64,000 nt of DNA. Source: Octopus vulgaris (taxonomy: Eukaryota). The notes under the pieces are model-generated. The model was not told where the DNA came from, ran no database searches, and was given only the letters and a program-made list of their open reading frames with translations. The stretch spans positions 14,570,001-14,634,000 of the forward strand of contig OX597833.1 of NCBI GenBank assembly GCA_951406725.2. The letters are read 5' to 3'. The translations under genes were made by a program, and so were the position numbers. Of this stretch, positions 1 through 64,000 are shown one piece after another. The first letter of the stretch is position 1; each line of letters opens with the position of its first letter.

Positions 1-687
1 TTAAATGCAGCCCCCTGATTCGGTTTCGCGGTTCAAAGTCATTATATTTACATACAAAGAAACGGAATCATTTACACACAAAGAAACGGAATCAGATGCA
101 GGTTGTGAATATTTACTCCTGCATTCTCACCATTAGTTTCTCATAATCGCTTTGTCTTTCGCCGTATCAGTCCCTTCCGTTGCCCACCTTTTGTTCTCGC
201 AGTTTCCTGCTCTTTCTGTTACCCTCATTCATGCTATATTACCTGGACTAATGAATAACGTGCTGCATTCCAGGAATTAAAGCATGCTATAAAACGTTAA
301 TACAAATGGTTGCGTTGAAAGGATAACATTCGTAGAGAAACAGTGACAGACACATTTGCAGCATCGATACGAAGGAAAATAACGGTAGTGACAAAATAAA
401 AAGCGACTATAACTACGGTAGGAGCAAAGGGTAACAAAAACATACAATTTCAAACGCATACAAAATTAATAACAACAGTGACAGCGTTTGCAGTAAGAAT
501 GAAACGATATCAAATGACATTAACAATAGTATTAATATTTATGACATTTCGAGAGACAAGGAAAAGAGAACGTCAGCATCAATAACTGTCCAAACGACGA
601 GAGGGTTTCTGTGCGTTGGCTCCACCTGATATTTTACCAAATCGACATAATATGCATTAGCCATCACGCCGCCTTGGCAATAATAAT

Positions 688-915
688 GCGGCGAGCTGGC
701 AGAAACGTTAGCACGCCGGACGAAATGCGTAGCCGTATTTCGTCTACCGTTACGTTCTGAGTTCAAATTCCGCCGAGGTCGACTTTGCCTTTCATCCATT
801 CGGGGTCGATAAATTAAGTACCAGTTACGCACTTGAGTCAATGTAATCGACTTAATCCCTTTGTATATCCTTGTTTGTCATCTGTGTTTAGCCCTTTGTG
901 GGTAGTAAAGAAATA
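688..915 (+). mobile_element. SINE family A monomer (tRNA-derived head, central GCCTTTCATCCTTTCGGGGTCGAT domain, tail-1)
   Basis: A-box-like TGGCAGAAACGTT and B-box GAGTTCAAATTCC. More than 15 similar copies in the window. Ends in GTGGGTAGTAAAGAAATA. Confidence 0.9.
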
Positions 916-1097
916 GAAAAGAATAAATAATTCTTTCAAATTTAACAACAAATCCTAAAGTTTTGGTGGAAGACAATATTGGATTCCATGTAACCCAGGA
1001 CTCAGCAGGGACTTATTTTACAGATCCCATGAGCATGAAGTGCAAAGGTTACCGGAATGAAACTTCAAGTCAGAACTTAAAAAATCGGAAGAAATTT

Positions 1098-1139
<42 letters not shown>

Positions 1140-1142
<3 letters not shown>

Positions 1143-1328
1143 GGGAGAATTTACGAAAAAAACAAAAGACGAAGACAGGTGGTGTAGAAAACAGATGTAT
1201 AAGTATAACGCTCAGGAATACAAAAAAGTATTTTACGTTTCGAGCCTACGCTCGCCTACAGAAAGGAACACAGAAAAAACAAGGAGAGAAAAAAATGTGT
1301 GTTGTGGCTAACGATCTGTCATGGCGAC
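1140..1328 (-). mobile_element. PLE-type terminal fragment, family 1, with HHR-like motif
   Basis: Flanked by (TA)n. Reverse strand reads CTTT-CTGTAGG-C-GAGC-GTAG-GCTC-GAAA-CG-TA-AAA. Similar to 38106-38310, 47060-47262 and 49966-50240. Confidence 0.7.
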
Positions 1329-1801
1329 TGATATATATATATATCTGGTTTGTAATGTTTTCCGCAGCCATAGCTCAGGGTTTTGTTTATAATCACTGTC
1401 ATGAAACCATTTTGTTAAATGTTTGAATTTTCACCTTTACAAATACTTTAGATTTTGATATTACACTGCACAGGTAGAACAAAATTTAAATTTTGAGTTA
1501 GAAGCAACACTGTAGTGTAAAATCTATTGCATATTGAGTATATGTGTATTGTCAAGGAGCTTTTGGTCATACTATTTCGTCCAGGGAAAATTCTTTGAAA
1601 AATGTAGTGATTGTGCATCAGTATTTTATGTCAGCATGTCGATATTATGCTCCCTGTATATACTTTGGGAGATCGATTTGAATTTGTGTGGAGGCTGAAT
1701 CAAGGATATGGCACTAGTGAGTTAAAATAAGAATCAAATATCTATGTTAGTTGTTTTCGTTCACTACCTCGACCTTTCGTTTCCATTGGATATGAAGTAT
1801 A

Positions 1802-2020
1802 CTCTCTTTCTCTTTTAATTGTTTTAGTCATTTGACTGTGGCCATGCTGGAGCACCGCCTTTAGTCGAACAATTCGACCCCAGGGCTTATTCTTTGTAAG
1901 CCTAGTACTTATTCTATCAGTCTCTTGTGCCGAACCGTTAAGTTACGGGGACGTAAACCAGCATCGGTTGTCATGCGATGTTTGGGAGACAAATATAGAC
2001 TCACAAACATATACACACAC

Positions 2021-2053
<33 letters not shown>

Positions 2054-2219
2054 CATATATACGACAGGCTTCCTTCAGTTTCCGTCTACCAAAGCCAGCC
2101 ACACGGCTTTGGTCGGCCCAAGGCTATAGTAGAAGACACTTGCCCAAGGTGCCATGCAGTGGGACTGAACCCAGAACCCTGCAGTTGGTAAGCAAGCTAC
2201 TTACCACACAGCCACTACT
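1802..2219 (-). mobile_element. SINE family B (tRNA-like head, internal (TA/CA)n, AAAGAG tail)
   Basis: Reverse strand begins GTGGCTGTGTGGTAAGTAGCTTGC...GGGTTCAGTCCC and ends GACTAAAACAATTAAAAGAG. Many copies in the window. Confidence 0.9.
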
Positions 2220-3146
2220 GTTTTCTTTTTTCAAATAACTACGTTTTTGGAATTTTACCAAGAATTCTTAAAAAATCTCATGTTTTGATATATACGAGGG
2301 GATGACACTCAAACAGCAATCAATATTCTCATTAAATTATCTCATAGCAGTGCTTAAAGGACGTAGTAACTTCATGTAATCTAAAACTCGATTATATAGA
2401 GAAAACTTCAAATTGCCTCCATAAATACGTTGTTCATACCACATATATCTAATTTAATTTCATAGAATTTAATGTGATTTGATCTAATCTAATTTATTAG
2501 TTAGCTGTTGTAAAAAAAATACATAGGAATATTACAAACTAATAATTCATCTGAAAATACACTTTGACCTACTTGAATGAAAAATAATCTCATTCCATAA
2601 TTAAACCTTAAGTTGGGATGAAGTCCACCACGTAGTAGATTTTATAGCCTGATCAAGTTTCAAAATCTCGCCTTCAAATTTTTTTCTCTCAAAATGCCAT
2701 AGTGACCAAGCTAAATGGCCGTATCTGCACATAAACACACTCCGTTCGTTTCGGACCACTTCTGTGGTCACACCTTTACTAAGGTTGCATGGCAGAATTC
2801 AGCTTGATGTAAAAGCAATCGTAAGTTGTCTACGCAACAGAAACACGTGTTGGTCATATTCAGAGCAAATGTACTGTATAAATGAAAGCAAAAATAAAAA
2901 TATATGCATATGTACTAACCTCCGTAGCCATTGTAATATTCTTGGATTTACACTCCCGAAAATAATTATAATCCAAAGTAGCAGACCCAGGATTTACAAA
3001 CCGGATAGATTACATAGAAATTGCTCACCCTAATTAATCCTAGGTTTTCCACACAACCTGATGTGGTTAGCATAAATCCAGTTTATGACTGATATATATA
3101 TATATACATATCAAATAAAATCAAAAACAGAACAGAAAAGGATGTC

Positions 3147-3237
3147 ACGGTACACGTGTTTCAAGCTTTATAAACGACCTGTTCTTACATCACTGTATAA
3201 TAGATATAAAATATGGTTTAAAGCTCTCTTCAGCCGC
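3147..3237 (-). ncRNA. Minimal type I hammerhead ribozyme motif with long stem II insert (PLE-type)
   Basis: Reverse strand: GCGG-CTGAAGA-GAGCTTTA...TAAAGCTT-GAAA-CACGTG-TA-CCGT. Intact core, stem I GCGG/CCGT, palindromic stem III, GUA triplet. Confidence 0.7.
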
Positions 3238-3420
3238 ATGCATTGTTTTTCCAAAGAGTTACATCACGCTATGAAAAATATGATAAGTACATATAGTATT
3301 ATCCATAATAATAGGTATATCATATCTCCCTGAGAAAGTGTATTTGTAAAATTTCATAACCAAATAGGCGTGTAGGGTATCATTGGATTTCGAAAATTAT
3401 ATATATATATATATATATAT

Positions 3421-4060
3421 AAGAGCCGTCTACTCGTGACCGAGGAAGAATATTGCTGACCTTCAGGAACATGGTGCGCTCTAGGACTAACTTATATTTT
3501 GCATTTATGGCTCCTTTGGTGGCCAATGAGACCTGCTCTTGACAAGCATACACGACTGCAAACATTGCAGACCAAGGCTTTCCCTATTCACTATACGAGC
3601 CCTGCGCTTTCGAGCAACACGCTTAAGTTCGTCATGCTGAATACGTGCTCTCTCAAAAGTGTCGACCCTGTCCTTAACCCGCTTCCTCCATCTGTGGCAA
3701 TGACAGGCATTGTCTTTCCAGTCAGCCAACTGCATATCATAGGCCTTTAATGAGGACTTGACAGAGCCCTTGGTTTCTACCGGGCCCTCTTTTCATTCAC
3801 AAGGTCCCCATACAGCATCTGCTTAGGTATCCTTCTACGATTCATTCTAATAACGTGTCCAGTCCAACGTAACTGGTGCTTATGCACCGTCGCCCCAATA
3901 CTTAAGATGTTATCAGCTGTCTTCAAGACATATGTGTTTGGAGTTTTTAAGGTCCTGCCAACATTCAGAATGTGTCTGAGACATCTCTGATGAAAGCGTT
4001 CAAGGACTCTTACATGACGTTTGTAAAAGGTCCATGTTTCACATGAGGAAAAGGAGCGAT
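3421..4060 (-). pseudogene. RTE-clade LINE 3' remnant (post-RT C-terminus and zinc finger)
   Basis: SCETWTFYKRHVRVLERFHQRCLRHIL...QLRWTGHVIRM..RIPKQMLYGDL, then WRKRV..FE and CNVCSRVCLSRAGLIGHQRSH across frameshifts. Typical RTE ORF end. Confidence 0.88.
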
Positions 4061-4394
4061 GGCAGTACACACACAGACATATATATATACATACACATCT
4101 GTGTGTGTGTGTTTGTGTATGTGAGCGTGTGTGCGCATGTGAGCGTGTGCATGTGTGTTTGTGTGTCAGTATGTCTTTAAAGAACATTGCGAGGTTATAG
4201 ATACGATAAGTGTCATACAGAATTATATACATTTACTAAATTAGAATCTGAAGTAGGAATATCACATCGCCATTGATAATTTTCAGTGTTCTACAAAAAA
4301 TAGAATTTGGTATAAAAAGTCAACAAATTTGGATATTTGGATTGAATTTTTGCAAAATATGCAAAGAGTGTATATACATAAATACATACATATA

Positions 4395-4451
<57 letters not shown>

Positions 4452-4456
<5 letters not shown>

Positions 4457-4655
4457 TAATCCACACGTGAAAACACAAAGAGAAAACACAACAACGCGAG
4501 GACGTGGAACAAGTATAGTATTATTGGACGCTCAGGAAGGAAGGAAAGAAGGAGGGTTTAACGTTTCGAGCTCCGCTCGAAACATAGGAAAAGGAAAGAT
4601 CCAGAGAAGGGAAGACGGAGGAAAAAAATCGTCTACGCTACACACGCGGTCACAT
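4452..4655 (-). mobile_element. PLE-type terminal fragment, family 2 (HHR core partly deleted)
   Basis: Adjacent to (TA)n. Reverse complement of 55590-55796. Retains GCTC-GAAA-CG-TT-AAAC but lacks CTGANGA. Confidence 0.7.
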
Positions 4656-4734
4656 TTTGAATGCTTGTCGCAGCGGCGCGTGAGAGGCGTGAAGTGGAGT
4701 CCCCACCTGAGGAGAGAGCGCTCGGCAGCGGATG

Positions 4735-4799
<65 letters not shown>

Positions 4800-5898
4800 A
4801 GATGTAATCATTTATGGACTGTAGTATTGGTTGTTTCTCGTGATAAATGAGTGAGACTCGCTTTCCTCTGTATTCTAATTTTGTTGTCGAAATAAAGATT
4901 AAGTAAATATCCAAGTATTCGCAGAGAATGAGACAAATAAACTCAGCTCTGACAGAGTTTCATACAGTATAATATATACAAGATGCGTCCATGTACATAA
5001 TTTTATACTCGGGAAAGTGAAAAAGTCGTTTATCTTTCGAGCCTACGCTCCTCAGCGGAAAAGGAATAATTGTGTTCATACACCTGCCTCGGTCCTTTTT
5101 TTTTGCTTATTTTGCTATATCAGTCATGCCTTCGTCACTCATGCGTTTTTCTTGTTTCAGCGGCCATGCTGTATCACATATTATATATCGTGTACGTTTA
5201 TTCGAATTTATATGTATGTTGCCGTATTTTGGTGCTTATCATCTTCGTATGAATTGCATGCGTCGCATGCATAAGTATATGGCTGTATATGTTTCCTTCT
5301 ATCCCTCTCTCCTTACTTCTGTCTCAATATGTGTATGTGTACATGTGTGAGTGTATGTGCATGTGTGTGTGTGTACACGCGTATGTTTGAGTGTGTTTAA
5401 TTCTGTACATGTATTCGTTTGAGTTTTGTTTTCTGCTTCGGATGTGTCGTTCGTAATATATATGTATAATTTATTAACTAATTAATTGATCGCAAGAGGG
5501 CAGGTATCACGTAGGATGATTACGCGCTTTCTGTTTCCTTGTAATTCATTAATTAATATCTTCCCGTACCGCGACGAGAGAGGTTGTTTACATCACTCAA
5601 CTATCTTAACTGGTAGTTATTAACACCTGCTCACTGATTATTACCGAGATGATCTTTTGAATCCTGGCTTTGTTTATTTTTAGACCGTTATTTTTTTAAT
5701 AAACAGACATTCCCTCTTACGTAACGATATTTACCATACTCCGGGCTACTTTGCATACATACATGAGATATGTAGAGTCAATGACAGCTCTGTTGTTTAC
5801 AAACAACATATAACGATAATTACGTTTTCGCTAAAATACACATAGATTTATTCTCCAGTTATGCATCCATTCAAAAGTGGCTCAGTGAATTCACAACG

Positions 5899-6197
5899 GT
5901 GGAGGCGTATGGCGTAGAGGTTAGAGCAGCGGACTCGCGTTCGAAGGATCGCGAGTTCGAATCTCAGACCGGGTGATGTGTGTGTTTATGAGCGAAACAC
6001 CTAAGCTCCTCGCGACTCCGGCAGAAGGTAATGGCAAACCTCTGCTGACTCTTTCGCCACAACTTTATCTCACTCTTTCCTCCTGCATCTTGCAGCTCAC
6101 ATGCGACGGACGGCGTCCCGTCCAGGCGGGCAACCTATACGCCAAGGAAACCGGGAAACCGGCCCTTATGAGCCAGGCATGGCTCGAGAAGGAACAG
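5899..6197 (+). mobile_element. SINE family D with 12-bp TSD
   Basis: tRNA-like head GGAGGCGTATGGCGTAGAGGTTAGAGC...GAGTTCGAATCTC. TSD GAATTCACAACG at 5887-5898 and 6198-6209. The 3' half recurs at 58116-58290. Confidence 0.88.
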
Positions 6198-6594
6198 GAA
6201 TTCACAACGAGTTATCACACATGGGTAAACTCACTGTAGCTATTGCGTTGTCGTGTATAGACATCTGATGCAAATAAAATGCAGTTTCCGAGGTGAAGTA
6301 TAAACCCCAAAAAAACAATTATTTCAGGCGTGTATTTATAGAGGAACAGAAATAATACATCATGCCCACCACCCCCAAATCTATATATATTATTCTTTTT
6401 TTTTACTCTTACTTATTTCAGTCATTTGACTGCGGCCATGCTGGAATAAGAAATAGATAATGAAGTTCATTCCATAATTTCTTGTTTGTTTTTAATTTAT
6501 TTCATTTCTTAAATATAAAATTATAAATATTTGCTTTTAGTTTTTGGATTTGGTTTGCAAGATTCTTTATGTGAGTTCGTGTGTTGTTGAATTA

Positions 6595-6868
6595 TATTAT
6601 GTTGTGCCTGGGGAGAGTCATTCTCTTTTAGTGCCTTTTAATTTAACATACGCACCGGTAAAATTTCCACTGAATTTCTTCATTATTTTTCTAAAATTTT
6701 CGTTGCGTCTTACAAACTTTTCAATAGTTTTGACTCCATTGAAAAGGTTGCAAGACGCAACGAAAAGTTTAGAAAAATAATGAAGAAATTAAGTGGAAAT
6801 TTTACCGCTGCGTATGTTAAATTATAAGGCACTAAAAGAGAATGACTCTCCCCAGATACAACAGAATA
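6595..6868. repeat. Long foldback palindrome (~130-bp arms)
   Basis: CTGGGGAGAGTCATTCTCTTTTAGTGCC...TTTTCAAT is mirrored by ATTGAAAAG...GGCACTAAAAGAGAATGACTCTCCCCAG. A single arm recurs at ~57710-57785. Confidence 0.85.
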
Positions 6869-7118
6869 AATATTTGCATCCACTGTTAGCAAAACTGTTG
6901 TGTGGAAGCCCCCAGACGATGAAGTAGGCTAACCCAATGCGTAGATATAAATGGAGAAGTCTAGACGCCGGAATAGAGTAGTAGTAGGGAAGTGTAGAGT
7001 ATAAGAGTATAGGGGCATCCGAACGTGCGATATAACAAAAATGAAAACCGTTTCGTGTAAATAAATATATAAGCAATTAGCGCATTTGAATTCCTTTCTT
7101 GATAGTTTCCGCATAAAA

Positions 7119-7325
7119 GACGGCGAATTAGTTGAATCATTAGCACAACGGGGAAAATACTTAGCGGCATATCGTCTGTCTTGACTTTCTGAGTCCAAAG
7201 TGGTTGGCGTTAACTTTGTCTTTCTTTCCATTCGAAGTCGATAAAATAAGAACCAACTGGTTACTTGGGGTCGATGTAATAGGCATAACATACTCTTCAA
7301 AATTGCTGACCTTCTGCCAAAATTC
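7119..7325 (+). mobile_element. Degenerate SINE family A
   Basis: Diverged match to head (ATTAGCAC..GAAAATACTTAGCGGCATATCGTC) and central domain. Confidence 0.6.
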
Positions 7326-8156
7326 ATTACGTGATGTGTACGGATATCTTAAAATTTATTTTCTACGACCAACGATACTAAGCACCGAAAATGCCACCTA
7401 AATCTGAAAAAATATCCCACCAATAATTCTTTAGCGAAGGGAATCTTAAAGACTTATCTTATCAGTACTAAACTTATCACTCTACCCGAACAACTCAGCA
7501 AATTTTCACGAATTCAGTATAAAATATACGATGGAGGAAGAAAATAAGCTCTCCAAACCTCAGAGTAACAACAACATTGAAAAGCTATAGAAAAATTTGA
7601 AACAATCGTTCAATAATGACCAACAGATTGCAATTCACCACATACGGAAATATCCGAAGATAATTCTAGGTTTATTCTCCTTATCAAAAACCTGAATAGA
7701 CTATGTTGGGAATTAAAATTCAGATATGAGATAATTCGTTTTTTGGGATATGGAAAATGATAATAACAAAACAGAAATTTACGAACGTTGAGTAACACGA
7801 ACCCCGTATATATTACTTAGTAAAATACTATATTCGAAGTAGACCAACAAACAATTCTACACCAAAAATTATGTCTTAATAAAATGCAAAATGCGAATGG
7901 ATTAATGAAATTGAGAACTAAAGGACAAAGAATACAAGGATATAGACTCAGAAACGAAGATCGATATTACACCACTGAAGCGATGTAGAATTACAAAGTT
8001 CGTGTTTATAAATTCTGGAATCAAGTATGTGAGAAGGAACCACTGATTTCTTTACAAGAATACGTGAAAGGCAAAGAGTAGCTTTCTAAGAAGAACGATC
8101 CGAAAAGGAATACATGACAGAAACGCCTGTTCGAATATAAACATTAAGTAGCAAAA

Positions 8157-8731
8157 GGCGGCGAGCTGGCAGAAACGTCAGCACGCCGGGCGAAATGCTT
8201 AGCGGTATTTCGTCTGCTGTTACGTTCTGAGTTCAAATTCCGCCGAGGTCGACTTTGCCTTACATCCTTTCGGAGTCGATAAATAAAGTATCAGTTTTGC
8301 ACTGGGCTCGATGTAATCGACTTAATCCCTTTGTCTGTCCTTGTTTGTCTCCTCTATGTTTAGCCCCTTGCGGGTAGCAAAGAAATAGGTATTTCGTCTG
8401 CTGTTACGTTCTGAGTTCAAATAACGTCGAGGTCGACTTTGCCTTTCATCCTCTCGGGGTCGATAAATAAAGTACCATTTTCGCACTGGGGTCGATATAA
8501 TCGACTTAATCCCTTTGTCTGTCCTCGTTTGTCTCCTCTATGTTTAGCCCCATGCCGGTAGCAACGAAATAGGTATTTTGTCTGCCGCTACGTTCGATTT
8601 TGCTTTTCATCCTTTTGGGGTCGATAAATAAAGTACCAGTTTCGCACTGAGGTCGATATAATCGACTTAATCCGTTTGTCTGTCCTTGTTTGTCCCTTCT
8701 ATGTTTAGCCCCTTGTGGGCAATAAAGAAAT
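8157..8731 (+). mobile_element. SINE family A trimer within one 21-bp TSD
   Basis: One full unit plus two 5'-truncated units joined at GAAATA/GGTATTT. TSD ATATAAACATTAAGTAGCAAA at 8135-8155 and 8732-8752. Confidence 0.9.
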
Positions 8732-8899
8732 ATATAAACATTAAGTAGCAAACTAGCTTCGTAGGATACTGACAAGAAACGGGATATCGATGACAATGAC
8801 GTAATGACATTTGGTTTTTAATGAAGGCTTGGCGATACAAATAGCTAATAGGAAACAGCGGAAAATCACGTTAAAGCTATTCGCTGAATAAGTTTATGC

Positions 8900-9540
8900 A
8901 CAGATGGACACCCATACATATATATATATACAATCGTAAACACGTATAGGTACGCGTGCATGTGTGTGAAAACACAGCTGTATAAAAATATATATGTTAT
9001 TACATTTATACATACAAAAGCAAACAGATACACACGCGTACATTTATACACACACATATACATATATACACACAAACACACACATATATATATATACACG
9101 CACATATATATAAATACATACATATACACACGCGCACATTTATACACACACATATACATATATATACACACACACATATATATATATATATACACACGCA
9201 CATATATATGTATACACACATACACACATGTGTATATATACATATATATAAATATTATACATATATATGCATATATATACATATATATATACATATATAT
9301 ATATATATTATACATATATATATGCATATATATATATATATATACATATATATACATATATATACATGCATATATATATACATATATATGCATATATATA
9401 TATATACATATATATACATATATACATATATATGCATATATATATATATATATATATACATATATATACATATATACATATATACATACATACATACATA
9501 AATACATACATACACACACACATATATATATATATATATG

Positions 9541-9610
<70 letters not shown>
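8900..9610. repeat. (TA)n/(CA)n compound microsatellite
   Basis: Read directly from the sequence. Confidence 0.95.
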
Positions 9611-9613
<3 letters not shown>

Positions 9614-10035
9614 ATGTGTTTGCACATATACAAAAGAGATATTCGAATGATTCAGTGTCTGTATATGTTAGTCTGCACTTGTGTGTCTGTGTGTGAGTAT
9701 CTGGAATTAAAATAACCTTAAAATTGCGATTCCCAAAATATGGTAGAGTGAATAATTCTGCCAGGTTTAATGTTATTTAATTCAAATTTAATTTGATTTC
9801 ATTGTTTTGCTTTTTAGCTTTTTCCGTTTTCATGTAATTACAATTGATTTTTCTTCCTTGAAATGAAAACTAGAATATAAAAATCCCCAAAATTTCACCG
9901 ACTTCAGCAGAACAGGAAACAACAGCCGCATCAGCTCCAAACACCATAAATAGCAACAATAGCATGTATACATACGTACATACTTGTGTACATACGTGGG
10001 TGTATATCTCATATATATATATATATTTATATATA

Positions 10036-10110
<75 letters not shown>

Positions 10111-10654
10111 TATATATATATATACATATATATATATGTATATATATATATCATGTATATATATATTATATATATGTATATATATTTACATACATATATA
10201 TATGTGTGTGTGTGTGTGTGTATACACATATATACAAATCCCATTTATAAGTGTGTTTGAGTTGTACTGTGTGTATGTATGTGTGTGTGTTTGTTTGCAT
10301 CTTGAAGAACGTAACAAGAACAGCAAGAATGACATCAAAAAGTTTAGATCCAACGACAAAGTAGCCGCGACAACAACAACACGACTAGAAGCGGCAACGA
10401 CGACAAAGGAAGGAACAAGAATATTTTTATTTTTTTATTTTTGGAAATATACAAACACACTCCAATATCAGAAAGACCCAAATCAAGCGGATTCCGTGAA
10501 GAAGTGAATATTTAGCTGATCAATAAACAGAAATCTTCCATTTATTAAAGATTTTGTTTATAGTCGGTCAGATCGTATATTTCGATTTCATTTATTGATT
10601 TCGATTTTTTGATTCCTTATAAATGCTCTGATCGATAGGTGGATGTATGAGTAG

Positions 10655-11211
10655 CTTTGTATGTATGTATGTATGTATGTACGTATGTATGTATGTATGC
10701 ATGTATGTGTGTGTATGTATGTATGTGTGTGTATGTATGTATGTATGTGTGTATGTATGTGTATTCATGTATGTATGTATATGTGTATGTATGTGTGTGT
10801 GTATATGTATGTGTGTATGTATGTGTATGTGTGTGTATGTATGTATGTGTGTGTGTGTATGTATGTGTATGTATGTATGCATGTATGTATGTATGTATGT
10901 ATGTATGTATGTATGTATGTATGTATGTATGTATGTATGTATGTATGTATGTATGTATGTACGTATATATGCTTGCATGCATGTATGTATGTACGTATGT
11001 ATACACATATGTATGTATGTATGTATGCACATATGTATGTTTGCATGTATGTATGTATGTATATATGTGTGTATGTATGTATGTATGTATGTATGTTTGC
11101 ATGTATTTATGCATGTATGTATGTATGTATGTATGTATGTATGTATGTATGTATGTATGTATGTGTGTATCTATGTATTCATGTATGTATGTATGTATGT
11201 ATGTATGTATG

Positions 11212-11240
<29 letters not shown>
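10655..11240. repeat. (TATG)n microsatellite
   Basis: Read directly from the sequence. Confidence 0.95.
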
Positions 11241-11242
<2 letters not shown>

Positions 11243-11689
11243 TTTACGTATATATACATGTGAACATATTTGAAAATGAGAAATAGATATTCTTTGATTC
11301 TCTTGCCGGTTTCTTTTATTGGATTGTAGAAATAATGTAATTGATTATATCTAACTATATAACTCTATTGTCTCGTGTTTATATTTATCGCACACAGAGG
11401 ACGAAATATGAAGTCGACTTAGGTGTGGGATGTAGGTGTTGTATTATAGAAATGGATATAAACGCTTCAAAGTATTTTCGCTTTGCCTTATCGATCGTTC
11501 ACCATTGAAGGCTTTGGACTCTCACAAAGCAACCTTTATACATACGTACATGCATGCATACATGCATCACATACATACGTACGTACATACATGTATGTAT
11601 CTACATATATATATATATGTATCTACATATATATATATATGTATCTACATATATATATATATATATATATATACATACATACACACATA

Positions 11690-12620
11690 CACTTGCACGA
11701 CGTTAGACTCAGCAATGAGACCCCAGTTTTGCGCCATTTCTGCTCTACCGGTCATTCATAACAACACCTGTCTGTATTCGGATTGCCTTTGCACAGTGGC
11801 CATCCGATATCCTGCCTTCGCCGTGAACAAGAATTTATCTTCTCTCCTCGTTCCTTTGCGCCACATAGGTTCCGCTCTCCTCCCCTCTTCATCTGACATC
11901 CCTCCTCTCCTCATTACACATCCATTTCCTCTTTTCACTCCTACCCATCTCTCATCTCCTGTCTTGCCCTGACACCTACATTCACTCTTCACTCCAACCT
12001 GCCTTCTCCCTTCATTGGTACTACCTCCATGCACATTACATCCTCACTCCATCCCACGACCTCACCCCAAACCCACCATCCACCCACACATCAACATGAC
12101 TACTCCACCACACACAGCCACAGCACACACCACCACACCGCCTCTTCACACACACACACAAACACACACTAGCACTCACCACTTCCCAGCAATCACACTT
12201 TCATCCACACCCACACATTACACGCACGCACACACATGCACAGATCCACACATCAAAATCACTGACCCCTATCTACAAGCACATATTTACAAACTCTCAC
12301 ATACACACGCACGCGCATCTTTGTTTGCGGGTAACCAGTACTTTATTATCTCCCCTTCTTCCTAGCGCTCCTGTCCAACTACCTTTTCTACCTAGTCGCC
12401 ATGATTGACTGCTAAATCCTCAATTTTTTTTATTCTCGCTCTGTTCATTTCCTCGTGTTCCCTTCTGTTGAAGACTTTCCGACGGAATTCGCTCGGATAC
12501 GTCTGCTATATCTAGAGTGGAATTTCTGTTAGAAGTTTCCCAGTATTTAAGTGAAAGGAAGGCCCCTGGTAAACACCACCAGGTCTTTGTTGCTTTTCCC
12601 GTCGTAAATGTTTTCCCCAC
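11690..12620 (+). pseudogene. Penelope-like element 3' remnant: GIY-YIG endonuclease C-terminus plus pLTR
   Basis: [32 protein letters not shown]....[15 protein letters not shown] matches the PLE GIY-YIG tail (EH...PVxxHF..GH....RE..I). A C/A-rich UTR follows, then a family-1-like end with degenerate HHR CTGTTGA at ~12465. Confidence 0.75.
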
Positions 12621-13090
12621 TTACAAGCAAACTTAACGGATAACGTCATTTATGTTTAATGTGTGTAGATAAGTTATTTAATGTTTTAATTGTCTTAAAA
12701 CTTAAAATTTCAGTTAGTTCAAATTATTCTCTGCAAGCGGAAACTTGATCTATTCGTCGTAATTTATTCTAGTGCCATCTCCAGTAATGCCATATTAATT
12801 TGACATTTTTCAATAAATGTAATCGTTAATGCGATTAAAATTTCACTCCTGATTTACGTGTTGTTGTGCGAAATCATTAAGCAGCTATCAAGGTGTAACT
12901 AAAGATTCATTGCACACATACACACACACACAACCATACACACACCTATGTATATACATATAACTATATAGATATATAAACACACACACGCACACACACG
13001 AATATGTTTGTATATTTATATATATATATTTATATATATATATATATATCTATATCTATCTATATCTATCTCTATCTATCTATCTATCTA

Positions 13091-13129
<39 letters not shown>

Positions 13130-13135
<6 letters not shown>

Positions 13136-13292
13136 GAGGGAAACCACCATATTTTTATTACTTTTTCTTTTGTCTTGCTCGATTACGTTTTCGTTGTTTT
13201 GCTAAATTTTTCTTGAGAACATTCCTTAGTGGTGAGACCGTAGAGGATCTCTTTCTAGCATAAGGTTGTCCACATAGTGGTTTCCCTCTAAT
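13130..13292. mobile_element. Short element with ~17-bp terminal inverted repeats in (TA)n
   Basis: ATTAGAGAGGGAAACCAC ... GTGGTTTCCCTCTAAT, with (TA)n on both sides. Confidence 0.65.
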
Positions 13293-13445
13293 ATATATAT
13301 ATATAATATAATTATACTGAACCTTCAGTTTTTTTATGCTAGACCACTAGTGTGAAATCGATGTTAATTGAATTAATATCTAATTTCTCACCCTCATTTT
13401 AAAATTTAAAATTATATATACATATATATATATATATATATACAC

Positions 13446-14915
13446 ATAGGAGGTTACGTCAAAAAGTTCCCGAACTAGTTATGTTTAATAAAAATGACAA
13501 CTTATTTATGTAAGATTTAACAGGATCTCTGTCGAAATAATCACTTTGCATAGTAATACACTGGTCTCAACGTTCCTGTCTCTTTTCGAATCCGACCTGG
13601 AAATCTTTTTTTTTTTCCTTAAGGGAGTCGAGGACCCTCCGCAATTAGTTTTGCATCTCGGCAACGGTGTTAAAACCACGGCGACCTTTGAGGTACATTT
13701 TCATGTCGGGAAAGAGATGGAAGTCCGCAAGTGCTAAATCTGTCGAATAGGGGTTCTCGTGTGGAAGCGAGACCATGTTGTTTCTGGCGAGAAACTCACG
13801 GATGAGGAGAGCTCGGTGGCAGGGTGTACCGTCGTCGTAAAAAATCCTATTCTTCTTGTAGTTTTCGCCTAATGTCCTCTTTTAAACCCTCCAAAACGTC
13901 ACAGTAGATTTGTCAATTGACGTTCTGGCTCTGGAGGGCAAATTCACAATACCGCGAATGTCGTAAAAAATGAGAAGCATACTCTTGAGTTAGTAGCAAC
14001 TCTGTCGTGCTTTTGTCGGTCATGGAGACGAAGGTCTCTTCCGTTGTGACCCTAGCTTCTTCGTCTCATGGTTGTACTTGTAAACCCGACTCGCGTCACC
14101 GTTTTCCACCCTCCACATGAAGGATGGGCCTTCAATGGCAGGCTGACGGAGATCCTGACAGATTTCGTCGCGATTTTTTCCTGTTCAGTGGTCAACAGGC
14201 GGGGTCAAACGTCGTAGAGATACGCCGTATGTTCAATTCATACTTTAGGATTGCTAGACCCTCCACATGAAGGATGGGCCTTCAATGGCAGGCTGACGGA
14301 GATCTTGACAGATTTCGACGCGATGTTTTTTTTTTTTTCAGTTGTCAACAGGCGGGATCAAACGTGGCAGAGATACGCCGTATGTTCAATTCATACTTTA
14401 GGATTGCTGGTACCAATTTTTACGCAAGCAAACAGCAACAGAAACATCACTGATTGTCTTCTGACGATCTTCATGCACGAGCCGATGAATATTCTCTATA
14501 TTTCTGGGTCTGAGGCACATGGTGGGTCTTTCAGAACGCTTATCGTCTTCAAGGGATGTCCCTCCACTTTTGAAATACCCGCGCCACTCGAAACTTTGCA
14601 TACGACCCATTGCCTCATCACTATAACCTTTCCAAAACTTGCTCAATATCTCTGGACCAGACTTTCCAACTTTAACGCGAAATTTCATGTTGGCTCTTTG
14701 TGCCAACTTCCTGCCCATGACAAAATCGCAGACTACAGCATACACATTATAACAGATTCACCAGTTTCACAACTTACGAAGGAAACACAGCAATGTCACT
14801 TGGTACACTGACTCATGAAGGTCACTGCTAGCTCTTACTGCATAGGCAACCATGTGCTGCCTTCTAGAGACGAACAACAGAATTAGTTCGAGAACTTTTT
14901 GATACCACCTTTTTA
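13446..14915 (-). mobile_element. Decayed mariner (Tc1/mariner) transposon
   Basis: HTH N-terminus (QRANMKFRVKVGKS...FEW..YFKSGGTSLEDDKRSERP). Relics of the GDETW, HDNA and YSPDLAPxDF motifs (GDASRVY, DDGTPCH, PYSTDLALADF). Imperfect TIRs GGTTACGTCAAAAAGTTCCCGAACTA / TAGTTCGAGAACTTTTTGATACCACC. Confidence 0.88.
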
Positions 14916-14927
14916 ATATGTATACGA

Positions 14928-14963
<36 letters not shown>

Positions 14964-16165
14964 GTGGAGACAGACACCCTCGCACATACATACAAGAATG
15001 CATATTCGTACACTCTTTGTTAATATGCTTTCTTCAATTTGAAAAAGGGATTCTTTCACGAAATAATTCTGGATTTTAATCTGTTTATGCAGGGCTATAG
15101 AGTATCATATAACTTTATTTTTATGCTTTCTACATGTATCTTTTCGTATTTTGCTTAATCTCTTAATTTCATTGCCGAAAGACATTGTTTCAACAATGCT
15201 CGTACATATAAATTCTCAGGAACATATTATTTAAAGGCTTGCAACAGGCACGTTAAATATATCATAAACGCATCATACAGTATACCATAGAAATTAACTT
15301 TTGTTGACTTCTTGTATTTCGAACATGTGGAGTTACTAGTCTCTAACGCTCTGCACTACGACACACATTTTCAGTAAGGTGGAGTGTCGCTGTGTGAAAT
15401 AAGATGCCAAGAAGCTCCTGTCACACGTCGCACCATCCGGGTATCGAGTCTGGATATAGTAATCTTGGGTCCAAGAGACTAAGCATTTGGGCATAAGCAT
15501 TCATTTTCAATGTATAGGAAATATTTAATGATGGAAACAATTTGCTGTGACCGAGTTAATGAATAAATTTAAATTGTATTTATATAAAGACTTCATACTC
15601 TTTATTTGGTTGTGTGAGTAATTCATTACTGCGCTGTTTATTGCTCATTAGTTGTTTTGCCTAAAAGACACACGCAGCTAGGTATGAAATAGAAAAAAAT
15701 AATTACCATAATTTGAAAGATGTTGGGCTGCATATCCACAGTTGCAAATTGAAGTGTTTACTGTAAAGTGCAAGGTAGAATGTTTAGGCATTAATTCAAT
15801 AGATAATTAAATGTTAATCGTTAATGAGTAATTATACGCGTTAAATTAAAAAGCAATCATTATCTTTATTAGGGAAGAAAATGAGGATAAAATAATTTAT
15901 CCGACAAGCTTATCTCTTCCTAAGAATAATCGTGAATCAGGATGGATTTTCAAGACAATTAGAAGAAAAAATGATTAATCAACGCAAATTACACAGGTGT
16001 ATTGTTTTATTCTGATTTCTCAAATACTCAATGGTAATAAGAAACAATTTGTGGCACAATAGGTTTTCATTCAGGCTGGCGAATAGAAGCAATTTTCTGT
16101 TATCTTGTATTTGTTTCAGTTATAGGATTTCAGCGATTGTAGGGCCCCACCTGGAAGCATTTGGT

Positions 16166-16496
16166 ATTTCTTTATTACCCACTAGGGGCGACACAGAGGG
16201 GACACCACAAGACATTGGGGACATAGAACATTATAATTAAATTTATGAACAATGAATTATTAAATGAAAAAATGATAATATGAAAGCGATGCTAACGGCC
16301 CCATCCGCCAGCATCACTTACCTGTCCTTCGTCACCCATTTCCAATTACAATTTCTTCCTTTCTTATCACACTCTTCGTTTTCCTTTCATACTTCTCTAT
16401 CATTTCATCCTGAATTGTCACATTCATCAATTTTATACCCTCTTCCTCACACTTCCTCACCAATGTGTCCATAAATTCATCTTTCAAAACCGCGTA
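16166..16496 (-). mobile_element. 5'-truncated copy of the ORF1-only retroposon family, 17-bp TSD
   Basis: TSD ACCTGGAAGCATTTGGT at 16149-16165 and 16497-16513. 3' UTR, hairpin and tail align with 43164-43330. Peptide GYAVLKDEFMDTLVRKCEEE aligns with RYAVIEKKRIDEFVFRCERE. Confidence 0.85.
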
Positions 16497-16531
16497 ACCT
16501 GGAAGCATTTGGTCGAACAAATCACCTCTAA

Positions 16532-16906
16532 TCTCTCTCTATATAAATGGCAGTTTGTCTGTGTGTGTTTCTGTGTGTCTGTTAGGTTGTACGCTCACCC
16601 TGACCACGGCTTTCAACCGATTCTGATGAAACTTGACACACACATAGCCCAATGTCATAATTCGAAACTAACGCAGAGAAAATTTTGAAAAGTTCCCCCA
16701 GTTCTGAAAAAAATCGATAAATTCGACATGGGGTCGAGAATTAGAAACACAAACCACAGACTGTCTAGGGGACGCAACTCGACCATTTTAACTCTCAAAA
16801 AAAAATTTACCATAATTTTTTTTCCATTTTTTTGGCTATAACTCGCTAAAAATGCTTTATAGTTATTTCCCTTACAAACCCGAGCAACGCCGGGCGATAC
16901 TGCTAG
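16532..16906 (+). mobile_element. Non-autonomous Helitron (body type H1)
   Basis: A|TC 5' end, CCCGAGCAACGCCGGG subterminal hairpin, CTAG|T 3' end, no TSD. Near-identical copy at 37117-37492. Confidence 0.88.
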
Positions 16907-17204
16907 TACTTTTTAATTACGCTCTTCGCACGAAGAGAGCAGCGACGTTTATTTACAACTGTTTCAGTTTTACATAACGAAAGATCTAAGATACATATTC
17001 TAAGGAGTTTAAATTCATCGTGCGTTTATCTATATGTCATGCTGTGAGAATGAATAAATAAATACACGCATACATACATGTGATGGCTACAGACTTGTGT
17101 TCAAGTATTGCCATTGCCTGATCGAAACTCCCGCACATCCGAGGGCTACGACCAACTGTTTTTGTGGTAGGTCTTAATTTTTTTCAAGCGATGCATGTAC
17201 ATGA

Positions 17205-17603
17205 TTCTTCATCTTCTTCTTCATCTTCATCATCTCCTCCTCCTCTTCCTTCTTTTTCTTCTCCTTCTTCTCCTTCTTCATCTTTTTCATCTTCTTCCTC
17301 CTTCTTTTTCTTCTTCTTCTTCTTTTCCTCCTTCTTCTTCTTCTCCTCCTCCTCCTCCTCCTCCTTTTTCTTCTTCTTCTTCATCTCCTCCTCCTCCTCC
17401 TTTTTCTTTCTCTTCTTCATCTCCTCCTCCTTCTTCTTTTTCTTATTCTTCTTCTTTTTCATCTTCTTCTCCTTTTCTTCTTCTTCTTCATCTTCTTCGT
17501 TTTCATCCTCTTCTTTTTCATCTCCTCCTCCTCCTCCTTCTCCTACTCCTCCTCCTTATCATCATCATCATTATCATCATTATTATTATCATCATTATTA
17601 TTG
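17205..17603. repeat. (CTT/CCT)n polypyrimidine tract followed by (CAT/TAT)n
   Basis: Read directly from the sequence. Confidence 0.92.
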
Positions 17604-17841
17604 ATACTAAGTGAGAGAGCAGTGCATGCCATCAAAGTGACACTGGGGTAAAATATACGAAGCCCAGTACACCCATCATGACTGCCCGTCTGATAAGGGT
17701 ACACCAGGCACATGCATCACAACCATATGTGCGCGACATGGTGATCTCATATCAAGATAAACAGCATATGACCTTGCAAGTGGGGCCCAGTCAGAATTTT
17801 CTTCTGGTCGAGTAAACCATCCCGATCAAAAAGTCCCTGAA
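17604..17841. mobile_element. Probable retroelement end fragment embedded in (ATT)n
   Basis: ~240 bp of complex sequence bounded on both sides by ATT repeats, the same context as the R4/Dong-like relic at 23800. No coding motif recognised. Confidence 0.4.
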
Positions 17842-17882
<41 letters not shown>

Positions 17883-18402
17883 GCGTGGAGAAAGGATTTG
17901 CACAAATCCAATTTCATTCTCTGAACATGGACAACATAAACTCAAAAAGAACTACATCATCGAATATTGTCAGTGTCACAGGTTTTCTCTCCGACTTTCT
18001 CTCTCCTAGAGAGATGTTGTGACATAAACACAGGAGTCTCCCACACCCAGGGGGCCAACCTCGCCCCTGGACGCCGACTCAGATATTTCCATGTCCCCGC
18101 AAATATATGCATGCATATATACACATGTACACATTTTGTTGGATGGCCATTGACTGCTCATGAGCTCTTCTGTCTTGCAGGGTGTCCAACAATAACCCTC
18201 CTCACCAAGCAAGCTCGACGGAGTTGCCAGTTGAGTCGCTGATGATCCGACCGTGCAACAGTTTATACTAGGTTACATGTTAAAGCGACCTGACATATCG
18301 AAGATATATGCATAATACTGACACACATATGTATATATACATACACACGCACACATATGTATATATACATACACACGCAAAAGCTTATCTTCAAAGAATA
18401 TA

Positions 18403-18808
18403 TATTTCTCTATTGCCCACAGGGGGCTAAACATAGAAGGTACAAACAAATGTATTAAGTCGGTTACATCGACCCCAATGCATAACTGGTACTTATTTAA
18501 TCGACCCCGAAAAGGATGAAAGGCAAAGTCAACCTCGGCGGAATTTGAACTCAGAACGTAACGGCAGACGAAATACCAATTTCTTTACTACCAATAAGGG
18601 GCTAAACACAGAGGGGACAAACAAGGACAGGCAAACGGGTTAAGTCGATTACATCGACCCCAGTGCGTAACTGGTACTTAATTTATCGACCCCGAAAGGA
18701 TGAAAAGTAAAGTCGACCTCGGCGGAATTTGGACTCAGAACCTAATAGAAGACGAAATACCGCTAAGCATTTCGCCCTGCGTGCTAACGTTTCTGCCAGC
18801 TCGCCGCC
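18403..18808 (-). mobile_element. SINE family A dimer within one 17-bp TSD
   Basis: TSD TTATCTTCAAAGAATAT at 18385-18401 and 18811-18827. Confidence 0.9.
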
Positions 18809-19787
18809 TTTTATCTTCAAAGAATATCGTTGGAGAAGAACTGCAGCGAGTAACGTGGCAAATTTCATGTATATGTATCGAGGACTGTCAAACCTGGATG
18901 AAATTAAATATATAAAAATCATTGGCGGCAGTTGAAATAACTGAAATAGAGAAATTACTGAGAAGCACAAAGAAAAGTTACAATTGATATCTGAAAGATA
19001 AGAAGAACCAGTTTATGTAACACGATAAATGTTTATTTATCGCAGAAGGAAGTACGAAGGAAATATCAAATAGATATTCATTAATGCGTCTGCATAAGAT
19101 GAAATTATTGTATTTCGTAGAAATATATTTACAGATCTAAAAGCCATTATATGTAGATTAACTAAATGGAGGTCGAGTTTTATTCGTCGTTGTGGAGACT
19201 GGATCTTAACATCATCGTCTCACCAAAAACTTATGGCTGATGTTTATGTTCTTAAACATCCAACTTTATGCATCATTGAAGTTTTACGATTTTAAAGATT
19301 CGATAAAGTAGGATATAAAAGTACAGAAGCTACTTAAAAATATATAGCGAAAGTTTGTATACCGGTAATATTTGGGATGTAATTGTAGGGAAATTGACGT
19401 GCAATGTTTTATAGTTGTGAGAGAGAGAAATGGTTTTCTCCTCGAAGAAAATGCTTTTAGAACGATCATCAGTCATTTCAACATGTGAAGCTGTTGACTC
19501 AACCAAACCAATAACTTTACGCTAAACCAACCAGTATATTAATGATGTAAGGCTTCCTAGCTCTGTGAATTTGTATGGGATACATTATCTTCTGTAGTCC
19601 TTTTAAAGTCATCATCAACCAGTCCATGTGAAGTGAATGTGACAACCCCGTTGCCACACCATAAATTTACTCAGGGTTTTGATGGTTTGATACAAAGAGT
19701 GGATGAATTGGTGCGCATAGACTCACGCATTGATGGAACTCTCCTAAACTAGCAAGTTACAAAGTCGAATAATAAAAACAACCTTGT

Positions 19788-20125
19788 TACTCTCTCCTTT
19801 ACTTGTTTCAGTCATTTGACTGTGGCCATGCTGGGGCACCGCCTTTAGTCGAGCAAATCGACCCCAGGTCTTATTCTTTGTAAGTCTAGTCAAGCGATGT
19901 TGGGGGACAAACACAGACACAAACATATACATACACACGTATATATATAAAAACAGATATACGGCGGGATGTTTTCGGTTTCCGTCTACCAAATCCACTC
20001 ACAAAGCTTTGGTCGGCCCAAGGCTATAGCATAAGTCACATCACCAAAGTGCCACGTCGTGGGACTGAACCCGGAACCGTGTGGTTGGTAAGCAAGCTAC
20101 TTACCACACAACCACTCCTACGCCT
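19788..20125 (-). mobile_element. SINE family B, internally deleted
   Basis: Matches the family B head and tail; lacks ~70 bp of the body. Confidence 0.85.
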
Positions 20126-20737
20126 ACATACAAATGCCGAAGACATCGTTAAAAACGACAGACATCAGTTCAATTATATAGTGTCAATTAATAAAGATAA
20201 TAACGAGAATTTCTTGCATAAAACCATACGCAAAATTGCTGTACACTTTTATACGTATGAGAACTTTAATACAGATAGTTAGCAGAGGATGCAGGGAAGA
20301 GACGTGAGGTGCTGGTCACCCCAAACTTATAGGTAAATTGCACTTGGAGAATATCAAACACGAGTAAGGTAATGATAACTACGACATCGTATTGCCTATA
20401 ACAATTGCTTCAAAAAATTAGACTTTATACTTGCAGGATGCGAACCAGTCATTGAAAAACAATTGAAACGAAAGGAAGAGAAAAGCGTGTGAAAATGGTC
20501 CGAAATCAAGAAATGTGTAATAATACTGACTGAAGAAACCCCAAACATTGGCATGCAACAGTAACTGATTGCTTAGAACGCATATATGAGTTCCAGTTAA
20601 CACCAGGATTTTTGGATTCAAAGACACGGATGGTGTGCGTAAAAAAATATAGTTTATATTTATAAAAATGTGTTTTGCTGTTCACAGAATGTTATATGAA
20701 ATAGAAACAGCTGAGGCAGGTTCTGTACACTTATATA

Positions 20738-21870
20738 TATTTCTTTACTGCCTACAAGGGGCGAGACATAGAGGGCACAAACAAGGACAGACAAAGGGAG
20801 TAAGTCGATTACATCGACCCCATTGCAAAACTGGTACTTTATTTATCGACCCCGAAAGGATGAAAGGTAAAGTCGACCCCGGCAGAATTTGAACTCAGAA
20901 CGTAGCGACAGACGAAATACCTATTTCTTTATTACCCACAAAGGGCTAAACACAGAGCGGACAAACAAGGACAGACATAGGTATTAAGTCGATTACATCG
21001 ACCCCAGTGCGTAACTGGTACTTAATTTATCGACCCCGAAAGGATGAAAGGCAAAGTCGACCTCGGCGTAATTTGAACTCACAACGTAACGCATACGAAA
21101 TACCTATTTCTTTATTACCCACAAAGGGCTAAACACAGAGGGGACAAACAAGGACAGACACAGGTATTAAGTCGATTACATCGACCCCAGTGCGTAACTG
21201 GTACTTAATTTATCGACCCCGAAAGGATGAAAGGCAAAGTCGACCTCGGCGTAATTTGAACTCACAACGTAACGCATACGAAATACCTATTTCTTTATTA
21301 CCCACAAGGGGCTAAACACAGAGGGGACAAACGAGGACAGACATAGGTATTAAGTCGATTACATCGACCCCAGTGCGTAACTGGTACTTAATTTATCGAC
21401 CCCGAAAGGATGAAAGGCAAAGTCGACTTCGGCGTAATTTGAACTCACAACGTAACGCATACGAAATACCTATTTCTTTATTACCCACAAGGGGCTAAAC
21501 ACAGAGGGGACAAACGAGGACAGACATAGGTATTAAGTCGATTACATCGACCCCAGTGCGTAACTGGTACTTAATTTATCGACCCCGAAAGGATGAAAGG
21601 CAAAGTCGACCTCGGCGTAATTTGAACTCACAACGTAACGCATACGAAATACCTATTTCTTTATTACCCACAAAGGGCTAAACACAGAGCGGACAAACAA
21701 GGACAGACATAGGTATTAAGTCGATTACATCGACCCCAGTGCGTAACTGGTACTTAATTTATCGACCCCGAAAGGATGAAAGGCAAAGTCGACCTCTGCG
21801 TAATTTGAACTCACAACGTAACCGCTAAGCATTTCGCCCGGCGCGCTAACGTTTCTGCCAGCTCGCCGCC
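20738..21870 (-). mobile_element. SINE family A hexamer (~182-bp units) within one 12-bp TSD
   Basis: Six units joined at GAAATA/GGTATTTCGT. TSD TTCTGTACACTT at 20721-20732 and 21871-21882. Confidence 0.92.
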
Positions 21871-22184
21871 TTCTGTACACTTTTGAAGTCAAATTTCAAG
21901 TAGCTCAGTGCTGTTCTTTTAAAGTATAATTGGAAGTTGTCATATGCTATGTTTATGGGGAATACTTGGTGTAACAATGGTTAGGTTAATGAAAATTGGA
22001 GGAAAATATAATTTACTGTTAAAACAGGTGAGACACCAATCGTGTATAATTGTACTAAGGAGAAATGTGTTGGTAAATTAATGAAACAGATTTCTCTCAC
22101 TTCGTCTCACTGTCTGTCTCTTGGTTTCTGTCCTTTTCACTCTTGGTATTTTTTTATCTGTCTTTCTGTCACTCACTACGCACG

Positions 22185-22400
<216 letters not shown>

Positions 22401-22605
22401 ACAAATTTCCCTCATGCTTGAATTTTTCTTTCCCCCCCCCTCATCGATATGAATCGTGCCCCTCGCAGATTCTGTTTCCTTTCTCTCCTTTTATTTATAT
22501 TTCTTTCTCTCACTCCATCTTCCTATCTTTATCTTCATCTCATTAGTGTAGCCGTGCCTAAAATACTTTATTTTCTCCCTTTTTTCAGTGACACCTAAAC
22601 GCTAT

Positions 22606-22993
22606 TTTTTTAGGAGCACTCCGTCGGTTACGACGACGAGGGTTCCGGTTGATCCGAATCAAAGGAACAGCCTGCTCGTGAAATTAACGTGTAAGTGGCT
22701 GAGCACTCCACAGACACGTGTACCCTTAACGTAGTTCTCGGGGATATTCAGCGTGACACAGAGAGTGACAAGGCCGGCCCTTTGAAATACAGGTTCAACA
22801 GAAACAGGAAGTAAGAGTGAGAGAAAGTTGTGGTGAAAGAGTACAGCAGGGATCACCACCATCCCCTGTCGGAGCCTCGTGGAGCTTTAGGTGTTTTCGC
22901 TCAATAAACACTCCCAATGCCCGGTCTGGAAATCGAAGCCGCGATCCTACGACTGCGAGTCCGCTGCCCTAACCACTGGGTCATTGCGCCTCC
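22606..22993 (-). mobile_element. SINE family C with 15-bp TSD
   Basis: Head GGAGGCGCAATGACCCAGTGGTTAGGGCAGCGG, short A tail. TSD ACACCTAAACGCTAT at 22591-22605 and 22994-23008. Confidence 0.92.
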
Positions 22994-23344
22994 ACACCTA
23001 AACGCTATATCTATATACGAAAGCGTTTTCCTGGCCAAATGTAAGTTTTCCTTTACGATAAGTGAATACTTTCCTGAGAGAAAAGAGAAAACTTTTAATG
23101 ATACGTAAATTCTGTTTCATAAAGAATCTATTTCTGCGCGAAGAGTACCAATTCCTCATTAATTTCTTCGTTTTACTCGATTCCACAGAGGTTCAGCTTG
23201 ACGTGTTCGCATGTTTAATAGAATCTTGGAAATCCGCGGAACTTTTGACCGGCAGGTGCTAAAAACCAATTTGACTAATGGTATGAGTTCCACAAGTCGC
23301 TTTTAACTGGTGTTCTTCAAAAAGAAATTATCATAATAATATTC

Positions 23345-23550
23345 CTTTCTACTCTAGGCACAAGGCTCGAAATTTTGGAGGTGTAGGGTAGTCGATCAGA
23401 TCAACCCCAGTACGTAACTGGAGTCGATCTGATCGATCTGGTATAAAAGGCGGTGTCGACCTCGGCAGAATTTGAAATCCTAACGTTTGTGTTTACGTTC
23501 TGAGTTCAAATTCCGCCGAGGTCGACTTTGCTTTTCATCTTTGTGCCTAC
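23345..23550. mobile_element. Two opposed fragments of SINE family A (tail-2 type)
   Basis: TTTCTACTCTAGGCACAAGG tail on the minus strand, then a plus-strand ACGTTCTGAGTTCAAATTCCGCCGAGGTCGAC fragment. Confidence 0.65.
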
Positions 23551-23629
23551 AATATTGTCATTAATGATTTGTTATTTAAAGAAAAGTAACTGTTTTCAGC
23601 TTAACATTTAATTAGGTTAACAGTTTTGT

Positions 23630-23775
23630 TCATTATTTACATTATTTACATTTGACGGATATTTGCCCTCATCTTGTTTGTTGTTAACACAACGTTTCGT
23701 CTGATATACCCTCCAGCCTTCATCAGGGGTTTTGGGGAAATTTCGAACGTGGGTTCTCGTTTCTAAGGTATTTTC
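23630..23775 (-). mobile_element. PLE-type end, family 4, with HHR motif
   Basis: Reverse strand ACCC-CTGATGA-A-GGCTG...CAGAC-GAAA-CG-TT-GTGT. Ends in ATGTAAATA repeats. Inverted partner at 24245-24385. Confidence 0.75.
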
Positions 23776-23799
23776 GATGTTGTTGTTGTTATTATTATT

Positions 23800-24113
23800 A
23801 TCATTCAGTAGTTTTATTTTTATAGCGTCCTTTCACTTCACTACCGAGCGCAGCTCTGTGTGCCTTGTATTGAAAGTGTTCTGCGTAGGATGTGTGCAGT
23901 GCCTAGTAGTGCAATTTTCTGTATATTATATGTGTTTGTAAGTCCTGGTTTTTTTGTTATGTATTTGTCTGAATAGTTTTTTATCATGCATAATGCACCT
24001 ATTATGATAGGAATTGTTTCTGTTTATAGATTCCACATTCTAGTTACCTCTATTTCCAGGTCTTTGTATTCTGAAAGCTTCTCCATTTCTTTTAGGGACA
24101 TGTTGTCATCTGC

Positions 24114-24114
<1 letters not shown>
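23800..24114 (-). pseudogene. R4/Dong-like non-LTR retrotransposon 3' end (restriction-like endonuclease C-terminus)
   Basis: My translation: DDNMSLKEMEKLSEYKDLEIEVTRMWNL*TETIPIIIGALCMIK...IQKIALLGTAHILRRTL, matching the EK..KY.DL..E....W.......P++IGALG motif. Flanked by (TAA)n. Confidence 0.85.
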
Positions 24115-24153
<39 letters not shown>

Positions 24154-24244
24154 GTTATTATTATTCAGGTAACTGCCTGGAATTTCAGGCAATGACCTGA
24201 ACCTGAACAACAACAACAACAACAATAATAATAACATCAAAAGG

Positions 24245-24385
24245 ATGAGAACCCAGGTTTGAAATTTCTCCAAGACACCTGACGATGGCTGGAGGGTATA
24301 TCCGGTGAGACGTTGTGTTAACAACAAACAAGAAGAGGGAAAATATTCGTCCAATGTAAATAATGTAAATAATGTACATAATACC
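24245..24385 (+). mobile_element. PLE-type end, family 4, with degenerate HHR
   Basis: ACAC-CTGACGA-T-GGCTG...GAGA-CG-TT-GTGT at 24275-24318. Inverted relative to 23630-23775. Confidence 0.72.
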
Positions 24386-24750
24386 TCATCTCTTAAATAT
24401 AGAATCGTAACAGACAGTTTTTTCATGATGGTATGGAAAAGAAATCTTGAGATATTTCTCGCATGTATTCTCTTTTCTCCGTACTTAATTAATCGTCAGT
24501 GATTATGCTAATGAATATTTATATTTAAATGAGGTCGAGACCATAGTCATTACATGCAAATTTTGATCACATTTATCAATAGAACTTAATATTTTCTTCA
24601 CCAAATTGCGTCTTTGCTTATTGTTGTAAATAACTTCAGCTTCTGAGAAGCCAATTTAGTGCACAATAAATTATATTAATTAAACCGCTTATGAATAATT
24701 TCTTTAGTAAGCTATATAATTTCCTACGTTGTTTATACATAGAATACGTT

Positions 24751-25087
24751 GGAGGCACAATGGCCCAGTGGTTAGGGCAGCGGACTCGCGGTCATAGGAT
24801 CGCGGTTGTGAGTGTTTATTGAGCGAAAACACCTAAAGCTCCACGAGGCTCCGGCAGGGATGGTGGTGATCCCTGCTGTACTCTTTCATCACAACTTTCT
24901 CTCACTCTTACTTCCTGTTTCTGTTGTACCTGTATTTCAAAGGGCCGGCCTTGTCACTCTCTGTGTCACGCTGAATATCCCCGAGAACTACGTTAAGGGT
25001 ACACGTGTCTGTGGAGTGCTCAGCCACTTACACGTTAATTTCACGAGCAGGCTGCTCCGTTGATTCGTAACCGACGAAGTGCTTCCA
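24751..25087 (+). mobile_element. SINE family C (internal deletions)
   Basis: Same head and body as 22606-22993. Confidence 0.9.
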
Positions 25088-26544
25088 CGTTGGTTTATAT
25101 TATAATACCTGGTCAAACTTATAACAACTATTTATTAAAATTTATGCTTAGCATACAACATAGGAACTCCTGTTGGCTCCTGATTGCGCTGATCGGCCAC
25201 TAGTTATTTGCCTGATCTGAAATACGCGCTTAAAACTAAATTAAAGAGGTGAGCAAATGTTGAATTTTATCTTACTGTAGGAGTTTATTGTGCAGTATTG
25301 TATGTTATTATATTTCAATTCATCGTGGCTATATTTTAAAACGTATTTTCTTTTTCACCTCATTAAGACTGTTAACTCAGCATCGGCACAGCGTAAATGG
25401 AAGCAAGAGTCTTTTCAAGAAATCGGAAATGGAAGATTTAGCAAGATCTGAAAAGGGGTGAGGGTATAAAGCAGCTTCCATTCTGAAATATTGATTGGAT
25501 GGATTTCCTTCGCAAAGAGACATTATAAACCTGTTCACACTTGGTTTTTCCGATAAAAATGACCAAGGACAAAGGAGTACATTACCTTAGAACTCAGTAG
25601 CATAAACCTGAATTCAAGTATTTTGTTGATTTCTTTTCTCAGGTAGTCCCAGTTTAATTGCTGCTAAAATTGGCATTAACGTGTTTTATTGCTCAGCATG
25701 AGAACAATCCAGTTTCAGAGATTGTAATAAAGAATATGCTGATTGTCTTTGTGATTAGATTGCATTCAAAGGATAATATTCAGTGCATTAGGAGGTTGAT
25801 TGTGAGAAATAAACTTAATGCTGAAAACAAATATATCAGAACAGCAAGCAACAGTTATTATTTCATGAAAATTTCATTTCATTTATTTTGATTGGAACAT
25901 TAACGGTTCTCATATGATAGGCTCTGCAGAACACGTTTATGCTAGATGGGCACAAATATGTAAGGTAGCATCAAAAGGCCCCTCTTTCGTCGTTAGACTA
26001 GCGTCCAAAAATATTCTATATGACATTGATAGTCCATGTTGTTAAGCAACAAGACGGGTAAGGGTGATTAGGTGATGGTCTAGGGCTTAGTGGCGGAACA
26101 CCAGACCTTGGAAAAAAAACTTTGGTCGTCTTGTTGTTGTCGAGGGCTCTTCGTTGACGCCCGACACAACTGGGAGGTGGCCCTCGAAGCCGCTGGAAAT
26201 AGAGATCTCCAGGTCCAAATTCTTGAACGGCTTGATAGTCCATTGCGCGAGAGTGACAGAGAGATAGATTTTGTTACATTGTCCGCAAATAGGTTAGGTA
26301 GACTTTCATTACGCTTTAAGCAAAGGGAGCAGGTATGCAAATGCTGGCCTTAAAAAACACTTGAAAATGGAATAAAAAAGATTATGCATATGCGTTAGAT
26401 TTTATAAAAGAAAATTTCAGCATCCCTTGCATAATATGAAATCGATGTAGACAAAAAAAAGTCTATGTTATTGTTTGTTAACTTTATGGAGAATCCTGAA
26501 GCCCAGAAACTTTTCTTTCCGGAATGAAGTCAAAGGTTGGTTCC

Positions 26545-26725
26545 AAATTTTAGCTTGGCCAACAAGTTCAAGGGAATGGATAAATCAACTTCTTTGGCTT
26601 CAGTGCTCAACTACAACTTAATTTATCTATCCCAAACCGATGAAAGTCAAAGCCGACCTCAGTAAAATTTGAACTCAGAACGTAAAAAAAGGGGACGAGA
26701 TGCCGCTAAGCATTTTGCTCAGCAT
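26545..26725 (-). mobile_element. Degenerate SINE family A
   Basis: GATGAAAGTCAAAGCCGACCTC..TTTGAACTCAGAACGTA..GCCGCTAAGCATTTTGC. Confidence 0.65.
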
Positions 26726-27718
26726 GTTAACAATTAAATTACTGTCTTAGATCGAAGTCATATATTACATCACAAACCTCTCTAGGCTATTGCTGCAATT
26801 CCTTAAAATGGTCAATAAGAATTTCCTGAAAACATTTGTTACAATCTGTATTTATTGATTAGTTTTACCACACCTCTGATGAACTTCATTTCTACCTTTA
26901 ATTCCTTTTGAATCATGTTCCCTGCAAAATAGCTATCCCTTATTCCTCCAACGGCTCGTCATAAGTTACAAAGCCTGGCTGCATATTGCTATCCGTCTCC
27001 ACTTCGCACATCCCGTATCCACTTTTGTATTTTGACACTTTCTTGTTTTTTGTTCCCCTGAAAGTAACATGCAAACGTGTCACCCGTCAATGTTATCGAA
27101 TCCCTTTGTTTCCACTTTTTAAAAATCTTTCCAAATTATTACCTCATTACAAAAATCTTCATTAGCATCATCATAATTAATACAGTACATTTTTCTGTAT
27201 CGTGTGGGGAAGAAAGCTAGTGCTTTCTTTTTTGTTTTTATATCGGAAAGGAGTGGTTAGGTTTGGTGTCTGTGGTGGAGGGTAACACTTCGAAGGTGTG
27301 GTGGCTGTGGTTTGGGGGTCCAAATACGCTAGACACTTTATACGTCTTCGTACGTATGTTGTGAAAACGCAACATTATTGCTACACATTACAAAAAGATT
27401 CAGAATACGAGGTGGTGGTTAGAAGAAACGGAAGTGGTAGAATGGAGGAAAAAGAAAGAAAGAGAGATAGAAAAGATAGAATATGAAAGACGATAACAGC
27501 GTTCACGAAAGTATCTAACGATATAGAAAAGTAGAATGAAAAGAAAGGGAAAGATTAAGGAAATGATACACCTAAACTTTACGCATAAAAGCCAAACCCG
27601 TGAACGCATGTATAACATATACATACATACTCACTTAATCGAATACATATATACAATAGTAGCATACATGTAAACATGCATACAGATACACAGATACACA
27701 GATATATATATATATATA

Positions 27719-28235
27719 GTTGTATACTGTCAATCTGACACGAGCGTGAGAGTAGTGGGTACACCACCGCTGTTTAGCCCTAGGAAGCATCGGCGCCTCC
27801 TGATGTCTTTGACACATTTTTCCTGTGTCCTTATATACATTTACGAAGGGGAGACAAACACCCTCAGCCGCCCGGGCTGCATCTAGGGACACGTGTTTCA
27901 GGATGATTGTCCTTTGTCGGCCTAGAGTAGCAGACACAGGTCAGCTGACGATATTTGTCTCGACTCGTAATGTATATATCTAAATTTCAGTGAAGTATAT
28001 TCACTGATTATCAAAATCAGAAATACTAAATTTCTAAATCTCTCGTAGAGACATGTACGGTGATAAGGACACAGGAAAAATGTGTCAAAGCCACCAGGAG
28101 GCGTCGATGCTTCCTAGGGCTAAACAGCGGTGGTTTACCCCCTACTGTCACGCTCATGTTAGATTGACAGTATACAACCATTCTATCGCCCCACCACCGT
28201 ACAGGTCTCTACGAGAGATTTAGAAATTTAGTATT

Positions 28236-28241
<6 letters not shown>
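27719..28241. repeat. Nested inverted-repeat cassette A-B-C-A'-C' in (TA)n
   Basis: A 27719-27834 inverts to A' 28063-28178. C 28016-28062 inverts to C' 28195-28241. B 27833-27976 has its own terminal inverted repeats. Confidence 0.85.
27882..27926 (-). ncRNA. Hammerhead-like motif with two core substitutions
   Basis: Reverse strand TCTAGG-CCGACAA-AGGA-CAATCA-TCCT-GAAA-CACGTG-TC-CCTAGA. Perfect stems I, II and III, GUC triplet; core CCGACAA instead of CUGANGA. Confidence 0.6.
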
Positions 28242-28280
<39 letters not shown>

Positions 28281-29095
28281 TATAATCTACATACGTAAAT
28301 ATACGTAAACAAGCGTATATACACCATAACGTATATACGCACGCGAATATATTTAAAACCGTTTGTCAGGTATATTGAATATTAAAGTAGTATAACTTCA
28401 AATTGTAGATTGAAAGAAAGAATCGATAATATAATTAGAGGGATAGTGTAATAATGTAATGTAAAATAAATTTTGGCCTCGGCGAAATTTAAATGAGAAA
28501 ATTTAGTGACTGCCGAAAATCATCAAAAAAATTTTTACTGAGCTCATTAAAGTTCTATCATCACCATCGAATTACAATCAATGATACTAAAAATGATAAA
28601 TAAATACAATGGAAGTTATTAAGTAAATAATAAAAATAACAATGATAAAATTATGATAAAGAATGATGTAAAATAAAAGGAATCCATTCTGGTTTTCGAT
28701 GTCTTTAAAAACACATTTTGGTCGGCTGTAAATATTCGATATCTGTACAGCACACATTAAGCGATTGTAAAAGGGCTTTTGAGATGTGCAATAAAAATCA
28801 AAATTGTGAGGTATATTGTAGGCTAAATTGCATTGTCAGAAAAGAAAAACAATGAAATAACTCAAAAAGGTGCATTTAAAGGTAACGGTTACAAAAAGAC
28901 AATGAAAATGAAATAGAAATTAAACAGTAATAAAAGTTTGTAAACAGTCGAAGGTTTTCCTTGATGGTGTAAAAATGTGCAATGTAAGGGGAGATAAATG
29001 AACGATGAATGTTAAACAAAATGATGCCTATTTGTAGGTGGCGAACAAATGCGGAAGTCAAATATTATTATCAGTATGGTACTTTATCAGTTTAA

Positions 29096-29520
29096 GGCAG
29101 CGAGCTGGCAGAAACGTTTGCACGTCGGACGAAATGCTTTGCGGTATTTCGTCTGCCGCTACGTTCTGAGTTCAAATTCCGCTGAGGTCGACTTTGCCTT
29201 TCATCCTTTCGGGGTCGATTAAATAAGTACCAGTTATACACTGGGGTCGATATAATCGACTTAATCTGTTTGTGTGTCCTTGTTTGTCCTCTGTGTGTTT
29301 AGCCCCTTGTGTGCAGTAAAGAAATAGGTATTTCGTCTGCCGCTACGTTCTCAGTTCAAATTTCGCCGAGGTCGACTTTGCCTTTCATTCTTTCGGGGTC
29401 GATTAAATAAGTACCAGTTACACACTGGGGTCGATAAAATCGACTTAATCATCCGTTTGTCTGTCCTTGTTTGTCCCCTCTGTGTTTAGCCCCTTGTGTG
29501 CAGTAAAAAAATAGGTATTT
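29096..29520 (+). mobile_element. SINE family A dimer
   Basis: Two units joined at GAAATA/GGTATTTCG; ends with ATAGGTATTT. Confidence 0.9.
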
Positions 29521-30195
29521 TATCAGTTGACATTTTATACCTCGTAGGATGTCTTCAGGAATTCAGAAACTCCACTCATTGGTTCAATGCATATTTATCC
29601 TGGAACAGTATGAAGAGCTATTCGGTCTGTTACAAATTGCACTTCATAAGGCGTCTATATGCTCCATGTCTATATGGTGCAACTTTCTCTAAGGTCAGCC
29701 CTCCCTTGATATTGAATGGGCTTCTAAATATCAGTCATATTTAGCAAGACTCGTTGCTGTCATATTTTCGGGGTACCGAAATGAATGTCGATGGGAATAT
29801 AATCTAGTCTTAAAGGAATTTTCTGCAGGTCATGTATATGTTTTGCATTCTTCTGAGCCATCAATTTGTATCCTACTCTACGTCCAGTATTCGAGTACTA
29901 TTTTTTCCTACTATGTTTCACACATATGTGCTTACTTTGATGTATAGTATATATTATATACATCATATACATATATATGTGTGTGTATGTGTGTGTCCCT
30001 TACTACTGCTTGCCAACCATTGTCGGTTTATTTACATCCCCGTAACTTAACGGTTGGGTCACAGAGGTCTGAGCGAAAGGCGCCTGGTTTAAAAGAAAAT
30101 AATTCCGGGGATAAATTTTTTTGTCTAAAACCTCTCAAGGCGTGCCCCAACATGGCCGCAGTTAAATGACTGAACGAAGATAACAGTTATAAATA

Positions 30196-30588
30196 TAGGC
30201 ACAGGAGTGGGTGTGTGGTAAGTAGCTTGCTTACCAACCACATGGTTCCGGGTTCAGTCCCACTGCGTGGCACCTTGGGTAAGTGTCTTCTACTATAGCC
30301 TCGGGCCGACCAAAGCCTTGTGAGTGGATTTCGTAGACGGAAACTGAAAGAAGCCTGTCATATATATGTATTTATATATGTATGTGTGTTTATGTGTCTG
30401 TGTTTGTCCCTCCAACATCGCTTGACAACCGATGCTGGTGTGTTTATGTCCCTGTAACTTAGCGGTTCGGCATAACAGACCGATAGAATAAGTACTAGGC
30501 TTACAAAGAATAGGTCCTGGGGTCGATTTGCTCAACTAAAAGGCGGTGCTCCAGCATGACTGCAGTCAAATGACTGAAACAAGTAAAA
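30196..30588 (+). mobile_element. SINE family B, full length
   Basis: Complete head-to-tail match. An older degenerate 3' half lies just upstream at ~29985-30180. Confidence 0.9.
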
Positions 30589-30614
30589 ACTTTTTAAAAA
30601 ATGTAAAAAAAATA

Positions 30615-30805
30615 TATAGCATTTTTTCCGATGGCCGGATAACTGAAGAGATGGCGGCGTGGGTTTTTGCCCCGATATCCGAAACTCAGAGTTTTATCAT
30701 GGCTACCGAATAATTGTCACATATTACATTTACAGATAAACTCCTCTATTTACATAATATCGAGGTCTCTTTCATTCTTTTGTTGTCTTACCATTTCTAT
30801 CAATA
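30615..30805 (+). mobile_element. PLE-type end, family 3, with HHR motif
   Basis: GATAA-CTGAAGA-GATG...ATC-C-GAAA-CTC-A-GAG-TT-TTATC at ~30638-30698; stem I GATAA/TTATC. Confidence 0.72.
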
Positions 30806-31179
30806 AACACACACACATACATATATATATATATGCGCATGCGTGCGTGATTATATAACATTTATATGTATAATACTGAAACAAGTTGACTCAATCGATA
30901 CCTAAGGCTGTATGCTGTACGATGTTTGTGATACAACGGTACTGATAGCGCGAAAATAAAAATGATAAAAAGTTATTCCAATTCGAATCTTTATTATTTT
31001 ATATTTTATTGAAAGAATATCGACTGACTTGAAAATTTTTACTTTCTTATCAATGAATTCGATATCTCGATAATTAAATATTTGATTTTAAAAATTCTAT
31101 TTGCATTTATTTCGCAAATTTTGGACAGATTCGTAATATTTATTTGCTTTCGAATGTTGAAGTGTTATAGTTGTATAAT

Positions 31180-31942
31180 CTTTTCTACTCTAGGCACAAG
31201 GCCCGAAATTTTGGGGGAGGGGGCCAGTCGATCAGATCGACCTCAGAACGCAACTGGTACTCAATTTATCGACCCTGAAACGATGAAAGCAAAGTCGACC
31301 TCTGCGTAGTTTAAACTCAGAATGTAAACATAGACGAAATACCTATTTCTTTACTACCCACAAGGGGCTAAGCACAGAGGAGACAAACAAGGACAGACAA
31401 ATGGATTAAGTCGATTATATCGACCCCAGTGCGTAACTGGTACTTATTTAATCGACGCCGAAAGGATGAAAGGCAAAGTCGACCTCGGCGGAATTTGAAC
31501 TCAGAATGTAAACATAGACGAAATACCTGTTTCTTTACTACCCACAAGGGGCTAAACACAGAGAGGACAAACAAGGACAGACAGACGGATTAAGTCTATT
31601 ATATCGACCCCAGTGCGTAACTGGTACTTATTGAATCGACCCCGAAAGGATGAAAGGCAAAGTCGACCTCGGTGGAATTTGAACTCAGAACGTACGGCAG
31701 ACGAAATACCTACTTCTTTACTACCCACAAGGGGCTAAACACAGAGAGAACAAACAAGGACAGACAAATGGATTAAGTCGATTACATCGACCCCAGTGCA
31801 TAAATGGTACTTATTTAATCGACTCCGAAAGGATGAAAGGCAAAGTCGACCTCGGCGGAATTTGAACTCAGAATGTAACGGCAGACGAAATACCGCTAAG
31901 CATTTCGCCCGGCGTGCTACCGTTTCTGCCAGCTCGCCGCCT
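31180..31942 (-). mobile_element. SINE family A tetramer, last unit with tail-2
   Basis: Three tail-1 units plus a terminal unit ending CCCCAAAATTTCGGGCCTTGTGCCTAGAGTAGAAAAG. Confidence 0.9.
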
Positions 31943-31989
31943 TTGTGTTATAACTCTACAATGCTCTAGACATATATCTGTTATCTTTT

Positions 31990-32365
31990 ACCTTTGTCAT
32001 ATTTCAGTCATTCGACCCTCTCTAGTACTTGGATTTCTTTTTTTCTAAATCCTGATACTTATTCTATGGAGAACATTTGCTGAACCGCCAAGTCATGAGG
32101 TCGTTAACGCACCAGCACTAGTTGTGAAGTGGTGCCAAGGGAAAAAACGCAAACACAAACAAGCACGTATATATATAGTTATACTGCGGGCTTCTTTCAG
32201 TTTCCACCAATTAAGTCATCTCACAGCGCCTTCGCTGGCTAGAGGCATATTAAAGACACATATAAAAACGCATATATGAAGACACATATTTAAGGTGCCG
32301 GACAGTGAGAATGAACCCTGAATTATATGGTTGGGAAGTAAGCTTCATACCACACAGCCACGCAT
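31990..32365 (-). mobile_element. Old degenerate SINE family B
   Basis: Diverged but colinear match, e.g. GGGCTTCTTTCAGTTTCC and ACCACACAGCCAC. Confidence 0.6.
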
Positions 32366-32485
32366 TCGATCATCGGGCCCTTTGCTGTAAGAAACCCATG
32401 ATTATAGAAGTTCCAGTTGTGGCCTTCCCGTTCGTTATTGAGCTATATTACATGTACCACTATTTTATGGAATACGCTTTTGTAA

Positions 32486-32990
32486 GGCGCCGAGCTGGCA
32501 GAAACGTCTGCCATTACGTTCTGAGTTTAAATTCCGTCGAGGTCGACTTTGCCTTTCATCCTTTCGGGGTCGATTAAATAAGTACCAGTTACGCACTGGG
32601 GTCGATATAATAGACTTAATCCGTCTGTCTGTCCTTGTTTGTCCTCTCTGTGTTTAGCCCCTTGTGGGCAGTAAAGAAATAGGTATTTCGACTGCCGCTA
32701 CGTTCTGAGTTCAAAATCCACCGAGGTCGACTTTGCCTTTCATCCTTTCGGGGTCGATTGATTAACTAATCAAACTTCGATTTCATAAATGATGACCTAT
32801 GCATTCCATTGTCCGGGTGGCGCGTATTTGCTACGAGATCTGTTTAAACATAAGGCGGCGAACTGGCAGAAACGTTAGCAAGCCAGACGAACTGCTTAGT
32901 ACCAGTTACGCACTGGGGACCATATAATCGACTTGATCCGTTTGTCTGTCCTCTCTGTGTTTGGCCCCTTGTGGCTAGTAAAGAAATAGG
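32486..32990 (+). mobile_element. SINE family A fragments (partial dimer 32486-32758, deleted monomer 32853-32990)
   Basis: Direct sequence match to family A. Confidence 0.8.
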
Positions 32991-33099
32991 AATACGTTTT
33001 TGTTTTGATCCACACTGTTTGTTTATTATTGTGATTTAGAGCTGTCACTTCAAATTCAAGACATGTGGAACGTCTTTCTTTTTTATTGATCGATCGTTC

Positions 33100-33325
33100 T
33101 ACTTATGACGGAATTCTGAAAAGCTCCTCCTGGCTTTAAGGGTTTCTCAAAACGCCTGACTTGAGGCCCATACTTCCGAGTTCTTTTATGAGACTTAGAA
33201 AAACTGAAAGACGGCTGCATTAAGTGTTTGAATCTGAAAGGAAAATTTGTTGAATAAAGTCATAATTAACTGATCCTTCAGCATTTTCCTCTACTCAAAG
33301 CCACGAACTTTTCAGTACTATTCAT
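33100..33325 (+). pseudogene. Mariner transposase C-terminal relic
   Basis: KLKDGCIKCLNLKGKFVE* resembles the mariner end L..RW.KC+...G.Y+E*. TIR-like GAACTTTTCAGT follows. Confidence 0.55.
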
Positions 33326-33825
33326 TGTTATTAAACCTTCAGTCAACCGTGAGCGTTCAAAGTTTGATAATAAGCGTTTCACCTATGAACATGTATCAAA
33401 AATATTAATTTGGTTTATCCACATCAGCCATTGTGATTGCGCGTGAACTAGTGGATAGGTTGAAGCACTCTCGATCACAAGGTCAGGGTTTCGATTCTCG
33501 GAACGAGTGGTGTACAGTGCAAAACCCTTTACATGACGTTGGTCAAGAGTTAAATGTACGACCTTGCGACGGACTCGAGTTCTATCAAGAGGGTATGTTG
33601 TAATCTTGGTAGGTTGATCATACGTCGCGGCAAAAGGCTTTGTGAGTGTTGGCTTGAAAATATCCAGTCGCTCACGTACTTCATCATCCGGGCCCTGATA
33701 GTGATTCTCAAACTCTAATATGCCAAATTGAGCGTTGAGTGCGATTTGGCTACTATTTCTAGCTGAACTAACGACTGGTTAGAGTTTCCTCACTCAGTCA
33801 GTATTCAACTATGTTTGCATGTATT

Positions 33826-34479
33826 TATTTCTACTCTAGGCACAAGGCCCGAAATTTTGGGGGAGGGGGCAGTCGATTATAATCACCCCAGTACGCAACT
33901 GGTACTTAATTCATGGACCCCGAAAGGATGACAGGAAAAGTCGACCTCGATGTAATTTGAACTCAAAACGTAAAGACAGACGGAAAACCGGTAATCATTT
34001 CACCCGGCGTACTAACGTTTCTTATTTCTTTATCACCCACAAGGGGCTAAACATAGAGGGGACAATCAAGGACAGACAAAGGGATTAAGTCGATTACATC
34101 GACCCCAGTGCATAATTGGTAGTTATTTAATCGATCCCGAAAGGATGAAAGGCAAAGTCGACATGGGCGGAATTTGAACTCAAAACGTAAAGACAGACGG
34201 AAAACCGCTAAGCATTTCACCCGGCGTGCTAACGTTTCTATTTCTTTACTACCCACAAGGGGCTACACACAGACGGGACAATCAAGGACACACACAGACA
34301 CACAGACGGATTAAGTCGATTAGATCGACCCCAGTGCGAAACTGGTACTTAATTTATCGACCCCGAAAGGATGAAAGGCAAAGTCGACTTCGGCGGTATT
34401 TGAACTCAGAACGCAGCGGCAGACAAAATACTGCTACGCATTTCGCCCGGCGTGCTAACGATTCTGCCAGCTCGCTGCC
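33826..34479 (-). mobile_element. SINE family A trimer, last unit with tail-2
   Basis: Units joined at GAAATA/(A)GAAACGTTAG, a second junction type. Confidence 0.88.
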
Positions 34480-35517
34480 TTACGTTTATACGTATTGTTC
34501 CCTCGATAAGTTGTCAATTTACTAAATTATGTAAGCAAGCAAGATAACCGATTTATGTATCCAAATGATTAGAAACGAAAATCTCCCGCAGGGCATATAA
34601 TTCTTCGAATAATGATTTTTTTTTTTTACACTGACGAAACTCTGCAGTCATTCAAAATTAACTCTAGTTTATTACTATTTCTCGACTCACAGGAATGAAA
34701 GGCAAATACGAACTTAAGTGAGATTCAACATCAAACACAAATATTTTCTTCGACTCGTTAGTGCTTTTGGTATTCTACTACATCTAATTATGTTAAATGG
34801 TCACAGATTTCGACAGACAAATACAATCGATTAAATCTTATCAGTTAAATATTTTCTCAATTCCTTATGAAAGGCGAAATACTCCCCAAGGGAGTTTCGA
34901 ACATAAAGGAAGAAATATAAATTCATTCCACAAATTAATTTCTCTGCTACTCTATTAATTCTGCCGTCGTCCACCCTGGCAAATATATAAATATACACTG
35001 ATTGATTTATCATTATCTTTAGTTGATCTCGCTTCCTCTGTTGTAGTCTGGTGAGAGATTTTAAAACTGCACTAGGCAGAAATACCAGTCTATATTATAT
35101 AAGTTCCAAATATCATTAGCTTCAAGAAAGTTTATATATCTTGTCTTAAATTTCATTAGGTATTGCGCCAATTGAATAAAACATTTTCTGTGATGTCTTT
35201 TGAAAGAGTCATGGCTGCTCTGTAGTTTGGAATTTCTAAATATAAAGCATGTATTCCGGATTCTTATGCAATGTAAGCACTCTGTTCTGTATCCTCAGAC
35301 ATGTAAAGACACGGATAATGTATTATAATAGGATTTAGATTTGAAATTAAACTCTACTTCGCCAGTAAATAACAAATTGTTGTGAAAGAGCTAATTTATT
35401 ATGATATCCTTTAAATTATAACGATAATGTTGATTATATTTTTGCTGCGATGAATGTGACCAGCGGAAGAACAGAATTCTTAACAAGACTCAAACTTCGC
35501 AAATGGTTATGTATTAC

Positions 35518-35890
35518 CCTTTTACTTGTTTCAGTCATTTGACTGTGGCCATGCTGGAGCATCACCTTTAGTCGAGCAAATCGACCCCAGGCTAGTAATT
35601 ATTCTATCGGTCTCTTTTCCTGAACCGCTAAGTTACGGGGACGTAAACACACCAGCATCGGTTGTCAAGCGATGTTGGGAGGGCAAACACAGATACACAA
35701 AAACATACACATATATACATATATACGACAGGCTTCTTTCAGTTTCCGTCTACCAAATCCACTCACAAGGCTTTGGTCGGCCCGAGGCTATAGTAGAAAA
35801 CACTTGCCCAAGGTGCCACGTAGTGGGACTGAACCCTGAACCATGTGGTCGGTAAGCAAGCTATTTAGCACACAGCCACTTCTATGCCTA
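35518..35890 (-). mobile_element. SINE family B
   Basis: Direct match to family B. Confidence 0.88.
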
Positions 35891-35999
35891 TATATGTATA
35901 TGTATTTTGATTATGTAGTAGGCATCTATGTATGTATGTATGTATGTATGTATGTATGTATGTATGTATGTATGCATGTATGTATGCATGTATGTATTA

Positions 36000-36402
36000 A
36001 GGTAGTGGGTAGCGATTTTCTTCACTACTTCGTCGCGGGCTCAGCTGGCTCCGGCTGACAGTACCCGGTATGGGCCCCTATCCAGGGTTACAGAAAGGAG
36101 ACAACCTTCAAAGAAATCCGGAGTGGAGCCCCGTAGGCGGTTTAGTGTTCGACTCGACACTCTTCCGGCAGCTCTTGCAACCAAGCTAGTGCCAAACGTA
36201 ATGCTCTGCACTCCTTTGGACTACGTCAGAAAGGTCGAGAGAGGAGTCCTGACGATTGGGCTACCCAGAATTTTCTTACATCTAGCTCAGGCCTGCGCAA
36301 AACTGGAGAGGAATCTGGAGAGGACATGAAATGGAAAAACCAGACTGGATTAATTCATGCGCAACTCCATTGTCTCCCGAGACAAAAGAATGCCTACAAC
36401 AA
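36000..36402 (+). mobile_element. Probable RTE-derived non-autonomous element (5' UTR-like part joined to a short 3' tail)
   Basis: GC-rich block between microsatellites ending GAATGCCTACAACAA. Resembles RTE UTRs from memory only; no coding motif. Confidence 0.35.
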
Positions 36403-36726
36403 TGTGTGTGTATGTTTGTATGTAAGTGTGTGTATGCATGTATGTGTGTATGCTTGTATGTAAGTGTGTGTATGCATGTATATAAGTGTGTATATGTATA
36501 TCTGTATGTGTGCCTGTTTGTATGTCTGTATATATGTATGCGTGTATGTCGGTATTTATGTTCTGTTTTTAATTATATAAATTCTTCGACTGAAGACGAA
36601 GCTGGTTCCTAACAAGGATAGAAGCTCCAACGTTGGATTGTAGATAGTAAAATCCTTGTCACAATTTTTACCTTGAGAAAAAGTCTTGCTCATTTTCCTG
36701 TTACTCTTCGGGATTGTATTTACATG

Positions 36727-36980
36727 TTTCTTTATTACCCGCAAGGGGCTAAACATAGAGAGGACAAACAAGGACAGGCAAACGAAGATGCATGAGGAAC
36801 CGAAAAACGGATTAAGTCGATTACATCGACCCCAGTGCGTAAATGGTACTTAATTTATCGACCTCGAAAGGATGAAAGGCAAAGTCGACTTCGGCGGAAT
36901 TTGAATTCAGAACGTAACGGCAGACGAAATACGGCTTTGCATTTCGCCCGGCGTGCTAACGTTTCTGCCAGCTCACCGGC
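36727..36980 (-). mobile_element. SINE family A monomer with ~25-bp insertion
   Basis: Direct match; extra AAGATGCATGAGGAACCGAAAAACG in the tail. Confidence 0.88.
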
Positions 36981-37116
36981 TTCACAGATAGTATTTATAA
37001 TGCGTGCGTTATCTGATCGATTTCTTTTTCTGATAACCCTAGCCTATCCACATTGTCACTCGAGCATTTAAAACCAAAACAAAGTGCACCAAGTATAAAA
37101 ATGTAAATTTGAAATA

Positions 37117-37492
37117 TCTCTCTATATAAACGGCAGTTTGTCTGTCTGCGTGTCTGTGTGTCTGTTAGGTTGTACCCTGACCCTGACCACGGCTTTCAAC
37201 CGATTCTGATGAAACTTGACACACACATAGCCCAATGTCATAATTCAAAACTAACGCAGTGAAAATTTTGAAAAAAGTTCCCCCAGTTCTGAAAAAAAAT
37301 CGATAAATTCGACATGGGGTCGAGAATCAGAAACACAAACCACAGACTGTCTAGGGGACGCAACTCGACCTTTTTAACTCTCAAAAAAAATTTACCATAA
37401 TTTTTTTTTCCATTTTTTTGGCTATAACTCTCTAAAAATGCTTTATAGTTATTTCCCTTACAAACCCGGGCAACGCCGGGCGATACTGCTAG
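37117..37492 (+). mobile_element. Non-autonomous Helitron (body type H1)
   Basis: A|TC ... CCCGGGCAACGCCGGG hairpin ... CTAG|T. Copy of 16532-16906. Confidence 0.88.
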
Positions 37493-37949
37493 TCTCGATA
37501 TAAAAGCGGGAGGTTTCGAATCTGTTTTGCAGAAGGGATATTCACATCAGCAGGACAGCTAACTTTTGTGAAAGTGCATGGGTTTTCGTTTCAGTGCCAA
37601 ACAACAATATTCTGCCAGTTATGTTTACACTTGGCAGAAGTTTTGATGGAAAAGTTATATCTGTAACCTTTGTGTTCATGTTTAGAAGTGGCTGTGTGGT
37701 AAGTAGCTTGCTTACTTTAGTACAGAGTGGACGCGTTTTTTTTTCGCGGTGGAACTCACGTCTGTGAAATAGTGAAGCACGACTACTAGGTAAGACACCT
37801 GTTTTCTGGGACTTAGTGGGCGTCCGTTGCTCGTATTATTTATGTTTTCCACACATTTTCAACTCATAATTTTGCCACGTGATGTCTAATGAATCTCCAG
37901 TATTTTTGCCCCTTTTATATTTTCCTAATATATATATATATATATATAT

Positions 37950-38105
37950 ATCTGTAAAATAATATGTGACAATTATTCAGAAGCCAAGATTCGGTTATCT
38001 GGCCAAATAACCAAAGAGATGGTGGCGTTAATTTCCACCTCGGCATCCGAAACTCAGAGTTTTATCTTGGCTACCGAATAATTGTTACATAATATTTTAC
38101 AGAAA
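37950..38105. mobile_element. Palindromic PLE family 3 end
   Basis: TCTGTAAAATAATATGTGACAATTATTC ... GAATAATTGTTACATAATATTTTACAGA. Contains a degenerate HHR ending CATCC-GAAA-CTCAGAG-TT-TTATC. Confidence 0.75.
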
Positions 38106-38310
38106 AAAAAATATATATGATAGATCGATCGCCACTACACACATTTTTCCCTCCCTGTTTCTCTTCTTGTTTTTTCTGTGTTCCTTTGTGTAGAAGAGCG
38201 TAGACTCGAAACGTAAAAGACATTTTCTATTCTTGATCGTTATACTAATATATCTGTTTATTTTGTACACCACCTGTCTTCGTCTTTCGATTTTTTCGTA
38301 AACTCTCTCC
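38106..38310 (+). mobile_element. PLE-type end, family 1, with HHR-like motif
   Basis: CTTT-GTGTAGA-A-GAGC-GTAG-ACTC-GAAA-CG-TA-AAAG, followed by (TA)n. Confidence 0.7.
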
Positions 38311-39355
38311 ATATATATATATATATATATATATACAGAGACATGTATATACATATATACAAACGTACTTATATACATACATATGTGTGTGTGTGCATGT
38401 ATTTCAATTAAATCACACGCATATACACGCATAGAGACACACGCATATGTTCCTTACCACAGAAAATTCTGTAAGCTAGAAGCACTTCTCAAATTGTATT
38501 CTAAACCACGTCAGATAACCCTATCCCTTTTCAATTTCCCCGGGAAGTAATTCCGATATAATCTACGCATCTTCTACAGAAGCAATCTAATACAAAATAA
38601 GATGAGACCATTCTGAACAACAAATACACTGTATTTTCATTGGAGATTGATCCTTCAACAAAGCTGATTACTTATGTGTCTTTTAAATTTCCCTTTGTGG
38701 ATCTGTATTAACATGGTAGAATTTATTTTAAATTTCCTGAATACCATCTACCATTTCTTAAAAAATGTTATATTGATATACAGCAAGCAATAAACAATTT
38801 ATAAAATTTATTTATTGCTTGAACGAAAATATATACTTGATTAATTCATATAATTAAATTGAATCTAGTTTTTCAGATTCTTTTTTCAATTAGGCCCGCG
38901 TTTAATTGACGAATAAACATTATAAAACAAAAGCTTTTAAAATCTCAATGAGATTTTTTCTCATAAATCTGATTTGTGTCGTAGCAATTATAACACGCAA
39001 CTAGATTCAGCCATCATTAGAAAATTACTGATTTTGTGCTTCTCTTGTATAAAGGTCTTCACGGGATCGTTCTACAAACAGCATAGAACTTCTGATGTAT
39101 AAAGCAGGTTTCTATTTCGATAGCCCCTCACATGTACATTTTACCCCATGAATTACATTTTTGAGCAGTAAGATCTACCTTTCGTAAAGGGACAGTGGTA
39201 ATTTTTTAAGAAAATCATTCGGACGGTCTTATATATAAGCAAATTGTAGTTGCAAATTTCGTTCAGTTCTGTACACGGCAAATGCAGAAAGCCAGCATCT
39301 TCAACATTTACCCCATCAAAATGGTTCATATAAATTCATTATCTGTGGTAAGTAA

Positions 39356-39790
39356 GCCGGCGAGCTGGCGGAAACGTTAGCACGTCGGGCAAAATGCTTA
39401 GGAGTATTTCGATAACTTAAGTACGTTCTGAGTTCAAATTCCGCCGAGGTCGACTTTGCCTTTCATCCTTTCGGGGTCGATTAAATAATTACCAGTTACG
39501 CACTGGGGTCGATGCAATCGACTTAATCCATTTGTCTGTCCTTGTTTGTCCTCTCTGTATGTAGCTCCTTGTGGGCGGTAAAGAAATAAGTAACGTTAGC
39601 ACGTCGGGGGAAATTCTTAGCGATATTTCGTCTGTTTTTACGTTCTGAGTTCAAATTCCGCCGAGGTCGATTTTGCCTTTCATCATTTCGAGGTCGATAA
39701 ATTAAGTACCGGTTGTATACTCGAGTCAATGTAATCGACTGGCCCGCTCCTCAAAACGTCGGGATTTGTGTCAAGAGTAGAAACGAATGT
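39356..39790 (+). mobile_element. SINE family A dimer, second unit with tail-2
   Basis: Junction GAAATAAGT/AACGTTAGCACG; ends TTGTGTCAAGAGTAGAAA. Confidence 0.85.
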
Positions 39791-40257
39791 ATTCTAATTC
39801 AGTCAGGGCAAACATATAGGACTAGAAACTGTATACAACAAATATCAACCGGGTTGTTGACAAATAGTTCAGTGAACTAAGCGTTCATACTGTCTACTGG
39901 GCTACTGAATTGTAATTAATTATTGGTAAATTGGATGCCTTTAATTAGTGTAGCGTATTATCGAATTTTAATTAAAACTACTTTGTTAGCTTAAGTGGTT
40001 TATTTTAGGCAATCAACATTTCTTAACTCATTACATTATATATTAGCGGACACGAAACTGATTAAGAACTGTTTCCCGTTTTGGCAGAATGACAAATATT
40101 TTTAAGGCAAGGAATTGATCGATTTCATTGATCGCAAATTTTACCGGTACTTCATTTTATTGAGCACAGAGCAATGACATGTAAAGTTAGGGCTCGTTAG
40201 CTCGGCCCTCTAACGATTTTGTCCACTGCAATCTTAATTAAGGAATGTAATTAATAC

Positions 40258-40473
40258 TATCTACTATAGGCACAAGACCTTAAATATTCAGGTGTGTGGC
40301 GGGGCTTGTTGATTACATTACTCTCAGTGGGTAACTGGTACTTTTCTCATCGACCACGAAAGGTTGAAAGGCAAAGTCGACCTGGGCGGAATTTGAACTC
40401 AGAACCCAAGGAGGGACGAAATGCCGCTAAAAAGTTCGGCTGATGTGCGAACGGTTCTGCTAGCTTGCCGCCT
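40258..40473 (-). mobile_element. Older SINE family A monomer with tail-2
   Basis: Diverged colinear match. Confidence 0.7.
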
Positions 40474-40605
40474 TAACTTAATGAAAAGTATTTAATGATA
40501 TTTAATAATATACTTTTGGATAGATCGCTACATTACCTCTATTGTTGTTTTACTATTTTCATGCAGCAACAGCTCTCAGTAAATGTCTTCCATTTTTATT
40601 AATTA

Positions 40606-40913
40606 CTAGCAGTATCGCCCGGCGTTGCTCGGGTTTGTAAGGGAAATAACTATATAAGCATTTTTAGAGAGTTACTTCCCTTATATAACCCGAGCAAAAA
40701 TCCTTAAAAATGCGGAAAAATGATGGTAAATATTTTTTTAAATCGTAGACTCATCGTAGACGTTCGCTAATACCCAGAAGGGCTCGATATGAATGACGAC
40801 TATAAGATACCCGCTTTTGGTTAAACTGCATCGCAAAATGTGGGAGTAGTTAGGAATATAAACGGAGGAGACAGAGTCTCACACACACAACTTCAATTTT
40901 ATATATAAAGAGA
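40606..40913 (-). mobile_element. Non-autonomous Helitron (body type H2)
   Basis: Reverse strand A|TC...CCCGAGCAACGCCGGG...CTAG|T. Body matches 63470-63766. Confidence 0.88.
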
Positions 40914-41912
40914 TTTTGGCAAGGCACATTTAGTGCGTAGGATGTTCGGCTCACGTTTGCAAGGTCGTGAGTTCAAACGTTGCTCCAGTCCACTCAGATG
41001 GCAAAAATGAGTTGTATCTGTTATTCTAAGGGTCATTCTGTTTCACGCTGAGTCTCCCTGAGAACGTTAGCGGTATGTATGTCTGTGGAAAGCTCAGCCA
41101 CCTGCATGTTAACGGATGAACTTGAACACTTGTCTTAGTACCGACGGAGTACCAGTTCTTTTTTTTTTAGTATTTTTAGACACTAGTATAATGCCATGTC
41201 AGGAACCGAACACGTTCTGTGGTTCTCTAGGGCAAACTTTTTTTCGGTAATTTTGTTCATTTGATTATCTTATCATCTCATTTGGAATTAGCATACTAAA
41301 TAAACAACTGAACGTCATTATTATTTTAATGAATGACTTTTGGAAAACACAGGCAATTGTTGAAGACAGGTAGCAAATGCCTACACTCGGTTTCTTTATT
41401 AGCCACAAGGGCCCAAACATAGAGGGGGCAAACAAGGACAGACAGGACACCACAGAGGAGACAATACATACACCGAATATGATGAGATGATTATACAATA
41501 ATGGGGTTATGAATGGCTGCATGCGCCCTCATCACGTGCATAACCATTAATCTTTTTAAACTGTCCGTTTTTACCATGTATTTACATAACAATTATCGTC
41601 TGCCATTACAATTATTTGAACCGTTATATACGTTCTCTAAAATTGTTCTTCTATTTTCCGATATTATTAAACATAACATAAAACGCTCTTTCTTTTTCCT
41701 TTTTTCTCCTTTTTCTTTTTTCCTGTGGATTTGACATATTTACTTTTTAGTAATATTTCATTAGTGGTTCGATTTCTACTAATTCAACTACTCGTGGCAA
41801 TTCCTTGAATTCCACCCTTATTCCTGATGGGTAGATATTATCTCCACACATTTCTTGCAGCCTCTTATAACTTTCCTCTTCAATTACTATCGCCTTCATG
41901 TTCTCTGCATAT

Positions 41913-42305
41913 ACTCTTTTACTCTTTTACTTGTTTCAGTCATTTGACCGCGGCCATGCTGGAGCACCGCCTTTAGTCGAGCAAATGGACCCCGGGACTT
42001 ATTCTTTGTAAGCCCAGTACTTATTCTATCGGTCTCTTTTTGCCGAACCGCTGAGTTACGGGGACGTGAACACACCAGCATCGGTTGTCAAGCAAAGCTA
42101 GAGGGACAAACACAGACACACAAATACATATATATATACATATATACGACAGGCTTCTTTCAGTTTCCGTCTACCAAATCCACTCACAAGGCATTGGTCG
42201 GCCCGGGGCTATAGCAGAAGACACTTGCCCAAGATGCCACGCAGTGGGACTGAACCCGGAACCATGTGGTTGGTAAGCAATCTACTTACCACATAGCCAC
42301 TCCTG
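41913..42305 (-). mobile_element. SINE family B
   Basis: Full-length match. Confidence 0.9.
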
Positions 42306-42582
42306 TTGTTTTTTTTGTTTTACAACAGTCATATCATCATCTGTTTCCTTTGTCTCGACCTGTTCTATCTGGTCCCCGCTCTCTTGTCTCTCCACCTGCT
42401 CTGCTTGCTGCTTTTTCTAGCTGCACCATGACTTCATGTGGCCCTTCTCACCACATCCAAAACATATAGGCGGCCTGCCCTCTACCTTCATTCCCAATGC
42501 AAAGCTGTCAGGCAGCACTATCTCTTCCGCAATCCCATTTAAGTCGTTCACTGTTGCCTGGATAGGAAGCTCTATCCTATAT

Positions 42583-42976
42583 AGGCACAGGAGTGGCTGT
42601 GTGGTAAGTAGCTTGCTAACCAACCACATGGTTGCGGGTTCAGTCCCACTGCGTGGCATCTTGGGCAAGTGTCTTCTGCTATAGCCCCGGGCCGACCAAT
42701 GCCTTGTGAGTGGATTTGGTAGATGGAAACTGAAAGAAGCCTGTCGTATATATGTATATATATATATATGTGTGTATGTGTTTGTCCCCCTAGCATTGCT
42801 TGACAACCGATGCTGGTGTGTCTACGTCCCCGCCACTTAGCGGTTCGGCAAAAGAGACCGATAGAATAAGTACTGGGCTTACAAAGAATAAGTTCCGGGG
42901 TCGATTTGATCGACTAAAGGCGGTGCTTCAGCATGGCCGCAGTCAAATGACTGAAACAAGTAAAAGAGTAAAGAGT
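42583..42976 (+). mobile_element. SINE family B
   Basis: Full-length match; inserted at a TATA site that splits the ORF1-like frame. Confidence 0.9.
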
Positions 42977-43163
42977 ATATCCCCAGTAGTCGAGCTTGTT
43001 GGTTCCAGGCAGCAAATGTCTACACACTTTTTGTAATGAATCATCATTCTTTCATGTTTCCCCTTCGTTGGCTCTCCCTGCTGTACCTCACTCCTCTCTA
43101 CCTCTGTTGCTAGTATTCTCGTCTCTGCTTGCCCTTCCTTCTCACTCATGTCTCGACACTCTG

Positions 43164-44821
43164 ATTTCTTTATTACCCACCAGGGGGCGACGTAGAGTGG
43201 GACACTACAAAACATTGGGGACATAGAACATAACAATTAAAATTATGAAGAATGAATTTTTAGACGAAAAAATGATAATATGAAAGCGATGCTAACGGCC
43301 CCATCCGTCAGCATCACTTACCTGTCCTTTGGTTTTCACTTTCACTCAGATGTTCATTCCCAATACGAAAACCATCCATATCCATTCTTACTCCGAAATA
43401 CTCCTCCATATTTTCCACGAATTCATCGCTCATTCTTGTATCTTTCTCCTCCCAATTCTCCCTTTCACACCTGAACACAAACTCATCTATTCTCTTCTTT
43501 TCAATCACTGCATACCTGGTCTCACCTATTTCATACCATTTATACTCCTCCATTACCCTTTTAACTTCCTTCTCGTCTGTCATAGTATAAATGTTCGGCC
43601 TGGGTTCGTTTTCTATGTGTTGTTTTTGCGTTTTCTGTTTTTGTTTTCTTGTTGGAGGGGAGCGGGTGGGCTCACTGACTGCAGGGACAGGGTGGGACTC
43701 AGAGGGTGTGGGTGGTGTTGGGGTGGGTTGGGGTTCAATATTGTTCGGTCTTCTTCCTCTCTTTCTTTTTCTCCTCTCCTCAACCCATTCGTTTTGGTCT
43801 TCCTCTCCTGTTGTTTCACTCTCTGCCTGCTCTTTGTTTTCTTTCTCTCCTTGCGTCTCTGTAACGGTTACCTTGGGTGGGGAAGGGCAGAAAGCTCTTA
43901 TGTGGCCCCTCAGACCACACTTATAGCACCTTGGTGCTCTGCCCTCCACCTATACTCTCATGACGATGTTTCCTATACAAATATTATTTGCCATCCTTTC
44001 AATTATCTCCTCCTCTGCTTGAATACTTATTTCCAGCATTTTTCCATGCCATCCTTCGCTCTTTACGGTGGCCTGTAGTATGTCCACCTCCTCTTCTAAG
44101 TCCTTTATCACTGCTGCTGTGACTCATTCTCCTTCTATGTGGGGGGGGGGGGGTATCCCCTCCACCCTTATCCTCGTTGTTCTTTTATTCTTGTATGTTG
44201 GTAGCATATATACTTTATCTGTTTTTAACGCTTTAGCCGCCATTCTTCTCGCTGTACTTTTACTACCAAACTGTACCACAATTGTTCCGTATTCCATTCC
44301 TCTTGCTACGTACACAACTTCCTCCTCCACTCTTCTTAATGCCTCCTCTATGTCTTTCATCTTTACTGTTTCTACTCTTTTGTTGTCTTTGACGAATGTT
44401 CTATATTTTATTACTCTTTCTTCGAACCATTCGCTCCGCTTTTCTGGCGGTAGCAGTTTCACTTCACCTCCCTCCTTTGTCATATAGGCTTGATAGCCTG
44501 GTAGCTTTTTCAGGTCTATCTCTTTATCTCCTGTTTTTCTTACGGCTCCCGCGTATGTCTTCCCGGTCTTTACGTCCATCTTCTTTACGGCATCCCTCAA
44601 TTCGTCCTCGGAGGTCGACACCTCCGGTAGACTTACGAACAGTCTTTCCTCGTCTCCCATTAGGGAGGGGCGGTCCATTACTCTATGTCTGTCTTAATAG
44701 ACAGACAACGGCCGACAACCCAACAACAGTGCGACAAGGTCGCGCGTATAAATCCGTATAACAAAAGGGTACAGTTCAACAATAAATCCAAACAACAAAA
44801 TATCAATAACTCACGCGATAG
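43164..44821 (-). mobile_element. Apparently full-length ORF1-only (HAL1-like) non-autonomous retroposon, ~1.66 kb, 18-bp TSD
   Basis: TSD TCATGTC(T/G)CGACACTCTG at 43146-43163 and 44822-44839. ~143-nt 5' UTR, one ORF, ~150-nt 3' UTR with hairpin and AATAAAGAAAT end. No RT or endonuclease. Confidence 0.85.
43314..44678 (-). pseudogene. gag/ORF1-like CCHC zinc-knuckle protein (~450 codons, disrupted)
   Basis: ORFs 44124-44678 and 43314-43949 join through a TGA, one frameshift (~44040) and a TAG. Motifs KTYAGAV, RRM-like IVVQFGSKSTARR, IRVEGIPP, VEGRAPRCYKCGLRGHIRAFC and WVEERRKRKR resemble L1/Tx1-type ORF1. Confidence 0.8.
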
Positions 44822-45035
44822 TCATGTCGCGACACTCTGTCTTCAAAAAATTCTATGTCGATTTAAATACTATTTTAAAATAAATACTGGTATTCATATA
44901 ATGGACTAAACCACGCCAATGGAATGCCCCAACATAACCGAAGTCTAAAGGTCAAAGTTCGTAAAAGAATAAAGTTACATGCAACTTTTCAAAATATTTT
45001 CCCCATTTATCATATCTCTTTTTGTCTTATCCTTT

Positions 45036-45429
45036 TTTTTTTCTGGAAGCACTCCGTCGGTTACGAAGACGAGGGTTCCGGTTGATCCGAATCAACGGAA
45101 CAACCTGCTCGTGAAATTAACGTGCAAGTGGCTGAGCACTCCACAGACACGTGTACCCTTAACGTAGTTCTCGGGGATATTCAGCGTCACACAGAGAGTG
45201 ACAAGGCCGACCCTTTGAAATACAGGTACAACAGAAACAGGAAGTAAGAGTGAGAGAAAGTTGTGGTGAAAGAGTACAGTAGGGATCACCACCATCCCCT
45301 GCCGGAACCTCGTAGAGGCTTTAGGTGTTTTCGCTCAATAAACATTCACAAGGCCCGGTCTGGGAATCGAAACCGCGATCCTATGACAGCGAGTCCGCTG
45401 CCCTAACCACTGGGCCATTGCGCCTCCAC
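45036..45429 (-). mobile_element. SINE family C with ~15-bp TSD
   Basis: Full length, A tail. TSD TTTGTC(T/G)TATCCTTT at ~45021 and ~45430. Confidence 0.9.
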
Positions 45430-45662
45430 TTTGTCGTATCCTTTACTTGATTGAGTGATTATATTGTGGCCATGTTGGGGCACCGCATTCGAGAATGCTT
45501 ATCTGAATGTACCAATCTCCAATACTTTTTTGCAGCCGATCTCTTTTACCGAAGACTGCTAAACTATAAGGAGGTAAAGGAACCAAACAGCAGTCGTTAA
45601 GCGGTGGTGGGCAACCATGTGGATAGGAAACGAACTTTTAACCACACAGCCTCACCTGCGGA

Positions 45663-45875
<213 letters not shown>

Positions 45876-46685
45876 ATGACGGACTCCTTTCAGTTTCCGT
45901 CTACCAAAATCCACGCAAAAGGCTTCGGTCGGCCAGAGGTTATAGTAGAAGACACTTGTCCGGGGTGCACTGGGGCTGAACGCGGAATCATATCGTTGGA
46001 AATCAAACTCCTTACCACAAAGCCACGTCCTGCGCCTACGATCTCAAACGAAACCATTTACAAGGAGATTATAAACTCAAAGTAATAAAAACCGCAACGC
46101 TGTTTTGTTCATTAATAACGGGCCTTTTGATTTAACCTTGATGGGTAATTGATAAAATGCCTTAATGGTGGAACGGAATCTAATCAGTGTAGTCATGTGT
46201 ATAATACTATAAAAGTAATTTAATCTTTAATTTATTCGCTATTCATTACAGTATGGATATTTTATGGCTCCAATTACGTGCATTTATTAAAATACGTTTG
46301 ACATTTAATTTAACAATCATAAATCGTTCTATGTATGTAATGTACCTTTTTTTTTTCTTGCTTAAATACTGCAAAAACAAAGCAATTACTCGTATACCTA
46401 TCTGCAAGTGTTCCTGTACGTGGTTGCTAGAAATAGAAGTCATGTCTCTCCTTTACCTTTATATTACATGCTACTCTATTAAGAAACAGAAAGCTTTGCT
46501 CGGATGAGAAGTAAGAAGTTTGCTTCCCAACCATATTATTCCACGTTTAGTTCCACTTGGTGGTACCTTGGATTAGCTCCTTCTGACAAAGCGACGGACC
46601 GACCAAAGCTTTGTGAATAATTTTGGTTTTGGCAGACGGGAACTGAAACAAGACTGTGGCATATATATATATATATATATATATT

Positions 46686-46982
46686 GATAGAAAATGGTAA
46701 GACAACAAAAGAATGAAAGAGAACTCGATATTATGTAAATAGAAGAATTTATCAGTAAATGTAAAATGTGACAATTATTCGGTAGCCATGATAAAACTCC
46801 GAGTTTCGGATTCCGAGGTGGAAATCCACGCCGCCAGAGCTTCAGTTATCCGGCTATCATTTTCATAGCATTTATTCCGATGGCTGGATAACTGAAGAGA
46901 TAGCGGCCTGGATTTTCACCTCGGCATCCGAAACTCGGCGTTTTATCATGGTTACCGAATAATTGTCACATATTACATTTAC

Positions 46983-46986
<4 letters not shown>
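46686..46986. mobile_element. Palindromic pair of PLE family 3 ends, two opposed HHR motifs, in (TA)n
   Basis: Arms ~46750-46860 and ~46880-46986 are inverted. Plus-strand GATAA-CTGAAGA...CATC-C-GAAA-CTCGGCG-TT-TTATC at 46887-46947. Confidence 0.8.
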
Positions 46987-47052
<66 letters not shown>

Positions 47053-47059
47053 GTATATA

Positions 47060-47259
47060 AAGGGAAAGTTACGAAAATAAACAAAAGACGAAGGCAGGTG
47101 GAGTACAAACAAACAAATGTATTAGTATAACGCTCAGGAATAGAAATAGAAAAAAGTCTTTTACGTTTCGAGCCTACGCTCTTCGACAGAAAGATGCACA
47201 GTAAAAACAAGGAGAGAAACAAAGAGACAAAAAAAAATGCGTATAGGAGCTAACGATCT

Positions 47260-47262
<3 letters not shown>
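47060..47262 (-). mobile_element. PLE-type end, family 1, with HHR variant
   Basis: Reverse strand TCTTT-CTGTCGA-A-GAGC-GTAG-GCTC-GAAA-CG-TA-AAAGA; microsatellite flanks. Confidence 0.75.
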
Positions 47263-47293
<31 letters not shown>

Positions 47294-47738
47294 TGTTTGT
47301 ATGTATGTATGTATGTATGTATGTATGTGTGTGTGTTCTTGAATCTGTATCTGTCCCCATCACCGCTTCCCACCCGGCGTTGATAAATTTACGCCTTAGT
47401 AATATAGCGGTTCGGCGAAAGAGCCCGATAGAATAAGTGCTAAACCGAAAACGAATCAAGTCCTGGAGTCGACTCATTCGATTGAATTTTCCTCAAAATG
47501 GTGGCCCAAAATGGCTGCCGTCTAATGAGTGAAAGATGTAAAAGATAGCATCTGGGAAAACAATACTGTAATATGATTGGTTCGTCATGGTTTGTTTAAG
47601 TCTGATAACCCCGCCTCCAGCCGGTCAGTGCAACACACAGTCCGAACAAGAAAAGCTATTGCGACAAATACACACATATTTATGTCGAGAGGTGTAAGAG
47701 AATACATGTCTGTATGCATGTCGGTATGTGTGTAGAAA

Positions 47739-48150
47739 CGAGCTGGCAGAACCGTTAGCACGCCGGGCGAAATGCTGAGCGGTATTTTGTCTGCGGCTAC
47801 GTTCTGAGTTCAAATTCCACCGAGGTCGACTTTGCCTTTCATCCTTTCGGGGTCGATAAATTAAGTACCAGTTACACACTGGGGTCGATGTAATCGACTT
47901 AATCCGTTTGTCTGTCCTTGTTTGTCCTCTCTGTGTTTAGCCCCTGTGTGTAATAAAGAAATAAGTATTTCGTCTGTCGTTACGTTCTGAGTTCAAATGC
48001 CACCGAGGTCGACTTTGCCTTTCATCCTTTCGGGGTCGATTAAATAAGTACCAGTTACGCACTGGGGTCGATATAATCGACTTAATCCGTTTGTCTGTCC
48101 TTGTTTGTCCCCTCTGTGTTTAGCCCCTTGTGAGTAATACAGAAATAGGT
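47739..48150 (+). mobile_element. SINE family A dimer
   Basis: Junction GAAATA/AGTATTTCGTC; ends GAAATAGGTAT. Confidence 0.9.
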
Positions 48151-48513
48151 ATATGTGTAGCTTGGTTTGGTTTCGTGTATGTGCCATTAATTAATGATGG
48201 CAATCGGAAACTGAAATTTAATGATTGAGACAATCGCTTGGTGGTGCATAGTGTTAATGCATATTTCTCAAAATGGAAATTCCTAGCGGTACCGCAAGAA
48301 TTCTGTTCAGGTGTAGCAATGGTTTATAATGAGAGTGACGTCATTATTTTCTATAGATGACGTCCATCAAGCGACAATTTATTCATCGGTCGACAACTGA
48401 CACCACACAACCGTAATGCCACTCTACGCACGCACACACATCTACACATACACACACACACAAACACACACCCAGATAATTGCATTCCAGAACTTTCCAG
48501 ACTTTTTCAAGAG

Positions 48514-48799
48514 AGTAGTAGTAGTAGTAGTAGCAGCAGTAGTAGTAGTGGTGGTGGTAGTGGTGATGGTGGTGGTGGTGGCGATGGTTGTAGTAGTAGT
48601 AGTAGTGGTGGTGGTAGTGGTGATGGTGGTGGTGGTGGATGATGGTTGTAGTAGTAGTAGTAGTGGTGGTGGTGGTGGTGATGGTGGTGGTGGTGGCGAT
48701 GGCTGTAGTAGTAGTAGTAGTGGTGGTGGTAGTGGTGATTGTGGTGGTGGTGGCGATGGTTGTAGTAGTAGTAGTAGTGGTGGTGGTGGTGGCGTGGTT

Positions 48800-48850
<51 letters not shown>

Positions 48851-48928
48851 ATAGCAGCAGCAGCAGCAGTAGTAGTAGTGGTGGTGATGGTGGTGGTGAT
48901 GGTGGTGGTGGTGGTGGTGGCGATGGTT

Positions 48929-48964
<36 letters not shown>
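48514..48964. repeat. Compound (GTG)n/(TAG)n repeat with recurring GGCGATGGTTG linker
   Basis: The same unit recurs at 51053-51230, with related tracts at 50490-50620. Confidence 0.9.
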
Positions 48965-48969
48965 CACTG

Positions 48970-49220
48970 AAAGAAGTACACTACTCTAATTTCCTTCAAT
49001 GAAATTGCAGCGAACCATCCACTTCCTGAAGGCTTCATGGCAGTCCCCAATATGAAGATACCAACGACACATCATAGTTTCTTTCGTCATCTTCAAAACA
49101 ACTGTCCCTGAGGTTCACCTCCAGCTTGGGCAACGCCTGGATTATACGGATGGTGAAGGAGACTTTTCTGATACCCATTTCCGTCAAATATTTGGTTACC
49201 ACTGCTCTGGTCACAGAGCA
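48970..49220 (-). pseudogene. Mariner transposase C-terminal relic
   Basis: Across frameshifts: VVTKYLTEMGIRKV / HHPYNP / PKLEVNLRDSCFED / HEAFRKW. Confidence 0.65.
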
Positions 49221-49222
49221 AC

Positions 49223-49490
49223 CTCTTTACTCTTTTCTCTCTTTTACTTGTTTCAGTCATTTGACTGCGGCCATGTTGGAGCACCGCCTTTAGACGAGCA
49301 ACTCGACCCCGGGACTTATTCTTTTGTAAGCCCAGTACTTATTCTATCGGTCTCTTTTGCCGAACCGCTAAGTAACAGGGACATAAACACACCAGCATCG
49401 GTTGTCAAGCAATACTAGGGAGATAAACACAGACACACAAACACACACACGCATATATATACATTCATACATATATACGACGGGCTACTT
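49223..49490 (-). mobile_element. SINE family B, 3' part
   Basis: Direct match to family B. Confidence 0.85.
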
Positions 49491-49909
49491 TTGAGATTAT
49501 TTTCCCCTTTTATCATATCTCTTTTCGTTTTATCCTTTACTTGATTGAGTCATTATACTGTGGCCATGCTGGGGGGCACCGCCTTCTAGAGTGTGCATTG
49601 GTCAAACGGGGCCCAAGGCTAAAGTTGAAGACATTCGCCCAACGCGCCGAGCTGGGAATAAATTTGTCACAAATTTGAGCATGTTCAGATCTTCACAAAT
49701 AATTTTTTGTTCAGCTGCCATACCAACTCCAAACTGTATTCATAAAGCATTTATAGACACACAGCTGTATTCATCTATAAAGCTACGAATGTTCTCTAGG
49801 GATGTTGGTGTTCTGACATCCCTCTCTGTCCCACACATCTCATCGTCCCTCATCCTCTCTCTACCATCCCTGAAAGTCTTGTGCCAACGAAAAGTATAAT
49901 CCTCAAACT

Positions 49910-49965
<56 letters not shown>

Positions 49966-49968
<3 letters not shown>

Positions 49969-50240
49969 TTACGAAAATAAACAAAAGTCTAAGGCAGGTG
50001 GAGTACAAACAAACAAATGTATTAGTATAGCGCTCAGGAATAGAAATAGAAAAAGCCTTTTACGTTTTGAGCCTACGCTCTTCGACAGAAAGATACACAG
50101 AAAAAAAACAAAGAGAGAAACAAGGAGAGAAAAAAGGAGACAAAATATTAAAAAAAAAACAAAAGAAAAGAAGGAGAGAAAAAAGGAGAAAAAAAGGAGA
50201 GAAGAAATGCGTGTAGGAGCTAACGATCTATCATGGCGTC
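49966..50240 (-). mobile_element. PLE-type end, family 1
   Basis: Close copy of 47060-47262; CTGTCGA-A-GAGC-GTAG-GCTC-AAAA-CG-TA. Confidence 0.75.
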
Positions 50241-51542
50241 AATGACTTCGGATATATGTATATATCTTTGATCTAATCCTTTTCTTCAGTCATTAAACTG
50301 CGTCCATGCTGGAGCATCGCCTTGAACGAATCAACCCCAGTTCTTACTTTTAAAAGCCTAATACTTATCCTATCGTTAACTTTTGCCGAACCGTTCAGTT
50401 ACGAGGACATAAACACACTAAAAATGGTTATCAAGCGGTAGTGTAACACAAACACAGGCACAAATACACACTCGCACAAACACACACGCGATGATTGTAG
50501 TAGTAGTAGTAGTGGTAGTAGTGGTAATGGTGGTGGTGGTGGTGGTTGTAGTAGTAGTAGTAGTAATAGTAGTGGTGGTGGTGGTGGTGGTGGTGGTGGT
50601 GGTGATGGTGGTGGTGGTGACAAAGTTCGTAAAAGAATAAAATCACATGCAACTTTTGAAATTATTTTCCCCATTTATCATATCTCTTTTCGCTTTATCC
50701 TTTACTTGATTGAGTCATTATACTGTGGCCATGCTGGGGGGCACCGCCTTCTAGAGTGTGCATTGGTCAAACAAGGCCCAAGGCTAACGTTGAAGACATT
50801 CGCCCAACGCGATGAGCAGTAGGATTGAACCGAAGTAGTATGGGTAGTAGTACGACACAGACACAGTGGTGATGGTGGTGGTGGTGATGGTTGTAGTAGT
50901 TCATTTCTGTCACAAGTTAGTCAAAGCGAGATTCTGAAAGAAAAAGCATCTCTTGCATGTGCGACCGACTGTGAGAACCAACTGCAGTGAAAGCAAACAT
51001 CTTTACCAACACAAATATATTAGCAATGCCAGTCGCAAAGCGTATAAATTAAATGATGGTGGTAGTGGTGATGGTGGTGGTGGTGGCGATGGTTGTAGTA
51101 GTAGTAGTAGTGGTGGTGGCAGTGGTGATGATGGTGGTGGTGGCGATGGTTGTAGTAGTAGTAGTGGTGGTGGTGGCGATGGTTGTAGTAGTAGTAGTAG
51201 TAGTAGTGCTAGTAGTGGTGATGGTGGTGTCATCAAACTATGTCAATTCCTCTTGCACTGGATCTGTCGGTCTCACTCTCTCTATCTCCCCACCACGCAC
51301 AATATAAATCTATGTATACATATATACACATATATAAATATATATATGTATGTATGTGTCTGTCTGACTGTAACTCTTTCTCTCTCTCTCTCACACACAC
51401 ACTCGCCATCTCGACATATATATATAAGTTGTTAGCCAAACTGAGATTATGAGAGAAAAAGTACCTCTCACGTGAGTATTTAACGCGGAAAAGTAGTTGA
51501 TATGTTGAAATCAATAAAGCGTTCCATTAAATACGGAGACAA

Positions 51543-51750
51543 CTTCTCATCCTCCCACCCTAACTACACCAAACTCTCCATCTCCCACTCCAAATTCCTC
51601 CGTCTCCGCAGGCTCTGCAGGGAGGACCGTGAATTTGACACTTAGTCTCAACTCATGGTTCTCCAATCCACCCTACGTTGAAATCGCCTCACCATTACTC
51701 ACACTGCCCTTGTCCGGGCACGTTCTCCGGACAGTTCCTCTGCACTTTCT
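51543..51750 (+). pseudogene. Penelope-like RT thumb-region fragment
   Basis: SSSHPNYTKLSISHSKFLRLRRLC..D.EFDT matches the PLE S.HP.....IP.SQF.R.RR.C motif. A related TSYLNFSSSHPNHT lies at ~52653-52695. Confidence 0.75.
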
Positions 51751-51755
51751 CCTCT

Positions 51756-51984
51756 ATTTCTTTACTACCCACAAGCGGCTAAACATAGAGGGGACAAACA
51801 AGGACAGACAAACGGATTAAGTCGATTATATCGACCCCAGTGCGTAACTGGTACTTATTTAATCGACCCCGAAAGGATGAAAGGTTAAGTCGACCTCGGC
51901 GGAATTTGAACTCAGAACGTAACGGCAGACGAAATACCGCTAAGCATTTCGCCTGGCGTGCTAACGTTTCTGCCAGCTCACCGT
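51756..51984 (-). mobile_element. SINE family A monomer, 10-bp TSD
   Basis: TSD CTTTCTCCTC on both sides. Confidence 0.9.
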
Positions 51985-52232
51985 CTTTCTCCTCCCTCTG
52001 CACTGGATCTGTCGGTCTCATTCTCTTTATCTCCACTACCACACACAATATAAATCTATGTATACATATATACACACATATACACATATATGTATGTATG
52101 TGTCTGTCTGACTGTATCTCTTTCTCCCTCTCTCTCTCTCTCACACACTCAGCATCTCGACATATATATAAGTTGTTAGCCAAACTGAGATTATGATAGA
52201 AAAAGCAGCTCTCACATGAGTATTCGACTGTG

Positions 52233-52619
52233 AGGAGGCGCAATGGCCCAGTGGTTAGGGCAACGGATTCGCGGTCGTAGGATCGCGGTTTCGATTCCCA
52301 GACCGGGCGTTGTGAGTGTTTATCCCTGCCTCCCAGCCTGGCTCCCTCCCCAACTCCCGCCCACGGTATCGCACCTGCCCCTATCTCTCCAACACCACCG
52401 CCCTCACTGGTACCCATCACAGTTTCTGTTGTACCTGTATTTCTGTTGTACCTGTATTTTCACTCTCTGTGTCACGCTGAATATTCCTGAGAACTACGTT
52501 AAGGGTGCACGTGTCTGTGGAGTGCTCAGCCACTTATACGTTAATTTCACGAGCAGGCTGTTCCGTTGATCGGATCAACCGGAACCCTCGTCGTCGTAAC
52601 CGACGGTGTGCTTCCATCC
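52233..52619 (+). mobile_element. SINE family C with replaced interior (52323-52420)
   Basis: Family C head and tail, TSD ATTCGAC(T/C)GTGAG. The middle is an unrelated C-rich sequence. Confidence 0.85.
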
Positions 52620-52843
52620 ATTCGACCGTGAGAAACAGCTGCAATGGAAGCAAACATCCTACCTTAACTTCTCTTCCTCTCACCCTAACCACACCAGCAT
52701 ACCGCCTACCTCGGTACTCTCAATACACACACAGACACCACTATACAAACCCCCATACGCACTGTTCAACCCATTACTAACACAAACACCTTTCAACTCC
52801 ACATACTAACACCGTCCACTTCTCAGCACCCACATCACTCAGC

Positions 52844-53757
<914 letters not shown>

Positions 53758-54069
53758 TTGTATCATTGGTACACTGATACAAATCTAGAAGAAGTGACAC
53801 ACAAATCTTTTATCTTTTTGTTTCCTGATAGGGTCGTAGCGTACGTCCAAGGCATCAGACTCGGAATGATAAAAAAAAGGTACTGAAACCTATTTGAAAA
53901 TGATTCCAGGCTTACCATCGTGAAAAAAAATCGTGTTAACTGGAACGACTCATGTACTGAGAAGAGCATTATCGCTGTGAAAACAACATCAATCCATGAA
54001 TTTATTTATTTATTAATTTTTAAATACATATTTTATCTGTGAATTTGCGCGTGTAATCTGGGAATGCAG

Positions 54070-54071
54070 CA

Positions 54072-54118
<47 letters not shown>

Positions 54119-54227
54119 ATAATAATAATAATAATAATAACAATAACAATAACAATAACAATAACAACAACAACAACAACAATAATAATAAACATAATAA
54201 TAATAATTATCATTATTATTATTATTA

Positions 54228-54267
<40 letters not shown>

Positions 54268-54290
54268 GATAATAATAATAATAATAATAA
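54070..54290. repeat. Shorter (TAC)n-(AAT)n-(ATT)n array
   Basis: Same order and same CAGCATACTAC start as the 52844 array. Confidence 0.92.
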
Positions 54291-54824
54291 AGAAAAAAAG
54301 GATATAAAAAAGAATTTGAGAATGTGTGAAAGAAAGAACTGAATTATTTCAAATGGGGTAAAAGTACATTCTAGTAATTGATTTATGCGTGAGAGATAGA
54401 AGAATTTAATGCCGAGCCCAAGTTATTGGCTACATGACTGATTGCAGGCTATGTAATTTTCCGAGCTAATGAAATTAATTAACCTATTATGACTGCAATG
54501 ATGTAACGGCTACGGGAATGCTGGTAGGCGAATCTCACTCAATCTGAATTCTGTAATCTTAAAAAAATACAAATATGACGATATATTGCTAATGTGATTA
54601 AAAATGGGCAATGTCTATAAAAAGATGAGCAAATGGTAACATGAAATGGTAAATGGAAACGGTGGTGCATCAGCATGGCCACAGCTCTGAGCTGAAACTA
54701 GAGGGGAAAAATGATAGAAATGCATTTTTCACATCGGTCAGTATAATTGTTGTTAAAGCTGGTCTAAATAACGACGATATCATCGAAAACAGCAGACATT
54801 TTCTATTGTTTTTAAGGTATGGCT

Positions 54825-54942
54825 CAATGAGACACCTGAAGAAGGCTGGAGGGTATATCAACCGAAACGTTGTGTTGACAACAAACAAGATGAGGACAAA
54901 TATTCGTCGAATGTAAATAATGTAAATAATGTAAATAATTCC
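54825..54942 (+). mobile_element. PLE-type end, family 4, with HHR motif
   Basis: ACAC-CTGAAGA-A-GGCTG...CAACC-GAAA-CG-TT-GTGT at 54832-54875; ATGTAAATA x3 end. Confidence 0.75.
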
Positions 54943-54949
54943 CTATTAC

Positions 54950-55500
54950 TTTGAATTTTACCGTCGCAAAACCACTCACCTGAAGAGTGGAAGAGCTGCA
55001 TATTTCTCTCAGTAGAAAGCAAAAGTATGTGTTTCTCACTGGGTCCAGTATCGTAAAGTAAGAAATTTTCCTCATTGCATTTTTTTTTGTGTGTTTTATC
55101 TGGAATGATCTTGTCATGCAAGGTTCTCGGTATGGGATGCAGAGCGTGTATAGCTTGCTTATATCTTCTCATTGAACACCTAATAGTGATCATGGTTGGT
55201 AGATGACTAGAAATTTTCCCCCGAAACATTATGTAAAGATTGTGTTATGATCTGTTGTGAACTTTGTTGGGTTGTAATAGCTTTCTCCTTCATTTCTTCA
55301 CCTACAGATAACAGATATCGACAAAGAATATCTGCAGCGTGAGTATGCTCGGGTGTCTGGCTGATTATTTCTTCTCCACACAGTATAATTTTGGTCTTGC
55401 AGTTGTTATGTCGGCGGCTTTCACATTCGTAGAACCTATTTCCAGATGACAAGCACTTTTTCTTAACGTAGACGTAACCAGTATGGAAAAGCTATAGAGT
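54950..55500 (-). pseudogene. MULE/Mutator transposase N-terminal relic with FLYWCH zinc finger
   Basis: GYVYVKKK..GNRFYECESRRHNNCKTKI...EHTH, then after a frameshift ENFLLYDTG..KHILLLSTERNMQLF....WFCDG, which contains the first catalytic D. Confidence 0.82.
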
Positions 55501-55589
55501 TTCTGCTAGATCACCGCCTGCGGTATAACATGCAGTAAACACACAGCAGCATTGGAGCTTTTAAACGTGCATTATACATACTTACACCC

Positions 55590-55796
55590 ATATGTGACTG
55601 CGTGTGTATCGTTGGCGATTTTTTCCTCCATCGTCTTGGATCTTTCCTTTTCCTATGTTTCTGACGAAGAGCTCCGCTCGAAACGTTAGATCCTCCTTCT
55701 TTCATTCTTTCCTGAGCGTCCAATAACACTATACTTGTTCCACGTCCTCGCGGTGTTGTATTTTCTCTTTGTGTTTTGAAGTTTGGATTAACTTTA
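55590..55796 (+). mobile_element. PLE-type end, family 2, with HHR motif
   Basis: GTTT-CTGACGA-A-GAGC-TCC-GCTC-GAAA-CG-TT-AGAT at 55657-55691, followed by (CATA)n. Confidence 0.78.
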
Positions 55797-55828
55797 CATA
55801 CATACACACATATACATACATACATACA

Positions 55829-55860
<32 letters not shown>

Positions 55861-55952
55861 CACACACATCCATCCATCCATCCATCCATCCATCCATCCA
55901 TACATACATACATCCATCCATCCATCCATCCATACATACATACATACATACA

Positions 55953-55986
<34 letters not shown>

Positions 55987-55994
55987 CGTATGCA

Positions 55995-56345
55995 TATAGA
56001 ATATGTATTATGTGTGAGCGTGTTCTGTTATCGAAAGTAGGATATGTGAATCATGTGAAATCACATGAAAACGGAAATGACCAGCTGCGTAATGATCTTG
56101 AACGCCAACCGCCTCTTATGATTTCTGTCATATGTCACAAAACTTGTAAGACAATATATGAACTTAAAAGATACAAAAACACTCCTTCAGACTCAGATTC
56201 AAAAGGGTAATGATGTAGAAGAAACTCGAGTAATATCTTTCACTTGTGATTTAAACCCTGTCCAGTCAGCAGCTGGTCTCAAAACTCACCCAATCGCTCA
56301 TCAACGGAAGGATTGTGCTGCGTGATGGGTGGGCGTATTTTTCTT
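55995..56345 (+). pseudogene. C2H2 zinc-finger relic, probably an RTE LINE 3' end
   Basis: [41 protein letters not shown]; same style as the finger at ~3500-3570. Confidence 0.6.
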
Positions 56346-56471
56346 GTGAGTAGACTTGGCTGACAAGATCGATACGAGACTTGCACATCTTGTGGCTCCC
56401 GAGGGCCTAAAAGTCACCACGAACAGCAACCAAATATACGATTATATTAAGTATAACTTTAATATAAATCT

Positions 56472-56650
56472 TAGGAGTGGCCGTGTGGAAAGTAGCTTGC
56501 TTACCAGCCACATGGTTCCGGGTTCAGTCCAACTGCGTGGCACCTTGAGCAAGTGTCTTCTACTATAGCCTCAGGCGGACCAAGGCATTGTGAGTGGATT
56601 TGGTAGACGGAAATTGAAAGAAGCCCGTCGTATATATGTATGTATGTATG

Positions 56651-56682
<32 letters not shown>

Positions 56683-56683
56683 C

Positions 56684-56715
<32 letters not shown>

Positions 56716-56927
56716 ATATGATTGTGTATCTGTGTTTGTCCCCCCAACATCGTTTGACAACCGATGGTGATGTGTTCACGTCCCCGTAACGTAGCGGTTC
56801 AGCAAAAGACATCGGTATAATAAGTACTAGACTTACAATGAATAAGTCGTAGTCGATTTGCTCGCCTAAAAGGCGGTGCTCCTGCATGGCCGCCGTCAAA
56901 TGACTGAAACAATTAAAAGAGTAAAGA
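56472..56927 (+). mobile_element. SINE family B
   Basis: Full-length match with expanded internal microsatellite. Confidence 0.9.
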
Positions 56928-57906
56928 AGTAATTGCTATATGTGATCTATTATTTATAAAAAAGCTATTGAAGGATGACCTAGGGTTACATAACTCTAAT
57001 ACACTTTACTATGAACCTTATGATCGTATCTAAGAATAAAATATGAATGACTTCTCACAGTCTGTAATTTTGATTCGGAGTATTTTTAGCAGAGTGTTCT
57101 GTTTCTTTAAAAAGTGATTTCGTTGCCGTAAAATTTCTTGTGTATTCTGCATATGGCAAGAATAATAAAACTGAATTTTCATCGTGTTCTGAATATTCAA
57201 ATAATTAGCTAAAAGTAACAGGCATGTCGTAAAGCAAGAAAAAAAATACCATTTTTGAGATCATATTTATAAGACATTTAATTTTGTTTGCCTCGGTATT
57301 TTCCACGATAAATTAACGGTCAATTAAGTATGGTAATAATTGTGCAACGAAAGAGACGTGTAAAGGTTGCAAATCGCCGTGTCACCACCCAAGTTTCTTT
57401 GGCTCGAAAAATTAAGTTGAATGACATGTAAAATTGCTACCGGTTCGGTTCATTAAAAGTACTTGACATTGAAGCAACGGTTTTCTTACAAAAATTTGAA
57501 AGTTAGCAATTGGCTCGCTTCAAATGCAAATGAGAGCATGTTTTCATACGCATCTTTTGTTGCACATGCATTTCTGTTTATGCTGGTTAACGTGTATATA
57601 TATGCGTACTGTAGACGACTGACGAGAAAGGATGAGAGTGTGTGTGTGTGCGTGAGTGAGTGAGTGTGCGAATACTCCGGCATCTGATATTTAATCAGAT
57701 TATATTATACTCTGCTGTGTCTGGGGAGAGTCATTTTCTTTTTGTGCTTTATAATGTAACACACTCACCGATAAAATCTTGCAAACCAAGTCCAAAAACG
57801 AAATTATATTCTGCGTTATATGAAAATACATGTAATCCAATCCATGCACACACACATATATATGCTTTTGTATATAAATACGTTTGTATGTATGTATGTA
57901 TGTATG

Positions 57907-57937
<31 letters not shown>

Positions 57938-58030
57938 GTATGTATGTATGTATGTATATATGTATGTAAATATGTATGAATGTATGTATGTATGTATGTA
58001 TGTATGTATGTATGTGTGTGTGTGTGTATG

Positions 58031-58064
<34 letters not shown>

Positions 58065-58115
58065 TGTATGTATGTAGGTATGTATGTATGAATGAATGTA
58101 TCTATCTATCTAGAT

Positions 58116-58290
58116 AAGGTAATGGCGAACTTCTGCTGACTCTTTCGCCACAACTTTCTCTCTCTCTTTCCTCCTGCATCTTGCAGCTCACATGCGACGG
58201 ACCGGCGTCTCGTCTAGGCGGGGAACCTATACGCCAAGGAAACGGGGAAACCGGCCCTTATGAGCCAGGCATGGCTCGAGAAGGAACAAC
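58116..58290 (+). mobile_element. SINE family D, 3' half
   Basis: Matches 6025-6197. Confidence 0.85.
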
Positions 58291-58367
58291 TATCGGTGAG
58301 ATATCATACCAGAAAACTCGAACGCATATATCTCCACATGCAAGGATACATATAAACACATACATTA

Positions 58368-59558
58368 TACTCTTTACTCTTTACTCTTTTACTTGTTTCA
58401 GTCATTTGAGTGCGGCCATGCTGGAGCACCGCCTTTAATCGAGAAACTCGACCCCGGGACTTATTCTTTTGTAAGCCCGCTACTTATTCTATCGGTCTCT
58501 TTTGCCGAACCGCTAGGTAACGGGGACATAAACACACCAGCATCGGTTGTCAAGCAATGCTAGGGGGACAAACACAGACACACAAACACACACACGCATA
58601 TATATATATACAGAGAACTACGGGCTTCTTTCAGTTTCCCTCTACCAAATTATCCACTCACAAGGCTTTGGTCGGCCCGAGGCTATAGTAGAAGACACTT
58701 GCCCAAGGTGCCACGCAGTGGGACTGAACCCGGAACCATGTGGTTGGTAAGCAAGTTACTTACCACACAGTCACTCCTGCGCCTAATAGCAAAGAAGACA
58801 TTATATATGCATATATAAGACGGGCTTCTTTCAGTTTCCGTCTACCAAATCCACTCATAAGGCTTTGGTCGGCCCGAGGCTATAGTAGAAGACACTTGCC
58901 TAAGGTGGGTGCCATGCAGTGGGACTGAACCCGGAACCATGTGGTTGGTAAACAAGCTACTTACCACACAGCCACGCCTGCGCCTATGTGTATTCACATA
59001 AACAATCTTACGCTTAGAACAAAATCTATATGAAGACAACGGGGACATAAACATACCAGCATCGGTTGTCAAGCAATGCTAGGGGGACAAACACAGACGC
59101 ACAAACACACACACGCATATATCTATATACATATATACGACGGGCTTCTTTCAGTTTCCGTCTACCAAATCCACTCACAAGGCTTTGGTCGGCCCGAGGC
59201 TATAGTAGAAGACACTTGCCCAAGGTGGGTGCCACGCAGTGGGACTGAACACGGAACCATGTGGTTGGTAAGCAAGTTACTTACCACACAGCCACTCCTG
59301 CGCCTAATACCAAAGAAGACATTATATATGCATATATAAGACGGGCTTCTTTCAGTTTCCGTCTACCAAATCCACTCATAAGGTTTTGGTCGGCCCCGAG
59401 GCTATAGTAGAAGACATTTGCCCAAGGTGCCACGCAGTGGGACTGAACCCGGAACCATGTGGTTGGTAAACAAGCTACTTACCACACAGCCACTCCTGCG
59501 CCTATGTGTATTCACATAAACAATCTTACGCTTAGAACAAAATCTATATGAAGACAAA
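58368..59558 (-). mobile_element. SINE family B cluster with ~520-bp tandem duplication
   Basis: ~58519-59038 is repeated at ~59038-59558, including the unique spacers AAAGAAGACATTATATATGC and GCTTAGAACAAAATCTATATGAAGACAA. Confidence 0.9.
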
Positions 59559-60494
59559 CAGGTATTAACAGATAGCATAATCATAAAAAGAAAAAAATTA
59601 AAATAAAATAAACAGAAACTGGAAACAAACAATTAAATAGAAAGTACTAACACAAAGACATCCACCCCAATTCTACCGTTTTCATTGCTGAAAATCAAGT
59701 AATATTTAAACTAATTTTCATTTGACTGCTGCGTTTTATTAGACATTTGAATATATTTGAATATTGAGTAATGTGTTGTTTACCAGACTGAAATTTAATC
59801 TTTTAGTATTCGCCTTTTTCATCTTATATAAAATAAATTCACAGTTTGTAAATTCACAAATAGTTGTCACTTTAATATTATTTGATACCATTTTTATATA
59901 TTATTGACTGTGTAAATATCAAAAGACCACATTTAATCAATTTTATATTTTATGTCCAATTTTTTACCCCTTCACCTATAAGATTTCACAGAATATTACA
60001 ATTGTGCAATACCGCAGCAAAATAGATTGAAAAATTTCATAGATTTCTTAGTTCCAATAAGTAACTAAGGTGAGAATGCTTATTTATTATAAGAAAGGAT
60101 TGTGTGTGATATATTGTCGACTGATATACGGGAAAATGATATACGCTGGGTCAAGAAAAGAAAATTGCTTTTCTGATCGAGGAATGTATCCAAATCAATA
60201 AACAATAATTGGAATCACTGAGGTTCAAATACACAAAATCACAAAATAGAGGCCAAATATATGCACATTCTGTATTTATATTACTCTTTGAATTCTTTCA
60301 ATCTTTAGCCTATGGCCATGCTGGGACACTGCCACGTAGATATTTCTCGTCGAATGTATCAACCCCAGTACATGGGTCTATTCTCAAAGACGGTTACTTA
60401 TTCTATCCGGTCTATTTGGCCGAACCCATACACACACACACACACACAGATACACACACACACACAGATACATACATCTGTATATATATATATA

Positions 60495-60609
60495 TGATCA
60501 CGTGACTGACCAGACCATCAGATGGTGTTACACATCGCTGGTCACAATGCGCTTCACATTGTTTTAGCCTTCGAATGACGCCACCCCGCTGGCTAAGCGA
60601 GCAGGCCAA

Positions 60610-60610
<1 letters not shown>
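60495..60610 (+). mobile_element. Short probable LINE 3' tail in (TA)n
   Basis: Complex 115-bp block ending GCTAAGCGAGCAGGCCAAC between TA runs. RTE-like tail from recollection only. Confidence 0.35.
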
Positions 60611-61946
<1,336 letters not shown>

Positions 61947-62330
61947 TTTTCAGTGTTCAGATTGATATATTTATATCTTTCGAGAAGTACACATTTTCAT
62001 AATTTCTCTTTCATATCTAATTCCTATTTTATCAACTTCATCATTTTCTAAATATCTTCCAAAGATAATTGCTATCTACCCCTTTCGCCCCGGGTGTTTA
62101 TAACTCTCTTTCAATATTCTCAGCTTCAGCAAATTTTCCATTTCGCATACACATATACCTGTACATACACACACACACATACCTGCATCCATTCATAATA
62201 CATGTATACTTCAATTTTATATTAAGAATAACCGGCAAAAAGCCAGCGGGCTTTTATATCACTACACATATACAATAGTAACTCACATACTGCTGTATGT
62301 CTCTTTATATCTATGGCTGTGAATACATCC

Positions 62331-62389
<59 letters not shown>

Positions 62390-62402
62390 TATACATATAT
62401 AT

Positions 62403-62732
62403 ATTGTTATATTTAGGAATGGTCATTTTGCCAGTTTAGCCAATAAAAACACACGCACTATATATTTGGTGTTACTTTGCTTCAGTGTTATTTATTTTTT
62501 ACATTAATCTTAATCTTATTTCGGCGCTCACGGTTAGTAAGGAGAGACACAAATAAGTGAGAATAAAACAAAGGACCACTGATGCGGTCACAGGAGTGTG
62601 ACGAAAGAACTTTGGCCGAAATAAGATTTAAGATTAATGTAAAAAATAAATAACACTGAAGCAAAGTAACACCAAATATATAGTGCGTGTGTTTTTATTG
62701 GCTAAACTGGCAAAATATGAAATATAACAATA
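62403..62732. mobile_element. Foldback element with ~120-bp inverted arms and central HHR-like motif, in (TA)n
   Basis: Arms ~62403-62525 and ~62615-62732. Centre CCA-CTGATGC-G-GTCAC-AGGAGT-GTGAC-GAAA-GAAC-TT-TGG at 62576-62615. Confidence 0.8.
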
Positions 62733-62872
62733 TATATATATGTATATATATGTATATATATATGTATATATATATATATATATGTATATATATGTATAAA
62801 TATATATATATGTATATATATATATATGTATATATATATATGTATAAATATATGTATATATATATGTATATA

Positions 62873-62948
<76 letters not shown>

Positions 62949-63075
62949 GCTATGTTTCTACATTCATTGTGTATGTGTATATAGTGTACTTTGTGAGTGT
63001 ATATAATGTACGAAAAATGTACCAGATCTGGTGATAGATAACTATTATTTAATAAACAAAATAATATACATTCAT

Positions 63076-63126
<51 letters not shown>

Positions 63127-63127
63127 A

Positions 63128-63357
63128 GGCGGTGAGCTGGCAGAAACTTTAGCACGCCGGGCGAAATGCGTAGCCGTATTTCGTCCGCCGATACGGTCTG
63201 AGTTCAAATTCCGCCGAGGTCGACTTTGCCTTTCATCCTTTCGGGGTCGATAAATAAAGTACCAGTTACGCACTGGGGTCGATGTAATCGACGTAATCCC
63301 TTTGTCTGTCCTTGTTTGTCCCCTCTATGTTTAGCCCTTTGTGGGCAGTAAAGAAAA
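63128..63357 (+). mobile_element. SINE family A monomer
   Basis: Full-length match. Confidence 0.92.
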
Positions 63358-63469
63358 TATATATATATATGCATTTATAATTGCAGTTTTATATTTAAAC
63401 TAACAGATAAATCTGCTGGACTCTTAGGTTGCCAGATTGCTAATATTACTTACAATGTTTATATATATA

Positions 63470-63766
63470 TCTATATATATAAAAGTCAAGTTGTGTGTCT
63501 GTCTCCTCCGATTTAGATTCCTAACTACTCCCACATTTTGTGGTGCAGTTTAACCAAAAGCAGGTATCTTATAGTCGTGATTCATATCGAGCCCTTCTGG
63601 GTATTAGCGCGCGTCGACGATGAGTCTACGATTTAAAAAAAAATTACCATCATTTTTTCCATTTTTAATGCATTTTTTTGCTATTATATAAGGGAAGTAA
63701 CTCTCTAAAAATGCTTATATAGTTATTTCCTTTAAAAACCCGAGCAACGCCGGGCGATACTGCTAG
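63470..63766 (+). mobile_element. Non-autonomous Helitron (body type H2)
   Basis: A|TC ... CCCGAGCAACGCCGGG ... CTAG|T. Body matches 40606-40913. Confidence 0.88.
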
Positions 63767-64000
63767 TATATATATATTATAGAAACTTCAGGCGAGAAGC
63801 CCATAAACTCCTGCAGGCGCAAATTCAACTAAAACAGTTGCAAATTCTCATGGATTTAAAAACTAATATATGCTAGACGAAGGAGATGTGTATTACATAA
63901 GAGTGTATGATAACATCATCAAATGAATCAATACGGAGATCAGTATTATGGCGGATCGATTGCTGACGGTGGAAGGGAGCTGAGAATATTTTGGAAAACC

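What the first reader, a model, noticed from the sequence alone, without database searches (positions are those of the whole stretch)
41391..41450. SINE A tail-1 is the 3' end of the ORF1-only elements: a possible three-tier parasite system
Seen: the reverse strand of 41391-41445 (TGTCTGTCCTTGTTTGCCCCCTCTATGTTTGGGCCCCTTGTGGCTAATAAAGAAA) is almost the SINE A tail (TGTCTGTCCTTGTTTGTCCCCTCTATGTTTAGCCCCTTGTGGGTAGTAAAGAAATA). The elements at 43164 and 16166 end in the related GTCCC.CTCT..GTCGCCCC..GTGGGTAATAAAGAAAT. Known: SINEs share 3' tails with the LINE that mobilises them. Inference: an unseen autonomous LINE, ORF1-only helpers and the very abundant SINE A all use one 3' recognition signal, and the helpers might supply ORF1p to the SINE.
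Basis: partly seen in the sequence, partly recalled or inferred. Interest (0 to 1): 0.8.

Follow-up and report, generated by a model that had tools for sequence, protein, structure and literature searches.

The report
Octopus half-LINEs share a SINE's hairpin
Three octopus jumping elements that code only for an RNA-binding protein end in the same short tail, with a predicted RNA hairpin, as a very common short repeat, so both likely borrow the copying enzyme of a full-size element that I could not find; nothing shows that one helps the other.

Summary
The 54-nt tail at 41391-41444 matches SINE A tail-1 (48 of 54 to the consensus) and lies inside a 20-bp target-site duplication (TSD) that brackets a whole 5'-truncated ORF1-only element (E2). 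It is not a separate SINE with its own TSD. E1 (43164-44821, apparently full length, one 455-codon frame with two stops) and E3 also have 17-18-bp TSDs, share the last ~40 nt with SINE A, and share a further ~100 nt of 3' UTR with E2.

ORF1 is a type I LINE ORF1: a relative folds as two RRM-like domains plus a CCHC knuckle, and relatives are named from octopods only.

New here: all these ends, and SINE A's other tail (tail-2), keep a predicted 4-bp hairpin with compensatory changes, as in 'stringent' LINE tails.

The autonomous partner was not found, because no genome was held. L1-Tx1 is the likeliest clade, by inference. No evidence supports ORF1p being supplied to the SINE; two parallel parasites of one LINE lineage fit better. 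This is an octopus counterpart of HAL1, HeT-A and Ag-Sponge with a SINE-shared hairpin tail: a new variant of a known kind.

The parts
41391..41444 (-). E2 3' tail, homologous to SINE A tail-1 (the finding)
   Evidence: 78-89% to 27 SINE A ends; 48 of 54 to the consensus
41401..41413 (-). Predicted hairpin in the E2 tail, GGCC-CUUGU-GGCU; the second pair is flipped relative to tail-1
41390..43005 (-). E2: 5'-truncated ORF1-only retroposon, about 0.8 kb net of two nested SINE B copies; 358-nt 3' UTR; no RT
   Evidence: TSD; translations; lengths
41367..41386 (.). E2 target-site duplication, 3' copy (20 bp, 2 mismatches)
43006..43025 (.). E2 target-site duplication, 5' copy
42423..42464 (-). E2 CCHC zinc knuckle; the surrounding 50 aa are 34% identical to E1 ORF1
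   Evidence: Pfam zf-CCHC E 0.014, below its cut-off; 17 of 50 identities
41903..42316 (-). SINE B copy nested in E2 (unrelated tail; approximate ends)
42583..42977 (+). Second SINE B copy nested in E2, opposite orientation, 94% to the first (approximate ends)
43164..44821 (-). E1: apparently full-length ORF1-only retroposon, 1658 nt (143-nt 5' UTR, ORF1, 150-nt 3' UTR, no poly(A))
   Evidence: TSD; lengths; family depth
43314..44678 (-). E1 ORF1, 455 codons in one frame, broken by stops at 44124-44126 and 43950-43952; two RRM-like domains (predicted for a relative), CCHC knuckle, low-complexity linker, C-terminal domain
43175..43188 (-). E1 predicted hairpin (6-nt loop in this copy; some contigs lack one C)
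   Evidence: table 4
43146..43163 (.). E1 target-site duplication, 3' copy (18 bp, 1 mismatch)
44822..44839 (.). E1 target-site duplication, 5' copy
16166..16496 (-). E3: 5'-truncated copy of another ORF1-only subfamily; last 166 nt are 91% identical to E1, protein end only 32% identical over 37 aa
16149..16165 (.). E3 target-site duplication, 3' copy (17 bp, exact; 5' copy at 16497-16513)
16177..16189 (-). E3 predicted hairpin, GCCC-CUAGU-GGGU
51755..51987 (-). Example single full-length SINE A with tail-1 (233 nt), used as the coordinate frame
31192..31204 (-). Example hairpin of SINE A tail-2, GGGC-CUUGU-GCCU: same loop, two pairs flipped relative to tail-1

Best explanation
E1, E2 and E3 are TSD-bounded non-LTR retroposons that encode only an ORF1 protein and end in the same tail as SINE A, and both they and the SINE are likely copied in trans by the reverse transcriptase of an unseen autonomous LINE lineage (likely L1-Tx1) that is predicted to recognise the shared 3' hairpin. 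Shown: element ends, TSDs, absence of RT between the TSDs, tail and 3' UTR homology, and covariation in the hairpin. Predicted: the two-RRM fold of ORF1 (modelled on a relative) and the RNA hairpin itself. Inferred: ORF2p binds the hairpin, primes at an endonuclease nick and leaves a 10-21-bp TSD; each ORF1-only element likely uses its ORF1p on its own RNA; SINE A likely took its tail from this LINE family's 3' end and has swapped tails at least once (tail-1 and tail-2). The two non-autonomous classes would be parallel parasites of one LINE lineage, not a chain.
For: TSDs of 18, 20 and 17 bp bracket E1, E2 and E3; 2 of 300 random flank pairs scored as high. SINE A loci ending in tail-1 have 10-21-bp TSDs in 7 of 10 cases; SINE B has none of 10 bp or more in 7 copies. 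The E2 3' UTR aligns with those of E1 (0 of 300 shuffles as high) and E3 (1 of 300) for ~100 nt upstream of the SINE-shared part. So the ORF1-only families share a ~150-nt 3' module, of which the SINE has only the end. Hairpin on 31 distinct ends (35 aligned): 88.7% of cells paired against 78.3% shuffled, 8 two-sided changes against 2.1, covariation 0.348 against 0.171 (0 of 500 shuffles as high for each); slid controls pair at most 49%. RNAalifold independently finds 3 of the 4 pairs. A hairpin-plus-end scan gave 20 hits, all SINE A or E-element ends, and 0 in 30 shuffles. ORF1: 94 relatives at E up to 0.001. Of the 29 looked up, the species-named ones are Octopus or Argonauta. A model of relative P0024 (mean pLDDT 79.7) matches tandem-RRM proteins, and an Atlas row at 0.90 is ZCCHC3-like. 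DNA-run contigs pile up on E1's 3' part (summed depth 14,000-298,000 in X4 against about 50 at the unique junction), as expected for many 5'-truncated copies, and they bridge the ORF end and 3' UTR. O. vulgaris has 80 L1-Tx1 families, 13 recently active (PMC13282606). Stringent LINEs recognise a 3' stem-loop through ORF2p (PMC4176376, passages).
Against: No RT-coding element with this tail was seen, so the partner and its clade are inferred; type I ORF1 also occurs outside L1-Tx1 (PMC5203782). The helix has only 4 pairs and the two-sided changes may be as few as 2-3 events. The measure that counts pairs is not significant (263 of 500 shuffles as high; further pair types 41 of 500), and the tool warns that related rows can beat shuffles without structure. 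Single-sequence folds of six tails are unremarkable (z from -1.8 to +1.1), and only 2 of the 6 minimum-energy structures contain the hairpin. E1 and E3 do not align significantly with most tail-2 copies at sequence level. Contig depth is not a copy number.
Confidence: 0.65

Rival explanations
1. One reading: the ORF1-only elements make ORF1p that works in trans and helps SINE A move with the autonomous LINE's RT.
For: Shared tail and hairpin. A large, diverse ORF1 family in octopods. Kojima notes that such ORF1 proteins likely multimerise with those of autonomous elements (PMC5786205, passage).
Against: No call shows trans action. ORF1-defective L1 still mobilises SINEs (PMC5203782, passage citing Dewannieux 2003). 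A HAL1-like reporter needs its own functional ORF1p plus an ORF2p driver (bioRxiv 10.1101/2024.05.03.592410, passage). All three window copies are broken or truncated.
Confidence: 0.1
2. E2's SINE-like 54 nt were grafted from a SINE A RNA: RT began on the SINE, switched at a TGTCC microhomology onto the E2 RNA, and inserted the chimera with one TSD.
For: 48 of 54 identity to the consensus is within the 84-96% range of 25 SINE A units. E2 has E3-like sequence right up to the join and is ~13 nt longer there than E1. A TSD around the whole element does not exclude a chimera.
Against: Two of E2's 6 differences are a compensatory pair (tail positions 33 and 43). That pair occurs in none of the 27 tail-1 copies (one has the 3' change alone) but matches tail-2. 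E1 and E3 carry their own version of the tail, so the family had this signal anyway.
Confidence: 0.15
3. A split retrotransposon: the RT partner has no ORF1 of its own and depends on the ORF1-only elements for ORF1p, so the two halves cooperate.
For: No long protein joining this ORF1 to EN/RT was found. The 8 looked-up relatives held only as Logan records sit on contigs of 1.3-2.4 kb, near E1's 1.66 kb. ORF1s diverged to 16-37% identity (one at 68%) have persisted. The most abundant O. vulgaris LINEs (RTE, Dong-R4) are single-ORF clades (recalled).
Against: Both negative searches are weak by the tool's own words, and LINE ORF1 and ORF2 are normally separate proteins. Logan contigs are short in general. 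The one RTE 3' end in the window does not resemble tail-1 (492 of 500 shuffles as high). L1-Tx1 families averaging ~5.4 kb are recently active (2.29 Mb over 421 insertions).
Confidence: 0.08

Closest known systems
ORF1-present bipartite non-autonomous LINEs: HAL1 (L1 clade), HeT-A (Jockey clade), Ag-Sponge (CR1 clade) (PMC5786205 and PMC5753468, passages read)
   Same: Encodes only ORF1p, lacks RT, is multi-copy and 5'-truncated, and needs another element's ORF2p.
   Different: Type I ORF1 (RRM-like plus CCHC) rather than mammalian type II; no poly(A) but a hairpin tail shared with a SINE; several deeply diverged families in a mollusc; parent LINE not identified.
Stringent LINE-SINE pairs such as eel UnaL2/UnaSINE and zebrafish ZfL2 (PMC4176376, passages); bivalve CR1 and L2 SINE tails with compensatory changes (PMC4824008, passages)
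   Same: A short shared 3' tail with a small stem-loop and compensatory changes; tail swapping on a SINE body.
   Different: The tail is shared with ORF1-only elements, and the LINE itself is unseen. TSDs of 10-21 bp and type I ORF1 point away from L2/CR1 (typical L2/CR1 TSD behaviour recalled, not from a call).
L1-Tx1 clade LINEs
   Same: Type I ORF1 occurs in this group (PMC5203782); target-specific insertion is described for the Tx group (PMC3747384, passage); 80 families in O. vulgaris (PMC13282606, supplement).
   Different: The clade is defined by RT, which these elements lack, so the assignment is an inference.
Octopus tRNA-derived SINEs of Ohshima and Okada 1994 (seen only as citations; OR1 and OR2 named in PMC4824008 and PMC4758252)
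   Same: SINE A is an abundant octopus SINE with A- and B-box-like motifs visible by eye.
   Different: I could not see their sequences, so SINE A may or may not be one of them. My impression that its body is a Meta-type domain is recalled and untested.

Membership tests
ORF1-present non-autonomous LINE (HAL1-like class) | Encodes an ORF1-type protein only | tested here: met
   One 455-codon frame in E1; CCHC knuckle; RRM-like folds in relative P0024
ORF1-present non-autonomous LINE (HAL1-like class) | No endonuclease or RT between the element's ends | tested here: met
   E1 has 143- and 150-nt UTRs and E2 a 358-nt 3' UTR; no RT family in the 150 longest of 267 non-repetitive window ORFs
ORF1-present non-autonomous LINE (HAL1-like class) | Inserted by target-primed reverse transcription: TSD and 5' truncation | tested here: met
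   TSDs of 17-20 bp in 3 of 3; E2 and E3 begin inside ORF1
ORF1-present non-autonomous LINE (HAL1-like class) | The structure is family-wide, not a one-copy deletion | tested here: met
   For the E1 family only: contigs of other copies in X1, X2 and X4 run from the ORF end into the 3' UTR (table 8); E3 has the same layout.
ORF1-present non-autonomous LINE (HAL1-like class) | An autonomous parent LINE with matching ends exists | not testable with these tools
   No genome held; collection scans empty
HAL1 in the strict sense | Mammalian L1-derived type II ORF1 and a poly(A) tail | tested here: not met
   No Transposase_22 hit; a CCHC knuckle is present; the ends read AAAGAAAT(A) directly into the TSD
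L1-Tx1 clade | RT sequence groups with Tx1 | not testable with these tools
   No RT linked to these elements was available
L1-Tx1 clade | Type I ORF1 (RRM plus CCHC) | tested here: met
   not diagnostic, since type I occurs in other clades
L1-Tx1 clade | Target-site preference (many members) | tested here: inconclusive
   E1-E3 sites share no motif; SINE A arrays restart at two fixed positions
Stringent LINE-SINE partnership | SINE 3' tail homologous to a LINE-type 3' end | tested here: met
   Met for the ORF1-only elements; the RT-coding LINE was not seen
Stringent LINE-SINE partnership | Conserved stem-loop with compensatory changes | tested here: met
   only 4 pairs and few independent events
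Stringent LINE-SINE partnership | The RT binds the stem-loop and needs it for mobilisation | not testable with these tools
   Needs a binding or retrotransposition assay
tRNA-derived SINE (SINE A) | tRNA-like head with A and B boxes | tested here: inconclusive
   Box-like motifs are visible in the alignment; ARAGORN found none in the window; Rfam found no tRNA match on one copy
Octopus SINEs OR1/OR2 or MetaSINE | Identity to the published consensus or central domain | not testable with these tools
   Motif searches of papers and supplements found no sequence; one supplementary file could not be searched

The most novel reading that the evidence does not exclude
Octopods carry a split retrotransposon. 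Many old ORF1-only families supply the RNA-binding protein and an RT-only partner supplies the enzyme; both, along with the two tail versions of SINE A, are addressed by one co-evolving 4-bp hairpin; and the shared endonuclease prefers two sites inside SINE A itself, which builds the tandem SINE arrays.
Probability: 0.08. Interest if true: 0.8.

Novelty: new variant of a known kind. Interest (0 to 1): 0.42.

Why it matters
SINEs fill about 12% of the O. vulgaris genome and most families there are unclassified (PMC13282606). None of the passages I read names an octopus SINE's LINE partner. A hairpin tail shared with ORF1-only elements gives a precise probe for finding that partner, and a natural series of compensatory variants for testing 3' recognition. 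It would extend ORF1-only parasites, known from L1, Jockey and CR1, to a mollusc and probably to a type I ORF1 lineage. It also shows that many octopus 'uncharacterized' CCHC gene models are likely transposon ORF1s. It does not overturn current models unless the split-element reading proves true.

Tried and rejected
Searches for the autonomous partner, all empty:
- Tail or SINE motifs gave 0 matches in metagenome, viral and prokaryote collections, as expected for an octopus repeat.
- Long proteins joining this ORF1 to RT: none at E up to 0.001 (322-2000 aa, 1092-3115 aa). Both are weak evidence.
- The Petrosino transcriptome file gave only 84 characters of text, and 4 of its 8 held files plus 2 oversize files were not searched. 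Either could hold the partner or a prior name for these elements.

Expression: no RNA holder listed. X1 and X2 are only guessed to be RNA. Their contigs cover E1 from about 43600 to 44839-44844 with 3-5 differences, which I do not count as transcription.

Rejected:
- A frameshift in E1: the ORF is one frame with two stops.
- 43027-43163 as part of E2: the TSD ends E2 at 43005.
- The window's RTE fragment as tail donor.
- Gene model P0014, which joins this ORF1 end to an endonuclease-like stretch: taken as a spliced prediction across elements (no Pfam hit).
- Atlas rows under 0.9 for E1's N-terminal piece: leads only.
- The PDB sequence search matched mainly zinc-knuckle proteins.

Earlier scan notes: nothing for this genome or these sequences.

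Literature: ten searches showed no report of octopus ORF1-only elements or of this tail. Subscription papers (Ohshima and Okada 1994, Bao and Jurka 2010) and Repbase were not visible.

Full report
Source. The window is octopus DNA. A named Octopus vulgaris gene model (P0020) is identical to two separate stretches of it. No whole genome was held, so the work rests on the window, protein collections, one laying of sequencing-run contigs, and papers.

Observation. A scan of the whole window gave 30 places, the 27 SINE ends plus 41391, 43164 and 16166, with no background. The latter two share about the last 40 nt, with indels; 0 of 1000 shuffles reached their scores against each of three SINE tails.

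Anatomy. All three are separate insertions with their own TSDs; 2 of 300 random flank pairs scored as high.
- E1 is 43164-44821 (18-bp TSD, 1 mismatch): a 143-nt 5' UTR, one 455-codon frame broken by two stops, and a 150-nt 3' UTR without poly(A). Contigs of other copies read a tryptophan codon at the first stop (5 in X4, 4 in X8).
- E2 is 41390-43005 (20-bp TSD, 2 mismatches). It starts inside ORF1, holds two nested SINE B copies, and has a 358-nt 3' UTR.
- E3 is 16166-16496 (17-bp exact TSD). It is 91% identical to E1 over the last 166 nt but only 32% over 37 aa of the protein end.
No RT domain was found in the 150 longest of 267 non-repetitive ORFs of the window. Because the TSD brackets all of E2, the tail is not a separately inserted SINE.

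The protein. E1 and E2 have a CCHC knuckle (Pfam, below its cut-off) and are 34% identical over 50 aa. E1's N-terminal 183 aa found 94 relatives. Of 29 looked up, those with a species name are O. vulgaris, O. bimaculoides, O. sinensis or Argonauta hians. A model of the relative P0024, from a 54-row alignment (mean pLDDT 79.7), matches tandem-RRM proteins by Foldseek (best E 1.2e-5). VIA-align gives La RRM at Z 9.7, rmsd 2.4 over 82 residues for the first domain; the second matches RRM/ACT-like folds at Z about 8. The Atlas lists CCHC and ZCCHC3-like clusters at 0.90-0.92. This is type I ORF1 as defined in PMC5203782 (passages), which is found in several LINE clades.

The family. On E1 with flanks, summed contig depth in DNA run X4 was 14,000-298,000 over 43166-43732, 43-1,605 over 43985-44740, and about 50 at the unique junction; X8 was similar. 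This is not a copy number, but it fits many 5'-truncated copies. Contigs bridge the ORF end and 3' UTR, and loose ends show further subfamilies that share the tail. No run is on record as RNA, so expression is not shown.

The signal. E2's 3' UTR aligns with those of E1 and E3 for ~100 nt upstream of the SINE-shared part (0 and 1 of 300 shuffles as high). The ORF1-only families therefore share a ~150-nt module, and the SINE has only its end, the usual pattern when a SINE takes a LINE tail. Two of E2's six differences from tail-1 flip one base pair of a 4-bp hairpin:
- tail-1: GCCC-CUUGU-GGGU
- E2: GGCC-CUUGU-GGCU
- SINE A tail-2: GGGC-CUUGU-GCCU
- E3: GCCC-CUAGU-GGGU
On 31 distinct rows, pairing (88.7% against 78.3%), two-sided cells (8 against 2.1) and covariation (0.348 against 0.171) beat all 500 shuffles, and slid controls pair at most 49%. 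The pair-count measures were not significant (263 and 41 of 500). RNAalifold finds 3 of the 4 pairs. Against this, single-tail folds are unremarkable, the helix is short, the rows are related, and the events may be only 2-3. SINE A tail-1 loci have 10-21-bp TSDs in 7 of 10 cases, like E1-E3; SINE B has none in 7; the 4 tail-2-ended loci have no convincing TSD.

Mechanism. Most likely an autonomous LINE's ORF2p binds the hairpin and copies either RNA at an endonuclease nick (inferred from stringent LINEs, PMC4176376, passages). L1-Tx1 is the likeliest clade, given type I ORF1, long TSDs and 13 recently active families in O. vulgaris (PMC13282606, main text parts 1-2 of 3 and supplement). That is inference, and the partner was not found. 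ORF1-defective L1 still moves SINEs, and a HAL1-like reporter needs its own ORF1p, so use in cis is the simpler reading. A template-switch graft of E2's last 54 nt remains possible (0.15). A split element with an RT-only partner is not excluded (0.08).

A side result. Nine of 18 SINE A loci are head-to-tail arrays, and all 17 junctions restart at SINE position 50 (14 junctions, 7 loci) or 17 (3 junctions, 2 loci). In two arrays the next-to-last unit shares rare bases with a final tail-2 unit just after the junction. This points to copying at the DNA level, by insertion into an older SINE or unequal crossing-over. One X1 contig joins another ORF1-type element's tail to SINE A at about position 17. 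That would tie the two to one machinery, but it is a single contig and could be an assembly join through the shared tail.

Comparison and novelty. ORF1-only non-autonomous LINEs are known: HAL1, HeT-A and Ag-Sponge (PMC5786205, PMC5753468, passages). SINE-LINE tail sharing with compensatory stem-loops is known, including in molluscs (PMC4824008, passages). I found no report of this combination in octopus in ten searches of the open library; subscription papers, Repbase and two repeat or transcript data files were out of reach. Other papers were seen as passages only (PMC9115989, PMC9223172, PMC3747384, PMC4758252, PMC10351740, PMC10294476, PMC8967140). Verdict: a real, well-supported new variant of a known kind, interest 0.42.

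Noticed in passing
window 8155-8732, 18403-18810, 20738-21872, 29094-29513, 31176-31943, 32483-32768, 33826-34481, 39354-39786, 47740-48147: SINE A head-to-tail arrays: 9 of 18 loci, with all 17 junctions restarting at SINE position 50 or 17. Two outer target sites (29094 and 47740 loci) also begin GGTA, like position 50. Suggests self-targeted insertion followed by unequal crossing-over.
   Followed up: partly
window 31176-31226, 33826-33870, 39740-39786, 23340-23390, 40256-40307: SINE A tail-2 keeps the same hairpin loop with flipped stem pairs. These copies are more diverged (75-88% to the consensus body) and are the last unit in 3 arrays, so tail-2 looks like the older tail.
   Followed up: partly
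window 43312-43330 and 16312-16330 (minus strand): The ORF1 stop region contains a consensus splice donor (CAG|GTAAGT). Several O. vulgaris gene models (P0004, P0011, P0012, P0014, P0017, P0018, P0020) leave the element there and join unrelated exons, so annotation is contaminated by this family.
   Followed up: no
window 43027-43163: The stretch between E2 and E1 is itself repeated (contig depth 700-1,600 in X4) and reads as a charged open frame on the minus strand. It may be a fourth, older element into which E1 and E2 inserted.
   Followed up: no
window 41903-42316 and 42583-42977: Two SINE B copies, 94% identical and inverted, sit 270 bp apart inside E2. SINE B shows no TSD of 10 bp or more in 7 copies, so it likely uses another LINE.
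   Followed up: partly
window 3415-4070 (minus strand): 3' fragment that looks like an RTE-type LINE C-terminus (label recalled; no Pfam hit). Its end does not resemble tail-1.
   Followed up: partly
window 55210-55491 (minus strand): FLYWCH zinc-finger fragment (Pfam E 1.3e-8), probably from a DNA transposon.
   Followed up: no
window 13430-14910: Decayed Mariner-like transposase frames (label recalled, no Pfam hit) with an internal ~150-bp duplication at 14108-14408.
   Followed up: no
window 16530-16911, 37113-37502, 40601-40914, 63467-63776: Another repeat family, up to 95% identical between copies; one copy lies 16 bp from E3's 5' TSD.
   Followed up: no
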